Assembly: GCA_963664115.2 (NCBI GenBank)
Contig: CAXWPJ010000006.1
Span: 32,001 to 96,000 of the forward strand
Direction: 5' to 3'
DNA from: Terriglobia bacterium
Lineage (GTDB): Bacteria > Acidobacteriota > Terriglobia > 20CM-2-55-15
DNA: 64,000 nt
A program made the translations under genes and the position numbers. The notes below the pieces were generated by a model, which worked only from the letters and a program-made list of their open reading frames with translations, was not told where the DNA came from and did no database searches. Below are positions 1 through 64,000 of this stretch, piece by piece (positions within the stretch are counted from its first letter, which is position 1; each line of letters begins with the position of its first letter).

Positions 1-94
1 AGCGACTTCCTGTCGCAGCCCCTACCCCCGTCCGCCGCCGTCGTGGCCAGTCGGGAGGACTCCGGATCACCTGCACCGGACAGAGTCCGTTCCG

Positions 95-123
95 TGGACA
101 TGCGGGTCTCAAGCGTATATGCT
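95..123 (+). promoter_or_regulatory. putative sigma70 promoter
   Basis: TGGACA-17 bp-TATGCT. The same layout (TGGACA-17-TATTCT) is conserved upstream of the paralogue at 33804..34565. Confidence 0.55.
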
Positions 124-197
124 GCCGACACTCGAAACGCACAACACGGTAACGGACGTTGCAGAGCGTCATTGGGCAAATGACGGAGGGAGATTTG

Positions 198-938
198 ATG
201 CGAAGAACAACCTATATCCTGCTTTCCGTGTTTCTTATGGGCGTAGCCGGGCTCACCTTCGCGCAGCCCGCGCAAGAGCCTGCAGCAGAGTCGCCAGAAT
301 CAGTGAGGCTGCTTTTCCGGGAGGACTTCCAAGGGCAACAGCCGAACGACGTGGCGTCCCGGATTCCGCTTACAGAGCAGCACGGGACGAATGTCAATCT
401 GGAGTTGAAACTGTACGGGCCCGGTGCGAAAGCGGCCCCCGACCATGAGTCCGGACTCCTCCTGCAGCAGGCGGAAGACGCAGCGCGACCGGGAGAGAGC
501 GTCGGCTATGTTTGGTCGGGCGCCACGGAAGATCGTTGGGGCGTCATGCTGAGAGATCGCAACAATTATTTCGACCTGCGGGGACCCGCCAAGATTCGAT
601 GGCGCACCCGGGCTAGGAACTTGCATCAGCTTCGCCTTGTCGTAAAGCTCGCCGACGGGACCATGTTGGCGGCAGACTATGTAGAGCCTGAAACGTCATA
701 TTGGCGTGAAACTGAGTTCTACCTTGTCGACATCCCTCGCTGGCGGGCGCTGGATGAAACGCGGATGGCTGTATCTGGAGATTCCGCGTGGAAAATGAAT
801 GTAGACTTAAGCCGTGTCGACGAGGTCGGCTTCACCGACTTGATGAGAGGGGCCGGTTTTGGGACGGGGGGAAACAGCGGCGTTGACTGGATCGAAGTTT
901 CCGGGAACCTCGTAAGCCGCAGTACCTCCGGAAACTAG
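198..938 (+). CDS. exported hypothetical protein (paralogue of 33804..34565 and 32091..32792)
   Basis: ORF 159..938; likely start ATG 198 after GGAGGGAG; signal peptide ending AGLTFA-QPAQ; near-collinear with 33804..34565. Confidence 0.8.
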   Translation: MRRTTYILLSVFLMGVAGLTFAQPAQEPAAESPESVRLLFREDFQGQQPNDVASRIPLTEQHGTNVNLELKLYGPGAKAAPDHESGLLLQQAEDAARPGESVGYVWSGATEDRWGVMLRDRNNYFDLRGPAKIRWRTRARNLHQLRLVVKLADGTMLAADYVEPETSYWRETEFYLVDIPRWRALDETRMAVSGDSAWKMNVDLSRVDEVGFTDLMRGAGFGTGGNSGVDWIEVSGNLVSRSTSGN

Positions 939-950
939 TCGGTGCAGACA

Positions 951-1053
951 GGACAACGGTTCCTGGCTGACGGTTGACGAAGCTGTCCGGTTAGAGATCG
1001 TCGTCGTCCTGAACTGGTTTGAAGAACTGAAGGAAAGGGTGCCGATTCCATAG
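951..1053 (+). pseudogene. 3' stub of a Ser/Thr kinase with TolB-like C-terminus
   Basis: Reads GQRFL...EIVVVLNWFEELKERVPIP*, the C-terminal motif typical of the expanded acidobacterial kinase/PD40 family (recognised from memory, not searched). Confidence 0.7.
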
Positions 1054-1102
1054 GTTCCTTCTTCGGGATTCTCAGGGAACGATCCCGTTGTGGGATGAGG
1101 GG

Positions 1103-1468
1103 CTATCCACCGGCCTTCTTTCTACGAGCCCAAACGGCCTTCATCTTCTGCGACAGGGCTTTGCGCTGTGCCTCGCTCATCTTCTTTGCTGCCTTCTTCG
1201 CCGACGCGGCCTTCTTCTTAACGACCCTCGTCGCCTGCTTCGTTACAGCCGTCGCCTTTTTGGTGACCTCACGCTTCACACCCTTCATTGCGCGCTGCCG
1301 CTTCTTCTTAGCAGCCTTGCCCGCTCGGCGGGCACGCCGGCGGCTCCGTGGCGCGATCATGTCGGCAAGTCGAGCACGAAGCTTGGTAATCTGGGACTCA
1401 AGCAGGTCACGCTCCGCCGCAAGCCCCTTCAGGGCATATTCAAGGATATTACGATCGGTTGTCGCCAT
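1103..1468 (-). CDS. small Lys/Ala/Arg-rich basic protein, possibly nucleoid-associated
   Basis: 121 aa, N-terminal coiled coil, KKAA-rich middle, C-terminal MSEAQRKALSQKMKAVWARRK; GGAG just upstream. Confidence 0.75.
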   Translation of the reverse strand: MATTDRNILEYALKGLAAERDLLESQITKLRARLADMIAPRSRRRARRAGKAAKKKRQRAMKGVKREVTKKATAVTKQATRVVKKKAASAKKAAKKMSEAQRKALSQKMKAVWARRKKAGG

Positions 1469-1707
1469 CTCCGCTCACCTCCAAAGCACCACTGACTCTA
1501 CGCAGTACGGGGAACGAGCGCAAGGCGAAGTGGCAAACGAAGGACTGACGGGTCCAATTGCGTTCCAGGCAAGCGAAAATAAACGCATCGAATCTCACTG
1601 TCCGCCATCGTCGTTTATAAGGAATTGACCTTCTGATTGCCAACAAACCCCACCTCTAGTATCGTTTGCCGAGTTTTTCACGGTTCGTTTCGACGCACAC
1701 TAAAACG

Positions 1708-1779
1708 ATGGAATCAGGCACACAACTCGGCCACTACGAGATCCTGTCTGCCCTCGGTAAGGGTGGAATGGGAGAAGTG
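1708..1779 (+). pseudogene. 5' stub of a Ser/Thr protein kinase
   Basis: MESGTQLGHYEILSALGKGGMGEV is a kinase subdomain I Gly-rich loop; homology stops immediately after it. Confidence 0.8.
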
Positions 1780-3629
1780 GGCGACGCGAACGGATTTCCC
1801 GGTGCTCTACGCCCTATAAAGCGAGCTTATAGCAAGCGACGGAATCGCCACACGCTCGCCCGAATCTTCCCTAATCTTCATTGCGAAAGTGCTCTTATTT
1901 TGCCTATTATCTGGAACCCCTTCCATGTTCGCACAAGGCGACATTGGGGGTTTGGACATACGGAGTTCTGATGCAGAGACGCGCTTTACTCAAGACCGGT
2001 GGCCTTGCCGTGCTTGGCCTCAGTGTCGGCGGACCGGGGGGCCGCGCCTCGCGGCTGGTGCGCTTGCCGAGGCCCTATACCAACCTCATGCCGTTCATAG
2101 CACAAACGGCGAGCAGTGCCCTCGAAGGGGAGTGGGTGGGCGGCTTTCAGATTGGGGAAATCTCAGGCTATCTCCGTTTCGACGTTGTTGCTGAAGGAGA
2201 GCAACTTCAAATCGTCCTCGCCGCCGTAAACCCGGCGAGCCCGCAAGGCTCGGCCCTACGCGATCTGAACCACGACGAATCCGTGGTCCGCTTCGTTCTC
2301 ACGCTCGGCACCGAAGTATTCCCCTTTGAGGGACAGCTCCAGGGCGATTCTTTGGTCGGGATGGTCCGCTCGGGCGTTCAAGAAGGCTCTTTCGATCTTA
2401 CGCGGACCCGGTCTCAAGCCCAATACGATCCCGCCTTCTTCGGCCGCTATGAAGGAGCCTACGAGATTGCCCCGAACCAGCTTATCTTCGTGCGCAGGAA
2501 CGATTATCTGAGCCCTCAGGCGCCCTATGGATTCGACCGCACCCGGCTCTTCTATATGGACGAGTCTGGCAACAGTCGCTTCCTCTACCCTTCCTCCGAC
2601 AACACATTCTTCGCCGGCCCGACCACCTTCGTCCCCACCCCGATCGAACGGACCCTCGAATTCGTCAGCAACGCAGAAGCCGAAGTGATCGGCATACGCT
2701 GGCGCGACCGAGGCGAGCCGGAACGCTTTGTCCCCAGGGCCACCGTGTACCGCGACGAGGAAGTCCGCTTCCGAAATGGTGACGTTGACTTGGCCGGCCG
2801 CTTGACAGTTCCCGAAGGCAGAGGTCCCCACCCCGCCATCGTACTCGTCCATGGCTGGGGTAACCGTACTCGAAACGCCGATTACTTAATCGTGGCCGAC
2901 GTCTTCGCTCGCCACGGGATCGCTGCGCTGGTCTACGACAAGCGCGGGACGGGGGGATCGGAAGGTGACTGGCAGCAAACATCCATCTCCGACCACGCAG
3001 ACGACGCGCTCGCTGCCGTCCAGCTGCTCCAAGGTCGTAGCGACATCGACCCCGGCCAGGTTGGCATCTTTACCACGAGCTTCGGTGGCCTGGTGACCCC
3101 GCTTGCCGCTTCCCGCTCCAAGGATGTTGCTTTCCTCATTCTCACGGCTTCCCCGGCGATCTCGCAGGCGGAGCGAACTCCATACATCATGTTACCCATC
3201 CTGCGTGGCCTGCAATTCTCGGAAAACGAAATCGAGGAGGCAGTCGCCTTCATGAAACTCGAAGCCGAGTTCCTTATGACCCGCAACAATTGGTCCGTGC
3301 TCCGCGAAGCCATCGAGCGAGCGCGTGGGACGAGATGGTTTCCCGAAACTCAGATTGGAACCGCAGGTGCAACGACCGAGGATCATCCGTTCTGGGAGAG
3401 CGCGCAGGGCGATTCTACCTACGATCCTCGCCCGGCACTCCGGCAGCTCACTCGCCCCGTGCTCGCCATCTTCGGCGAGTTAGACGAGGCGGTAACCGTT
3501 GATCCCAATCGCTCAGTGCTCGAACAGATGTTACGTGAGGGCGAACACCCTGACTTTACGATCCGGGTCCTCCCGAACACTGGTCACGGGATGGGTTTCC
3601 AGGAGGGCAGCAGAGCCGCCCGTTCTAGG

Positions 3630-5476
3630 CCCAAAACAAGCGCATAACCAGTCCGCCGAGGCCCAGTTCGCGCCGATAGAATTCGAGGCATAGAATCCCG
3701 TTCCCGGATGGCCTGTTCCAGGTATCGAGTTTCTGTTGAATCTGTTTCAGTTCAGCCTCGCTGGTGTTGGACGGTTGACAGAAACCGGGACCTCGATCGC
3801 CCGGGCTCAGAGTCATGATCGGGTCAACATCGCAGAGGCTGACGCAACACATCCACCCCGCGGAACAAGACCGGCAACCACCGGTTCCAGGCCAGGATCC
3901 GGAACAGAATGCGCCGCCCGGTGCGCACGAGTTGGCACGGCACAAGCATGAAAGCGTTCAAGAAGGTTTTGAACTCCATGCGCAGCACGGTTTGCTTCTC
4001 AGCCTGATATTTTTGGCCCCAACGTCCGGTTTCGGGAAGCAGCAATGCAAACCACGCTTTCAGTGTCCAGGCCAGTGACGCGATCACCATGTAGGCCCAG
4101 TTGCTGGTCTGATCTCCGACCGGCATCCGCAACGCCTGAACGCCGTTCTTCAACTGCTCAATGAGATTCTCCTGATTGCACCGTTGATTGGCACGCATCA
4201 CAATCTGGTCGGCCGGATCCGAACGGTTGGTAATGTAGAAGAAGTACCGGATGTCGTCAAACAACACCTGCTCTCCTTTGGCCACCGACAGATTCTTCCG
4301 CACCACGACGACACGGTAGTCCCGATCGCAGGCTCCGGGTCGATACCGAAACTCGGCCACATCCTCACCCTGCAAGCGGATATTGTCGAAACCGCGCTGC
4401 CGAACGATCTCTTCCTTCACGTTGTCGGGACGTTGGCGCGGTTCGGTCGCCACGTCGTATTTCGCGGGCCGTTCCAGGCGCTTCCACTGGCGCGGCTCCA
4501 GTTCATCGGCCCGGGCCTTCAGGTTCGCCATCGCGTCAATCCCGAATATGAAACCCACCTGCTGGTCGTCCCATCCGTCCAGATGCCGGGTCTGGCTGAA
4601 GTCCGTGTCCCCGCGCAGCAGGATCTGGCGAAACCCCGCATGCCGGCACAATGCGATGGCTTGGTCGAACCGGACCGCGGCTCCTTCATGCGACGGCCGG
4701 TTGCCGCTACGATTGACCAGATACAGCGGTTCGGCGGTGTTGGCCAGCGAGATCATCAGCGGGTGATATCCCCACGTCCCGTCGTAGGCCACGTCCATCC
4801 CTTGCTTGCATTCCCCCGTGGTTTCGGCCAGTGTCCCGTCCGCGTCCAACACCGCTTCTTCGAAAAACGCCGCCGGTTGCTGTCGCCAGACTCCGAGCCG
4901 GACTTGATTGGTTGCCTCCATCAGACACTCCACGTCGTCGGCCTCGAATCTCCGGCAGAAGTCTCCCGCCGTCGTCGGATCCGGAATCCGTTGCGCTCCC
5001 AGCGCATCCAGATACACCGCATCGTTGCGCCGCAGTTCGATGTCTTCCAGGCACGTTCCTCCGCTCAAGGCGTTGTAGGCGATGTTCAGCACGTGATCCG
5101 ACTCGTGATACGGCAGGTGCCGCTTCAACACATGCACGCCCTTGTCGATGGCTTCGATCAGCCCGGTCCGCCGCGCCACCAGTTGCATCGTCCCGATACC
5201 ACCAACCGATGTGCCCCGCGTCCGCTCTCCCATCTCGTACTGAATGTTGCTCGCCGAAAACATCGGCTCTACCTGATCCGTCCAATGCCGGTCCCCAAGC
5301 CGACGTTCGATTCGCCGCTTGCGGTTCCTCATGTTCTTGCGCGTATAATCGTTCATCTGAAATGCCTCCTTTTCCGAAGAATCTGTTCAAGGTTTTTTTC
5401 GCACGGAGAGGGGGCATTTCGGGTACTTCCGCTCTTATTGCACTATCATTTCCTCGTCAATCACCCTTGTTCAGGG
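3630..5476 (-). mobile_element. IS1380-family insertion sequence, copy 1 (1847 bp)
   Basis: Terminal IRs CCCAAAACAAG / CCCTGAACAAG; 6-bp TSD TCTAGG at 3624-3629 and 5477-5482; essentially identical to 52269..54115. Confidence 0.92.
3824..5356 (-). CDS. IS1380-family DDE transposase
   Basis: 510 aa; motifs LDADGT, YHPL, LLRGDTDF, RCNQENLIEQLK. Confidence 0.9.
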   Translation of the reverse strand: MNDYTRKNMRNRKRRIERRLGDRHWTDQVEPMFSASNIQYEMGERTRGTSVGGIGTMQLVARRTGLIEAIDKGVHVLKRHLPYHESDHVLNIAYNALSGGTCLEDIELRRNDAVYLDALGAQRIPDPTTAGDFCRRFEADDVECLMEATNQVRLGVWRQQPAAFFEEAVLDADGTLAETTGECKQGMDVAYDGTWGYHPLMISLANTAEPLYLVNRSGNRPSHEGAAVRFDQAIALCRHAGFRQILLRGDTDFSQTRHLDGWDDQQVGFIFGIDAMANLKARADELEPRQWKRLERPAKYDVATEPRQRPDNVKEEIVRQRGFDNIRLQGEDVAEFRYRPGACDRDYRVVVVRKNLSVAKGEQVLFDDIRYFFYITNRSDPADQIVMRANQRCNQENLIEQLKNGVQALRMPVGDQTSNWAYMVIASLAWTLKAWFALLLPETGRWGQKYQAEKQTVLRMEFKTFLNAFMLVPCQLVRTGRRILFRILAWNRWLPVLFRGVDVLRQPLRC

Positions 5477-5603
5477 TCTAGGTACGCTCCGGACTATTTG
5501 GACACGATGATCTCTTGGCTGCTCGAGCGCGTGGAAGTCAACCGGTGATTGGAGCTCCCCTCTCGTTGATTCCACCGCCAGCGCCGCTGCTGCTTTACGC
5601 TCC

Positions 5604-5659
5604 CAAATCAACATCGACCCTGGTTTGAGGAACTGAAGGAACGGGTGCCGGTTCCCTGA
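5604..5659 (+). pseudogene. 3' stub of Ser/Thr kinase (QINI..WFEELKERVPVP*)
   Basis: Same terminal motif as 951..1053; ends 12 bp before repeat site 1. Confidence 0.7.
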
Positions 5660-5671
5660 TTTTCAAGGTCA

Positions 5672-5699
5672 AGTCCTGATAAATCATCTTGTCGGAAGT
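5672..5699 (+). repeat. 11-6-11 recombination-like site 1
   Basis: AGTCCTGATAA-ATCATC-TTGTCGGAAGT. Confidence 0.85.
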
Positions 5700-5730
5700 T
5701 GAGAAAAAAGAAGGGAAAATTTCTTATCGA

Positions 5731-5753
5731 GTCCCAGATAATCGTAGTTAGGC
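5731..5753 (+). other. attI-like simple site with integron core GTTAGGC
   Basis: GTCCCAGATAA-TCGTA-GTTAGGC; the GTTRRRY core lies 3 bp before the GNAT ATG. Confidence 0.5.
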
Positions 5754-6179
5754 CAGATGAACTGCGAAACGATCAGACGAGCGTACAACTCTGATTCCGC
5801 ACGGATAATTTCGCTCATAGCCGACGTCTATCGAGAGTACGGCGACGAGATCTATCTAGAAGGAGCGGACAAGGATCTAGTTGATATTGAAGGATATTAC
5901 CGACAGGTAAGCGGGGATTTTGTCATATTGGAAAGGAATGACGAAATCGCAGGAACGCACGCCGTACTCCCGCTTGACCTAGCGAATCGCGTCATAACCT
6001 TCAGACGGCTGTACCTTCGGCAGGAGTTGCGTGGGTCGGGTTGCGGAAAGCGGTTGATGAAATGGGCAATCGATTGGTCGATGCGCGAAGGCTATCACTC
6101 AGTAGAGTTTTGGTCTGACATGCGATTCCAACGGGCACACAGGTTCTTTCAGCAATTAGGTTTCACGAAAGGGGATACT

Positions 6180-7564
6180 GAGTTATTGTCAAAAGTGGTG
6201 TTTAGGAGATTGATTCAAGCGGCGGCCTGATCGACTTGTGTCGCTTCGACACCATCGTTGAATTTCACTCCGATGATTACCTTGCTCAGATCATCGAATC
6301 CTCGTAATCGTCGCCAATTGTTCTCAGCGCACTGGCCCAGTTTGAACATCATGTGCAGCATGCCATCCCGTGTCAGGCAACCTCTGGATCGCTTCGTTCG
6401 GTGTCGAATGGTGGCAAAGGTCGACTCAATGGGATTCGTCGTTCTGATGCTCTGCCAGTGCTTGGCCGGAAAGTCGTAAAAGGCCAGCAGTTCCTCTCTG
6501 TCTTTCTGCAGGCAGAGTGTGGCTTTCGGATACTTCGGTTCATAGGTTTCAATGAACAAGTCGAATGCCTTCTCGGCGTCTGCCTTCGTCTCGGCCTGCC
6601 AGATCGAGTGCAGGGCCTGTTTCGCCTTCGCCTGGACCGACTTGGGCAGGCAGTTGAGGACGTTCATGACTTTGTGCATCCAGCAACGTTGTTGACGTGT
6701 CTCGGGATAGATTTCCTCCAGTGCGGCCCAGAACCCCATCGCACCGTCACCGATGGCCAACTTCGGAACATTCATCCCACGGGACTTCAGCTTCAACAAG
6801 ACCTCGCGCCAACTCTGTGTCGATTCCCGTACACCGTCTTCGATCGCCAGGAAACGCTTCTCTCCGCGTTCATTCACGCCGATCACGACCAATGCACACA
6901 ACTTGGTTTGTTCCGCCCGAAGTCCGCTGTAGATGCCGTCGGCCCAGACATAGACCCAGCGATCTGCATCCAAACGCTCCTCGCATCCGAGGCGGTACTG
7001 TTCGCCCCAAACCTGTTTCAACCGCGATACCGTGCTCGCCGACAGACCCTGCGCCTGGGGACCGACAAGAACTTTTAGGGCCTCACCCATCTCGCCGCTG
7101 GAAACGCCTTTCAAATACAACCACGGCACCGCTGCTTCCAGCGACTTCGTCTTCCGAATGTACGGTGGTACCAGGGCCGATCGGAACGTCACAGCTTCGC
7201 CCGTCTTGGCACGGACCTTCGGGATTTGGACTGTTACCGGACCCAATCCCGTCTGCAGTTCGCGTTCCGGCAGATAACCGTTGCGTACCACCCCGGCGTT
7301 TCCTGTCTCAGTTCGCCGGCCACCGTGCTGGGATAGCAGCTCTGCCAATTCGGCTTCCACTGCGCGTTGGATCAGTTGCTGTGCCCCAACTCGTAGTAGT
7401 TCTGTTACTGGATCCTCAATCGTTTCTCGACCTTCCGGTCCATTCACGTTACTCTTGCTCACAGTGGCGTATCTCCTATGGTTGCTTTGAAGTTTTGTCA
7501 CAACAAATCAACCAGATACGCCGCTCTTATTCAATCCCTCAAACACCAGATTCGGTTATAACTC
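6180..7564 (-). mobile_element. IS256-family insertion sequence, intact
   Basis: IRs GAGTTATtgtCaAAagTGGTGTTT / GAGTTATaacCgAAtcTGGTGTTT; 9-bp TSD GGGGATACT at 6171-6179 and 7565-7573. Confidence 0.92.
6215..7501 (-). CDS. IS256-family (mutator) transposase
   Basis: Motifs RNGYLPER, YVWADG, IGDGAMGFW, QRCWMH, IRTTNPIES. Confidence 0.92.
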   Translation of the reverse strand: MTKLQSNHRRYATVSKSNVNGPEGRETIEDPVTELLRVGAQQLIQRAVEAELAELLSQHGGRRTETGNAGVVRNGYLPERELQTGLGPVTVQIPKVRAKTGEAVTFRSALVPPYIRKTKSLEAAVPWLYLKGVSSGEMGEALKVLVGPQAQGLSASTVSRLKQVWGEQYRLGCEERLDADRWVYVWADGIYSGLRAEQTKLCALVVIGVNERGEKRFLAIEDGVRESTQSWREVLLKLKSRGMNVPKLAIGDGAMGFWAALEEIYPETRQQRCWMHKVMNVLNCLPKSVQAKAKQALHSIWQAETKADAEKAFDLFIETYEPKYPKATLCLQKDREELLAFYDFPAKHWQSIRTTNPIESTFATIRHRTKRSRGCLTRDGMLHMMFKLGQCAENNWRRLRGFDDLSKVIIGVKFNDGVEATQVDQAAA

Positions 7565-7648
7565 GGGGATACTCGGAATATGACAGATGGAGCCATGCCC
7601 TACTCAGAGTATCGATTCTCAATGAACTTGTTTGGGCAAAATAATATT

Positions 7649-7750
7649 GCCTAACACGGGATGCAGTGGACGGCCTTCCGCTGGCGCTCCAGGCTCCACG
7701 GGTGGTCGAGGTCCACGTTTGGGGCCTAACAAGCCGCTGCAGCTGGCGGG
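7649..7750 (+). other. two partial attC-like left halves
   Basis: GCCTAAC-acggg-ATGCAG overlapping the GNAT stop codon (7649) and GCCTAAC-aagccg-CTGCAG (7724); no matching downstream GTTRRRY seen. Confidence 0.5.
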
Positions 7751-7779
7751 GCCGGCAAAAGAGGTGAAAATGATTCTCA

Positions 7780-7807
7780 AGTCCTGAGAAATCATCTTGT
7801 CGGACGT
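7780..7807 (+). repeat. 11-6-11 recombination-like site 2
   Basis: (TTCTCA)AGTCCTGAGAA-ATCATC-TTGTCGGACGT(TGAGAA). Confidence 0.85.
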
Positions 7808-7841
7808 TGAGAATTGCGCGATCCCCCAAAACCGTGTGCTT

Positions 7842-8063
7842 ATGCAGTTTTCCCGATTTCCAAAATCGACTGAGAAGCGATGGTACTTGAGTGTGCTTTG
7901 TGCGAAATGCCACTCGCCGATTTTGTTCGGTCTGGATCGAACCGAAGGACGCGGTCCGTTCGAGCCGCTGGCACAGCTGTTTCTCACCTGCAGCGAATCT
8001 GAATGCGGGCATCGCTCTGATTACAGTGCGGCGAAGGTATCTCCATACCAGAAGAATCCGTAA
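7842..8063 (+). CDS. small Cys-rich, zinc-ribbon-like hypothetical protein
   Basis: CAKC...CSESECGH; the only plausible ORF between sites 2 and 3; start uncertain. Confidence 0.5.
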   Translation: MQFSRFPKSTEKRWYLSVLCAKCHSPILFGLDRTEGRGPFEPLAQLFLTCSESECGHRSDYSAAKVSPYQKNP

Positions 8064-8117
8064 TCTTCGAGGTGAGCGTTGGAGCTGCGAACGTGAACGT
8101 ATAAAACAGCCTGACGT

Positions 8118-8156
8118 TGGTTTGAAGAACTAAAAGAACGGGTGCCGATTCTCTGA
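8118..8156 (+). pseudogene. 3' stub of Ser/Thr kinase (WFEELKERVPIL*)
   Basis: Same motif as the other stubs; ends 12 bp before site 3. Confidence 0.7.
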
Positions 8157-8168
8157 TTTTCGCGGTAA

Positions 8169-8196
8169 AGTCCTGATAAATCATCTTCTCGGACAT
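8169..8196 (+). repeat. 11-6-11 recombination-like site 3
   Basis: AGTCCTGATAA-ATCATC-TTCTCGGACAT. Confidence 0.85.
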
Positions 8197-8333
8197 TGAC
8201 CTTCGCGAAGAGCTGTTAAAGGCGCTCGGACTTTTCGTTTGCTGCTTCAACGGGTTCTCAGGACCCTCACGCTTCTCGCTCAACCTCCCCGGACAGTGTC
8301 CACAACATCCTCAGATTTGAAGTGCCCGCACGG

Positions 8334-8585
8334 CCACACCAACCGACCCGACAACGGGAGCGACAGATGCGACGGTTCAAGTCGCCACGGCAGGCGCAAC
8401 TCTTCCTCTCAGTTCACGGTGTCGTTCTGAATCTTTTCCCGTTGGGAAGGCACAGACTAAAAGCGGTTCACCACCAGATGCTTCGGGCCCGTTCCTTTGC
8501 GACTTGGAATGCGGTCTCGGTAGGCTGATCGAGCGGCGCCGATCTGGCACAGGTTCGACCTTTGGACCCGTAAGTTGACAGTACC
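8334..8585 (+). mobile_element. IS6-family remnant (transposase C-terminus plus right IR)
   Basis: HQPTRQRERQMRRFKSPRQAQLFLSVH, followed by AAGTTGACAGTACC (reverse complement GGTACTGTCAACTT). Confidence 0.75.
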
Positions 8586-8783
8586 TGGATGACCGTGCCT
8601 GATGCGATCGAGGCAATTTGGGTTGAGAACGGGCCATGGTCATGGGACTGATCTCGGCAAGGTCGGGACGAGGCTGATACACTTCGGACGGGACTCGATG
8701 GCCGTGCTAGGATCAACCTGTCAATGCCGGTCGCGGTTCTGCGGAGTGCCGTGTAGCAAGGAGTAGCAGGAGGGAGGGACGTC

Positions 8784-9830
8784 ATGCAGAAAATTCTAGG
8801 TTTCGTTGTCTTGTTGGCGATGCCCGTGGTTGTTGTTGGCGTATTGAGCGCCCAGAGCGAGCAATCGGCTAACGGCCAAGCATTGGTGCAGACTGAGCGA
8901 CCTGATTGGGCCTATGGCATCCCATTGGGGCCGCGTCCTCCCCGTCCGGAAGAGGATGGGACGGTCTTCAGCTTGCCCGATACTGACCGGACGTTCACGG
9001 CCACCCAGATTCGCGGTCGCTCTCCCGCCGACTGGTATCCCGACGACCATCCAACGCCGATGCCTGACATCGTTGCGAACGGTCGGACGGCAGAGGAGGG
9101 CGCTGTCGTGCGGGCGTGTGCGCTTTGTCACTACCCCAATGGGCAAGGGCGCCCGGAGAACGCTGGCGTCGCGGGCTTACCGGTTTCGTATTTCATCCAG
9201 CAGATGGACGATTTTCGCAACGATCTGAGGAATAGCTCAGAACCGAGAAAGAACAACGCTCGGACGATGACCCAAATCGCGAAGAACATGACCGAAGAGG
9301 AGATCGTTGCTGCTGCCGAGTACTTCGGCGCACAGCCTTGGAGGCCATGGGTCCGGGTCGTGGAGACCGACACCGTATTCGAGAGCTACACGCTGGGGGG
9401 CATTTATCTCCCAGTGGACTGTGAAATCGACATCTTCACGGAGTGCCAGGCTACTGCTGCTACGTCGGGCACTGAACCGATCGGGCTGCGTATCGTTGAA
9501 ACCCCGGAGAATATCGAGCACGCAGAGGTGCACCGTAATCCGAGGTCCGGCTGGATCGCTTATGTTCCGGTTGGTGCGGTCGAGAAGGGTAGGGCATTGG
9601 CCGAGGCCGGGCAGTGCAGTATCTGTCACGGTCCAGGTCTGAAGGGTCTCGGCCCCTTGCCTGGAATCGCGGGTCGGTCTGCCAGTTACCTCATGCGGGC
9701 GTTGTATGACATGCAGCAGGGCACGCGTAAGGGACTGTGGTCTGAGCTGATGACGCCGGTCGTTGCCGATCTCAGTACGGAAGACTTGCTGTACCTTGTT
9801 GCTTACGCGGCGTCCCTTGACCCGCAATAG
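8784..9830 (+). CDS. diheme c-type cytochrome (c4/c553-like)
   Basis: Signal peptide; CALCH and CSICH heme motifs; GGAGGG RBS. Confidence 0.88.
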   Translation: MQKILGFVVLLAMPVVVVGVLSAQSEQSANGQALVQTERPDWAYGIPLGPRPPRPEEDGTVFSLPDTDRTFTATQIRGRSPADWYPDDHPTPMPDIVANGRTAEEGAVVRACALCHYPNGQGRPENAGVAGLPVSYFIQQMDDFRNDLRNSSEPRKNNARTMTQIAKNMTEEEIVAAAEYFGAQPWRPWVRVVETDTVFESYTLGGIYLPVDCEIDIFTECQATAATSGTEPIGLRIVETPENIEHAEVHRNPRSGWIAYVPVGAVEKGRALAEAGQCSICHGPGLKGLGPLPGIAGRSASYLMRALYDMQQGTRKGLWSELMTPVVADLSTEDLLYLVAYAASLDPQ

Positions 9831-10227
9831 CTTCTGCTGGCATTGGCAAGTTGATCGATCGAGGATACTTTTTCACCAGAGTGCACATGTGCTTCCTGTC
9901 AGTCAGCAGACAGACGTCATCGCCACCCACTGGGCTGCGAAGCAGACGATGGTGAGCTGATCGAAGGTGTGGTCCGGCGTATGGGCTGACCGTTCATGCC
10001 CTTGCCCGCACGATGGCGTTGTACTCGTCGGTTGCCACCCGCAACGCCTCGTTGTCGGTGATGGGCGTCAGCGTGCCGTTGAACTCGGCGTACAGCCGGA
10101 ACGTGTTCAGCACGACCCGCCCCGCGTCCAGCCAGTTGGTGAACTTGCCCATGTTGAGCGGATAAGCGGAACAAGCGGGGTCTGACAACTATCAGAGCGC
10201 TGACGGTGTCGTAGATTTGCTTGGTCA

Positions 10228-10255
10228 AGTCCTGAGAAATCATCTTCTCGGACGT
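10228..10255 (+). repeat. 11-6-11 recombination-like site 4
   Basis: AGTCCTGAGAA-ATCATC-TTCTCGGACGT. Confidence 0.85.
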
Positions 10256-10587
10256 TGAACTTTTACAACCTAGGCCGGCATCAACCGAGCCTGCCGAGTC
10301 ATCCCCCAAAATCAACAACTTGGAACCGAGGCGGTGGGCGGAGTCGCTGTTGAGTTGCGTGAGGCGTGCTAAGATTTCTCCGAGGTGTGGCCAGTGGAAA
10401 GCATGCGTAAAGCCATAGTCGTTGTTTTGGGTTGCAGCTCTGCTCCTAAGTGCGTTCACAAGCCTCGATGTGGATTCTCTGTATGCCGTTCTAGCCCTCA
10501 CGTTCTGGCTGTACCTCACTGCCGTCACTCTCCGCTATAAACAAACCGAAGTCGAGGCGGCCAGTAAATGCTAGTAAGGAGAAGCGA

Positions 10588-11679
10588 ATGCGTAGCAGTA
10601 CGACAAGCGTGATTCTGGCGGTTTTGGTCGCAGCGCTGGTGCTCGCGTCAGGGGGCTTTGGCCAGACGCCTGAGTTGAGGCGTTCGTCGCCCACCGAGGC
10701 AACGCGATGGACGATTGAGCACATCGCCGGCGGCGTCTACAGGGCTATGAGCAACAACCACGGCACCGTCTTCCTGGTCACGCCGGAAGGCATCGTCTTG
10801 GCGGATCCGATCAACATTGAATTCTCGATGTGGCTGAAGGAGGAGTTCGCCGCTCGGTTCGGGGTCCCGGTCAGATACGTCGTCTACAGCCACTACCACT
10901 GGGACCATGCCTCCGGCGGGGACGTCTTCGCGGATACGGCCCGGTTTGTGGGTCATGCCAACATGCTCTCGTACCTGGCGATGCCGCCAGCGTCTACCAC
11001 GCTCTCGCAAGTCGTTGGGCAGTACGAGCCCGTGGCGGCGCTGGATACCAACGGCAACGGAGTGGTTGAGGAAAGTGAGACACCTGCGGACCTCCAGCGC
11101 TTCGCCGGCTCGAGCCAGAGCCAGTTCGAAGGATTCGACGCGAACGAGGACGGCGTGCTCAGCGGCGCGGAGGTTGTGCGCGGACCAATTAGCTTTGTGC
11201 GTCCTCCTGATATCACCTATACAGACGAGTTTCAGATCAACTTGGGCGGAAAACGGGTGAACCTGACCTGGGTTGGCGAGATGAATCACTCGAAGGACTC
11301 GAGCATGATCACCTTTCCAGACGACAGCGTGATGTTGATCGTCGACTATGTCTCGTTCGGGCGGCTTCCGAACAGGGAGATGGACTACGAACTCGGGATG
11401 TTCGAAGAGTGGATGGCTGCTATCAGTCAAACGGAGGAGCTAGCGGCAGACTTTGAGTTCGTTGCGACAGGCCACGGGCCGGTGGGCACCCGGGAAGACG
11501 TCAGAGCGTGGCGAGAGTACTTCGAAACACTCCGAGACGAGGTTGCCGCCGGCATCGCTTCGGGCCAGACACTGGAGGACATGCAACGAGACATCAAGAT
11601 GGAAGAGTACAGTCACTGGGGGGACTTCGATTGGGTCGACGAGAACGTCCTCGGCATGTATCACTTCCTGACCGATTGA
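10588..11679 (+). CDS. exported MBL-fold metallo-hydrolase with EF-hand-like insertion
   Basis: SHYHWDH motif, later H, D and GHG ligands; loops DTNGNGVVEESE and DANEDGVLSGAE; AAGGAG RBS. Confidence 0.85.
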   Translation: MRSSTTSVILAVLVAALVLASGGFGQTPELRRSSPTEATRWTIEHIAGGVYRAMSNNHGTVFLVTPEGIVLADPINIEFSMWLKEEFAARFGVPVRYVVYSHYHWDHASGGDVFADTARFVGHANMLSYLAMPPASTTLSQVVGQYEPVAALDTNGNGVVEESETPADLQRFAGSSQSQFEGFDANEDGVLSGAEVVRGPISFVRPPDITYTDEFQINLGGKRVNLTWVGEMNHSKDSSMITFPDDSVMLIVDYVSFGRLPNREMDYELGMFEEWMAAISQTEELAADFEFVATGHGPVGTREDVRAWREYFETLRDEVAAGIASGQTLEDMQRDIKMEEYSHWGDFDWVDENVLGMYHFLTD

Positions 11680-11769
11680 TGCTTCGGATATTCTCTAGCC
11701 TTCGGACACGCTACTGCCGGTGCCGTGAAGCGGCGTTCTATCCCCTCAAAAGCCTGAAATCTGTTTTCA

Positions 11770-11797
11770 AGTCCTGATAAATCATCTTCTCGGACCT
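11770..11797 (+). repeat. 11-6-11 recombination-like site 5
   Basis: AGTCCTGATAA-ATCATC-TTCTCGGACCT. Confidence 0.85.
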
Positions 11798-11859
11798 TGA
11801 GAATTCTACAGGGGGTTAAGTGGCCCTCCTCACGAAGCCGTGACCTCAGCCCACCTCCA

Positions 11860-12903
11860 TCATTGATCCGTTTGACAATCGTAGATCGGAATCGAATCTC
11901 CAAGAGCCAGCCAATAACCCTCGATGGTTGCGGGTTCGGTGAAGGTTTGCGGGTCAGTTACTGTTATTTGGAAATCCAGGCGGCTCTGATCGTTGCTCAC
12001 GGTAAACCGTTCCACGATTTCGACTGCCTCGCTTTGTGGCGTACCGATGGTGTCGAAGAAGGGCCAGTTGATTCGACTGGTTCTAACGACCAGGGTTCCC
12101 TCTTGCCATTCTCCTACCGAGTAACCCAGCCTTGAAGCGGGTTCGTTGGGAGGGGGCTCGGATCGATTCAGATGGATCGTCCGCTCAATGTCGTAAAACT
12201 CGGTCCTCAGCGTAATCTGATCCCGATGATCGATGAACTCGAAAGGATGCGGATTGGTCATGATTCTCGGCATGCCTTCCGGTTCGCAACGGATCGCGAA
12301 ATTGTCGAACATGTCCCATGACTCCCTTGCAGCAATCGCGGATTCCTGAAAGGGCAGGTGGGTAACTACTCGACGAGCACGTCCACGTGGAACACTCCAG
12401 ACGCGAAAAATTCCCTCACCGTCGCCGTTCAGCCCACGTTCAGCCAACAAATCTCGACCGCCAAGTATCTCTTCCGACCATCGAGGCTGGGTTGGCCAGA
12501 GCAATACCTCACGCCCATCTGTAAACAAAATGTTGGTGGCGAGAAAGTCCAGCTCGTCGCGACTCGATCTCCTACCGGCCACCCTCACACGCTCGCCTAT
12601 TGTGAACAAGTCTTGGGTTATACCTTGGCGCTGCAAGTTATAAATAGAATTTCCATGCATGATCCGAATCTCTTCCTCACCGTTGGTATTCATCGTTTTT
12701 ACAGCGATTCTAATGTGTGGGTTTCTCCACTCTAAAGCCAGGAGTTCGCCTACCGCTTCAGTGATTTCGTCGACGTAACCAGCAACGGAATGGTGAGCGG
12801 ACACGACGACGGGCCAACTAAAGAAGACACCAGCCATCGCAAGGCCACCAAAGAGGAGCCTCCTTCTAACCCGTTTCCGTCGTGTCGCAATTCGGTCCAG
12901 CAT
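11860..12903 (-). CDS. exported DUF6152-like protein (AHHS N-terminus) with C-terminal domain
   Basis: SA-HHSVAGY, WRNPH, then a CEPEGMP...GYSVGEW...ERFT domain; start uncertain (ORF extends to 12960). Confidence 0.7.
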   Translation of the reverse strand: MLDRIATRRKRVRRRLLFGGLAMAGVFFSWPVVVSAHHSVAGYVDEITEAVGELLALEWRNPHIRIAVKTMNTNGEEEIRIMHGNSIYNLQRQGITQDLFTIGERVRVAGRRSSRDELDFLATNILFTDGREVLLWPTQPRWSEEILGGRDLLAERGLNGDGEGIFRVWSVPRGRARRVVTHLPFQESAIAARESWDMFDNFAIRCEPEGMPRIMTNPHPFEFIDHRDQITLRTEFYDIERTIHLNRSEPPPNEPASRLGYSVGEWQEGTLVVRTSRINWPFFDTIGTPQSEAVEIVERFTVSNDQSRLDFQITVTDPQTFTEPATIEGYWLALGDSIPIYDCQTDQ

Positions 12904-13058
12904 GTCTTTCCCTCCGATTCCCTTGAGGTAGGTCACATGAAAACGAAGAATGTACTGCATGTCAATCTTTGTCTACGTCAACGCTGCATGGGCTCGTGAA
13001 TCATGCCATCCCAACAGAGTCGGATGGCAGACCTGTCCATCTCCGAAATCCATTCTCA

Positions 13059-13086
13059 AGTCCTGTTAAATCATCTTGTCGGACGT
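13059..13086 (+). repeat. 11-6-11 recombination-like site 6
   Basis: AGTCCTGTTAA-ATCATC-TTGTCGGACGT. Confidence 0.85.
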
Positions 13087-13275
13087 TGAGAATTGGCATT
13101 TGCGGAATGTTCCGTTGCTATCGAGTTCTAGATCACTGTAGTTATGCCCCGCAGCGTATATCCGGCAATGTTGAAGGTCGCATTCGAACCAAAACGGATA
13201 GTCGAACTGAGGAGGTAGGCTCGTCAGAGCGCCCAGAGTGCACGCTCTACGAAAACTGAAAGAACACTGTGGCGA

Positions 13276-14835
13276 CTATTCCTGCATTACCCTCTCGTGC
13301 AACATTTCGACCGTCCTCCAGGCAGCTTGGATGGCGCCTTCGAGCCACGCCGGACGCGAACTGGCGCCCGCACATCCCATATAGATCCGACCATCGGCCT
13401 TGCTGAGTTGTTCCAGATGCGCTCCACGCGGGGTGCTGTGGTAGGCGCCCAGGCTGTACGGAACTTTTTCCCACCAAACACAGTATGCGCTCTCGAATTC
13501 TTCGCGCATCTGAGGATGCACCTTGCCCGCATAGGTAAGCACGTGATCAATTCGGGCCTCGAGAGGCATGTCCGCCAGATCCGCCATCTCGCCATTACCG
13601 TAAAAGCCGAGGAGAACGCCCTTTTGGGTAAAAAAGTCGTTCGAAGGGTAGGAAAACTCTCCGAGCTGGAGACTCCGTGTCCAAAGGTGCCCACCGAAGA
13701 TCCCCTCGTCCTCTTCCCAGAAGCGCCGCCTCATCTGCAATCCCATCTTGGCGCTCGTACTGTGACGGCTGTCATTCACGGCCTGGGTCATCTCGGCCGA
13801 CAGGTTCGCGTCGATTCCTTTCATGACGGCCATCGGCAGGCAGCAGACGCAGTAATCGGCGGTCTCCTCCCGCTCGGTGCCGGTTCTCGTCTCTCGGTAG
13901 ACTACTCGAACGCCATCGCCTGTCTGGCGAATCGTCTTCACTTCGGCTTCCAGTGTGATCCGGTCGCCGAGAGCACGCTGGAACGCCAGAGGGATCTCCA
14001 TCATGCCGCCCACGGGCTGAAATAGCGGGTCGGGTCCCCCGGTTCCGGCTTCGAGCGATCGGACGCGACTTCCAAACCCCGACTGGAGCAGCGCGCCGAG
14101 ATCGTAGGGATCCTGAGAGCCGCGGGAGTTGGGCGGCTGGTACACGTGATCTTCGGAATCCAGGTATCCCGCCCGGACCAGAAATTCAACCAGCAGATTC
14201 TTGTCTCCTTCCGTGAGCGGGAGGTCAATCGCACCCTGTTCCATCGCCTTCGTGAGCAACTCGGTCGTGGAGCCCCACAGGTCGGCCTTGACCTCCCGCA
14301 GGCGGACCCGCCTGCCCGACAGCGGTCCCCGTTCGGGGTCTTCTTCGTAAAAGTAGTTTGCATCGCTCGAGTTGACGAACAGTTCCAGTGGAACGCCGAG
14401 CTCCTTGCAGTAGCCCAAGATCCCCTTGTCGGCATTCGGAATGCGCCACGCGCCTGCGTTGAAGTACTGCCCCTCGTCGAATCGACAGACCTGCCGCTCC
14501 CCGCCGACTTCGGTGTGCCCCGATCCACGGCGGAGCGTCCACATGAGGCCGCCGACCCGATCACGGGCTTCGAGGATCCTGTAGTCGTATCCCAGCTTCC
14601 CCAGCTCGTAACCAACCGTCAGACCAGACAACCCCGCACCCAGGACAACAACCCGTGTCCCGGGCGGCCTCCCCTGCAAAAGCGGCCGAGGGCCGGAAGG
14701 AGCGCCCATCAGACCCCATGTATTCATGGTGCCCACGACCAGGGAGGAACCACCCACGGCGCCAAACCGCTCGAGAAGCTGACGCCGGGTCATCACTGAA
14801 GGATTCGTCCGTTTATCGTGTGGTTGATGGCTCAT
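13276..14835 (-). CDS. Tat-exported flavin monoamine / L-amino-acid oxidase family protein
   Basis: TRRQLL leader; VVVLGAGLSG, LEARDRVGG, WLEGAIQA. Confidence 0.88.
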   Translation of the reverse strand: MSHQPHDKRTNPSVMTRRQLLERFGAVGGSSLVVGTMNTWGLMGAPSGPRPLLQGRPPGTRVVVLGAGLSGLTVGYELGKLGYDYRILEARDRVGGLMWTLRRGSGHTEVGGERQVCRFDEGQYFNAGAWRIPNADKGILGYCKELGVPLELFVNSSDANYFYEEDPERGPLSGRRVRLREVKADLWGSTTELLTKAMEQGAIDLPLTEGDKNLLVEFLVRAGYLDSEDHVYQPPNSRGSQDPYDLGALLQSGFGSRVRSLEAGTGGPDPLFQPVGGMMEIPLAFQRALGDRITLEAEVKTIRQTGDGVRVVYRETRTGTEREETADYCVCCLPMAVMKGIDANLSAEMTQAVNDSRHSTSAKMGLQMRRRFWEEDEGIFGGHLWTRSLQLGEFSYPSNDFFTQKGVLLGFYGNGEMADLADMPLEARIDHVLTYAGKVHPQMREEFESAYCVWWEKVPYSLGAYHSTPRGAHLEQLSKADGRIYMGCAGASSRPAWLEGAIQAAWRTVEMLHERVMQE

Positions 14836-14885
14836 GAGACTTAGTCCTCATTGGGATCCTGAAACGGAGCCGGCGGGCCCGACCT

Positions 14886-15884
14886 CTACGCGATTACCTG
14901 CTGATAGGCATCTACAATCTCACTCCCGGTTGGAAACCAGACACCATCGTGCTGCTGAAAGTGCGCAATCGCTCTTTCCAGGTAAGGCGTGCGACGAGGC
15001 TGTCCCGTCAGGAACGGATGGAGCGGAATCCCCATGACGCGGGCCGTTTTCTGGCTGTCGGCGTAAAGACTGTCAAACTGGTCCGTGAGTGCCTGAAAGT
15101 ATTGTTCCCCGGTATAGTTGTGGCGGAGGAGGAGCGACATGTCGTTGATTTCCATGCCGTAGGGAACAGCGAAGAGCTGGCCGGTATTCACCCTCATGGC
15201 GATTGGCTGATCGTCGATGTTCCAATCGCCGACGTAGACGACTCCTTCTTCAGCGAGAAGATCGGGGGTATTGAAAGTTTCCACGAGCCCCGGCCCTAGC
15301 CAGCCGCGCGGCCGCTTCCCGGTCGCCTGCTCGATGGTCCGCAGCGTTGTCCGGATCACTTCCCGTTCTTGCTCCAGGGGAAGGTTCGCCAGGTTCGAGC
15401 TATTCGTGATTCCGTGGCCCATGAACTCCCAGCCTCGGTTCTGCATCTCTTGAACCGCTGTGGGAAACACCTCGCAGACCATGGAATTCAACGCCACCGT
15501 TGCCCGGATTCCTGCCGCATCGAGCACATCCGCAATTCTCCACAGCCCTACCCGGATTCCATAATCTCGCCACGCATAGTTGATAACGTCGGGTACCCGG
15601 TTATTAGTATTGGGAGATATCGCCGCACCGGCCGGTGAGTCGAACTGCCACACTTCAACGTTGGGAATAATCCACACCGCGAGTGTCTTACCTCCCGGCC
15701 ACGTAAAAGGTCTACGCTCAAAAATGAACGAATCCTCATAGCGGTCTGCTCTTCGCATGATGGGGCTTCGTTGTTGCGCACTCGCGCCAAGTGGCCCTTG
15801 GAATCGAGAGGCGGCCAGCACGCCGGCCGCACCGGCCAGCGCCGACCCGACAAAGCAACGACGGTTCACACCCTTGGATTTCAT
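14886..15884 (-). CDS. Tat-exported polysaccharide deacetylase / PuuE-like protein
   Basis: NRRCF leader; WRDYGIRVG, EFMGHG, GWLGPG, PLHPFLTGQP. Confidence 0.85.
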   Translation of the reverse strand: MKSKGVNRRCFVGSALAGAAGVLAASRFQGPLGASAQQRSPIMRRADRYEDSFIFERRPFTWPGGKTLAVWIIPNVEVWQFDSPAGAAISPNTNNRVPDVINYAWRDYGIRVGLWRIADVLDAAGIRATVALNSMVCEVFPTAVQEMQNRGWEFMGHGITNSSNLANLPLEQEREVIRTTLRTIEQATGKRPRGWLGPGLVETFNTPDLLAEEGVVYVGDWNIDDQPIAMRVNTGQLFAVPYGMEINDMSLLLRHNYTGEQYFQALTDQFDSLYADSQKTARVMGIPLHPFLTGQPRRTPYLERAIAHFQQHDGVWFPTGSEIVDAYQQVIA

Positions 15885-16349
15885 TCTACGTCCCTCCATT
15901 CTCTTCCGCGCCGCCCTGAAGCAAAACTAAGCTTGCCGTTTATTCAAAGACGGCGGGACAGTGTCCTTTCGAGCCCCTCGAACGACGCTCGGACGAAGCT
16001 CCGGCTTTTCCGCGTCGGGCAAAGCTCAGAGGAAAATCTGCCATTTCAAACACATTCGCACCGTGATGCCTTCGTGTCGCTACCACATCTGGAGGGCATT
16101 CTACTGCCTTCCATCCCCATTGCGGGAGCGAAAGCGACGTACACGCAACACCCGCTTCAGAGGAACGATCTTCGCTATGGACGGAGACAGCCCCGCCTCC
16201 CTTACTGAGAAACACTTGAAGAGCCGTCTGCCTGACGACACAGTATCCAAGTATTATCAGGAGCACCTTGTGCTGTTGAACTGAAGGAACGCTTGCCGGC
16301 GCCGCAAAGCCGCGTTCTATGGCCTCAACATCCTTGAAATCCATTCTCA

Positions 16350-16377
16350 AGTCCTGAGAAATCATCTTCTCGGACGT
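16350..16377 (+). repeat. 11-6-11 recombination-like site 7
   Basis: (TTCTCA)AGTCCTGAGAA-ATCATC-TTCTCGGACGT(TGAGAA); preceded by an ELKERLPAP kinase-like stub at 16278-16304. Confidence 0.85.
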
Positions 16378-16390
16378 TGAGAAATCTAGA

Positions 16391-16537
16391 CTGCGAACAA
16401 ACTGCGAACAAGATACCGCCAAACACCCCGAATTAGCTGTATTGACCCCAAACCAGAACCCCTTAGAACCAACAACATAAGGTGTTTGTGAAGAATTCAC
16501 ACGCAGGAAGTCATCGGTTCAAGTCCGGTCGGTCCCA
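16391..16537 (+). mobile_element. att remnant 1: integrase arm-like segment plus 3' half of tRNA-Val(CAC)
   Basis: Tandem CTGCGAACAA-A-CTGCGAACAA, about 105 bp of conserved arm, then TTCACAC-GCAGG-AAGTC-ATCGG-TTCAAGT-CCGGT-CGGTCCCA (anticodon loop to acceptor stem, 16496-16537). No 5' half. Confidence 0.8.
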
Positions 16538-17088
16538 TTCCTAACCCCTGCATAGTCAATACCTTCTAATTGACGTGTTCGCGCCCCACCGCGGGATGCG
16601 AACAAGTTTCGATCGATCCACAGGGCTGTTGCACGAAGGCCCCAAAGGAAGCAGACTCGGTTCAGGCGGGGTGGCAAGTTTTCGGTAAGCCGTTATAGGG
16701 CCATCGGAACTCTTCCGAGTTGCTAGACAGCACCTTATGGTCGTTTGGAGCAGCCGTGTAAATCCACGGATTGGCGCTGTACCACGCAAGCGGCCTCGAC
16801 AGCGAGTCCAAGGAAGCGCTTTACTAAACACAAGGCGACTAGGGAGGAGTAATCGGGTGTTCTGCTTCGTGCCCCTCGACATAACACCCATACCGCGACA
16901 CTGTCCGCGCTCCGATCGTCTTCAGACCCTTCTTATTCCGCTTATCCGCCGTATTTTTTTGATTCGTTTATGATAAGGATCTTTCCCTTGCATTCGATAA
17001 ATGCCTTTGATGCAACAAAAAGTTCTTTTACCATGCACCTGTTGGAACTGGTGTGATTCTTAAAGGTTTTGTGCACAAATATTAAATA

Positions 17089-17604
17089 GTGAGGAATTTT
17101 TATTTTCTTATGAGAGGCATAGTTGCTGCAACGTTACTCACGGTTCTTATGGCAGGTACTGCAAGGGCGCAAGAGCCTGTTCCAGAGGATTTTTCTTTCT
17201 ATTATTCTGTAAGCAGCATGGGTTCCGAGCATAGCTACGATAGCAATGAAAATATGCGGAGAATTCCGTTGCCATGTTTTGAAGATTATTTTTTTTATGC
17301 GCGGTTAACGCCTGTGCAAAAAGGGGAGATTTATGACGCAATAATGAAAAATGACCTTTTGTCTGTGAGAAGAGATCTCACACAACCTCCTGATGGTTCT
17401 CCTGAAGGGGCTTTGGGATTGCCTTTGGCTACTGTTCAAGGTCAATTTGGGTTTAGGGCAGATGGAAGGAGGATTTTTCTCACCTTTAATGAAAAAACTC
17501 GTGATGATAAATGGAGTGATGTGCACCAAGTTGTTCGCGGCGTGTTACAGCAGGTAGATGATGCATATGAGTTTCCAGATGATGAGTGTTCAGGTGACCA
17601 GTAA
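17089..17604 (+). CDS. AT-rich exported hypothetical protein
   Basis: Signal peptide ending ARA-QEP; visibly lower GC than its neighbours; lies between att remnants 1 and 2. Confidence 0.7.
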   Translation: MRNFYFLMRGIVAATLLTVLMAGTARAQEPVPEDFSFYYSVSSMGSEHSYDSNENMRRIPLPCFEDYFFYARLTPVQKGEIYDAIMKNDLLSVRRDLTQPPDGSPEGALGLPLATVQGQFGFRADGRRIFLTFNEKTRDDKWSDVHQVVRGVLQQVDDAYEFPDDECSGDQ

Positions 17605-17693
17605 TTCGCAAAATTTCTCTGAACGTTGCCAGTATCATTAATAGTGCAAACCCCAAGCGGTACTCTAATTACCGGACATTGCAGTCTAGCTGG

Positions 17694-17840
17694 CTGCGAA
17701 CAAACTGCGAACAAGATACTGCCGAACACCCCGAATTACCTGTATTGAGCCCAAACCAGAACCCCTTAGAACCAACAACATAAAGTGTTTGTGAAGAATT
17801 CACACGCAGGGGGTCATCGGTTCAAGTCCGGTCGGTCCCA
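17694..17840 (+). mobile_element. att remnant 2: arm plus 3' half of tRNA-Val(CAC)
   Basis: Direct repeat of 16391..16537; tRNA part at 17799-17840. Confidence 0.8.
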
Positions 17841-17856
17841 TTAGCAGCCCCCGCCC

Positions 17857-19245
17857 GAGTTATAACCGAATCTGGGTTTAGGGATTGAATAAGAGCGGCG
17901 TATCTGCGTTGATTTGTTCGACAAAACTTCAAAGCAACCCTAGGAGATACGCCACTGTGAGCAAGAGTAACGTGACGTTCATGGACCGGAAGGTCGAGAA
18001 ACGTTGTTGAGTGATCCAGTAACAGAACTACTACGAGTTGGCGGCACAGCAACTGACCCCAACGCACGCAGTGGAAGCCGAATTGGCCACTTCGGAACTG
18101 CTATCCCAGACACAGGCCGGCGAACTAAGACAGGAAACGCCGGGGTGGTATTCCCGCAACGGTTATCTGCCGGAACGCGAACTGCAGACGGGATTGGGTC
18201 CGGTAACAGTCCAAATCCCGAACTTGGTCCGTGCCAAGACGGGCGAAGCTGTGACGTTCCGATCGGCCCTGGTACCACCGTACATTCGGAAGACGAAGTC
18301 GCTGGAAGCAGCGGTGCCGTGGTTCGTATTTGAAAGGCTGTTTCCAGCGGCGAGATGGGTGAGGCCCTAAAAGTTCTTGTCGGTCCTGGGGCGCAGGGTC
18401 TGTCGGCGAGCACGGTATCGCGGTTGAAACAGGTTTGGGGCGAACAGTACCGCCTCGGATGCGAGGAGCGTTTCCGGATGCAGATCGCTGGGTCTACCGC
18501 CTGGGCCGACGGCATCTACAGCGGACTTCGGGCGGAACAAACCAAGTTCGGTGCATTGGTCGTGATCGGCGTGAATGAACGCGGAGAGAAGCGTTTCCTG
18601 GCGATCGAAGACGGTGTACGGGAATCGACCACAGAGTTGGCCGAGGTCTTGTTGAAGCTGAAGTCCCGTGTGGGATACGAATGTTCCGAATTTGGCATCG
18701 GTGACGGTTGCGATGGGGTTCTGGGCCGCACTGGAGGAAATCTGTTACTGGACCGTCAACAACGTTGCTGGACCTTCCGGCACAAACGTCATGAACGTCC
18801 TCAAGTGGCCTGCCCAAGTTGTCCAGGCGAAGCCGAAACAGGCCCTGCACTCGATGGCAGGCCGAGACGATTCAGACGCCGAGCCCAAGGCACCAGATTG
18901 TTCATTGAAACCTATGAACCGAAGTATCCGAAAGCCGCACTCTGCCTGCAGAAAGACAGAAGGAACTGCTGGCCTTTTATGACTTTCCGGCCAAGTGTTC
19001 AGGTGACCAGAGCATTCAGAACGACGAATCCCATTGAGTCGACCGTTTGCCACCATTAACAGTGAACGAAGCGATCCAGAGGTTGCCGGACACGCTTTGG
19101 CATGCTGCACTGGATGTTCAAACACCAGTGCGCTGAGAACAATTGGCGACGATTCGGGATTCGAGCTGAGCAAGGTAATCATCGGAGTGAAATTCAACGA
19201 TGGTGTCGAAGCGACACAGTCGCAGGCCGCATCGGTCAATCTCCT
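17857..19245 (+). pseudogene. indel-riddled second copy of the IS256 element
   Basis: Starts GAGTTATAACCGAATCTGG and is collinear with the reverse complement of 6180..7564, but has many frameshifts and lacks the right IR. Confidence 0.85.
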
Positions 19246-19289
19246 CCCATTAGCAGCCCCCGCCCCTTGGGTGGGTCTAGTTCGACTTC

Positions 19290-20039
19290 CTAGCGGCTGC
19301 AGCCTTGCGCGGTTTCTGCGAACCCGTCGAACAGGCGACCCGCCTGGTCACCCCTCAGTGTTTCGATGCCGTGGGGCTGCCCCGTCTCGACGGTGTAACG
19401 GGCAAGGGTGCCTTTGGAACTCAGGTAGTTGGCTTCCCTCTCCATTTCGTTGTGCCACATGTACCGGTCGAATTCGCCCACGTACAAAAACACACACATA
19501 TTCGAAATCGCATCGAGCTTGGCGTTGCTGGGTCGCCACATGTATCCGGGAAAGGCTGTAACCGAAAGGAAGTAATTTGGATAGGCCGCTGCCACGTGGA
19601 ATGCCGCGATCCCGCCGTTGGACGGTCCCGCGATATGGAACTTCCGCTCTTGGATCCGATACTCGGCCATGATCAAATCGAGGAATTCCGGAATGAGACG
19701 CTCCCCGCCCTGGAAAAACAACTCCCCGTTCGGCGCGGCCGGCGCGACAACGATGTACCCCCGCTTCTCGGCCTCCGCGCGGAAGTTCCGATCGAGCGCG
19801 CGATCCACTGTGTTCATCGTCTGCGGCCCGCCGCCGAAGACGAGAATGCCGGGATACGCCAGAGCCGGATCGTAGCCGTTCGGCAGCACCACCTTGTAGC
19901 TCAGGGTTGTCCCCGCGATGGTCTTCGTCGCTTCCTTCACTTCGGCCACTTCGGCGTCGAGGGGCCCGACTGTGATGAAGATGCAGGCGGCGATTGCGAT
20001 CATCGGAGGCATCCACCTCGTTGAAATCGGTCGATTCAT
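19290..20039 (-). CDS. exported alpha/beta-fold esterase
   Basis: Signal peptide; GPSNGG nucleophile elbow, GEFD, QPH; AAGGAG RBS. Confidence 0.8.
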   Translation of the reverse strand: MNRPISTRWMPPMIAIAACIFITVGPLDAEVAEVKEATKTIAGTTLSYKVVLPNGYDPALAYPGILVFGGGPQTMNTVDRALDRNFRAEAEKRGYIVVAPAAPNGELFFQGGERLIPEFLDLIMAEYRIQERKFHIAGPSNGGIAAFHVAAAYPNYFLSVTAFPGYMWRPSNAKLDAISNMCVFLYVGEFDRYMWHNEMEREANYLSSKGTLARYTVETGQPHGIETLRGDQAGRLFDGFAETAQGCSR

Positions 20040-20297
20040 CTGATATCTCCTTACCTCAGGACAGTTGGGCTCGGCTTCCTGTTATCCGGTGTTTCTCGAG
20101 CTAAGGGCATTGGCTAAGAGTTGTCGGCGAGATTCTGGTTGGTTTGTGGGCGTGCCCTTAGCAGCGGCCAGCATCCTTTCGACGCCAACTGTTTTCGGTA
20201 ATTTAACAACGCTTGCGGTGAAAGTTGCTCGGCTCAACTCTCCAGATCTTTGACACGGCTCACCAGCACCTCACTGGCGGCGATTATAGCAAGCGCC

Positions 20298-20405
20298 CTG
20301 CGAACAAACTGCAAACAAAAAATTGCCGAACACACCGAATTAGAACCCATAAGCCCAATCAAGAACACCTTAGAACCAACAACATGAGGTGATTGTTAGG
20401 AATTC
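20298..20405 (+). repeat. att remnant 3 (arm only, diverged)
   Basis: CTGCGAACAAACTGCAAACAA...CCTTAGAACCAACAACAT...GAATTC; similarity ends where the tRNA part would start. A further arm pair sits at 20551-20576. Confidence 0.7.
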
Positions 20406-20717
20406 CGCGGATGCGTTCTTCGCAACCGATCTGCTTCAGGATGCCGCATAACTCGTCAAAGTCCGCATTCGCATCAGACGCGCCCCGGAGAATTCGGTCC
20501 AGGGCTTTTCGAAACGCGGTCATTGGCTCACTCTAGCGCAAAACGGCTGACTGCGAACTAACTGCGAACAAAAATTGATCATCGCAACAATTCTGGCGGG
20601 TCCAAACGGCCCGCCTTGTTCTATGTTCACACAGCGGTCCAGCACCACATACCGTGGATGCTCGTAATCAGCGTCGCCTCCATTCGAGATCACGATCACT
20701 GGCGCGACCGCTGAAAT

Positions 20718-20945
20718 GCAGTCACCGCCGGCTCCTCCGAACCGATTCAGCGGCGCGCGGAGCGAATCGTTGAGTCCCGAAAACAATCCGTGCCATCCGA
20801 ATTGTTCGCCGGACGGGCGTCAGGAGCTTCTGTTTTCAGACCTTCTATGGAGTAAATCCATGGGGGCGTTGTTGCTCGGGTCGTACATTACTATTTCAGG
20901 GTCGAGAGTCGTCTCGTCAGCCCGCGTGTACGGTTCGATAAACCG
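20718..20945 (-). pseudogene. 3' fragment paralogous to 32872..33744
   Basis: RFIEPYTRADETTL..MYDP and FGWHGLFSGLND.L.AP..FGG.GGD match the C-terminus of 32872..33744; frameshifted. Confidence 0.7.
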
Positions 20946-21053
20946 AGACCGGCCAGGTGATTTGAAGCGTAAATTCTGTCGGCGCCCGGTTTCCCACATG
21001 CGAAAATTATTTGAATCGAAGACGAGATCTGGAGTAGGGTCTAAAGACAAGCG

Positions 21054-21395
21054 ATGTATAAATCCTTTTCATTGACGGGAGTGATATCCTTAGCCCTTTT
21101 GTCGGCGGCCATCTGTCAATGCAACATGGTGGCGATGATGGCGGCTACACCGGCGGATCACTGCGCGCCTGCCGAGGAAGGGGATGCGCCCGTTGAGCGG
21201 TGCTGTTTCACGCAAGCGGCCAAGGTCGAGTCCGTTGAGTTAACGGTCCCGACGCCTGCCGTACACACGGCCGTCTTGTGGGCAGAGTCTGTAGCAAGCT
21301 CGAAGATCGGTTCCCAACTATCTTCCGGAAAAATCCTCCAGTTGCCTCCTGGAAGAGAGAGTCTGACCCACCAGATCTGCGTCCTGTTGATCTGA
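21054..21395 (+). CDS. small Cys/His-containing protein heading the copper operon
   Basis: CQC, DHC, RCC and C-terminal ICVLLI, as often seen upstream of metal-resistance operons. Confidence 0.6.
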   Translation: MYKSFSLTGVISLALLSAAICQCNMVAMMAATPADHCAPAEEGDAPVERCCFTQAAKVESVELTVPTPAVHTAVLWAESVASSKIGSQLSSGKILQLPPGRESLTHQICVLLI

Positions 21396-21615
21396 TCCCC
21401 TGTTGCACTGTCCGCTCGAACGGACACCTTTTCTATCCCTGCGCTGCGAACCAAAGCGAGGCTCCGACCATGTTCGTGCGCGTAAGGAAAACTGCCGACG
21501 AAGACATTTTGGTGAACGAATTCCGGATCATGGGATGGATCCTGCTGATCTTCCTGTCGATGCCCATCGCCTCACTAGCGGAGCGGCGGGGTCCGCATCC
21601 GCTGAGGAGAAACTA

Positions 21616-22062
21616 ATGAAAACGAACACAAGGTATCTAGCATTCGCAACAACGCTGGGAATCTTCTTTTTTGTAGCAAGCGCATTCGCTCACGTGACCA
21701 TTGCCCCGAGGGAGTCCTCCACCGGCGGGAGTGAAACCTACACGATGCGGGTTCCTACCGAACGAGACAGTGCCACGGTCCGGATCGAAGCCGAATTTCC
21801 TATGGGCATGACGGTCTCCGACTTCGAGTCCAAAACCGGCTGGACAATCGAACCGACAACAAACGCTGCGGGCGAAGTTGTCAGCGTAGTGTGGAGCGGT
21901 GGATCGATCGCTCCCGGCCAGGCTGAACAATTCAGCTTCACTGCGCGAAATCCTGGAGACGCCACCACTCTCATGTGGCAGGTCGTTCAAACCCATGCGG
22001 ATGGAAGCACCGCGGAATGGATGGGCGAAAGGGCGCCGACTGTAGTGATCAGCGGCGACTAG
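21616..22062 (+). CDS. YcnI/DUF1775-family copper-binding protein
   Basis: AFA-HVTI mature N-terminal His, RVPTE, VVWSGG; AGGAG RBS before ATG 21616. Confidence 0.8.
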   Translation: MKTNTRYLAFATTLGIFFFVASAFAHVTIAPRESSTGGSETYTMRVPTERDSATVRIEAEFPMGMTVSDFESKTGWTIEPTTNAAGEVVSVVWSGGSIAPGQAEQFSFTARNPGDATTLMWQVVQTHADGSTAEWMGERAPTVVISGD

Positions 22063-22096
22063 CGTTTTCTGAAGGACACAGCAAGAGGAGATTTTT

Positions 22097-22633
22097 ATGC
22101 AGAACATTCCGAGCACGTGGTTAGTTTTGACCCCCACAGTGACCCTCGCTCTCGTGATCTCTGGCTGTGTCTCGACAACCCTGCAGCTGGCCCCAAATCA
22201 CCCCGCTCGCATCGATGCCCCGAGCGGGCGAGTCGAGAGCGAACCCGCCGCCGTTTTGCGCCCTGTTTTGCGCCCTAACGTAGGGCTGTATCCACCGGGA
22301 GAACCGATCGCCACGGCTGAAGCGGAAAATCGCGAGATCGAACAACGTGACGATCCCGCGCCTGAGGGAACTCGTGAAGTGCCCTTCGAAGGACAGGGAG
22401 TGATACAGGCCGTGGCAGAAGGCCAACTGCAGATCCAGCATGGGATGATTCCGGGCTTTATGATGGCGATGACGATGACCTTCCCTGTGGCTCAGGAAGC
22501 GATGAACGATGCCCTCGAAGTCGGCGAAGAAGTCGTCTTCAAGATCGAACGTCTTCGGGAAGGCCGATTTCAGATCTTCAGCATCGAAGCCGTCGCGGAT
22601 GATCTGGACGAGGCTTCCGGCCCAACACGATAG
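22097..22633 (+). CDS. lipoprotein with CusF-like copper-binding domain
   Basis: Lipobox ISGC; IQHGMIPGFMMAMTMTFPV motif. Confidence 0.78.
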   Translation: MQNIPSTWLVLTPTVTLALVISGCVSTTLQLAPNHPARIDAPSGRVESEPAAVLRPVLRPNVGLYPPGEPIATAEAENREIEQRDDPAPEGTREVPFEGQGVIQAVAEGQLQIQHGMIPGFMMAMTMTFPVAQEAMNDALEVGEEVVFKIERLREGRFQIFSIEAVADDLDEASGPTR

Positions 22634-22646
22634 TGAGGACACGACG

Positions 22647-24026
22647 ATGCGAAGATTTAGACCAGTGACGGGCTTGTTTCTTTTACTTGGGGCCCTCGCA
22701 GCCTGCGCTCCGCGTGATGCCGGATTTGGGTCTCTCGCGGTCCTGCTCCAACAGCGGGCGGGCCTCGATGCCGAGTGGCGGCAGCTTTCCCCCGATCCCG
22801 TAGCCGATCAAATCGTGACCGATCTGCTGGTGCAACCCATCGGCCCTGAACAGGCCGTTGATATCGCTATCATGAAGAACGCCGACCTGCAGGCGCGCTT
22901 CGAAGACCTTGGAATCGCGCGGGCCCAGCTTGTCGATGCCAGTCTTCCTCCCAACATCGAGTTCGATGGCGATATCGGTTCCTTTGCCGACAATCGCCGT
23001 TCGGATTTCGGCTTCGCCGCGACCCTCAACCTGACGAACCTGATGTTCCTACCACTACGCCGGGGCGTGGCTAGGGCCGGGCTGGACGCGGTTTGTATCG
23101 AAACCGGCGGCGCCGCGCTTGAGTTCGCATACGAAGTACGTAACGCATTTTATGACTACCAGGCGGCTGCACAGTTGCTGGAACTGGACCAGACAGTTCT
23201 CGACGTCGCGGCCGCGTCTTACGACGCCGCCCAACGCCTGTACGACGCGGGCAACATCACAGCTCTGGAACTGGCCAACGAGCGCGCTTTCTACGAGCAG
23301 GCTCGCAGCGAGGCCACTCTCGCGGAGGCTGGGGTACTGGGCCATCGTGAGGAACTCAACGTGTGGATGGGATTGTCGGGGACCGAAACGGACTGGCAAT
23401 TGGCGGGACGACTCGACGATCCGCAACCTGAAGTGGAGCTACCAACCGTTGAAACACTGGAAGGGCGGGCCATCGAAGACAGTCTGGACCTGCTCGGTCT
23501 CGAATACCGTTATACGGCCTCAGCGCGAATGGCCAACCTCGCCCGTGCAGAAGGACTTCTCCCTTCATTGCGGGCCGGGGCACGGGTCGGGCGAGAAGAT
23601 AGTGTTCGGCAGACCGGGCCGGTCATCTCCATCGAAGTGCCCCTCTTCGATCGGGGCCAGGGACGCGTCGATGAGGCGCGAGCCCAGATGCGGCAGCTGG
23701 AACAGCAATATCGGGCTCGTGCGGTGAGCATACGAGCGGGCGTCCGCCGATCACGAAACGAATTGCTGATCGCGACTCGCCGGGCCGAGCATTACCGGGA
23801 TGTCCTGTTGCCGTTGTGGGAGCAGATCGTCAGTGAGACTCAGAGGCAGTACAACGCAATGCAGAGTGGCGTGTTTCAGTTGCTCCTGGCGCGGCGTGAA
23901 CAGATCCGGACGGGACAGGAGTACGTCACAGCGCTACGAAGCTATTGGCGTGCCCGGTCGACGCTGGACCAGATTCTGGCAGGACGGCTGGTGGCAACGC
24001 GTGACGTTATCGGTATGTCTGACTGA
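22647..24026 (+). CDS. TolC-family outer-membrane lipoprotein (copper-resistance associated)
   Basis: LAAC lipobox; IEVPLFDRGQG, RQYNAMQSGVFQLL. Confidence 0.85.
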   Translation: MRRFRPVTGLFLLLGALAACAPRDAGFGSLAVLLQQRAGLDAEWRQLSPDPVADQIVTDLLVQPIGPEQAVDIAIMKNADLQARFEDLGIARAQLVDASLPPNIEFDGDIGSFADNRRSDFGFAATLNLTNLMFLPLRRGVARAGLDAVCIETGGAALEFAYEVRNAFYDYQAAAQLLELDQTVLDVAAASYDAAQRLYDAGNITALELANERAFYEQARSEATLAEAGVLGHREELNVWMGLSGTETDWQLAGRLDDPQPEVELPTVETLEGRAIEDSLDLLGLEYRYTASARMANLARAEGLLPSLRAGARVGREDSVRQTGPVISIEVPLFDRGQGRVDEARAQMRQLEQQYRARAVSIRAGVRRSRNELLIATRRAEHYRDVLLPLWEQIVSETQRQYNAMQSGVFQLLLARREQIRTGQEYVTALRSYWRARSTLDQILAGRLVATRDVIGMSD

Positions 24027-24051
24027 CGCTGGGGCACAAGGAGAACTCGAA

Positions 24052-25344
24052 ATGGTTTCGCGAAGAAGGTTTATGACAGGCTCAGCGATCGCGGGCGGCG
24101 CTCTTCTCGTCGTCCCCTCGAGCATCGCCGAAGCGCGAGCGCAGACGGCGGGAGCGACTGTTTCTTCCCTGGGCACGGGAGACGCCCCTTACAGGCCGGT
24201 CGTCACTCCCAACGGCACCTCTCTTCCTTACCGGCTGGTGGATGGCGTGAAAGTTTTCCACCTGAGGGCCGAGCCGGTGGAACATGAATTCGCTCCCGGA
24301 CTGAAAAGTCCGTGTTGGGGTTACAACGGCCGAACACCCGGACCGACGATCGAAGCCGTCGAGGGTGACCGGGTTCGCATTTACGTCACGAACCGCCTGC
24401 CGGAACCGACGACAGTCCACTGGCATGGTCTCGTTCTGCCCAACGGCATGGATGGCGTGGGCGGTCTGAATCAGCCGTATATCCGTCCGGGAGAGACTTT
24501 CAGGTATGAATTTCCGGTCTTGCATCCCGGAACGTTCATGTACCACCCGCACGTTGACGAGATGACGCAGATGGGCATGGGACTCATGGGCATGCTAGTC
24601 GTCCACGAACAGGATCCACCCTACGTCGTGGACCGCGACTTTGCCATCATGCTGAGTGAATGGTTCGTTCCGATCGGCGCCCGCCGTCCGGACCCACGCG
24701 AGATGACCGATTTCAACGTCTTGACCTTGAACAGCAAGGCTTTTCCGGCGACCGATCCGCTGGTTGTGGCTACGGGTCAGCGCATCCGTATCCGATTCGG
24801 CAACCTGAGCGCGATGGATAACCATCCGATCCACTTGCACGGCTACTCCTTCAACGTCACCCGAACCGACGGGGGCCGTATTGCGGACACGGCTCAGTGG
24901 CCGGAAACGACCGTCCTGGTACCCGTAGGCTCGACGCGGGACATCGAGTTCGTTGCCGACGCACCTGGGGACTGGGCGATGCACTGCCATTTCACGCACC
25001 ACATCATGAACCAGATGGGGCATGGAGGACCAAACGTCATCGGAATGGACCCCGACGGACTGGACACCCGCATCCGCTCGCTGTTGCCCGGATATATGAC
25101 AATGGGGCAGACCGGCATGGCCGGCATGGCCGAGATGGGGATGCCCGTACCCGACAACAGCATCGCGATGAAGGGCGTGCCTGGAAAACACGATCCCATC
25201 GACATGGGCGGTATGTTTACCGTTCTGAAGGTCCGGGACGGAATCTTGAGCTACGAAGATCCGGGCTGGTACGAAAATCCGCCGGGAACGTTGGCCCGGG
25301 AGGCCTCTGCCGAGGAGTTGACCTCGGACGGCATCGATTTGTAA
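24052..25344 (+). CDS. Tat-exported multicopper oxidase
   Basis: SRRRFM leader; HWHG, MYHPH, HPIHLHG, HCHFTHH copper motifs; Met-rich C-terminus. Confidence 0.92.
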   Translation: MVSRRRFMTGSAIAGGALLVVPSSIAEARAQTAGATVSSLGTGDAPYRPVVTPNGTSLPYRLVDGVKVFHLRAEPVEHEFAPGLKSPCWGYNGRTPGPTIEAVEGDRVRIYVTNRLPEPTTVHWHGLVLPNGMDGVGGLNQPYIRPGETFRYEFPVLHPGTFMYHPHVDEMTQMGMGLMGMLVVHEQDPPYVVDRDFAIMLSEWFVPIGARRPDPREMTDFNVLTLNSKAFPATDPLVVATGQRIRIRFGNLSAMDNHPIHLHGYSFNVTRTDGGRIADTAQWPETTVLVPVGSTRDIEFVADAPGDWAMHCHFTHHIMNQMGHGGPNVIGMDPDGLDTRIRSLLPGYMTMGQTGMAGMAEMGMPVPDNSIAMKGVPGKHDPIDMGGMFTVLKVRDGILSYEDPGWYENPPGTLAREASAEELTSDGIDL

Positions 25345-25392
25345 TGACGATTTCAAGTATCGATTGATCAAACACCTTAAGGGAGCACTGAC

Positions 25393-25824
25393 GTGAAGAA
25401 ATTACTCTGGACCTCTTTCCTGATTGTGGCTTTCGCCACGATACCCGCGCTGGCCCAAGATCCGGGACCGGAACTTGTCCAGGCTGGCGTCACCGCGTAC
25501 AACAGCCACGACATGACCTATTTTGAACAGCATCTCGCCGATGACGTCGTGTGGCTGGACGAAGACGGTCACATCATGAACGGAAAGCGCACGATCCTCG
25601 GGTTCATCGGGGTCCTGTTCAACCAGACGCCGGTACGGACCATTAGCGTATCGAACGTGAGGATTGGCAACACCGCTGATGCAGCATGGGCAACTTACGA
25701 GTACACGCTCACGGGCGGTGAGGTGGAAATCATGGGCCTGAACACAACGGTCTTCAAGAGAGTTGGCAACGATTGGCAGATCGCAGTCGTCCATGGCGCT
25801 TTCAATGCGCCAGGACACCACTGA
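25393..25824 (+). CDS. exported NTF2-like (SnoaL/DUF4440) protein
   Basis: Signal peptide; TTVFKRVGNDWQIAVVH. Confidence 0.78.
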   Translation: MKKLLWTSFLIVAFATIPALAQDPGPELVQAGVTAYNSHDMTYFEQHLADDVVWLDEDGHIMNGKRTILGFIGVLFNQTPVRTISVSNVRIGNTADAAWATYEYTLTGGEVEIMGLNTTVFKRVGNDWQIAVVHGAFNAPGHH

Positions 25825-25897
25825 GCGTATGCTGGCCGAGGGTTTCAAGGGGCGCGCAAAGTAGAAGCATCTTGCGTTGAGCCTGGGAGACAAGAAG

Positions 25898-26920
25898 ATG
25901 AAGCGTGATGTGTGGACTCTTATCTGGACTGTCTTGCTCTTCTTCGGTGGCGGGGTCCCGGCTTTGGCCCAACGCGGAGAGGCTGGGCTCTTCCAGACTG
26001 AAAATGCCCGGTCCCACGCGGAGCTTGCTAGGGGGGCCGCCTATCGACCCGGACAGGATTTTACCTGGATCCACGACCTGATTTGCGTCGGCCCTCCACC
26101 TGCTCCCGCCGCGCCGGCCCCCGAGCGGGACGAGAGCGGTGCGCCAGCACGTTCGGTTTGGTATAGCGAGCCAGTGTACTACCTGCCGACCCGGACCCCC
26201 AGCGTGGCTGAAGGAGTAATCATCTGGGCGCTTACCACCTCAGATGGAATCATCCTCTACGACGCCGGTTTCGATTACAGCGTCGAAGAGATCGTCGACA
26301 ACGGGCTGAGAAAACTGGGCCTCGATCCGGCCGATATCCGCTACGTGATCGTTTCCCACGGCCACACCGATCACTATGGGGGCGCCCGCCATCTTCAGGA
26401 TGCGTACGGAGCGCGCATCGTCCTGTCCCAGACGGATTGGGATTTGATTAACGGGGATGGCAATGCCGACGCCATCAAACCCCGCCGGGACATCGTGGCC
26501 ACCGACGGCATGGAGATCACGCTCGGGGATACGACCGTCGAACTCCACCTCACGCCCGGCCATACCCGGGGTCCGATCTCGGTGCTGATCCCGCTCAGGG
26601 ACGGAGAACGGTGGCATCTGGGCGCCAGCTGGGGCGGTATGAATTTCAACGCTCGGTACTTCCGGGATGAGGCCGCTGCGCTCGGCGCCTATAGGGATGC
26701 GGCGATGGCTTACAGGGATGTCGTCGCCGAGGCGCGTGCCGATGTCGTGCTGGGCAGCCACTTCATGCAGGACATGACGCCAGAGAAGGTCAATGCCCTG
26801 AGGTTCCGCGCACCGGGCGACCCGCATCCGTTTGTGGATCCCGAGGGCCCCGTTCGCCATCTCACGGTCGTGGGTGAGTGCGCGGCGGCGCGATTATCAG
26901 CGGAGACAGAGTCCAACTGA
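25898..26920 (+). CDS. exported MBL-fold metallo-hydrolase (B3-like)
   Basis: SHGHTDHYGG, TPGHTRG, LGSH. Confidence 0.85.
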   Translation: MKRDVWTLIWTVLLFFGGGVPALAQRGEAGLFQTENARSHAELARGAAYRPGQDFTWIHDLICVGPPPAPAAPAPERDESGAPARSVWYSEPVYYLPTRTPSVAEGVIIWALTTSDGIILYDAGFDYSVEEIVDNGLRKLGLDPADIRYVIVSHGHTDHYGGARHLQDAYGARIVLSQTDWDLINGDGNADAIKPRRDIVATDGMEITLGDTTVELHLTPGHTRGPISVLIPLRDGERWHLGASWGGMNFNARYFRDEAAALGAYRDAAMAYRDVVAEARADVVLGSHFMQDMTPEKVNALRFRAPGDPHPFVDPEGPVRHLTVVGECAAARLSAETESN

Positions 26921-27145
26921 TCAGGTCTCGGGTCGCTTCCGAATCCGGGGGAGGGCTTGATTTAATGTATCTGCGACTGGGACGAACGAAAGACGAGGTG
27001 ATCTCCTTTCGGAGTCAAGCGTTACAGCTATCGCTTGAGACCAACCTTCACGTCATTTTCATCTGGGCAGGGCCTCTCAAATTTGTTTATGCTCTGGGGG
27101 TAGAAAATTGGCAGCCCGTGACCGATTGAAACGGAGAGATGACTC

Positions 27146-28585
27146 ATGAATCGAAAAATGATTTCCATACTTGCTATCGTGGTTGTGACGCACCTGGCTC
27201 TGGAGGTTCAGCCTGCACCCGCTGCTCAGAACGATCTGAGCCACCGCCAGATCGAACAGAAAATTTGGTCGCTGCTCGATGATCCTGAAGCCGTGTACGT
27301 TTCACTACCCGATGCGGATTTCCGCGCACTCGGTCAAGGGTTCGACCTGCCCGACGGTGGCCAGGCTGTCACCGAACTTGCCCTCCAAGCTCCCGGTGGT
27401 GCGTTCGATCCACGGGATGTGGCCGAAATCCCCCCCGAACAACTCGGTTACAGGGCCGATTGGATTGTAGAGCGATACGAACGCTACAACCTGGAGTGGG
27501 ACATTAGCGGCTTCCGGCTGACGAGTCTTGATCCCGAGGCCCGGAGTTATCCCTGGCTCATCATCATGAACGGCGGCGCCGCGAACATGTATGAGTTCTA
27601 CGTCGATCTGAAGAACCGGCCCGGCTGGGCACAGTATCTGGCGCAGAAATTAAACGTGATGATCGTGACCATTCCCGGCAATTTTAAATACGGAGGATGG
27701 GACCAGGCGATCGAGGATATACGCCGTCAGCCGGCTTACTTGCTCGACCGGGATCTTCCCATGGAGGAATCCGAACTCCGCAACACCCTCCTGACGAACA
27801 GCCTGATCATGCAGGGCGTGAAAGCGCTTGTCATGAACCACACCGAAGGCGACATCCTGCTCATTGGCCATTCGACCTCGGGTGAAATTGCGATGCTTGC
27901 GAACGACGACCCGGAATTACGGGCGCGCCTCAAGGGGCGCCATCTGGGTTGGGGAAGCGGCGGACCCGCGCGACTCGATCGCGTTCGTGAAGCCCGGAAT
28001 CCTGACATCGTTGGAATAGCCGCTGTGGCGGACCAACCGAAACCGCTCCATATCCTTGACCGTCGCACCCCAGAGGTTTACAGCCGCGGCTACAGCGGGT
28101 TTCTGAATCCGCTGTATGAAGCCGGAATGTCTCATTATCAAATTGCGGAACGGTGGCTTGAGGTGGAGGGACGCCGGAGGGCCAACTTCAAGCAGCAGAT
28201 CCAGAACCTCGAGCACGGCGGGGGTATCGATCAGAAAGGCCGAATCGAGGTGGAGATCGAGAACCTGCTCAAGAAGACGGGTAATCCATGGGGCGTGAAT
28301 CTCGAGGACGTGAGCAAGGATCTCTTTTCCACTCATTACACGCGCATGGATGGCTACACGCAGATGGTGTGGACTGTCGCACACTATGACCGCAACCATT
28401 GGGTGCCTGAGGACCCCATGAAGAGTGTGGAAGTGTTCTTCGCGAACGAGTATCGCGCCAAGAACCCCGATGCAAAGATTCGTCTCATGGTCTGGGATCC
28501 TCTCATGACGCACTACGGCCATCTGGAGATGCCAAAGCAACTGGCCGCTGCGACCTACAGCGTCGTTCGTTGGTTCTTCAAGTAA
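27146..28585 (+). CDS. exported hypothetical protein, possibly alpha/beta-hydrolase fold
   Basis: Signal peptide; LIGHSTSG motif; C-terminal HYGH. Confidence 0.7.
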   Translation: MNRKMISILAIVVVTHLALEVQPAPAAQNDLSHRQIEQKIWSLLDDPEAVYVSLPDADFRALGQGFDLPDGGQAVTELALQAPGGAFDPRDVAEIPPEQLGYRADWIVERYERYNLEWDISGFRLTSLDPEARSYPWLIIMNGGAANMYEFYVDLKNRPGWAQYLAQKLNVMIVTIPGNFKYGGWDQAIEDIRRQPAYLLDRDLPMEESELRNTLLTNSLIMQGVKALVMNHTEGDILLIGHSTSGEIAMLANDDPELRARLKGRHLGWGSGGPARLDRVREARNPDIVGIAAVADQPKPLHILDRRTPEVYSRGYSGFLNPLYEAGMSHYQIAERWLEVEGRRRANFKQQIQNLEHGGGIDQKGRIEVEIENLLKKTGNPWGVNLEDVSKDLFSTHYTRMDGYTQMVWTVAHYDRNHWVPEDPMKSVEVFFANEYRAKNPDAKIRLMVWDPLMTHYGHLEMPKQLAAATYSVVRWFFK

Positions 28586-28764
28586 AGCGGCAGAGGCCGT
28601 CCGATGCAAAGATCAGCGAATGGAGGTCTGAGGAAACTGCCACATGCGTGGCTGGGGTGGGGCTGCGATCGCTTTGCTGCGGTCACAGGCAGTGCAGGCA
28701 CGCGATTAAACCCGTACCAGGGCGCCAGGCGGTTTGGTGCTGGTAAAAGACTGTTATTGACACC

Positions 28765-30558
28765 ATGAATCGTGAGCGATTTCGATTGGTGGAGGACAAC
28801 TTAATGACAAGATCACTGACTTCGGCATGCGTAGCCATCGTGATCGCAGCCACCATTACCCTGGCAGCGGCGATACCTGTCCAGGTGGGTCAAGCAATCG
28901 TGTTGTCTTCTGAGGTGGAAGCCACAACGCTGTTGATCCGGGGAGGCACACTGATTGATGGAACGGGCAACGCGGCGGTGCAAAATGCGAATGTCCTCAT
29001 TGATGGGAATCGGATCAGCAGAGTCTGGACCGGGGACCCCACGTCGGAGGATACGCCGACGGGCACAGAGGTCATCGACGCGCGCGGAAAGTTCATCATT
29101 CCCGGTTTGATTGATTCCCATGTCCACTACCGTGGATACATGGGCGAATTGTTTTTGGCCTACGGTGTGACTTCAGTCTACGACCTGGGGGATCCGCTTG
29201 CCTGGCTGACGGCGGTCAAGAAGGGCTTGAACGAAGGGAAGATTCGCGGACCGCGGTTCTATTTCTGTGGTCCGGCAAATTTCGTGGAAGGTGGTGCCGG
29301 CGAAACGAGCCCTGCGATCCGATCCCGGGGCGTTACCATCCTGCGGGGTCCCGAGGATGCCAGGCAGGCGGTTGCCGAGTTAAAAGAAAAATCGGACTGC
29401 GTGAAGCTGAGCGAGTTCATCACGGAGGACATTTTTACGCCGATCGCTCGCGAAGCCCGCACCGCCGGTATTTCTGTCATTTCCCACTCTTTGAATGCCT
29501 TCGAATCGGCCAGGTGGGGAATCAACGGAATGGAGCATATGACGGGCATAGCGCTTTCCACCATTCGAAGCCCGGAGGGCCTGAACGCAGTCGAGGGAAT
29601 GAACATCGAAGCGGGCCACAAGAACAGTTTGCTGTACCAGTGGATGGAGCCCGCCGTCTTTGACGAGCTGATCCAGTACCTGATTGAACGCAACGTATTC
29701 ATCAACCCGACCTTGCACTTCGAATGGAAAGCCCTGACCGAACATGCGCGCGAGCACGAGCTCGAAGACACGCGCCTCCTGAATCGACAGGACCTTCAGT
29801 ACGTACCCCTCAGCGAACGGCTGGTTTTTCTGGGACAGTACCACTGGGCGGACTCCCAGACCGCGATCGACAGGGATAAGTTTCTCAACGGCTACCGTAA
29901 AGTGCAGGAGTTCCTGAAGCGGTTTGTCCAGGCGGGCGGTAAGATCTATTCGGGGACCGACACAGCGGCCGCACTCACGCCGGGGCTTAGCCTGCACCAC
30001 GAAATGGAGCTGTTGGTGGACGCGGGTCTCACGCCGATGCAGGCCATCCAAAGCTCCACCGTTTGGGCAGCGGAAATTCTTGGGCTGGCCGACAGACTGG
30101 GAACCGTGGAGGAGAATAAACTCGCGGATCTGGTGATTCTGGGCAGCGATCCGCTCCAGAACATCCAAAATGCCAAGACCGTAGAGAGCGTAATCCGCGG
30201 TGGAGAAATCATGGACACCAGCTTCCACAGCGACTACCGGTTCCCGTTTCTGCGTTATGGGCCGGAATCCAAGCACCTGTATAACCCGGTACCCGCGCTA
30301 TCCGACGTCCAGCCGCCTGTGGCCGTGCAGGGGAGCGAAGTCACGCTGCGGATACTCGGTCAGAACTTTAATCCGAACTCGGTCGTACGCTGGGGTGAAT
30401 TGAGAGTACCCACTCAGTGGATAAGCTCGACCGAGCTTTCGGCAACGCTCCCCACCTCTCTTACTTCTGCGGTTGGAACGTTCCTGATCGCGGTGGAAAC
30501 GCCTTTGCCGGGCGGCGGAGTGACCGAAGCGCTGGAGTTCTATGTCACCTACCCTTGA
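28765..30558 (+). CDS. exported amidohydrolase with C-terminal IPT/TIG-like domain
   Basis: PGLIDSHVH, SH, EH, SGTD, ADLVIL; C-terminal G.NF...SVV...WISSTELSA; start may be 28804. Confidence 0.85.
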   Translation: MNRERFRLVEDNLMTRSLTSACVAIVIAATITLAAAIPVQVGQAIVLSSEVEATTLLIRGGTLIDGTGNAAVQNANVLIDGNRISRVWTGDPTSEDTPTGTEVIDARGKFIIPGLIDSHVHYRGYMGELFLAYGVTSVYDLGDPLAWLTAVKKGLNEGKIRGPRFYFCGPANFVEGGAGETSPAIRSRGVTILRGPEDARQAVAELKEKSDCVKLSEFITEDIFTPIAREARTAGISVISHSLNAFESARWGINGMEHMTGIALSTIRSPEGLNAVEGMNIEAGHKNSLLYQWMEPAVFDELIQYLIERNVFINPTLHFEWKALTEHAREHELEDTRLLNRQDLQYVPLSERLVFLGQYHWADSQTAIDRDKFLNGYRKVQEFLKRFVQAGGKIYSGTDTAAALTPGLSLHHEMELLVDAGLTPMQAIQSSTVWAAEILGLADRLGTVEENKLADLVILGSDPLQNIQNAKTVESVIRGGEIMDTSFHSDYRFPFLRYGPESKHLYNPVPALSDVQPPVAVQGSEVTLRILGQNFNPNSVVRWGELRVPTQWISSTELSATLPTSLTSAVGTFLIAVETPLPGGGVTEALEFYVTYP

Positions 30559-30676
30559 TGGTATTGGCCTCAGCCCGATGGGTGGATCATGTGAATCGTT
30601 ACGGGATAGTTTCCTGAAATCGGCACACGATCCGGAAGGGCGAGCGATCAGCGGAGCACCTCACAACTGAGGTCGG

Positions 30677-31927
30677 TTAGGGTGTCTTTATGCGGTACAA
30701 GTGGCTGTGGCTGCGAATGAAAAGTGAACCGCCTGCAATCGCCGTCGAGGCAAGCGTCCAACCATCGATCGTATTCGTTGCGAGCGAGCGAAACTCTTTC
30801 CCGGGTGCAATGACGGTCGTCACGCCCTCTTCGCTCAGGAAGTAAATTCGCCCGTCGGCATAGACCGGAGAAGCGGAATAATTACCCAAGACACGCTCTT
30901 GCCAGTATTGTTCTCCGGTGGTGGCATCGAGACAACTGATCACGCCGATATCACTGACGATGTAGAGTTCCTCGCCCACGAGGAGCGGCGAAGGTGTAAA
31001 CGGTACGGACCGCCGCCGCGTCCACTCGACGTGGGTTTCGCTGACGTCGCCGGTGCCGTCCACCCGCACCGCCATCAATGAGGGCTGCTGGAACCCGGTA
31101 ACGATATAGACGAGCCCATGGCCATAGACCGGACGTGGGACATTCGAAAACCCGTCGAGGGGATAAGCGATACGCCAGATCTCCTCTCCCGACTCCGGAT
31201 CGTAGGCCGCGGCCTGAAATGCACCGACGCTGACAATTTGATCCCGGTCTCCGACACGGATCACGAGAGGGGTCGAGTACGCCTGGCTGAATGGCTCCCG
31301 ACGCATCTTTTTCCAGCGGACCTCACCGGTATTCTTATCCACTGCCACGACAAAAGACTCGTCGTAGCCGTCACAGTTAATAATGAGCAGGTCCCCGTAC
31401 AGAATCGGGGATCCACCGTTACCATGCTGCGATATGTAGGGAAAGCGCGTCGTCCAGACAATGTCGCCAGACGTTGTGAGGGCGGCTGTGCCCTCGGCGC
31501 CGAAATGGACATAGACTCGATCGCCTTCCACGACGGGCGTAGGAGAAGCGTGGCTGTTCTTTAAATTCAGCAGAGTCGAATCCGTCATCCGGAATACTTC
31601 GGAGTTGACGACTTCCTTTCCGGTTTCGACGTCGAAGGCGATCGCTCGAAGCGATGCCGCTTCCTGATCGACGATCGCCGTTGTCACCCAGACACGTCCA
31701 TCGGCGACAACCGGGGAAGACCAACCTTGTCCTGGGACAGTGATCTTCCACCCCACGTTCTGCGTCTCGCTCCATTCCAACGGCAACGCGTTCTCTGAGG
31801 AGTGTCCCTGCCCCGCAGGACCGCGGAACTGGGGCCAATCCTGGCCGTGAGCTACAAGGGCGTTCAGGATCAGCAACGTTAGGAGGATGATTCGGCCCGA
31901 CATAGTTGACATCATTCTAATCGACAT
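30677..31927 (-). CDS. PQQ-binding-like beta-propeller protein
   Basis: DWPQFRGP, GWSSPVV, ASPTPVV, YSTP, YSASPV repeats. Confidence 0.88.
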   Translation of the reverse strand: MSIRMMSTMSGRIILLTLLILNALVAHGQDWPQFRGPAGQGHSSENALPLEWSETQNVGWKITVPGQGWSSPVVADGRVWVTTAIVDQEAASLRAIAFDVETGKEVVNSEVFRMTDSTLLNLKNSHASPTPVVEGDRVYVHFGAEGTAALTTSGDIVWTTRFPYISQHGNGGSPILYGDLLIINCDGYDESFVVAVDKNTGEVRWKKMRREPFSQAYSTPLVIRVGDRDQIVSVGAFQAAAYDPESGEEIWRIAYPLDGFSNVPRPVYGHGLVYIVTGFQQPSLMAVRVDGTGDVSETHVEWTRRRSVPFTPSPLLVGEELYIVSDIGVISCLDATTGEQYWQERVLGNYSASPVYADGRIYFLSEEGVTTVIAPGKEFRSLATNTIDGWTLASTAIAGGSLFIRSHSHLYRIKTP

Positions 31928-32090
31928 TTCCGTAATATCGATCTCTCCTTACCACGACGCTCTCAATTGAAGCTCGATTCCTGATCAACCATATTGTTGA
32001 AAGGTGTGAAGAATGTTTGATCGTTCTTGACGATTTGCATATACTCCGCAGCGCTGTTGAACCAATTGGGGATGAGTTCAGGAGGCAAAC

Positions 32091-32792
32091 ATGAGCAAGA
32101 CCATGGGCATCACGGCGATCGCAATGTTGTTGTTCTTACTGACCGCAGGTCCGGCATACGCGGCGCAGCGGGGCGCGGGTCAACCTCCCTCTGCCCCACA
32201 AAGGCTGTTCAGCATGACGATGCAGAACGAGATGCGGTCGTCTCTGACTCAGAGTGCGGTGACGACTCCAAATGTCGATCTCCAACTTTACGGAGACGGA
32301 GGGGACATCATCGTCGCCACTGGCACGAACGCATACCTTCCTCGCCTGTTCTTTGGATTGTGCCGGGAACCTTGTGGCTTTACCTTGCGCGACAGGGACA
32401 ACAATTTCGACCTTAGAGGGAGAGCGCGGATAAGGCTCACGACCATTGTTTCCGGTTTCCACCGCGTGCGGCCCATCATTAAATTGGCGGACGGTACATT
32501 ACTGATCGCAGATCAGGCTGAGGGCTCCACTGCGGATTGGCATCAGGTCGATATCTCGTTCAGAGATTGCCGGTGGCTCAGGCTGGATCCGCTTCGAGGC
32601 GTTACCTTGGGGGGAACCTGGGTTGAACCAGACCTGAGCCAGGTTGAAGAAGTGGGTTACTTCGATGTGATTCCCGGTAGCGGTGCCTGGGCTGATCGAA
32701 GCCTCCCCGTTGAACAACAACCCGCCCCTCCGGCCGGAGGGTGGATTGCAGTATCCGACTTTGAACTGTGGGGCACACCAGTCCCGCGATAA
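32091..32792 (+). CDS. exported hypothetical protein (distant paralogue of 198..938)
   Basis: Shared FDLRG.A.IR, KLADGTLL.AD and DLS.V.EVG..D...G.G motifs; AGGAGG RBS. Confidence 0.78.
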   Translation: MSKTMGITAIAMLLFLLTAGPAYAAQRGAGQPPSAPQRLFSMTMQNEMRSSLTQSAVTTPNVDLQLYGDGGDIIVATGTNAYLPRLFFGLCREPCGFTLRDRDNNFDLRGRARIRLTTIVSGFHRVRPIIKLADGTLLIADQAEGSTADWHQVDISFRDCRWLRLDPLRGVTLGGTWVEPDLSQVEEVGYFDVIPGSGAWADRSLPVEQQPAPPAGGWIAVSDFELWGTPVPR

Positions 32793-32871
32793 CAGAGATG
32801 ACAGATGACATTCGGAGCGCGGTAGCTAATAGGCTCCGATTGCATCCGTTCTCGCGTTGGGAATCTTAAAT

Positions 32872-33744
32872 TCAGTCGCCGCCGAATCCTCCGAACTGAT
32901 TTATTGGTGCGCAGAGCAAATCGTTGAGTCCTGAAAACAAACCGTGCCATCCGAAGTTGTTCACCGGACGCGCGTCCCGCGCTTCTTTTTTCCAGACCTT
33001 TATGTCGGATATCCAGGGTGCGGTGTAGTATTTCGGGTCGTACATGATCATCTCAAGCTCGAGAGTCTTTTCGTCAGTTCGCGTATACCGCTCGATGAAC
33101 CGAACCTCATCGCTCTTCGGAAAACCATAGGCATCGAGCCAGGCTCTGGTGTCGAGGGCGATCGTCTCGACGACAAGAGTGTTTCCTTCCCATTTGCCCA
33201 CAGACATGCCCATCCATGACGGTCCGATATTCGCCAGGTTATCTCCCGAAGGCAGTTCCCGCCCGTCCATCCAGATTTCGCGTAGCATGCGTTCCTCTTG
33301 CCAGACCTGCAGAATCCGATCCGGGAGCACGAGCACTTCGTGATGGTCATGGTTGATATCGACGACGATCGCCGGAAAACCTTTCGGGTTACACGTCGCT
33401 GCGGGATAGTTTGTTTCCTCGTAGCTGGCGACAGCTTCTGTAACTTCCGGCAGGTAACTGCGAGTGGGGCGATGCGTCTGCATCAGCGCCAGGCCTTCCG
33501 GCGTCAGGGGCGGGTTCGTGCGGGGCGGGCCATGACTCCAGTCGCCACCCACCCGGAACCAGATGCCCGAGAAATCCCGCGCATCATAAGAATCGTTGTA
33601 GGTCACGTCGACATAATATTCCCGGGGCAGGTTCCCTATAGCGTTGAGGATGGGGCGTTGAGCCGCAGCGACGTGTGTGGCGGCTATGGGGCCGAAACAC
33701 AGCCCGGCCAAAGCCACCACTACAGTCACGTAGCGAATTTGCAT
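32872..33744 (-). CDS. exported hypothetical protein (related to the C-terminal domain of 11860..12903)
   Basis: Signal peptide; DFSGIW, CNPKGFP, G.SVGKWEGNTLVVET, IERY; AGGAG RBS. Confidence 0.78.
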   Translation of the reverse strand: MQIRYVTVVVALAGLCFGPIAATHVAAAQRPILNAIGNLPREYYVDVTYNDSYDARDFSGIWFRVGGDWSHGPPRTNPPLTPEGLALMQTHRPTRSYLPEVTEAVASYEETNYPAATCNPKGFPAIVVDINHDHHEVLVLPDRILQVWQEERMLREIWMDGRELPSGDNLANIGPSWMGMSVGKWEGNTLVVETIALDTRAWLDAYGFPKSDEVRFIERYTRTDEKTLELEMIMYDPKYYTAPWISDIKVWKKEARDARPVNNFGWHGLFSGLNDLLCAPINQFGGFGGD

Positions 33745-33803
33745 CCAGGACTCCTAACGTGAATTCTAATTTGGCCTGATTACCGTTGTCGGGTCTCTAC
33801 CGA

Positions 33804-34541
33804 CTAGTTCCGAGAGGTATCGCGGCTTACGGGATTCCCGTAGACCGCAATCCAGTCGAGGCCGGCATTCCCGTTCGTCCCGTGACCTGCCCCTCGCATC
33901 AAGTCGGTGAAGCCGATTTCGTCGACGCGGCTTAAATCCACATTCGTCTTCCAGTCGGAATCCCTGGATACGGCCATCCGCGTTTCGTCCAGCGCGCGCC
34001 AGCGAGGAATGTCGGCAAGGTAGAATTCGGTTTCACGCCAATATGACGACTCGGGTTCCACGTAGTCTGCCGCCAACAGGGTCCCGTCGGCGAGCTTTAC
34101 GAGGAGACGAATCTGATGCAAGCTCCGGGTCCGGGTGCGCCATCGAATCTTGGCGGGTCCCCGCAAGTCGAGATAGTTGTTTCTTTCTTTCAGCATGACG
34201 CCCCAACGGTCTTCGGTGACGCCCGACCAGATATAGCTGATTGTATTGCCGGGTTGCGCTTCGTCCGCCCCCTGGTTCAGGAGGAGTCCGGACTCATGAT
34301 CGGGGACCGCTTTCGCGCCGGGTCCGTAGAGTTTCACCTCAAGGTTGGCATTCGTCCCGTGCTGCTCCGTAAGCGGGATCTGGGTTGGTGCGTTCGGCTG
34401 TTGCCCCTGGAAGGTCTCCTGGAAAATCAGCCTGACCGATTCTGGTGACTCTGCCCCACCATCTTGTGCCGGCTGCGCGAAAGCGATACCGGCAACGCTA
34501 ATAAAAAACACAAAAATCAGGCCATAGGTTATTCTGCGCAT
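33804..34541 (-). CDS. exported hypothetical protein (close paralogue of 198..938)
   Basis: Collinear, highly similar protein; likely start MRRIT after GGAGGAAG. Confidence 0.8.
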   Translation of the reverse strand: MRRITYGLIFVFFISVAGIAFAQPAQDGGAESPESVRLIFQETFQGQQPNAPTQIPLTEQHGTNANLEVKLYGPGAKAVPDHESGLLLNQGADEAQPGNTISYIWSGVTEDRWGVMLKERNNYLDLRGPAKIRWRTRTRSLHQIRLLVKLADGTLLAADYVEPESSYWRETEFYLADIPRWRALDETRMAVSRDSDWKTNVDLSRVDEIGFTDLMRGAGHGTNGNAGLDWIAVYGNPVSRDTSRN

Positions 34542-34864
34542 CAAATCTTCCTCCGTCATTTGCACAATGACGTTCTGTTGCGGTCGTTTCCTTGTTGAGT
34601 GTTCCGAGTATCGGCAGAATATACTCTTGGGACCCGGTTGTCCACAGAGTCGGCGCCATCCGGTGCAGGTGATTCGGAGCGCTTCCGGTGGTACATGTCG
34701 GACTGCTGAGGATGGTCCGAAATTGTATCCCTGGCCACACCACGGCCGGGTGGATCGCGCTCTACGCCGTCGCTTTCAATTCCACCAACGCCGGAATAAG
34801 CTCGGCCAGCAATGCGTAGCCGTTCTTGCGAGCCGCGTCAGAGCAATTCGATCAGAACCGGCTG

Positions 34865-34978
34865 TGTAGCCCACCAGAGCATTTCGGACAGCATCCACTG
34901 AAAAACTAAGAGACACTTTCCTGCATCGGAGGATCGAATGAAGGAAAAGGTGTCTGCAGAAGATCTAGTGAGGGAGAC
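34865..34978 (+). mobile_element. left-end remnant of an element related to 56926..58415
   Basis: TGTAGCCCACCAGAGCATTTCG...AAAAACTAAGAGACACTTT...GGAGGATCGAATG followed by MKEKVSAEDLVRE. Confidence 0.75.
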
Positions 34979-35001
34979 AGCACCTGGCTACTGACGGGGC
35001 T

Positions 35002-36210
35002 TCACTCGGTAAGAAACAAATCCTTGCGGATGTGGCCCACGACGACTTGCGTGAGGTCGACGACTTCAGCAACGCGAAAATCGACAGCGATGCTTGCGAG
35101 GGAGAGCGCCTTGGCCGGGGTGAGCCCCTTCTCCTTGACGAGGAAGTCGACGACTTCCCACGTCGCGTGTCGCGTCGCCCGATCGAGATCGAGGTCGATC
35201 CCCATCATCATGTAGTGCGTGTCCGTTTCCGCGCGCGGGCCCGAAATCGTCGTCCCCTTGTGCACGACGAATCGGAATACACCGGTCAGCGACTGCTCCA
35301 CCGCGGTGCCACTCACCTCGCCATCGCCCTGAACACCATGCGGGTCTCCCGTGTAGAACAGCGCGCCAGGTTGGAAGACCGGGAGATAGAGTGTTGTTCC
35401 TGCCTTCAGATCCTTGACGTCCAGATTGCCGCCGAACGGGCCCGGAGGCCTCGAGCTCTGCACTCCCGGCACCGTCACTCCGGGCTGACCCACAACCGGG
35501 TCCGCCGGCGCGACCGCCATGATGCCCATGAATGGGGCGAGCGGTACGTGAATTTCCGGCGAGAAAAGAGCGACTGCGACACCGTTCACGTCGCCGGTCC
35601 GAATCAGATGCCGGGTGCCGGCCGGGATGTCCAGTAGCGCGTCGTCCGGGCGAACCCCCGGATACCCGTCCGAAAAGACACCACCCGTCGAACTCGTGTT
35701 GTTGATCCCCCAGGGCACACGGGTCTCGATGTCGAGGATCTGCACCTCGAGCATGTCGCCCGGCTCGGCGCCATCAATGTAGATCGGACCCGTGATGACG
35801 TGTCCGCTCCGCCCTTCTCTCGGACGACCCTCCCTAGACGCCCAGAAGTCCAGTACGTCCTGGTGTATCTCTTCCTGCCCGACGCCCATTGCCGAAAGGT
35901 AGGCCACGGGCTCCTCATTCTGCGTGGACCCCGCGTGCGTCAGTGTGTCGATGCGAACGGTCTGCCCGGATTGGATGGTCAACACGGGCGCTTTGTCGAG
36001 AGGGTACCATCCCCAGGAGACCGTTTCCGGCCGTGACCCCACGAAGTGATCGGCCTGGATCGCGCCGGAGTCGGTCTGGCTCGGGGTGGGTGGGGTTGGG
36101 GCGCACCCCGCCAACACCAGTGCGCACCATGTGAGCGCACAGAGGAACTCCCGCAGTGCGAATCGGCTGCGCTTTGAAGGTGCAGTCAGAGCCACTGCTT
36201 TCGGGTCCAT
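35002..36210 (-). CDS. acetamidase/formamidase-family lipoprotein
   Basis: LAGC lipobox; HVITGPIYI.GAEPGD, FGGNLD, GDPHGVQGDGEVSGTAVE; AGGAGG before ATG 36210. Confidence 0.88.
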   Translation of the reverse strand: MDPKAVALTAPSKRSRFALREFLCALTWCALVLAGCAPTPPTPSQTDSGAIQADHFVGSRPETVSWGWYPLDKAPVLTIQSGQTVRIDTLTHAGSTQNEEPVAYLSAMGVGQEEIHQDVLDFWASREGRPREGRSGHVITGPIYIDGAEPGDMLEVQILDIETRVPWGINNTSSTGGVFSDGYPGVRPDDALLDIPAGTRHLIRTGDVNGVAVALFSPEIHVPLAPFMGIMAVAPADPVVGQPGVTVPGVQSSRPPGPFGGNLDVKDLKAGTTLYLPVFQPGALFYTGDPHGVQGDGEVSGTAVEQSLTGVFRFVVHKGTTISGPRAETDTHYMMMGIDLDLDRATRHATWEVVDFLVKEKGLTPAKALSLASIAVDFRVAEVVDLTQVVVGHIRKDLFLTE

Positions 36211-36397
36211 ACGTCCTCCTGACTTTGTTTCGACCAGCATCATCATAGTTCGGGACACCGTATCGCTGACGGGTCCGTCTCGTTGATAGGGACGACAGCC
36301 CACCAAGTTAAATAACGCCTGATTTCTACTCGATTCAGCCTACCCTACCCCGAATCTCTGAGGCATGCACATCTTAATTATTCGGGATGAGTGCAGC

Positions 36398-36586
36398 TCA
36401 CGGACGGTCGTCACCAATCCGAATCCGCCACAAATCCGTTGCTCCCTTGAGCTTCCGAACTCCTCGCGGTCGGGTGTTGGCTCCCAACCTTTCGATTGTT
36501 CTAAGGATTCTGTTGCGGTTGGATTCAGGCAGCTGTTCGAGTTCTTCTCTCGCTGAGCGAGCATAAACGATCGACCAGTCAGCCAC
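36398..36586 (-). pseudogene. RelE/ParE-family toxin, 3'-truncated
   Basis: PRGVRKLKG...LWRIRIGD then an early stop where YRVVY... is expected; overlaps the upstream antitoxin. Confidence 0.7.
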
Positions 36587-36776
36587 GTGATCGCCGACGA
36601 GTTCGTTTGGAGAGGCGCTTTTTGACGGATTCTAAGGATTCATGAGGTTCGCTTTGTCGGGACTCGGCAACTGCACGATCATAGAAGTCTTCCCACAGCT
36701 CTGCATGTTTCTTCAGATCGATTACGGCAGCTTTCTTTTCCCCGCCTTCGTCAACTATGAACTCTACTCCCTTCAT
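36579..36776 (-). CDS. putative antitoxin
   Basis: MKGVEFIVDEGGEKKAAVID..LWEDFYD; GGAGGT RBS; overlaps the toxin start. Confidence 0.7.
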   Translation of the reverse strand: MKGVEFIVDEGGEKKAAVIDLKKHAELWEDFYDRAVAESRQSEPHESLESVKKRLSKRTRRRSRG

Positions 36777-36937
36777 CGTATGCACCTCCCGGAGCATTAT
36801 AACGCCAGCTCGTCGGCCTTCGGCCCGAATCCCTTCGAAACCGGGCCTTCATCTGACTTCCCCTTGCGTATTAAAGCTCCCACCGATCGATTTGCAGCCA
36901 CTGCCCCCCGCCTTCCGCCCTCCACCCATCGCTTCTG

Positions 36938-37190
36938 ACCTTCAAACATCGCTTTTGAGCTTCAGTTTTTGTTTTCCACCTTCAAAAGTTCGCAAATGGC
37001 TTTCAAAGTTCGCAAAGCACCCTTCAGAGTTCGCAAATGGCTTTCTAAGTTCACAAGTCACCTTTCAAAGTTCGCGATTGACCTTCAGAAGTTCTGAAGT
37101 GACCTTCGATTTTCACAATCGACCTTTAGGTTTCCGCTTTCGGGTTTCAATTTGCGCTTTCCACCTTTAAAAGTTCGGCTTCCGCTTTCG
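36938..37190. repeat. degenerate ~20-21 bp tandem repeat tract
   Basis: Roughly 10-12 units resembling (C/T)TTCAAAGTTCGCAAnnnnCC. Confidence 0.6.
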
Positions 37191-37389
37191 AATCAGTTGA
37201 ACGACGGCTGCAGCCCGGTCTTTGGTTGATAAACAGCAATGTTTGTATGGTTTAGCGCGACATTAGAAGCATGCTGGCAATGCGCTGGTATCTATATTGG
37301 CTTCCCGTGGTCTGTGCGAACGTTAGGCGAGTCTCGAAGTAGTACAAATATGCTACTCTGTGCGTACGGACGGCAATTTAAGGAGCAAC

Positions 37390-37617
37390 ATGGTTCGAGA
37401 AGTAAAGTTACGACAGGCAGGCGGTTCAGTGAGTGCGACGTTGCCGAAAGATATGGCGGATCGCCTGCATCTTGAGCCGGGCGACCGTGTGCTTGCCCTG
37501 GAGACTGAAGAAGGCATCCTGCTCACTCCCTATGACCCGGAAACAGAACGGGCGCTACGTGCGGCCGCCAAAGCCGCGAAGAAGTATCGCAACGCTCTGC
37601 GTCAATTGGCGAAGTGA
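37390..37617 (+). CDS. AbrB/MazE/SpoVT-family antitoxin
   Basis: KLRQAGGSVSATLPK...GILLTPYDP; AAGGAG RBS. Confidence 0.85.
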   Translation: MVREVKLRQAGGSVSATLPKDMADRLHLEPGDRVLALETEEGILLTPYDPETERALRAAAKAAKKYRNALRQLAK

Positions 37618-37620
37618 CCT

Positions 37621-38019
37621 GTGGTAAAGCGCCAGAGGGAGCCCCACTGGCTGAATCGAACAATCGTCGATTCGGTACACACGGACCAGCTTCGGGAACA
37701 TGGCGGCCTTGCCGGAATCCGCGACCGGAACGCGCTCGAGTCCGCGCTGGCTCGGGGGCGGAACAAGTGGAACTACGGCGAGGAAAATGACCTTGCCGTC
37801 CTGGCCGCCGCCTACGGCTTCGCTTTCGTGAGGAGTCACCCTTACAGTGACGGCAACAAACGGGTCGCGTTTCTTGCCATCGCAGCTTTTCTCGATATCA
37901 ACGGCCACGATCTCCAGGCGACGGATGCCGATGTTGTTACCCAGATGATGGGTCTTGCCGCCGGGCAGATTTCAGAGGACGAATTCGCGGATTGGATCTG
38001 GGAACACATGACTGCTTGA
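37621..38019 (+). CDS. doc: death-on-curing (Fic/Doc) toxin
   Basis: HGGLAGIRD..LESAL and HPYSDGNKR Doc motif. Confidence 0.88.
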   Translation: MVKRQREPHWLNRTIVDSVHTDQLREHGGLAGIRDRNALESALARGRNKWNYGEENDLAVLAAAYGFAFVRSHPYSDGNKRVAFLAIAAFLDINGHDLQATDADVVTQMMGLAAGQISEDEFADWIWEHMTA

Positions 38020-38109
38020 CTGCCGGTGGATGCCGCTTGGCTTCCTTTTTCCCTAATAAAGCGCCCATCGATAGCGCTGCAAGCGATGGACTTCGATTGG
38101 AGTTGACCA

Positions 38110-40845
38110 ATGCAGCGTACGGGACCTCCCTTGGTGTTGGGACATTCCAAACTCGGATATCCCCCTATGACTCTCATCACCGCAACCACTAGGCTGTCCC
38201 GCGAACTCCTCGGAGAATACGATCGGGAACAAATAGCCGCAGGCCTTTCATCGTGGCCGACCGCGCACATCCTGCCGTTGACTGCATGGCTGTCAGAGCT
38301 GTGGACGGCGTCGTCTTATTCCGGTTTAACGCCAAAGGGTTTGCGGCTGTTGCGTCCTTTAGAGGAAAGCGCGATCTGGGAAGACATCGTTCGTTCTGCT
38401 TCCAACAATCTGCTTCTCGAAGTGCCGGCTACGGCGAAAGCCGCTCTCAAGGCATGGAACCTTCGCTGCGGGTGGAACCTTCCCTTGGACGCGCCGGAGT
38501 GGAACGATTCTTCCGACTCCGAGGCCTTTCATCTCTGGGCCGGGGAGTTTACGCGTCGCTGTCTTGAGAACCGTTGGCTGTCGAGTGGCGAGTTGGCGGT
38601 GTTTATAGCGGACCGGATTGATGAGGGAGACATCGACGTTCCCGACCACATCGAGATCGCTGGTTTTTTCGAACCGACACCCGTCCAGAAGCGACTGTTC
38701 GATGCGCTTGCGCGCCGTGGTGGGGAAGTCGTGGAGCGCAAGCCGTGTGATTCCCCTGGCCATGCCGTCCGTATCGGGCTGATTGATAGTGAGCGCGAGA
38801 TCCGTGGGGCCGCTGCCTGGGCCCGCCACATACTGGAGAGCGATCCGGAGGCGGAGGCTTCAGAATTTCGGATCGGTGTTATCGTTCCCGACCTCGACGG
38901 ATGCCGCAGCCGCGTGGAGCGTATTTTTGCGGAAGAGTTCCATCCCCGGAGCCGCTTGCGGCCGGACCTGGATCCGGGTCGGCTCTTTAACATTTCGATG
39001 GGACTCCCTGTGGTTGAGTATCCCATCATCGACGCGACCTTTCTGATTCTCGGGATGGATCCCGAACAGATGCCTATCGAGTCCGCCGGCCCGTTTCTGC
39101 GATCCCCTTTCATTCGCGGCTCCGATCAGGAGTGGACTCAGAGAGCCGTGCTGGACAGGGAACTGCGGGCTTTGAGGGAACCTACAGTTTCGGCGGTGGA
39201 AGTGATGCGCCTGGCCGACAATGATGACGTCGGGTGTCGGTCTCCCCAATTAGCGACCCAACTCCGAGCGTGGGTGGAGAAATGTAAGAGCCTGGTTTCT
39301 GCCCAGATGCCCAGCGACTGGGCCGCCTCCGTGTCCGGTCTGCTTACGGCGATCGGGTGGCCCGGCGACGGCAGTCTCAAAAGCGCCGAGTATCAGACGA
39401 TGGAGGTCTGGAACGAACTGCTTTCCGAACTCGCGGGCCTGGACAGTGTTACGGGCCCGATATCGTTGGATGCTGCAGTGGGGATGCTCCACCGTCTGGC
39501 GTCGGGCCGCCAGTTTCAGCCCGAGTCCGATCCGGCGCCGGTTCAGATCCTGGGCGTGTTTGAATCTGCGGGTCTGAGGTTTGATCGGCTCTGGATTATG
39601 GGCATGCACGATGGTGCCTGGCCCGCTCCGGGCGGTCCCGATCCCTTCCTGCCGTTTCGTCTGCAACGGGGTCTCGATTTGCCGCATTCCGGGCCGGAGC
39701 GTGAACTGGAATTCACCGAGCTTCTCACAGGACGGATGCTGGGGAGTGCTCCCACGATTGTTGTTAGCCATCCCGAACGGGAGGACGACTCTGATCTGAG
39801 AGTCAGCCCGCTATTTGGCTCATTGCCCGAAGTGACTGTGGACGAGCTGGGACTGCCCGATTCCGCCCGCTACGCGGAACAGCTTTGGCGATCGTCCCGG
39901 ATCGAGACACTGGAAGATCACGACGGACCTGCATGGGGCGAGGCCGGGGCCGGCGGGGGAACCTCTCTGTTCAAGCTTCAGGGGACATGTCCCTTTAAAG
40001 CCTTCGCGACATTGCGACTCGGAGCGAGAGCCATGGCGTCCGCAGAGCCGGGATTGAGTGCGCTCGACCGGGGTCAACTGATGCACCGCGTTCTCGAGCG
40101 AATCTGGAACTCAATGGGGTCCCACAAGGAGTTGCTCGCTACCACAGAAGACCGTCTGGCGGCTTTGGTCCGGACGACGGTTGGCGCAGAAATTTACGAC
40201 CTGTCTGAACGCCGGCAGTCTCTGCGAAGACGACGTTTCGCTGCCATCGAACAAACACGCCTTGAGCGTGTCCTTACAGAATGGTTGAGCCTTGAGAAAC
40301 AACGGCAGCCTTTTACGGTGGTCGAACAGGAAGAAAGTCGCCGTGTGAACGTGGGGGGCGTCGACTTGCGTATCCGTGCGGACCGCGTGGATAGGCTCGA
40401 AGATGGGGAATTGGTCATCCTCGACTACAAGACCGGTGAGTGCAGCCCTTCAGACTGGGACGGACCTCGCCCCGACGATCCGCAACTTCCGATCTATGCG
40501 GTGTCCACCGATGCACCCATCGCAGCCGTGGTTTTCGGGAGGCTCAAAACCGGTAAAGTCGGCTTCCGGGGTTCGACCGACTCCGAGGGCATCGTGCCCG
40601 GCGTCAAGCCATCCCGTGGCGGGCTTTCATTGGAAGACACGATTGACGGTTGGAGTTTGGTCTTGAATCGACTCGGCGAGGATTTTCGAAACGGAAAAGC
40701 CACCGTCGATCCCAAAGACCGTCGCCAGAGCTGCCGGTACTGCGATCTTCCAACCCTTTGCCGGATCAACGAGGCCGGGCGATTCGAAGACGCTTCAGTA
40801 GCGGCCGATGTTCGTCCGGATCGCTCAGAGGGTGGCAATGACTGA
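38110..40845 (+). CDS. addB: AddB/RecC-like DNA repair protein with C-terminal PD-(D/E)XK nuclease
   Basis: CPFKAF, RADRVD, ILDYKTG, QLPIY, C.YC...LC Fe-S motif; start uncertain; overlaps the helicase gene. Confidence 0.75.
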   Translation: MQRTGPPLVLGHSKLGYPPMTLITATTRLSRELLGEYDREQIAAGLSSWPTAHILPLTAWLSELWTASSYSGLTPKGLRLLRPLEESAIWEDIVRSASNNLLLEVPATAKAALKAWNLRCGWNLPLDAPEWNDSSDSEAFHLWAGEFTRRCLENRWLSSGELAVFIADRIDEGDIDVPDHIEIAGFFEPTPVQKRLFDALARRGGEVVERKPCDSPGHAVRIGLIDSEREIRGAAAWARHILESDPEAEASEFRIGVIVPDLDGCRSRVERIFAEEFHPRSRLRPDLDPGRLFNISMGLPVVEYPIIDATFLILGMDPEQMPIESAGPFLRSPFIRGSDQEWTQRAVLDRELRALREPTVSAVEVMRLADNDDVGCRSPQLATQLRAWVEKCKSLVSAQMPSDWAASVSGLLTAIGWPGDGSLKSAEYQTMEVWNELLSELAGLDSVTGPISLDAAVGMLHRLASGRQFQPESDPAPVQILGVFESAGLRFDRLWIMGMHDGAWPAPGGPDPFLPFRLQRGLDLPHSGPERELEFTELLTGRMLGSAPTIVVSHPEREDDSDLRVSPLFGSLPEVTVDELGLPDSARYAEQLWRSSRIETLEDHDGPAWGEAGAGGGTSLFKLQGTCPFKAFATLRLGARAMASAEPGLSALDRGQLMHRVLERIWNSMGSHKELLATTEDRLAALVRTTVGAEIYDLSERRQSLRRRRFAAIEQTRLERVLTEWLSLEKQRQPFTVVEQEESRRVNVGGVDLRIRADRVDRLEDGELVILDYKTGECSPSDWDGPRPDDPQLPIYAVSTDAPIAAVVFGRLKTGKVGFRGSTDSEGIVPGVKPSRGGLSLEDTIDGWSLVLNRLGEDFRNGKATVDPKDRRQSCRYCDLPTLCRINEAGRFEDASVAADVRPDRSEGGND

Positions 40846-43800
40846 GCGCGGCCAGGACCGTGTGCAGGACCCTGTGCAGGACCCTGTGAAGGACGAGGCC
40901 CAACGGCGTCGGGCACTGGAATATTCCCGGTCATTCATCGTGCAGGCGCCGGCCGGGTCCGGGAAGACCGAACTTCTGATCCAGCGCTTTCTGAACTTGC
41001 TGGGGAGAGTGGATCAACCCGAAGCCATCGTGGCCATTACATTTACGCGGAAAGCGGCGGCTGAAATGCGCTACCGCGTGATTGCAGCTCTCGATGCCGC
41101 GGCAGAGCCGGCGCCGGATTCGCCCCACGAAAAACATACATGGTCGCTTGCCGTCAAGGCCCTCGCCCGCAACGACACCTACAATTGGCGTTTGACCGAG
41201 CATCCGGCGCGGCTTCGAATTCAGACCATCGATGCCTTGTGCGCGACCCTCGTTCGGCAAATGCCCTGGGTGTCCCGCATGGGCGCTGCACCTCAGCCTG
41301 AAGCGGACGTGGCGCACTTATACCGTCAGGCGGCCAGCGATACGATTTCGATGCTGGACTCCGAAGAGCCCCCCGACCGGGTGTCCGGTGCGTTATCGAG
41401 GCTTCTCTCCCACCTGGACAACAACGTTGGCACGGTCGAAAAACTGCTTGCCACGATGCTCGGGAGGCGCGACCAGTGGTTACGGCATGTGGTCGGCAAC
41501 GTTGATTCCGCGGGTCTTAGGAACGCAATCGAGTCGGCGCTCACAGGAGTGATCGAGGCCGATCTTAAGCAGTTTGAAAACTCGTTTCCTGACGAGTTCA
41601 AGGGAGAGACGATAGCGCTGGTCCGGTTTGCGGGGGAGAACCTCCGACGAGATGGAAGCTCGAGCGTCCTGACTGCCTGCGCCGAACTTACGGACTTTCC
41701 CGGTGTTGTCCTCGACGCTCTGCCTCATTGGTTGGGGCTCGCGGAGATGTTTCTCACGGGGAAGGGAACACGGCGTCTTCGACTGACGAAGGCGCAGGGA
41801 TTTCCCCCGACCGATGCAGGTCGTGCGGGGAAGGATCGCCTGGAGGCGATCGAACTTGATCCCGCAGTGATGGACAGGCTGCACCAGTTGAGGTCCTTAC
41901 CGCCCCCTCGATTCGGTGAGGCGCAATGGGACTTGTTGGGCGCCCTGATGCGCCTGCTGCCTGTGGCCGTCGCTCAGCTGCAGCTGGTATTTCAGGCAGA
42001 GGGCCGAGTGGACTTCACAGAGATTGCGATGGGGGCGCGCATCGCCCTGGGAACGGAGGACAATCCCACCGACCTCGCCTTTGCCCTCGATTGCCGCATC
42101 CAACATTTGCTTGTCGACGAGTTTCAGGACACATCCCAGAGTCAGTACGAGTTCCTGAGACGGCTGACCGGGGAGTGGCAGAGCGGCGACGGTCGAACCT
42201 TGTTCCTTGTTGGCGATCCGATGCAATCCATTTATGGTTTTCGGGAAGCGGATGTCGGCCTGTTTCTGCGGGCCTGGACCGACGGTATGGGAGCCATCGC
42301 TCTGACACCCATCACGCTCTCGGTGAACTTCCGTTCCAGTGCGGGAATTGTGGAGTGGGTGAACGGTACCTTCGCTCAGGCTTTTCCCGATAGCGAGGAC
42401 ACTTACACCGGAGCGGTGACCTACGCGCCTTCAGTGCCGTTTAAGCCCCAAGCCAGCGGCCGGGCTGTCAGCATGCACCCGTTTTTTGAGAGCGATCCCG
42501 AACCGGAAGCCGAACGGGTCCTTGAAGTTATTAGAGACTCTCAGACCGCGAACCCCGACCGAAGCCTCGCCGTCCTGGTGCGTTCACGCTCTCACCTGTT
42601 CAGCATCGTTCGGTCTCTTCGGAGGGCAGGAAAGAAGTTTCGCGCCGTGGAGATCGACGCTTTAGGAGAGCGTCCGGTCGTTCAGGACTTGCTGGCCCTG
42701 ACCCGCGCTCTGGCGCATCCGGCGGACCGGGTGGCCTGGCTGGCTGTTCTTCGAGCCCCCTGGTGTGGCCTCACGCTGGCCGATCTTGAGTCTCTTGTTC
42801 ATGGCGATGTTTCGTCGACGATATGGGATGTCATCAAGAACCCGGACCGGGTCGAGCGACTGTCATCGGATGGCAGATTCCGGTTGGAACGCGTGATCCC
42901 TGTACTCTCCGACGCCGTAGTGCGGCGAGGAACGCTGCCGGTGCGGCGCTGGGTTGAGGGCGTGTGGATCGCCCTGGGCGGTCCGGCCTGTCTCGGCAGT
43001 CGCACCGAGCTTGAAGACGGGGCAGCCTATCTGGATCTGCTTGAACAGTCCCTCGACGGCATGGACATTAGCAACGAGAGAAAATTTGCCGAGGATGTGG
43101 CGCGGCTTTTTGCTCCGCCCGATGTCGAAGCCGGTGACGATCTGCAGTTGCTCACAATCCACAAGGCAAAAGGGCTGGAATTCGATACGGTCATTCTGCC
43201 GGGCCTGGGGCGCCGTACACGGGGGGACGATCAAAGTCTGCTGATGTGGCTCGAGTATCTGGATTCGGGCGAACCCCGTCTTCTGCTGGCGCCGGTCCAT
43301 GAGGTGGGCGGTGACAGGGACCCGGTGTATGAGTACCTGAGGAAGGTTCACGGAGTGAAAAGCGATCACGAGAGCACGCGGCTGCTGTATGTGGCCGCGA
43401 CGCGGACCCGAACGCACCTGCACCTGCTGGGACATGTCCGGCTGGATCGGGACGGGGCGGGCTTCGAAGCACCCGATCGGCGGGCCTTGTTAGGAAAGAT
43501 TTGGCCGGTGGTTGAAGCGGAATTTGCCGAGGTGTTAAAGGGGAAGGGACCCGGGACAGCCATTGGGGACGTTTCCGGGGGCTCGGTGCCGAGCGGCGTC
43601 CCCTTGAGGCGCCTCCATATCGATTGGGAACCCGTTACGGGGCCCGAAGACATCCGCTGGAAACCGGCCGCAAGCTACACCGAACCTGAAGCGGCTGCGG
43701 TCCATCAGCCGGTTTTTATGTGGGCCACGGAACTTCAGCGTCGCGTCGGAATCGTTGTGCACCGCATCCTGCAACAGATGTCGGCTCCTGACCGCCTGGG

Positions 43801-44242
43801 CTGGGGTGAGGAATCGCTTCGGATCGCTCTCAAGTCCGAGGGCCTGGACGGTGACAAACTTGCCGAGGCAGCCAGTCGCGTGACTCGATCGCTCGAGCAT
43901 GTCGTGAGCGATGAACGAGGACGCTGGATTCTTTCCGCTCACGAGGATGACAGCCGGGAGCTTGCGATTTCGACCGTCGTTGACGGTCGGGTGCGCCGTT
44001 TCATATTAGATAGAACTTTCGTGGACGGCCCGACGCGATGGATCATCGACTACAAGACCAGTACGCATGAAGGTGGTGGGCGTGAGGCGTTCCTGGATAA
44101 CGAGCAGGAGCGCTATCGCGCGCAGTTGGAAAATTACGCGCGAGCTATGCAGCACATCGACTCACATACTATCCGCCTGGGCTTGTATTTTCCCATGCTC
44201 GGGGGATGGAGGGAGTGGGCCTTTCCCAACACGGGGTCCTGA
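40838..44242 (+). CDS. addA: AddA/RecB-like UvrD helicase-nuclease
   Basis: APAGSGKT, ITFTRKAA, VDEFQDTS, VGDPMQSIY, TIHKAKGLE, LYVAATR, IIDYKT. Confidence 0.85.
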   Translation: MTERGQDRVQDPVQDPVKDEAQRRRALEYSRSFIVQAPAGSGKTELLIQRFLNLLGRVDQPEAIVAITFTRKAAAEMRYRVIAALDAAAEPAPDSPHEKHTWSLAVKALARNDTYNWRLTEHPARLRIQTIDALCATLVRQMPWVSRMGAAPQPEADVAHLYRQAASDTISMLDSEEPPDRVSGALSRLLSHLDNNVGTVEKLLATMLGRRDQWLRHVVGNVDSAGLRNAIESALTGVIEADLKQFENSFPDEFKGETIALVRFAGENLRRDGSSSVLTACAELTDFPGVVLDALPHWLGLAEMFLTGKGTRRLRLTKAQGFPPTDAGRAGKDRLEAIELDPAVMDRLHQLRSLPPPRFGEAQWDLLGALMRLLPVAVAQLQLVFQAEGRVDFTEIAMGARIALGTEDNPTDLAFALDCRIQHLLVDEFQDTSQSQYEFLRRLTGEWQSGDGRTLFLVGDPMQSIYGFREADVGLFLRAWTDGMGAIALTPITLSVNFRSSAGIVEWVNGTFAQAFPDSEDTYTGAVTYAPSVPFKPQASGRAVSMHPFFESDPEPEAERVLEVIRDSQTANPDRSLAVLVRSRSHLFSIVRSLRRAGKKFRAVEIDALGERPVVQDLLALTRALAHPADRVAWLAVLRAPWCGLTLADLESLVHGDVSSTIWDVIKNPDRVERLSSDGRFRLERVIPVLSDAVVRRGTLPVRRWVEGVWIALGGPACLGSRTELEDGAAYLDLLEQSLDGMDISNERKFAEDVARLFAPPDVEAGDDLQLLTIHKAKGLEFDTVILPGLGRRTRGDDQSLLMWLEYLDSGEPRLLLAPVHEVGGDRDPVYEYLRKVHGVKSDHESTRLLYVAATRTRTHLHLLGHVRLDRDGAGFEAPDRRALLGKIWPVVEAEFAEVLKGKGPGTAIGDVSGGSVPSGVPLRRLHIDWEPVTGPEDIRWKPAASYTEPEAAAVHQPVFMWATELQRRVGIVVHRILQQMSAPDRLGWGEESLRIALKSEGLDGDKLAEAASRVTRSLEHVVSDERGRWILSAHEDDSRELAISTVVDGRVRRFILDRTFVDGPTRWIIDYKTSTHEGGGREAFLDNEQERYRAQLENYARAMQHIDSHTIRLGLYFPMLGGWREWAFPNTGS

Positions 44243-44253
44243 ATCTAACTCTG

Positions 44254-44766
44254 ATGTCGCAGTGGGTTCCAGCTCTGTCTATGGCCGTATTCGTAGCGAC
44301 CATTCCGCTTCTGTGGGTCTTTCGAATTCTTACAGATCTGCCCCAAGCCCTCGTGTTGTCGCACGGCCAATGGCCTCGGTGGGCGAACTTTTTCCTGATT
44401 GGATTGATTACCGCAAATGTGACCGTGTTCATACATGGAATGTACGACGGCGGCACCGGCGAACCTCTCAGTTTCGCGCTGCGCTTCGTGATTTCGAGTG
44501 TGATTTATTTTTTCGGTTTCGTTTTCATCATCCGCCAGTTCGCGGGACTTTATCCTGAGTTCTTTGTTACGGCGGGACGCACAGGGTTCGGCATTCGGAA
44601 AGCGCTTTACAGAAACATAATCGACCTGGACGAGGAATCTGCGTCTCGAAACGAAACCCGGTTACGCATACACATGAGAAGCGGAGAGTGGCTTCATTTG
44701 ACCTTGCCCACCCGGCACCTGTCCGTCTTCCACAAGGCGCTCGAAGACAACCAACCCGAACTCTGA
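44254..44766 (+). CDS. membrane protein, hypothetical
   Basis: About three hydrophobic segments and a soluble C-terminal domain. Confidence 0.65.
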   Translation: MSQWVPALSMAVFVATIPLLWVFRILTDLPQALVLSHGQWPRWANFFLIGLITANVTVFIHGMYDGGTGEPLSFALRFVISSVIYFFGFVFIIRQFAGLYPEFFVTAGRTGFGIRKALYRNIIDLDEESASRNETRLRIHMRSGEWLHLTLPTRHLSVFHKALEDNQPEL

Positions 44767-45015
44767 AGAGGATTGAGGTGACCTGCCCGGTGACTGTTCC
44801 TGCCATGTACGAGGTTTCTTGACTTCGGAGACAATGCTTCATATCTTCGAGGCGCCCATTTGAACAATTAGAGATTGCCCGGGCTGTGGATACGGTTTCA
44901 CGGCGTTGACACCCCACGGAGGGGTGTCGCTGCGAGTCACAATGTACGTGCTACTGAAGTGTCAGACCCGTGAATTGCACACTATGTTTCCAACTCTCCA
45001 TCGAGGTTAAACGCT

Positions 45016-45885
45016 ATGAGGCGAATACGTCTGTCTGTTTGGATATGCGCCATGATTGTCATTGGGGTCACGGTGGCCGAGGCCGAAGGGCAAGAAGCTG
45101 ATGCAGCGATGTTCAACACCGTAAAGCAGAAGCTGGCCGGCGGCCAGCAGGTCGTTGGAGGCACGATCAGTACAGCGGATCCTGACATCTACTGCGCGAT
45201 GGCCAGTGCGGGTTTCGATTTCCTCTGGATCGAGATGCAGCACAGTCCTATGACGTACACGGATGTCGCCCGCATGATCCGAGTCTGCCCTGGACCGGCC
45301 GTTCCCTTCATTCGGGTGCCCGATGCCACTGAAGGGGATATCCAGAAAGCCACCGACATTGGAGCTCTGGGAATCATCATCCCCATGGTGGACAGTGTCG
45401 AGAAGGTAGAGAATGCGATTACTTTTGCGAAGTATCCGCCTATTGGAAAGCGCAGCCAGGGAGGCGGGCAGTACAGAACCCTTTGGGGTCAGAGTTATCG
45501 CCAGGCGGCTAACGACAACATCATGATCGTGGCCATGATAGAAAACCCTGCTGGCGCAGCCATCGCCGATCAGATCGCCAACATACCGGGCGTGGACGTC
45601 GTGTTTGCCGCCAGCTCCGACCTGGGAAGTTTTTCCGGCTTGCGACAGGGAGATCCCGGATACGAAGCGCTGGTTACCCGGATCAAGGACGCGACAGCGG
45701 AGGCTGGACGCAAGCTGGGCGGTCCCGTGGCCTGGAAAGACACACGGGAAGGCTACAGCTTCTTTCAGGGACCCAGCGCGACGGCACTGGTCCAAACAGG
45801 TGCCAGGGTATTGCTGGGTAACCTCACCGACGCGGATCGCTCACCCACAGGAGTCGCTCCGATCGAAGGCGAAGAACGCAACTGA
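45016..45885 (+). CDS. HpcH/HpaI aldolase-family protein with signal peptide
   Basis: GFDFLWIEMQH, DIGALGIIIP, YPPIGKRS, MIE, DL. Confidence 0.85.
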   Translation: MRRIRLSVWICAMIVIGVTVAEAEGQEADAAMFNTVKQKLAGGQQVVGGTISTADPDIYCAMASAGFDFLWIEMQHSPMTYTDVARMIRVCPGPAVPFIRVPDATEGDIQKATDIGALGIIIPMVDSVEKVENAITFAKYPPIGKRSQGGGQYRTLWGQSYRQAANDNIMIVAMIENPAGAAIADQIANIPGVDVVFAASSDLGSFSGLRQGDPGYEALVTRIKDATAEAGRKLGGPVAWKDTREGYSFFQGPSATALVQTGARVLLGNLTDADRSPTGVAPIEGEERN

Positions 45886-45969
45886 TCGCCATTTCCTGCC
45901 CTGGACCGCTACGATTGGTGCGGCGTGACTCGAACGGACCTCGACGCACCCGCCAGGAAGATTTAACCG

Positions 45970-46039
45970 AGAGACGCTGAGGTCGCAGAGGCCGCAATGA
46001 AGCACTTATAAAAAGATCCTCTGCGACCTCCGCGTCTCT
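45970..46039. repeat. intergenic long hairpin (REP-like)
   Basis: AGAGACGCTGAGGTCGCAGAGG ... CCTCTGCGACCTCCGCGTCTCT. Confidence 0.7.
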
Positions 46040-46158
46040 GCGCTGAGTTTTAATCTCGCCCGTAAAGCCTGTCCTTAGTGCATACTAGAAGGATTACTCT
46101 GATGAGGTGTAATCGCTGATTGTTGCGTACACACGCGATCAGATTTAAAGGAGACGAA

Positions 46159-47103
46159 GTGGCGATACCGAATTACGCGTTCTTTAAAGGCCACATCGTT
46201 CCTTACGGCGAAGCGAAGGTTGGAGTCCTGACACACGCCCTGAATTACGGGACGGGTGTTTTTGGCGGACTTCGCGGCTACTGGAACGATGAGGAAGAGC
46301 AACTGTTCATTTTCCGTCCGGAGGATCACTACCGGCGCTTCCTACAGTCAGCGAAATTGCTATGTATGGAGCTTCCCTACGCGCTCGAGGATCTGGTCGA
46401 AGCCACCCGAGAGCTATTGCGGAAGGAAGACTTCAGGCAGGACTGCTACATTCGCCCGCTAGGATTCGTATCGGACGAGATTATTGGAGTGCGTCTGCAA
46501 GACTTGAACGCTGAGCTATCCATCGTTGCGATTCCCTTCGGCCTATATGTCGAAAACGATGAAGGGGCACACGTGACCGTTTCCTCGTGGAGACGCGTCG
46601 ACGACAACGCCATACCTGCGAGAGGGAAGATCTCCGGTACTTATGTCAATTCCGCGCTGGTCAAGACCGATGCCGAACGGTCCGGCTTCGATGAAGCCAT
46701 CGTTCTGAACGCGGACGGACATATTTCAGAGGGTTCTGCGGCGAACGTCTTTCTCGTCAGGGACGGGAAAGTGATCACGCCTCCCGTTACCGATAACATT
46801 CTGGAAGGCATTGTGCGCCGCACACTCATTCAGTTGTTGGCAGATGAAATGGGTGTGGAGGTCGTTGAAAGATCCGTTGACCGGACCGAATTGCTTGTTG
46901 CCGATGAGGCTTTCTTTGCCGGAACCGGCATGCAGATGACGGCGATTACCAGAGTCGATCATCGTCCGGTGGGTTCGGGACTGATGGGGCCACTCACGCG
47001 CGACCTCAGGGAACTGTTTTACCGAGTCGTGCGTGGGCGCGAGGCGAAATACCGCGAGTGGTGTGCACCCGTTTTTGCAGCCGACCGCGCGCCGGCCCAT
47101 TAG
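46159..47103 (+). CDS. ilvE: branched-chain amino acid aminotransferase
   Basis: HALNYGTGVFGG, YIRP, GKISGTYVNS, EGSAANVF, ILEGIVR; GTG start after AAGGAG. Confidence 0.9.
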   Translation: MAIPNYAFFKGHIVPYGEAKVGVLTHALNYGTGVFGGLRGYWNDEEEQLFIFRPEDHYRRFLQSAKLLCMELPYALEDLVEATRELLRKEDFRQDCYIRPLGFVSDEIIGVRLQDLNAELSIVAIPFGLYVENDEGAHVTVSSWRRVDDNAIPARGKISGTYVNSALVKTDAERSGFDEAIVLNADGHISEGSAANVFLVRDGKVITPPVTDNILEGIVRRTLIQLLADEMGVEVVERSVDRTELLVADEAFFAGTGMQMTAITRVDHRPVGSGLMGPLTRDLRELFYRVVRGREAKYREWCAPVFAADRAPAH

Positions 47104-47124
47104 TCGTTTCGAGCGTTCAGCGAG

Positions 47125-47158
47125 AAACCCGGAGGAAGTCCTCCGGGTTTTACTTTTT
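47125..47158 (+). terminator. intrinsic terminator between convergent ilvE and gpmA
   Basis: AAACCCGGAGG-AAGT-CCTCCGGGTTT followed by TACTTTTT. Confidence 0.8.
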
Positions 47159-47202
47159 CGAGCTGGGTAATCCGCGTAATCGACGGCAAAATCTGATCTG
47201 CT

Positions 47203-47958
47203 TCAGGCCGTGCGATCCGTGGCGGTCTGATCAGCCACGGCCTGAGCGGCCTTTCGAACCGCATCCGGGTCCCCCAGATAGAAACTCCGAATCGGCTTCA
47301 GATTGTCCTCGAGTTCATAGACAAGCGGGATTCCAGTTGGGATGTTGAGGTCGACGATGTCTTTTTCAGGGACGTCGTCGAGATACTTCACCAGGGCGCG
47401 CAGGCTGTTGCCGTGTGAAGCGATCAGGATTTGCTTCCCGGCCTCAAGTTCCGGAACGACGCTTTCATGCCAGTAAGGCAAGACACGATCAACCGTGAGC
47501 TTGAGGCTTTCGGTGAGAGGGATTTCCTCGGGCCCCAGGCTCTGGTAGCGGGCGTCACGTCCCGGGTTGCGATCGTCGGCGGGTTCCAGCGCCGGTGGAG
47601 GAACGTCGTAGCTGCGTCGCCAGATCTGTACCTGCTCCGATCCGTGCTTCTCGACCGTTTCCATCTTATTGAGGCCCTGAAGGTTGCCGTAGTGTCTTTC
47701 GTTCAATCGCCAGGAACGTTCCACCGGAATCCACATGCGGTCCATCTCCTCAAGGGCCAGCCACAATGTTTTTATCGCGCGCTTCAACACGGAGGTAAAA
47801 GCCATATCGACGGGATATTCGGCGGCTTTGATGAGGCGCCCAGCTTTGCGGGCCTCTTCCACTCCCTTGCTCGTAAGCGGGACGTCGGTCCAACCCGTAA
47901 AAAGATTGGCTTCGTTCCACGTGCTCTGGCCGTGGCGTAAAAGAATCAGTGTGCGCAT
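47203..47958 (-). CDS. gpmA: 2,3-bisphosphoglycerate-dependent phosphoglycerate mutase
   Basis: [45 protein letters not shown]. Confidence 0.95.
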
Positions 47959-48159
47959 AGTTGTCTGGAAGCGGGTGCGAAGAAGTTAACCGTTATGAGC
48001 GGGCAATCGAGGCCACCCCTCAGAACTCGATACTTTTGACTCTCAAGGTGTCTTAAAGGGGCGCATTCGGCGCCCATCTGTGTCCCGACACCAGTGTAAC
48101 ATTTCGCGTATTGTCGGACCGGACCAGTCCTGACCGGCTTTTCCTGTAAGACTAATAAT

Positions 48160-49377
48160 ATGAAAAAGTTCCGGTTTATCCATGCAGCCGATCTGCATCT
48201 GGATAGCCCGTTTCGTGGTTTGGCCCAAAGCTCGCCACGCCTCAGGGATTTGTTGCATTCGGCAACGTTCCAGGCCCTGGACCGCATTGTGGGGCACGCA
48301 ATAGTGTCGCAGTCGGATTTCGTGCTTCTGGCCGGGGACCTTTACGACTCTTCCGATCGAAGTTTGCGTGCGCTTGTCGAGTTTCGCCGCCAGATGGAAC
48401 GTCTGGCCGAACACGACATCGGTGCTTACGTCGTACATGGCAACCACGATCCGCTGAACGGTTGGGGGAGTGAGTTCAAAATGCCTCCGAACGTGTGTGT
48501 TTTTGGCGGTGAGGTCCGGGAGCAGGCTGTCATTTCCCGAGGGCGTGAGCTCGCACGGGTCTCGGGTATCAGCTACACGCAGGAACGCGTTACGGAAAAT
48601 CTGGCGAAGTCGTTTAAGCCGGCACCGGAAGGTGTTTATTCAATTGCCATGCTGCATGCGAATGTCGGACACCAGTCCGGGCACGCCGACTACGCGCCGG
48701 CCGCTATCACTGACCTCACCGATTCCGGATTTGACTATTGGGCCCTGGGTCACGTTCATACGCGTGCGGTTCTTTCCTCTGCACCGGCCGTTGTGTATCC
48801 GGGCAACCCCCAGGGACGCCACGGGCGGGAAACCGGCCCCAGAGGCTGCTTCCAGGTGGATGTCGATACCAGCGGTCGAACCCACTTGAAATTTGTCGAA
48901 ACAGATGTCGTCCGGTGGGCGGGCCTGGATGTTTCCATCACAGATCACACGCGTGTAGACGGTCTCTTAGACGGATTGAGGGAGCGCGCCACTCAGATTG
49001 AAGAGCAATTCGAGGGTCCGACGGTTATTCGCTGTCGCATCGTCGGCAACGGAGCCCTGCATACCGATCTCGGGCGCGACGGTGTCCGGGAGCAACTGCA
49101 GCAGGAATTGGCGACGACATTCGATATCGAATCTCTACGCATCGTGACCGGCCCTGCCCTCGACCGTGAACGCCTGATGGAGACCGAGCCGCTTGTGGGC
49201 GATCTTCTCCGGTTAGTCGAAAGAGCCCGCGCAGACTCCGCTTACAGGGACACTCTTGGGGAGAGTCTGGGTCCGCTGTTCAGGAAGCGGGGACTGCAGG
49301 CTCCCGACCCGGAACGTCTTGCCGAATGGATTGAAAAAGCGGGTGGTCTCGGTGTGGACCTGCTCTTAACTCCTTAG
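48160..49377 (+). CDS. Mre11/SbcD-like (YhaO-type) metallophosphoesterase
   Basis: DLHLD, AGDLYD, GNHD, ALGHVH, YPGNPQGR. Confidence 0.88.
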   Translation: MKKFRFIHAADLHLDSPFRGLAQSSPRLRDLLHSATFQALDRIVGHAIVSQSDFVLLAGDLYDSSDRSLRALVEFRRQMERLAEHDIGAYVVHGNHDPLNGWGSEFKMPPNVCVFGGEVREQAVISRGRELARVSGISYTQERVTENLAKSFKPAPEGVYSIAMLHANVGHQSGHADYAPAAITDLTDSGFDYWALGHVHTRAVLSSAPAVVYPGNPQGRHGRETGPRGCFQVDVDTSGRTHLKFVETDVVRWAGLDVSITDHTRVDGLLDGLRERATQIEEQFEGPTVIRCRIVGNGALHTDLGRDGVREQLQQELATTFDIESLRIVTGPALDRERLMETEPLVGDLLRLVERARADSAYRDTLGESLGPLFRKRGLQAPDPERLAEWIEKAGGLGVDLLLTP

Positions 49378-49404
49378 CGGAATCGCTTCCCTGGAGAGCA
49401 AGAA

Positions 49405-49494
49405 TTTTCAACACGAAGATCACGAAGGCAAAATGTTCATAAAAAATCCAATCCTCGTGTTCCTTCGTGCCCTTCGTTACCTTCGTGTTGAAAA
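49405..49494. repeat. intergenic hairpin built from CACGAAG/CTTCGTG subunits
   Basis: TTTTCAACACGAAGATCACGAAGG ... CCTTCGTTACCTTCGTGTTGAAAA; related copy at 56789-56872. Confidence 0.65.
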
Positions 49495-49526
49495 AACTTG
49501 AAAGATCTGGCTCGCAGGATTTTCTC

Positions 49527-51890
49527 ATGAAGATCACAGACATTCATCTCGATGGGTTTGGCGTCTGGAACGACTGTGGCTGGTCGGAACTGTCTCCGAG
49601 TCTGAACGTGTTTCACGGCCCCAACGAAACCGGTAAGACCACGTTGATGAGTTTCGTGCGCGCAATGCTCTTTGGTTTTGAGCGGCGTACGCACCCCCGC
49701 CGTTATGAGCCGCTGCGGGGAGGTAACCACGGAGGGATTCTCGACGTTCTTGTCCGCGGACAGAAGATTCAGGTCGCAAGGAAGGCAGGCCGTCATGTTC
49801 GCGGAAAGGTCACGATTCGCTCGAGCGACCCGGAAGCGGATGTCGCATCATTCGGGGGTGAGGGCAGTGATGAGCAGGTACTTGAGCGTTTGCTGGGAGG
49901 TACAACGCGGACGCTGTACCACAACGTGTTTGCTTTCGGATTGGAAGAATTGGAGCACTTCCGAACGCTCGAGGAAAGTGACGTTGCTTCACATATATCC
50001 GGGGCGGGCATGGGGGTCGGTGCCAGCCGTTGGAGCCGAGTGTGGAAGGACATCGAAGAGCGTCGGAGTAAGCTGTTCCTTCCCCGCGGACAGAATTCCA
50101 GGATTAACCGCGCGCTGGGGGAGCTGGAATCGGTTCGGGATGAGTTGGAAGCCACCGACGGTGAACCTGAGGATTACCTTGCTGCCGCCGAACAACGAGA
50201 TTTGATCGATGCCGAAATCCACCAGTTTGAGCAACAGTTGGGACCACTCAGAAAGCGAATTGCCCGTTACACGAAGCTCGGAGAAGCCGAACCCAATCAG
50301 AGAAGACGGGCTGAGATCGAAGCGGAGTTGGGGCAACTCGATGAAATCGACAGTTTTCCCCCCGGCGGTGTCGAGAGGCTGAATCTACTGTTGCATCAGG
50401 GTCGTGGGCTCGCCGAGGAGATCGAGAGCCAGCGGGTCGAAACGGAAAGGATACGGGCAGAGCGCCTCGAGCTGGCGTGCAGGTACACACCGCAGGAATT
50501 GATTCGCCGCAGCCGTTCTGTGGATTCGCTCCGGACGCTGTTGCCTCGCAGAGACTTGGCCGAGGAGAGGGTTGCCGATTCTGTCGCAAAGCGGGACGGC
50601 TTTCAAAGCGAGTCGTCTCGAATCCGGTCGCGACGCAACCGAACTCGGCCTCCTTCGCCTCTGGCCACCGCTATATTCATGGCTATCGTTGCCTCGGGTG
50701 CGGTCGGGCTGGTTCTGGCCCGACAGGACATCGCTGGAGGCCTTGTCGTTGCTGTCCTGGCACTCGTGGGTGTCTGGTACTACCGGAGAGGGCAGAAGAC
50801 GGAGGCAGTGAACCGCGAGCTCCAGGCGTCTGAGGGGCGTCTGCGGTCCGCGGAGGACGAACTGTCACGCCTGAAGGCCGAATCCCAGAGAGTGTTTCGG
50901 ACGATAGTCGAGTTGAGCGGTCGGGGCGATTTGTCCTTTGTGGATCTGGAAAGAGAGAACCTGAGAATTCAGGAATTGACGGAAATGGCTGACCGCATTC
51001 GCTCGATAGACGAAACCCTGGTCAACGAAGAGCGCCAGAGGGACCGGATCCGCCGGAGGGTTGAGGCAAACGGAACCGATATCCAGTCTTTATTGAGGCA
51101 AGCGGGGACCGTTTCGGAAAGCGATTTTTTCAAGAGAGCGGAGGTGTTTTTCCAGCGAAAACAGCTTTTCGATGAGTTGGCACGGACGCCTGGTATTGAG
51201 GTTGAGACCGATTCCGAAACGCAGGATATCGAGGCGTTTGATCCCGAGGCTTACCGGAAAACGCTTGCGGAACTTGAACGTGTCGAGGAAGAACTGCGCC
51301 GGGCACGGACCGAGGCTGGAAGGCTGGAAGAAAGGACCTCTGCCCTGGGCCGCAGCGAGGAGCGTTCCCGCGCCCGGCTCCGTCAGGAATCTATCCTGGC
51401 CGGGATTGATGAGGCTGCTGAGGAATGGGCTGTCTTGACGCTTTGCCGCACTTTGTTGGACGAGACACGCCGCATATACGAGACGGAGCGGCAACCTGAG
51501 GTGCTCAGACACGCTTCCGAGTTCTTCTCTTGTATGTCTGGAGGCCGATGGAGTCGGGTCGTCGCTGGGTTGGACGGCGACGATATTTTCGTGGAGTCGG
51601 GGGAGGGAAACCGCGTTTTGCCTGAGAACCTGAGTCGCGGGACGGGCGAGCAGCTGTATTTGTCCATGCGGCTGGCTCTCGTTCGGGAGTATGCCCAGCA
51701 TGTGGAGCCACTCCCAGTGATATTCGATGACATATTCGTCAACTTCGATCCGGAAAGGACACGGCGTTCCGTGGAAGCGGTCCGCGAACTTTCCAGGACC
51801 CACCAAGTACTGCTATTTACCTGCCACCCCCACCTGCTGGAACTCGTTGAGGAAATTGTGCCCGACGCGAAGGTCTATCCACTACAATAG
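49527..51890 (+). CDS. YhaN-like SMC/AAA ATPase with internal membrane segment
   Basis: GPNETGKTT, coiled coils, two central hydrophobic helices, LSRGTGEQLY, FDDIFVNFD, FTCH. Confidence 0.88.
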   Translation: MKITDIHLDGFGVWNDCGWSELSPSLNVFHGPNETGKTTLMSFVRAMLFGFERRTHPRRYEPLRGGNHGGILDVLVRGQKIQVARKAGRHVRGKVTIRSSDPEADVASFGGEGSDEQVLERLLGGTTRTLYHNVFAFGLEELEHFRTLEESDVASHISGAGMGVGASRWSRVWKDIEERRSKLFLPRGQNSRINRALGELESVRDELEATDGEPEDYLAAAEQRDLIDAEIHQFEQQLGPLRKRIARYTKLGEAEPNQRRRAEIEAELGQLDEIDSFPPGGVERLNLLLHQGRGLAEEIESQRVETERIRAERLELACRYTPQELIRRSRSVDSLRTLLPRRDLAEERVADSVAKRDGFQSESSRIRSRRNRTRPPSPLATAIFMAIVASGAVGLVLARQDIAGGLVVAVLALVGVWYYRRGQKTEAVNRELQASEGRLRSAEDELSRLKAESQRVFRTIVELSGRGDLSFVDLERENLRIQELTEMADRIRSIDETLVNEERQRDRIRRRVEANGTDIQSLLRQAGTVSESDFFKRAEVFFQRKQLFDELARTPGIEVETDSETQDIEAFDPEAYRKTLAELERVEEELRRARTEAGRLEERTSALGRSEERSRARLRQESILAGIDEAAEEWAVLTLCRTLLDETRRIYETERQPEVLRHASEFFSCMSGGRWSRVVAGLDGDDIFVESGEGNRVLPENLSRGTGEQLYLSMRLALVREYAQHVEPLPVIFDDIFVNFDPERTRRSVEAVRELSRTHQVLLFTCHPHLLELVEEIVPDAKVYPLQ

Positions 51891-51895
51891 GCTCC

Positions 51896-52267
51896 GTGGC
51901 TGACCCAAAGGACGCCCGGGATAATTTCAAGGATGTCGCGATCGAGGATGGTACGTTCAAGGACACGCGCACCTTGGTCCGATTTTCCGGGGACAAGATG
52001 CAGAAAGTACCTCTTTTCGGATCCGAGAGGTACTTCTGTGACCTGTATTGCCTGCAACCGGGACAGCACCAGCGAATTCACAGCCACTCCGAATCTGACA
52101 AAATCTACTATGTGATTGAGGGGCGGGGGATGCTCCACATCGCGGGAGAAGAACGCGAGTGTACTGCCGGGGATGCTATCATCGCGCGACCGGGGGAAGA
52201 GCACGGCGTGAAAAATGAGAGTGAAATCAATCTGGTATTGCTTGTCTTCATGACTCCACGGCCCTAG
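51896..52267 (+). CDS. cupin-domain protein
   Basis: HSH...IYYVIEG.G and PGEEHGV.N motifs. Confidence 0.85.
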   Translation: MADPKDARDNFKDVAIEDGTFKDTRTLVRFSGDKMQKVPLFGSERYFCDLYCLQPGQHQRIHSHSESDKIYYVIEGRGMLHIAGEERECTAGDAIIARPGEEHGVKNESEINLVLLVFMTPRP

Positions 52268-52268
52268 C

Positions 52269-54115
52269 CCCTGAACAAGCGTGATTGACGAGGAAATGAT
52301 AGTGCAATAAGAGCGGAAGTACCCGAAATGCCCCCTCTCCGTGCGAAAAAAACCTTGAACAGATTCTTCGGAAAAGGAGGCATTTCAGATGAACGATTAT
52401 ACGCGCAAGAACATGAGGAACCGCAAGCGGCGAATCGAACGTCGGCTTGGGGACCGGCATTGGACGGATCAGGTAGAGCCGATGTTTTCGGCGAGCAACA
52501 TTCAGTACGAGATGGGAGAGCGGACGCGGGGCACATCGGTTGGTGGTATCGGGACGATGCAACTGGTGGCGCGGCGGACCGGGCTGATCGAAGCCATCGA
52601 CAAGGGCGTGCATGTGTTGAAGCGGCACCTGCCGTATCACGAGTCGGATCACGTGCTGAACATCGCCTACAACGCCTTGAGCGGAGGAACGTGCCTGGAA
52701 GACATCGAACTGCGGCGCAACGATGCGGTGTATCTGGATGCGCTGGGAGCGCAACGGATTCCGGATCCGACGACGGCGGGAGACTTCTGCCGGAGATTCG
52801 AGGCCGACGACGTGGAGTGTCTGATGGAGGCAACCAATCAAGTCCGGCTCGGAGTCTGGCGACAGCAACCGGCGGCGTTTTTCGAAGAAGCGGTGTTGGA
52901 CGCGGACGGGACACTGGCCGAAACCACGGGGGAATGCAAGCAAGGGATGGACGTGGCCTACGACGGGACGTGGGGATATCACCCGCTGATGATCTCGCTG
53001 GCCAACACCGCCGAACCGCTGTATCTGGTCAATCGTAGCGGCAACCGGCCGTCGCATGAAGGAGCCGCGGTCCGGTTCGACCAAGCCATCGCATTGTGCC
53101 GGCATGCGGGGTTTCGCCAGATCCTGCTGCGCGGGGACACGGACTTCAGCCAGACCCGGCATCTGGACGGATGGGACGACCAGCAGGTGGGTTTCATATT
53201 CGGGATTGACGCGATGGCGAACCTGAAGGCCCGGGCCGATGAACTGGAGCCGCGCCAGTGGAAGCGCCTGGAACGGCCCGCGAAATACGACGTGGCGACC
53301 GAACCGCGCCAACGTCCCGACAACGTGAAGGAAGAGATCGTTCGGCAGCGCGGTTTCGACAATATCCGCTTGCAGGGTGAGGATGTGGCCGAGTTTCGGT
53401 ATCGACCCGGAGCCTGCGATCGGGACTACCGTGTCGTCGTGGTGCGGAAGAATCTGTCGGTGGCCAAAGGAGAGCAGGTGTTGTTTGACGACATCCGGTA
53501 CTTCTTCTACATTACCAACCGTTCGGATCCGGCCGACCAGATTGTGATGCGTGCCAATCAACGGTGCAATCAGGAGAATCTCATTGAGCAGTTGAAGAAC
53601 GGCGTTCAGGCGTTGCGGATGCCGGTCGGAGATCAGACCAGCAACTGGGCCTACATGGTGATCGCGTCACTGGCCTGGACACTGAAAGCGTGGTTTGCAT
53701 TGCTGCTTCCCGAAACCGGACGTTGGGGCCAAAAATATCAGGCTGAGAAGCAAACCGTGCTGCGCATGGAGTTCAAAACCTTCTTGAACGCTTTCATGCT
53801 TGTGCCGTGCCAACTCGTGCGCACCGGGCGGCGCATTCTGTTCCGGATCCTGGCCTGGAACCGGTGGTTGCCGGTCTTGTTCCGCGGGGTGGATGTGTTG
53901 CGTCAGCCTCTGCGATGTTGACCCGATCATGACTCTGAGCCCGGGCGATCGAGGTCCCGGTTTCTGTCAACCGTCCAACACCAGCGAGGCTGAACTGAAA
54001 CAGATTCAACAGAAACTCGATACCTGGAACAGGCCATCCGGGAACGGGATTCTATGCCTCGAATTCTATCGGCGCGAACTGGGCCTCGGCGGACTGGTTA
54101 TGCGCTTGTTTTGGG
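52269..54115 (+). mobile_element. IS1380-family insertion sequence, copy 2 (1847 bp)
   Basis: Inverted copy of 3630..5476; flanks CCTAGC / ACTAGC; inserted at the cupin stop codon. Confidence 0.92.
52389..53921 (+). CDS. IS1380-family transposase
   Basis: Protein identical to 3824..5356. Confidence 0.9.
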   Translation: MNDYTRKNMRNRKRRIERRLGDRHWTDQVEPMFSASNIQYEMGERTRGTSVGGIGTMQLVARRTGLIEAIDKGVHVLKRHLPYHESDHVLNIAYNALSGGTCLEDIELRRNDAVYLDALGAQRIPDPTTAGDFCRRFEADDVECLMEATNQVRLGVWRQQPAAFFEEAVLDADGTLAETTGECKQGMDVAYDGTWGYHPLMISLANTAEPLYLVNRSGNRPSHEGAAVRFDQAIALCRHAGFRQILLRGDTDFSQTRHLDGWDDQQVGFIFGIDAMANLKARADELEPRQWKRLERPAKYDVATEPRQRPDNVKEEIVRQRGFDNIRLQGEDVAEFRYRPGACDRDYRVVVVRKNLSVAKGEQVLFDDIRYFFYITNRSDPADQIVMRANQRCNQENLIEQLKNGVQALRMPVGDQTSNWAYMVIASLAWTLKAWFALLLPETGRWGQKYQAEKQTVLRMEFKTFLNAFMLVPCQLVRTGRRILFRILAWNRWLPVLFRGVDVLRQPLRC

Positions 54116-54179
54116 ACTAGCATGGATTTCCGAATAGGATGAAGTCCCGCTCCGGAGTACCGGCATCCGGCGGGGAGGT

Positions 54180-55235
54180 TTGGATATGGGACGAAACGCA
54201 CAGTTGATTCGCCAGTGGGCGATCCTCAAGCAGATCGAAAGCACGCGCTGGAGCACAATTCCCCAACTGGCTTCGCGCCACACCGTTTCGACGAAGACTA
54301 TTCGTCGGGATCTGGCGGCGCTTATGGAAGCAGGGTTTCCTCTCTATGACGAACGCTATGATGGGAAGGTCTACTGGCGCCTGGCCGAAGATTACAAGGG
54401 ACTTCCCTTAGCGAACCTATCTCTTTCAGAGTTGGCGGCGCTGTACTTCAGTAGAAATGTCGTCGGAGCTTTGGCCGCACCGCCCTTTTCGGAAGACATC
54501 GATTCGGCCTTCAAGAAGATTGAAGGGGCACTGCCGGAAAAGAACATTGCCTTCTTCGACAGCCTGGATTCGATGATATCTGTCCGTGCCGATGCGCCAA
54601 AGGATCTCGAAGCGCACAAGCAAACGGTTCAAACCCTGATGGACGCGATGAGCGGGGACCATCGCATACGAATGGACTATTTTTCAGTCCACAGCCAGAA
54701 GCGGAAGACCTACACCGTGCACCCCTATCGTTTGATGTATTTTCGGGGTGGCCTCTACCTGTTCGGATTCGTGGAAGAATACGATCAGATCCGCACCTTC
54801 GCTGTCGAAAGGATCGAGGAACTTGAGAAACTGGCGGACACCTTCGAGAAACCGTCGGACTTTTCCGTTGAAACCTATCTTGAATCTTCGTTCGGTCTTG
54901 TGAAAGAGGACCCGTTTGACGTCGAAATTCTATTCAAACCGGACGTCGCCTCTTACGTGCGTTCCCGCCTGTGGCACCCCTCACAAGAAGTGCGCGAGGT
55001 GGGCGGCGGCGAAATCGTGATGCACCTCCATGTGGGCGGTGAATTTGAATTGAGTGCCTGGATATTGAGTTTCGGTCCATCCGCAATTGTCCTGTCGCCG
55101 GAGAAACTGCGTCGACGTGTCGAATCCGATCTGGCCCGGACGTTGGACAGTTATCGTGTCGAGGTCACAGTGGCCCCTTCACGTGCCAAGTCCAAGAGGA
55201 AATCGCGTAAGGCGCAGGGTGCCTCAAAGCGTTAG
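54180..55235 (+). CDS. HTH-WYL-domain transcriptional regulator (YafY/PafB-like)
   Basis: VSTKTIRRDL HTH; VHPYRL...LYL.G...RTFAVERI; WILSFG. Confidence 0.88.
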   Translation: MDMGRNAQLIRQWAILKQIESTRWSTIPQLASRHTVSTKTIRRDLAALMEAGFPLYDERYDGKVYWRLAEDYKGLPLANLSLSELAALYFSRNVVGALAAPPFSEDIDSAFKKIEGALPEKNIAFFDSLDSMISVRADAPKDLEAHKQTVQTLMDAMSGDHRIRMDYFSVHSQKRKTYTVHPYRLMYFRGGLYLFGFVEEYDQIRTFAVERIEELEKLADTFEKPSDFSVETYLESSFGLVKEDPFDVEILFKPDVASYVRSRLWHPSQEVREVGGGEIVMHLHVGGEFELSAWILSFGPSAIVLSPEKLRRRVESDLARTLDSYRVEVTVAPSRAKSKRKSRKAQGASKR

Positions 55236-55328
55236 GGGATTTACAGGTACAGAGCCCTGTTCTCCTGACACGCTACGTTTGAATTCTCCCGTTCATCGGG
55301 AAGATCAGCCTTTGACCCGAATTCCCTG

Positions 55329-56720
55329 ATGTGGCATGAAGACATTCTCGCCGTGATTGGCAACACGCCGCTGGTTCGCCTGAACAAGGTAAGCCGCGGC
55401 CTCGCCCCCACCATTCTGGCAAAGCTCGAATACATGAATCCTGGAGGTAGCGTAAAGGATCGTATAGGGATCCAGATGCTCGAGGACGCAGAAAAACAGG
55501 GTCAGATCACCCCAGGCGGCACGATCATCGAAGGGACCTCGGGTAATACCGGCATGGGCCTGGCGCTCGCGGCTGCTGTCAAAGGGTACCAGTGCATTTT
55601 CACGATGCCGGACAAGATGAGTCAGGAGAAGATCGATGCGCTCAGGGCCCTGGGAGCGAAAGTCATCGTCACCCCGACTCAGGTTGAACACAACGATCCC
55701 CGGAGCTACCATTCTGTTGCACGTCGTCTGAACCGGGAAATTCCAAACAGTATATTTCCGGACCAGTATTCAAACATGTCCAACACCGAGGCCCATTACC
55801 TGACGACGGGACCGGAAATCTGGGAACAAACCGGGGGCAAAGTAACACACGTGGTTGTTGGCGTGGGCACAGGGGGCACGATCAGTGGTACGGCCCGCTT
55901 TCTTAAGGAGAAGAATTCGGACATTCGTGTTATTGGCGTAGATCCCGTGGGCTCGATCTTCGTCGAGATGTTTCGAACCGGCGTACGACCGGATCCCCAA
56001 CCTTACAAGGTGGAAGGCATCGGGCAGGACGAGAAGCCGCTCAACCTGGACTTTGAAGTGGTTGATGAAATGTATTCGGTATCCGACAAGGATTCATTTG
56101 TAATGACGCGCAAACTGGCGCGGATGGAGGGCGTTTTCGCCGGCGGTTCTTCGGGCTCAGCCGTCCACATAGCGCTCGAGTGTGCCAGCAGGCTCGACGA
56201 GAGTGCGCTGATGGTGGTGATCATCGCGGATTCCGGTACGCGGTACCTGAGTAAGATTTACAACGACAACTGGATGAGGGAGAACCAGTACTTCGAACAG
56301 ACCTTGAACATCCGGGCGAGTGAAGTCGTCGAAAGCAAGAAGCGCCGGGTTGCGGGGCTACTTTCAATTCCCTTGGCGACGTCCGTTCAAGATGCAGTCA
56401 GCCTGATGCGGGAACACGCCATATCTCAGATTCCCATCTTCGAAAGCGACAGTGTTTTGGGAAGCATAAGCGAGGCCCGCATACTGGATACACTGATCGC
56501 GGATCCGGCTGCACGTAACAAACCGGTCGCCGAGTATATGGAAGAGCCGTTTCCGGTCCTGCCAAAAGAGGCCTCGATCAACATGGTCGCCGAACACATG
56601 AAACAGAACACGACAGCCGTCCTTGTCCAGTTGGAGAACGGCTTCGATATCATCACGAAGTCCGACCTGATTCTGTTCCTGACCCGCCTTCAGTCAACGT
56701 CGGAAGACCCCCTCCGTTAG
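55329..56720 (+). CDS. cystathionine beta-synthase with C-terminal CBS domains
   Basis: NPGGSVKDRI, TSGNTG, GVGTGGT, YKVEGIG, RYLSKIYNDNW, CBS pair. Confidence 0.88.
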   Translation: MWHEDILAVIGNTPLVRLNKVSRGLAPTILAKLEYMNPGGSVKDRIGIQMLEDAEKQGQITPGGTIIEGTSGNTGMGLALAAAVKGYQCIFTMPDKMSQEKIDALRALGAKVIVTPTQVEHNDPRSYHSVARRLNREIPNSIFPDQYSNMSNTEAHYLTTGPEIWEQTGGKVTHVVVGVGTGGTISGTARFLKEKNSDIRVIGVDPVGSIFVEMFRTGVRPDPQPYKVEGIGQDEKPLNLDFEVVDEMYSVSDKDSFVMTRKLARMEGVFAGGSSGSAVHIALECASRLDESALMVVIIADSGTRYLSKIYNDNWMRENQYFEQTLNIRASEVVESKKRRVAGLLSIPLATSVQDAVSLMREHAISQIPIFESDSVLGSISEARILDTLIADPAARNKPVAEYMEEPFPVLPKEASINMVAEHMKQNTTAVLVQLENGFDIITKSDLILFLTRLQSTSEDPLR

Positions 56721-56788
56721 ATAACTCAGAAACGGCGGAAGACCTTCGCTTCACCTGAACCACTCCAAATTGACGAAACATTCGGAGC

Positions 56789-56872
56789 TTAAACACGAAG
56801 GCACGCAGATCACGAAGTCCCTGATTTTCGTTCTTCGTGTTCCTCCGTTGACATCGAGAGCTTCGTGTTGAA
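56789..56872. repeat. CACGAAG-type intergenic hairpin
   Basis: AACACGAAG...CACGAAG ... CTTCGTG...CTTCGTGTT. Confidence 0.55.
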
Positions 56873-57010
56873 ATGTATTAGCGTCGTTACGATTGGAGTT
56901 CTCTCATGTTATATTCGATAGTAGGTGTAGCCCGTCAGAGCATTTCGTACGAAATACCCTAAAAAACTAAGAGACACTTTTCTAATCAGAACGATCTGAA
57001 GGAGGATCGA

Positions 57011-57376
57011 ATGAGTGAGAAAGTGTCGGCAGAGAATCGGGTACGAGAGATTCGTCGAAAGACGCGCAAGAAGTACTCGTCTGAGGAGAAAGTGCGGATC
57101 GTGTTGGAAGGGTTGCGAGGCGAAGAGAGCATCGCAGAACTGTGCCGACGCGAAGGGATTCCGTCAAATCTGTATTACCGGTGGAGCAAGGACTTCCTGG
57201 AGGCGGGGAAGAAACGGCTGGCTGGGGACACGAAGCGGGAAGCGACATCGAGCGAAGTCACCGAGTTGCGGCAGGAAAACGATCAGTTGAAGCAGGTCGT
57301 GGCCGAAATACTGCTAAAGAATCGTTTTCTGAAAAAAACGTTGAACGTAACGGACTCCGAGAGCATCGATATATGA
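57011..57376 (+). CDS. transposase OrfA (HTH)
   Basis: YSSEEKVRIVLEGL...IAELCRREGI..NLYY.W. Confidence 0.85.
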   Translation: MSEKVSAENRVREIRRKTRKKYSSEEKVRIVLEGLRGEESIAELCRREGIPSNLYYRWSKDFLEAGKKRLAGDTKREATSSEVTELRQENDQLKQVVAEILLKNRFLKKTLNVTDSESIDI

Positions 57377-58356
57377 GGCAATCGGGATCTGAGAAGCTGG
57401 AGACGATCCGAGTGGTGGAAGACTCGGAGTTGTCGGTGACAGCGACCCTCCGGGAGCTGGGCGTCCCCCGCAGCACGTTCTACGGTTGGTATCGACGATA
57501 CAAAGAGCGTGGCGCAGCCGGCTTGTTAGATCGGCATTCCGGCCCCGGCTTCTGCTGGAACCGGATTCCGGGACCGGTGCGGGAACAGGTGGTCGAAACC
57601 GCGTTGAACCACCCGGAAGCCTCACCGCGGGAACTGGCCTGGCAGATCACCGACACCCAGGACTACTTCATCTCCGAATCCAGCGTGTATCGGATTCTGA
57701 AGAGATGCGACCTGATCACCAGTCCCGCATACATCGTGATGACGGCCAGCGATCACTTCCAGCAGCCAACCCGGCGTGTGAACGAACTCTGGCAAACTGA
57801 TTTCACTTACTTCAGGGTCGTCGGTTGGGGTTGGTACTACCTGTCGACCGTGCTGGACGATTACTCTCGCTACATCATCGCCTGGAAGCTCTTTCAAACC
57901 ATGGCCGCATCTGACGTTCAGGACACGCTGGACGTTGCACTACAGGCGACAGATGTCGGACAAGTACAAGTCCGGCACCGACCGCGATTGTTGAGCGACA
58001 ACGGCCCCTGCTACGTATCGCACGAACTCAAAGACTATTTACAACGTCGTGGTATGGAACACACCCGGGGTGCGCCCTATCACCCGATGACACAGGGCAA
58101 GATCGAACGCTATCACCGTTCGATGAAGAACGTGGTCAAGTTGGAACACTACTATTATCCGTGGGAACTTGAGCAGGCGATCGCGCAATGGGTCGAACAC
58201 TACAACCACCATCGGTATCACGAATCTCTGAACAACGTGACACCGGCTGACGTGTTCTTCGGGAGGGATCAGCAGATCCTTGCACGTCGTGACCAGATCA
58301 AAAGAAAAACGCTGGCTCGACGCAAAATCGAGAACCTTAGGATTGGAGTGGTATAA
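57373..58356 (+). CDS. transposase OrfB (rve/DDE integrase core)
   Basis: WQTDFTY, LSDNG, GKIERYH. Confidence 0.88.
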   Translation: MRQSGSEKLETIRVVEDSELSVTATLRELGVPRSTFYGWYRRYKERGAAGLLDRHSGPGFCWNRIPGPVREQVVETALNHPEASPRELAWQITDTQDYFISESSVYRILKRCDLITSPAYIVMTASDHFQQPTRRVNELWQTDFTYFRVVGWGWYYLSTVLDDYSRYIIAWKLFQTMAASDVQDTLDVALQATDVGQVQVRHRPRLLSDNGPCYVSHELKDYLQRRGMEHTRGAPYHPMTQGKIERYHRSMKNVVKLEHYYYPWELEQAIAQWVEHYNHHRYHESLNNVTPADVFFGRDQQILARRDQIKRKTLARRKIENLRIGVV

Positions 58357-58789
58357 CTTCAAAACCGTCTCTTAGCTAAATGGTCTTTTTGTCCGAATTA
58401 TTCTGACGACGTACAGTAAGTCGGCTGACCACCTATTTCTTCCCGTCCTTGAGGTGTACGATCCGCTCCTGCGTTGCGTTCATTGCAACGTGTTCGCTTA
58501 CCAGGAAACCGTAAAACAACTGGCCAAGAGACGCCCGTATCCCGTTGATGATGAAGCGCGTATCCCTCTCAGAGCGACACCCTTTTTACAGCGCTATCTG
58601 CAGCGACGTCTCAGTCGACATCTACAGCGATTGTGGCTTACGCTTGTAAAGGTCTGGCCTTCGATGTTCCCGGGAAAGTCCGCTGACTCGCGCGCCCGCG
58701 CCGCCCATTAGACCGCCCTGGGCCCCACCCGCAACGGATTGTCACTTTACGGTAGACTTAAAGTCTAGTCTTTAGATTGGAGAGAGTCT

Positions 58790-59752
58790 GTGACGTCCAG
58801 CTTGTCTCGAACAATCCCCATAGAAGAGCGTTACAGGGAACTCCACCTGAGATATCCGGCCCTGGATCTGATCGGAAACACGCGGATGGTTGAATTGACT
58901 TGTTTTCGTGAGGAACTCCCTGGCGTCCGCATTTACGCCAAGACGGAGTACACGAATCCAGGTGGAAGTCTGAAGGATAGACCGGTACGCAGAATGATGT
59001 TGGAAGCGGTGATGTCGGGTGAACTCACCGAGGGCCGGGCAATTCTTGATTCCAGCTCCGGTAATGCGGGGATCGCTTACGCGATGATAGGCGCAATGAT
59101 GAAGATTCCCGTGCACATCGTCATTCCCGGGAATGCCAGCAAGGAGCGCAAGCTTAGGATCCGTTCGCATGGCGCGACGCTGATCGAGACCGACCCGATC
59201 GAGGGATACGACGAGGCTTTACGCGAGTGCCATCGAATCGCTCAAGCGGAATCCGACCGCTATTTCCACTGCGATCAGTATTCCAATGACCATAACTGGC
59301 TGGCTCACTATCACACAACCGCACCCGAAATCCTGGCGCAGACGGATGGAAAGATTACCCACTTCGTTACGGGCGTCGGCACGGGCGGCACGCTGACTGG
59401 GGTCGGGAAGCGGCTGAAGGAAGAGGATCCTGGTATTGAAGTCGTGCAGATCATCCCAGAGGATTTTCCCGGCATCGAAGGGCTGAAACCGCTAGAGGCT
59501 CCGGGCGACATCATTCCCAAGATACTCGATACCCGTGTGGTCGATACCAAGGTTCGGGTTTCGAGCGACGACTCGGCAAAAATGTGCGCGCTCATGGCTC
59601 GTGACGGCATCTTCGCTGGGCAATCTTCCGGGGCTTATCTGCAGGGTGTCTACGAAACAGGGCGTCGCATCGGAGAAGGGACGATCGTTACCCTGCTCAA
59701 CGATATTGGTGAGAGGTATATGAGTACGGCATTGTGGGACAGCTCCGTATAG
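58790..59752 (+). CDS. PLP-dependent cysteine synthase family protein
   Basis: NPGGSLKDR, SSGNAG, GVGTGGT, GQSSGA, ERYMS. Confidence 0.88.
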   Translation: MTSSLSRTIPIEERYRELHLRYPALDLIGNTRMVELTCFREELPGVRIYAKTEYTNPGGSLKDRPVRRMMLEAVMSGELTEGRAILDSSSGNAGIAYAMIGAMMKIPVHIVIPGNASKERKLRIRSHGATLIETDPIEGYDEALRECHRIAQAESDRYFHCDQYSNDHNWLAHYHTTAPEILAQTDGKITHFVTGVGTGGTLTGVGKRLKEEDPGIEVVQIIPEDFPGIEGLKPLEAPGDIIPKILDTRVVDTKVRVSSDDSAKMCALMARDGIFAGQSSGAYLQGVYETGRRIGEGTIVTLLNDIGERYMSTALWDSSV

Positions 59753-59809
59753 ACGAAGTGACACGCTCAGAATCCCTGCGCGACGTAAGCGATCAGATTA
59801 GCGATGCCA

Positions 59810-60010
59810 TCACCGCCCGACGCCGGGTTCTGATTCAATAAATATCGTCTCCCCGGCCCCGTAAGTTCGAGGGTGAACGATGGTCTCCAGTGTTTGCAGT
59901 TCACTGTCGTTGAGATCCTGGAAAATCGGCACCTTCTCGAGGATTTCCGACATGCCCGCTTTCGCATGTTCGAGTCGGAAAATGTTGGACCAAATGCCGT
60001 CGGTTTGCAT
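59810..60010 (-). pseudogene. truncated cyclic-nucleotide-binding (Crp-like) protein
   Basis: LEKVPIFQDL...Y.AGETIF.ESEPG then a stop at the start of the cNMP beta-roll. Confidence 0.65.
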
Positions 60011-60101
60011 AGTGAAGAACTGTACTGAACGGGACGCAGGGATTGCAATGTTTTAGAAGGCATTGACCGCGGCAGGCGAATTACCCTAACGTAACGGCAT
60101 T

Positions 60102-61301
60102 ATGAAAGCGATTTGTGTGCACCAACACGGAGGACCTGAGGTCCTTAGCTACGAAGATGTTCCGGAACCCGAAGCGCAGGCGGGACAGGCGGTTGTTCGA
60201 ATCGAGGCGATCGGGGTCAATTTTGTAGACGTGTACCATCGGACCGGGCTGTATCGGGTCGAGCCTCCCCTGGTGCCCGGCTCTGAAGCCGCTGGAATCG
60301 TTACCGCTGTTGCTGAGGGCGTTAAGGAAGTCAAAGTGGGCGACCGTGTTGCTTACGCCATGTCGCGCGGGTCCTATGCGGAGTTTCAAGCCGTAGACGT
60401 CTGGAAGCTCGTGCGCCTTCCCAGCGGTATGGATGCGCGTGCCGGTGCCGCCATTATGCTCCAGGGATTGACGGCCCACTACCTCTGCTATTCGACGTTT
60501 CCGTTGAAATCGAGCCATAAGGCGCTCGTCCATGCCGCCGCGGGTGGCGTGGGGCTCCTGCTGATTCAGATCGCCAAGAAGAGGGGTGCGACGGTTTACG
60601 GCACGGTCTCAACCGAAGCAAAAGCAGCGTTGGCACGAGAAGCGGGTGCTGACGAAGTGATCCTTTATACCGAACAGGATTTCGAGGCTGAAGTCATGCG
60701 GTTCACCGATGGTGCGGGTGTTGACGTCGTATTCGACTCGGTCGGAGCAACGACATTTCAGGGAAGTGTGAATTGTTTGCGCCCGCGGGGCTATATGGTC
60801 TCTTACGGTCAGTCCAGCGGTCCGGTCGAAGCGTTCAGCGTGGGCACGCTGGGGCCGAAAGCCTTGTTCCTGACACGGCCCACTATGCTCAGCTATTGTG
60901 CAAACCGTGAGGAACTCTTTGCTCGGACGAATGACCTCTTTCGTTGGTACAAGGCCGGGGATCTGAAGCTTCGTATCGAGAAGACGTATCCGCTTGCGGA
61001 GGCCGCCGAAGCCCACAAAGCTCTCGAAGGCCGAAAAACTACAGGGAAGGTCTTGCTGCTGCCACAGCGAACCCCAAAAGCACAAACGGAGCCGACCCCA
61101 GCCGCACCAACAGAGCCAACCCCACCCACACCAACGGAGCCGACCCCAGCCGCACCAACGGAGCCAACCCCACCCACACCAACGGAGTCGACGCCAGCCG
61201 CACCAACGGAGCCGACCCCAGCCGCACCAACGGAGCCGGCCCCACCCGCACCAACGGAGCCAACCCCGCCCATACAAGCGGAGCCGGCCCAAGACGACTA
61301 A
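60102..61301 (+). CDS. qor: NADPH:quinone oxidoreductase (zeta-crystallin family) with Pro/Thr-rich tail
   Basis: GGPEVL, GVNFVD, HAAAGGVG, DSVG, GQSSG, GRKTTGKVLL. Confidence 0.9.
   Translation: MKAICVHQHGGPEVLSYEDVPEPEAQAGQAVVRIEAIGVNFVDVYHRTGLYRVEPPLVPGSEAAGIVTAVAEGVKEVKVGDRVAYAMSRGSYAEFQAVDVWKLVRLPSGMDARAGAAIMLQGLTAHYLCYSTFPLKSSHKALVHAAAGGVGLLLIQIAKKRGATVYGTVSTEAKAALAREAGADEVILYTEQDFEAEVMRFTDGAGVDVVFDSVGATTFQGSVNCLRPRGYMVSYGQSSGPVEAFSVGTLGPKALFLTRPTMLSYCANREELFARTNDLFRWYKAGDLKLRIEKTYPLAEAAEAHKALEGRKTTGKVLLLPQRTPKAQTEPTPAAPTEPTPPTPTEPTPAAPTEPTPPTPTESTPAAPTEPTPAAPTEPAPPAPTEPTPPIQAEPAQDD
61086..61277 (+). repeat. 8 x 24-bp coding tandem repeat (TEPTPAAP / TEPTPPTP)
   Basis: Unit ACGGAGCCGACCCCAGCCGCACCA and variants. 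Confidence 0.9.
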
Positions 61302-61520
61302 GGTTGCCGGTATTTTTAAATCCAGGCTAGAAGTGCAGATCCCGGGCGATCACCGTCCAAAACATTCCGCATACGAGCAGTTGCACCCTCATTCTTCCGC
61401 TGGAAAATAATTCACAGGCTGGCATCCGCCGATTACGAATTAACGCAGCTTGAATCTCAGCAAGCTGTGTAAGAATCCTACCGACTTCTGTTTCATTCAT
61501 AGTTGACTGAGGCAACCGCC

Positions 61521-64000
61521 ATGACACGTCTCCTATACTTGATATTCTTTGCCTCGGGCGCGACCGGTCTGGTGTATGAGGTCATCTGGGTTCGCCTCAC
61601 CGGACTTGTTTTTGGCAACACTTCCTTCTCGATTGCAACGGTTCTGGGGGCCTTCATGACAGGCCTCGCACTCGGCAGTTGGTTGCTCGGTGCTATGGCC
61701 GACCGATATGACCGGCCGCTCCGTATGTACGGTGTTCTGGAGATTCTTATCGGTATCTCCGCCTTGCTGGTCCCGGTCGCTTTCCGCTCCATGCAAGAGG
61801 TCTATTGGAGCCTTGCGCCAACTCTCTCATCTCTGTGGGGCGCAGACGTTTTCCTCCCATTCATTGTGTCCTTCGCCATCATGGTGGTTCCTACGTTCTT
61901 GATGGGTGGAACCCTTCCTGTCCTGTCGCGTTTCTTCGTGCGGCGCACGAACGAGGTTGAGGCTAAGCTGGGCAGGTTGTACGCCCTGAACACTTTCGGT
62001 GCGGCACTGGGTACGCTGGGCGCCGCACTAATATTGATTCCAGGATTTGGAAACCAAATCACGACGATATGGGTCGCGTCCCTCAACGTCGGACTGGGCT
62101 TGCTGGCAATACGAATAGACCTGGGTCAAGAGGCGCTACCAATCGTCGAGGAAGGACAGGCAAGCGTAGCCGATGCAGGATATGGGAATTTGCGTGCGAA
62201 GGACAGACTGGTTCTGCTGACGCTGATGGTGTCCGGGTTTGCTGCACTGACCTACGAGGTCGCGTGGACACGTGCGCTCTCGGCAATGATCGGGAGTTCG
62301 ACCTACGCGTTTGCCATCATGCTCGTCACTTTTCTGGTTGGAATCGGCCTTGGAAGTGCATGGGCAAGCCACTTTCTCCCGTCGGCGAGTATTCGAACAC
62401 TTGGGCTCTTCCAGCTTGGCATCGCGTTTGGAGGCTTGGTGTTTCTTGTGGGGTATCTGGTGGCCCCCTACCTGCTGGTTGCGTTGATTCGGGCTTTCTC
62501 CTATTCGTTCCCTGCTGTTTTAACGGTTCAGTTCGTTGTGTGTATGTCCTTGATGATTCTGGCAACGTTCTTCATGGGAGCTACGTTTCCTGTCAGCGTC
62601 GGGATCTATTCGAACCGGATGCGGGTCCTGGGACGGAGCATCGGCAGCATCTATTCGGTCAACACTGTTGGCGCTATTTTCGGCTCTCTGGCAGCTGGGT
62701 TTCTGTTGGTCCCCGTGATTGGCACGGAGAGAACGATCTTGACAGGCTTATTCTTGAACTCGGCTCTCGCAGTACTGTTGCTGGCCGAATCACGCGGCTC
62801 CATGGCGCGAGCTCGATGGGCGGCTATCGGACTGTTGATCGTTTCGACTGTCTCGATGAGGGGAGGGGTGTTCTGGGATCCAGGTTCATTGGATCGAGGC
62901 GTTCTTATCTACGCGCGCCAGTTCGAAAGCCGTCCGGGACTCCGGTTGTCGGAACACTATACCGACACGGATGTCGTTTATTTCGAGGAGGGAAAGAACG
63001 CGAATATATCGGTGCGGCGAGGCGCCAACTACGTCGGTTTGAGGACCAATGGGAAGGTGGATGCGTCCAACGGCGACGATATGACCACCCAACTTCTGAT
63101 CGGGTATCTTCCCCGATTCCATCACCCCTCGCCCGAGCAAATTCTGGTTATCGGTTACGGCGGCGGCATCACGGCCGGTGTGGCAGCAGTCTTTCCAGAA
63201 ACGGTGCGAGTGGACTGCGTGGAGATCGAACCTGCAGTTCTCGGAGCCGCGCCCTGGTTTGACGCGATGAACCGGAGAAGCTACGACGATCCTAAAGTCA
63301 ACATCATAGAAGGAGATGCCCGGAACTTCCTGAACGTGAGTTCACAATCCTACGACATTATTATTTCCGAACCGTCCAATCCCTGGATAGCGGGTATCGG
63401 GAGTCTGTTTACGGCGGAATTTTATGAGCTTGCTGCTTCCCGGCTGGCCCCGGACGGAGTGTTCGCACAGTGGTTGCAGCTCTATGAAATGTCACCCGAC
63501 GACGTCCGCATGGTTCTTGGCGAATTTCAGAGGCAGTTTCCAGAGGTTTCAGTGTGGGACATGGGCGTGGGAGACCTGATCTTGCTGGGGAGTCGACAAC
63601 CTCTTCATTTCGAAGCCGAGGGTATGGAACGCATTGTGGCCAACGACGCAACGGTAAGGCAAGACTTCGAGCAGCATCTTGGATTCGATGATCCTCTGGC
63701 AATCTTCGCTGCCTACACTTTGTCCAGCGAGGAAGTTGAACAGTTCGTGGCACGGGCCCCACGGAATACCGACGACAGGCCGGTGCTTGAATTCAATGCT
63801 CCGCGAAATCTGTTTTCAGAGACGTGGGATATGAACGTGCGGTTACTGAACGAGTACAGATCGGCTCTGATGCCTGAAGGTCTTCCCCCTGCTGTCAGAG
63901 AGCGCGTCTACGTAGCGCTGATGGAGCCATTGCTGGCAAGGGGGCAGGTTCAGCTGGCTGCACGGGGGCTCGGTGAGCTTGCTGAAATGGAGGAATCCAG
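61521..64000 (+). CDS. fused MFS-like membrane / spermidine synthase-family protein (runs off window end)
   Basis: MTRLLYLIFFASGATGLVYEVIW; in-frame ILVIGYGGG at 63141; VEIEPAV, GDARNFL, DIIISEPSNPW. Absent from the ORF track because it has no stop in the window. Confidence 0.88.
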   Translation, partial: MTRLLYLIFFASGATGLVYEVIWVRLTGLVFGNTSFSIATVLGAFMTGLALGSWLLGAMADRYDRPLRMYGVLEILIGISALLVPVAFRSMQEVYWSLAPTLSSLWGADVFLPFIVSFAIMVVPTFLMGGTLPVLSRFFVRRTNEVEAKLGRLYALNTFGAALGTLGAALILIPGFGNQITTIWVASLNVGLGLLAIRIDLGQEALPIVEEGQASVADAGYGNLRAKDRLVLLTLMVSGFAALTYEVAWTRALSAMIGSSTYAFAIMLVTFLVGIGLGSAWASHFLPSASIRTLGLFQLGIAFGGLVFLVGYLVAPYLLVALIRAFSYSFPAVLTVQFVVCMSLMILATFFMGATFPVSVGIYSNRMRVLGRSIGSIYSVNTVGAIFGSLAAGFLLVPVIGTERTILTGLFLNSALAVLLLAESRGSMARARWAAIGLLIVSTVSMRGGVFWDPGSLDRGVLIYARQFESRPGLRLSEHYTDTDVVYFEEGKNANISVRRGANYVGLRTNGKVDASNGDDMTTQLLIGYLPRFHHPSPEQILVIGYGGGITAGVAAVFPETVRVDCVEIEPAVLGAAPWFDAMNRRSYDDPKVNIIEGDARNFLNVSSQSYDIIISEPSNPWIAGIGSLFTAEFYELAASRLAPDGVFAQWLQLYEMSPDDVRMVLGEFQRQFPEVSVWDMGVGDLILLGSRQPLHFEAEGMERIVANDATVRQDFEQHLGFDDPLAIFAAYTLSSEEVEQFVARAPRNTDDRPVLEFNAPRNLFSETWDMNVRLLNEYRSALMPEGLPPAVRERVYVALMEPLLARGQVQLAARGLGELAEMEES

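Follow-up and report, generated by a model that had tools for sequence, protein, structure and literature searches.

What moves genes in a genome where short, near-identical repeats separate unrelated neighbours? The question is raised by a locus within a 64,000-nucleotide stretch of DNA from a Terriglobia bacterium, here called the window, for which the first-pass annotation had proposed a gene-cassette array bounded by seven directly repeated, recombinase-like sites. Exactly seven matches (0 or 1 mismatch) are indeed found in the window, all in the same orientation and all falling between crude gene calls (Table 1), and none of 100 shuffles gave any match. The 11-6-11 geometry, with AA and TT next to the spacer, holds for all seven, which read AGTCCTGANAA-ATCATC-TTNTCGGACGT. 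The gene content claimed for the intervals was confirmed by Pfam for the GNAT, dihaem cytochrome c, metallo-beta-lactamase-fold, DUF6152, amine oxidase and polysaccharide deacetylase proteins, while a Pfam search of the 7780-8169 interval gave no match.

Table 1. Features of the array in the window (G, genome; C, contig)
Feature	Position	Strand	Remarks
IS4-like element	3625..5481	-	transposase 3824-5356; borders the array upstream
WFEELKERVPVP-stop gene-end remnant	about 5598-5660		upstream of A site 1
A site 1	5666..5705	+	28-nt core 5672-5699
GNAT acetyltransferase cassette gene	5757..6230	+	3' end overlapped by IS256-like element
IS256-like element	6180..7564	-	Mutator-family transposase 6215-7501; within GNAT interval
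A site 2	7774..7813	+	core 7780-7807
Small cassette, no Pfam match	7814..8117	+	
A site 3	8163..8202	+	core 8169-8196; preceded by 52-nt WFEELKERVPIL-stop remnant
Dihaem cytochrome c cassette gene	8784..9830	+	98% match in G004, different context
A site 4	10222..10261	+	core 10228-10255
Metallo-beta-lactamase-fold cassette gene	10588..11679	+	96% match at G002:C2:2481891
A site 5	11764..11803	+	core 11770-11797; upstream boundary of relocated DUF6152 cassette
DUF6152 protein cassette gene	11860..12960	-	
A site 6	13053..13092	+	core 13059-13086; downstream boundary of DUF6152 cassette
Flavin amine oxidase cassette gene	13276..14835	-	homologous block in G002 (94%) begins exactly at the site's right arm
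Polysaccharide deacetylase cassette gene	14886..15899	-	G002 homologue on a different contig (C1:1086249)
A site 7	16344..16383	+	core 16350-16377; ELKERLPAP... remnant upstream

The IS256-like element is not part of the site system; at least 1000 nt of it is matched 55 times in the genome, and the IS4-like element 77 times at the same threshold. Forms free of these elements exist in public runs (Logan contigs), where 3623 is joined to 5477 (the empty site of the IS4-like element) and 6170 to 7565 (the GNAT interval lacking the IS256-like element). Logan contigs break at the repeat, and their near-site joints, with sides of 20-31 nt, are indistinguishable from other copies of the site.

The conserved unit spans 40 nt, TTCTCAA-GTCC-T-GANAA-ATCATC-TTNTC-GGAC-N-TTGAGAA, and has the form of an imperfect 17-6-17 palindrome with two conserved bulges. 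Conservation approaches 2 bits at most positions, with K, S and +25 varying freely (three species). The 3' edge is sharp, and a weaker conservation reaches about 70 nt upstream. A site 7 is predicted to fold, as DNA, into a bulged hairpin of -11.3 kcal/mol, and the bulged T is kept in 107 of 115 sites. A continuation of the palindrome into both flanks was rejected, since just four left-right mirror matches were found and all were IS ends. As for features of a MITE or a transposon end, sharpness is confined to the 3' edge, and the six collinear indels included no empty/filled pair.

When the genome (G000) and its relatives were scanned, the site proved to belong to a family whose members are clustered rather than scattered singly. 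The genome gave 124 site matches and the control none, and about 130 copies are present. About 125 are of type A (spacer ATCATC), with 7 more split by an IS110-family element, and about 20 are of type B, with the arms of type A and the spacer ACGACA or ACGACC. The spacer had been described as invariant, and it is in the seven sites of the window, but among 177 loose matches genome-wide, ATCATC occurs in 125 and one of the type B spacers in 19. Clustering, placement and remnants were counted over 115 A sites, of which 110 lie outside crude gene calls and 101 have another site within 10 kb, where 43 would be expected. Neighbours at this distance share their orientation in 74 cases and oppose each other in 4, though the intervening genes face both ways; a hand count in the congener G002 gave 62:2. 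Convergent A/B pairs, spaced by 59-60 or 149 nt, occur at about 12 places. Replication direction was discarded as the cause of this polarity, the link to GC skew being weak (29/23 and 19/44) and the orientation switching many times along two large G002 contigs. The family is restricted to one Terriglobia genus, bar single copies in three genomes of other genera of the same family: congeners hold 89, 42 (G003), 9 (G001) and 0 copies, none of 16 genomes from other families has any, and among 185,579 species scanned, the site turned up in Terriglobia MAGs alone. A scan of metagenomes gave 8 short contigs.

The stretch upstream of A sites is coding, and represents the 3' end of a kinase/beta-propeller gene family (...NWFEELKERVPVP-stop), a remnant of which can be identified by motif at 49 of the 115 A sites. 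In this family the A site lies 10-20 nt past the stop codon and the B site about 85 nt ahead of the start codon, and an intact gene has inverted B and A sites on its two sides. Fragments of the 5' end of the gene number more than 80, and many 5'-truncated gene remnants are found upstream of sites. The single copy in G007, a genome of another genus, is accompanied by a degenerate gene-end remnant. This copy, together with the arrangement of type B upstream and type A downstream of the gene, suggests that the site may derive from the 3' flank of a Ser/Thr-kinase/beta-propeller gene.

That the sites are the joints of independently moving modules, as had been proposed, is borne out by comparison with G002 and by recurrence within the genome. 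Gene order is not kept in G002 over window positions 1-38 kb, which include the array and whose genes are scattered across that genome; positions 38-60 kb are syntenic. The modules of one G002 array (L052) map one by one to five different places in G000. In three cases a complete inter-site segment is found again in a different array or in another species, with sites at both ends and unrelated flanking modules. The DUF6152 cassette (window 11770-13059) is found again at C2:264305-265594, 99.76% identical over 1249 nt, amid unrelated neighbours, and the small cassette (window 7780-8169) at C10:252481-252870 (98%), between other sites. The interspecies case pairs C12:428013-429516 with G002 L044:3652-5239 (96.5%), the neighbour of L044:5239 mapping to C10:431394. 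In a comparison of flanks, 67 pairs of sites had the right flank alone in common and 20 had both; 9 of these 20 are near-identical (at least 99%) on both sides, 7 of them being pairs between the near-identical contigs C6 and C11, and in the remainder the left likeness is mostly just a short gene-end remnant (32-61 nt). Several C6/C11 breakpoints adjoin IS256 copies. Among 200 ends of interspecies blocks, 35 fall within 60 nt of a site. No presence or absence of a single cassette was found between G000 and G002, the five clean indels being IS or MITE-like and away from sites. The cassette reading thus draws its support from the site-bounded recurrence of modules, the pairs sharing the right flank alone, and the clustering, polarity and non-conserved order.

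Where exchange takes place is less uniform. It had been placed within ATCATC, which does not fit the cleanest cassette, that of DUF6152: this runs from hairpin foot to hairpin foot, with boundaries N/TTGA (the slash marks the joint) at the 3' side of the hairpin base. Yet three breaks, in which half-sites are joined to unrelated DNA, lie at arm/spacer boundaries, and interspecies breaks fall variously at either edge of the site or at the spacer. Positions K, S and +25 cannot place the crossover, because they differ even among copies that are 99.8-99.9% identical. For the 389-nt small cassette, the 98% block ends about 50 nt short of the downstream site, before a gene-end remnant at 8118-8162.

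Our preferred reading, which we hold tentatively and at a little under even confidence, is that the sites serve recombination, a trans-acting enzyme excising and inserting modules at these co-oriented, genus-restricted 40-nt palindromes. A module would be excised as a circle with a single site and re-enter at another site, which would automatically give co-oriented arrays; the exchange point may be the 3' foot of the hairpin (N/TTGAGAA), as in attC, and not ATCATC. If an enzyme does use the sites, the arrays would be an integron-like gene-capture system made of different parts. Speaking against dedicated recombination are the lack of linkage of an enzyme to the arrays, the inconsistent exchange point, the small cassette that stops short of its site, the C6/C11 breakpoints at IS256 copies in a genome rich in IS256-like and IS4-like hits, and the failure to find a simple gain or loss of one cassette. 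Moreover, 40 bp of identity could suffice for RecA-dependent exchange without a dedicated enzyme.

The first-pass annotation had looked to a Xer-type tyrosine recombinase, and none was found linked to the sites. The host dif, for which the candidate is ACGTCGCATAA-TGAGTA-TTATGTCAAGT (ACGTCGCATAATGAGTATTATGTCAAGT), single-copy in G000, G001, G002, G003, G006 and G007, has different arms; the A site is without the TTATGT.AA.T of the XerD arm, and its right arm is like the dif left arm in 6-7 of 9 bases, by eye. In 395 kb of G002 DNA, mostly arrays, one tyrosine recombinase only was found, as part of an IS91-like element. The sole recombinase flanked by sites is P0001, a 316-aa Xer-like protein encoded at C5:52066-53263 between inverted B sites. 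It was rejected as the cognate enzyme: it was not found in G002, G003 or G004, G001 has a broken copy, its occurrence across the class is patchy (26 of 151 genomes), and such flanking repeats occur at none of five homologous loci. A serine recombinase was rejected as well, none of the three Resolvase hits in G000 adjoining a site. An integron integrase does exist in the genome: TIGR02249 scores above cut-off (440 bits) solely at C9:714590-715549. This IntI is adjoined by classical GCCTAAC...GTTAGGC attC sites, unlike those of the arrays, and the nearest A site on its contig is about 195 kb off. IntI is absent from the window and from the 395 kb of G002 DNA, and was not found in G003 with its 42 sites. 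Membership of the arrays in an integron was rejected, the true IntI and classical attC sites being located elsewhere in the genome.

Among systems that stockpile and reshuffle single genes by means of short sites, integrons alone are, to our knowledge, well understood; pdif modules, which are plasmid-bound, constitute a second such case. The view that the arrays differ from both, in having non-attC sites, arms other than those of dif and no inverted pairing, was upheld. The arrays do share features with sedentary chromosomal integrons and with CALINs, the clusters of attC sites without an integrase: co-oriented hairpin sites divide unrelated one- or two-gene modules, every site closely follows the 3' end of an ORF, and the arrays have no integrase of their own. 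An attC site consists of R'' RYYYAAC...R' GTTRRRY, over 55-140 nt, with two extrahelical bases on one arm, and is parasitised by IS1111-attC elements. The sites described here are similarly parasitised by an IS110-family element, and have a sharp 3' boundary about 7-9 nt past the hairpin foot; the one clean cassette, from N/TTGA to N/TTGA, recalls G/TTRRRY. Unlike attC, they measure 40 nt, with boxes TCTCAAG...NTTGAGA and one bulge per arm, and unlike in integrons the genes face both ways and a genome holds many arrays. With the pdif modules of Acinetobacter plasmids (XerC/XerD), the arrays share short 11-6-11 sites that bound modules of unrelated genes shuffling between replicons, and modules without a dedicated recombinase gene. 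They differ from them in being chromosomal, in exceeding 100 copies, in forming direct repeats instead of alternating C/D-D/C pairs, and in having arms unlike the host dif. In Neisseria, dRS3/NIME arrays are short palindromic repeats in variable regions, which serve as integration targets for IS110-like (Piv-type) recombinases, the NIME units being non-coding repeats of 50-150 bp. The arrayed short palindromes and IS110-type insertions recall these and the minimal mobile elements, although the intervals here are whole genes and no link to a phage or a Piv-type integrase was seen.

The sites are strictly targeted by IS110-family and IS91-like insertion sequences. All seven copies of the IS110-family element abut a half-site at ATCATC, both half-sites being evident for six; on contig C11, the ATCATC of the counterpart of A site 6 is interrupted by such an element of 1538 nt. 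The IS91-like elements, with a tyrosine recombinase and Y2_Tnp (Pfam for type 1), are of three types. Five of six type 1 copies lie 21-28 nt from a site, type 2 is inserted in the B loop after TGTCGTT(T), in G000 and G002 alike, and type 3 in the A loop after GATGATT(T).

IS110-family targeting is also what a REP-like repeat would attract, and a serious if rather unlikely rival is that a selfish or structural extragenic palindrome has spread in the genus. Homologous recombination between 40-bp repeats and the very high IS load, rather than a dedicated site-specific system, would then have produced the shuffling incidentally. The sites share with REP/BIME sequences, which go with RAYT transposases, an extragenic, imperfectly palindromic form of 20-40 nt, high copy number, confinement to one lineage and use by IS110-family elements, of which REPs are known targets (Tobes and Pareja 2006, PMC1525189, and the ISPpu9/10 preprints). 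The high IS load, the inconsistent exchange points and the failure to find a cognate recombinase in the searches of G000 and the G002 arrays agree with this rival. REPs are typically dispersed as head-to-head dimers, head-to-tail dimers being rare, according to PMC3733652 (which also mentions dRS3), whereas the present sites are single, clustered in islands and co-oriented (74:4). They bear no GTAG or CGTC head and have one sharp edge only, and no RAYT gene is flanked by them. The two weak PF01797 (Y1_Tnp) hits, C10:490081 and C10:492691, were rejected as a RAYT link; the first has one variant site, at 300 nt and on its upstream side only. The recurrence of whole two-site modules at 96-99.8% identity also speaks against a REP-like repeat.

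It is improbable that the hairpins act in rolling-circle (HUH) transposition, as origin or terminator for the IS91-like Y2 transposases or for a Y1 enzyme. The DNA lying between two co-oriented hairpins would then leave as a single-stranded copy and insert at a further hairpin, so that 3' ends would be constant and 5' ends variable, as the single sharp edge, the 5'-truncated remnants and the foot-to-foot cassette might suggest. The conserved bulged T is reminiscent of IS200/IS605 ends, which carry one in a hairpin, and three IS91-like types do sit at sites. Their copy numbers, however, do not track those of the sites: the IS91-like integrase gave no hit in G003, with 42 sites, and about 25 copies in G001, with 9. 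No clear likeness between IS91-like ends and the site was seen by eye, and the insertions need be no more than IS elements exploiting a target present in many copies.

Least probable is that the sites are 5' (type B) and 3' (type A) signals of the kinase/beta-propeller genes (operator, terminator or mRNA-stabilising stem) and the arrays graveyards of decayed tandem copies, since, for all that the set distances from start and stop codons, the gene-end remnants, the 5'-end fragments and the G007 copy fit it, the bases paired at K and S show no covariation (48 Watson-Crick pairs against 52 expected), the loop is almost invariant, which a stem-only signal does not need, no T-run follows the stem, Rfam gave no match with the site, polarity is independent of the direction of neighbouring genes, and the relocated two-site cassettes are left unexplained.

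To return to dedicated recombination, a fuller version of it, which we regard as speculative and rather unlikely in all its parts, would be a second, integron-independent gene-capture system of Acidobacteriota, with more than 100 bulged 40-nt sites per genome derived from the kinase/beta-propeller 3' flank, exchange at N/TTGAGAA, an enzyme other than IntI and an RNA-guided, loop-recognising IS110 parasite. The enzyme might be a tyrosine recombinase of the host, or else the pair of tyrosine recombinase and Y2 transposase carried by the resident IS91-like elements.

The literature searched yielded no account of arrays of this kind. Direct tests could draw on a defined substrate of 40 nt, on variants that are occupied or empty in nature and on the few candidate enzymes, and the strict targeting by IS110-family and IS91-like elements provides natural material on how insertion sequences choose their targets. 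If the recombination reading is true, the system is chromosomal, uses another kind of site and has many arrays per genome with no IntI at them; cassette capture would then have evolved more than once, and part of the plasticity of these acidobacterial genomes would be accounted for.

The seven sites that the first-pass annotation had described are real. Its consensus, with 0-1 mismatch, matches the window exactly seven times, always on the + strand and always between gene calls (7/7), and 100 shuffles of the window gave no match. The cargo is also as claimed: GNAT, dihaem cytochrome c, MBL fold, DUF6152, amine oxidase and polysaccharide deacetylase genes. The first inter-site interval also contains an IS256-like element, and an IS4-like element lies directly upstream of the array. 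In the whole genome (4.9 Mb in 12 contigs, C1 to C12, the window being C6:32001-96000), the 24-nt core pattern is found 124 times, versus 0 for the reversed control. When the spacer is left free, a loose setting at which the reversed genome yields 14 matches, there are 177. The spacer, thought to be invariant, is ATCATC (type A) in 125 of these; in 19 the same arms enclose ACGACA or ACGACC (type B). The conserved type A unit, TTCTCAA-GTCC-T-GANAA-ATCATC-TTNTC-GGAC-N-TTGAGAA, stops sharply on its 3' side, about 3 nt past TTGAGAA. Folded as single-stranded DNA it forms a hairpin (-11.3 kcal/mol, z = -4.5) with two bulges. The one on the 5' arm is a T, kept in 107 of 115 sites; its 3'-arm counterpart is a single base, G in 62 sites, A in 32, C in 20 and T in one. 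K and S, both free positions, stand opposite each other in the stem and do not covary (48 Watson-Crick pairs observed vs 52 expected). The site matched no Rfam family.

Type A sites are clustered and polar. Nearly all (110/115) lie outside gene calls, and 101 of the 115 have a second one within 10 kb, versus 43 expected, with a median spacing of 2650 nt. Neighbours within 10 kb share their orientation in 74 cases and oppose each other in 4 (62 vs 2 by hand count in G002, a congener), with genes running in both directions between co-oriented sites. The polarity changes from cluster to cluster and correlates weakly with GC skew.

The suggestion that the inter-site modules behave as cassettes is supported by whole segments that have relocated and by a different order in G002. 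Genes from the first 38 kb of the window map to scattered places in that genome, and the stretch from 38 to 60 kb is collinear with it; one IS4-like copy breaks this syntenic part. Consecutive inter-site segments of the G002 array L052 correspond to five separate places in the genome under study, and 35 of 200 ends taken from unique interspecies blocks fall within 60 nt of a site. Three complete segments are found again elsewhere, each with a site at either end and unrelated neighbours outside. Within the genome, the right flank abutting the site is common to 87 site pairs, 67 of which share no abutting left flank. Both flanks are shared in the remaining 20; nine of these are near-identical (≥99%) on both sides, seven of the nine being C6/C11 pairs, and in most others the left match is only a short gene-end remnant of 32-61 nt. 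We tentatively favour exchange at the sites driven by an enzyme, a putative recombinase, though we put this reading at a little under an even chance. That they are a REP-like repeat, reshuffled through homologous recombination and IS activity, is less likely but a serious rival reading. Large parts of C6:1-46165 are repeated in C11 at 99.8-99.9% identity, rearranged at IS256 copies and sites; the two are probably strains or haplotypes in one assembly, not true duplications. A literature search at the level of abstracts, and of part of PMC3733652, found no description of such arrays.

If exchange is enzymatic, its position was expected to be ATCATC, which the comparisons do not support. The upstream site of the 1289-bp cassette is mismatched at K, at S and at the free position +25, and identity begins at TTGAGAA; it then continues through the downstream site to GTTGA, K excepted. 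From the aligned sequences, these ends fit an exchange that would occur at the 3' foot of the hairpin and not in the spacer, which is also where integron attC sites are exchanged. Other cases disagree: an amine-oxidase block of G002 starts exactly at the right arm of a site, another block stops exactly at the boundary of left arm and spacer, and the match of the 389-nt cassette ends about 50 nt short of its downstream site. K, S and +25 vary even between contigs that are 99.9% identical.

The genome has 27 PF00589 matches. The Xer-type mechanism proposed for the sites found no support. A single-copy candidate, ACGTCGCATAATGAGTATTATGTCAAGT, conserved across six genomes in the family, is likely the chromosomal dif site, and its arms are unlike those of type A. 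The genome encodes a XerC/XerD-like pair at C2:150455-151351 and C9:863291-864193. The Xer-like recombinase P0001 lies between inverted type B sites; it was not found in G002 or in the congeners G003 and G004, and its relatives lack flanking sites of this kind. A genuine integron integrase (TIGR02249, 440 bits against a cut-off of 265) has classical attC-like GCCTAAC...GTTAGGC repeats on the 3' side of its gene, with orthologues above the cut-off in the congeners G001 and G002 and none above it in G003 or G004. The serine recombinases of the genome showed no link to the sites. As to a tyrosine recombinase beside a site, 395 kb of G002 DNA, mostly arrays, held a single one, part of an IS91-like element.

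Several insertion sequences are tied to the sites. A 1.5-kb IS110-family element (Pfam DEDD_Tnp_IS110 and Transposase_20), presumably guided by a bridge RNA, is strictly site-specific: all seven copies abut a type A half-site at ATCATC and face the same way, six with both half-sites (AAATC^IS^ATCTT) and one with the right half-site alone. Three IS91-like types at sites carry a tyrosine recombinase and a Y2 transposase (Pfam matches for type 1 only), and types 2 and 3 are inserted beside (G/A)TT(T/A)^GAAC. The Y1 transposases of the genome (C10:490039 and C10:492649) showed no link to the sites, and mobilisation of the modules by rolling circle is improbable. The IS load is very high, with 77 IS4-like and 55 IS256-like matches of at least 1000 nt.

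The sites are also tied to a gene family. The 50-70 nt 5' of type A sites are weakly conserved and coding, and end in NWFEELKERVPVP and a stop codon 10-20 nt ahead of the site. This stretch encodes the C-terminus of proteins of about 900 aa, members of one family with an N-terminal Ser/Thr kinase. Only three gene calls have both ends, alongside many stubs; a gene-end stub is recognisable by motif at 49 of the 115 sites. Type B sites, oriented against the gene, precede the start codon of this family by about 85 nt, and the piece made of type B site, leader and kinase 5' end has more than 80 copies. Convergent A/B pairs, spaced 59-60 or 149 nt in about 12 places, are junctions between two such genes. 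That the site is simply an RNA or operator element linked to this gene is hardly probable. Truncated kinase/beta-propeller gene ends occur by the dozen, 5' (MESGTKLGHYEI..GKGGMGEVW) and 3' (NWFEELKERVPVP and stop), and a distinct repeat, about 78 nt long, follows truncated kinase fragments.

Coordinates of the features; those without a contig label are window positions
Feature	Location	Counterpart or remark
Seven type A sites	5672, 7780, 8169, 10228, 11770, 13059, 16350	
Recurring cassette	11770-13059	C2:264305-265594, 99.76% over 1249 nt
Recurring cassette	7780-8169	C10:252481-252870, 98%
Recurring cassette	C12:428013-429516	G002 L044:3652-5239, 96.5%; segment adjoining L044:5239 maps to C10:431394, 97%
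Collinear stretch	38-60 kb	G002:C1:1281588-1303147
Integron integrase	C9:714590-715549	
attC-like repeats	C9:710486-713818	
Candidate dif	C2:108118-108145	
IS110-family copy	C11:1098-2635	empty form: site 13059 (13070-13075)
Other IS110-family copies	C11:28977-30501; C12:342009-343533; C12:167628-169152; C10:417491-419015; C2:753744-755268; C9:939876-941387	
IS91-like type 1	C1:92900-95380	five more identical copies; 5/6 copies 21-28 nt from a site
IS91-like type 2	C12:567600-570200; G002 L055:8990-11620	in type B loop in both genomes
IS91-like type 3	C3:2880-5800	in type A loop
IS4-like copies	3625-5481; 52264-54120	
IS256-like copies	6180-7564; 17857-19245	second copy decayed
Kinase/beta-propeller gene-end pieces	1666-1971; L032 (C5:49001-56500) 2705-2983, 4348 onwards	>80 places genome-wide
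78-nt repeat	C5:53529-53606 (L032 4529-4606); 16878-16950	>25 other places
ATCCGG palindromes	L038 (G004:C19) 2390-2420, 3100-3140	

The distribution of the site is narrow. Among the congeners, G002 has 89 copies of type A, G003 42, G001 9 and G004 none; three genomes from other genera of the family have one copy each, and none occurs in 16 genomes that represent other families of the class. An exact-match scan of 185,579 species, one genome each, returned only three records, all labelled 'MAG: Terriglobia bacterium', and a metagenome scan returned eight short contigs. Public runs containing DNA of the window are labelled as sponge, marine/seawater or sediment metagenomes. In G007, which belongs to another genus, the single site stands after a degenerate copy of the same kinase-family gene end, so that the association of site and gene is old. 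G004 has diverged palindromes with an ATCCGG spacer behind the same WFEELK gene ends, from which it appears that the hairpin evolves jointly with its gene flank.
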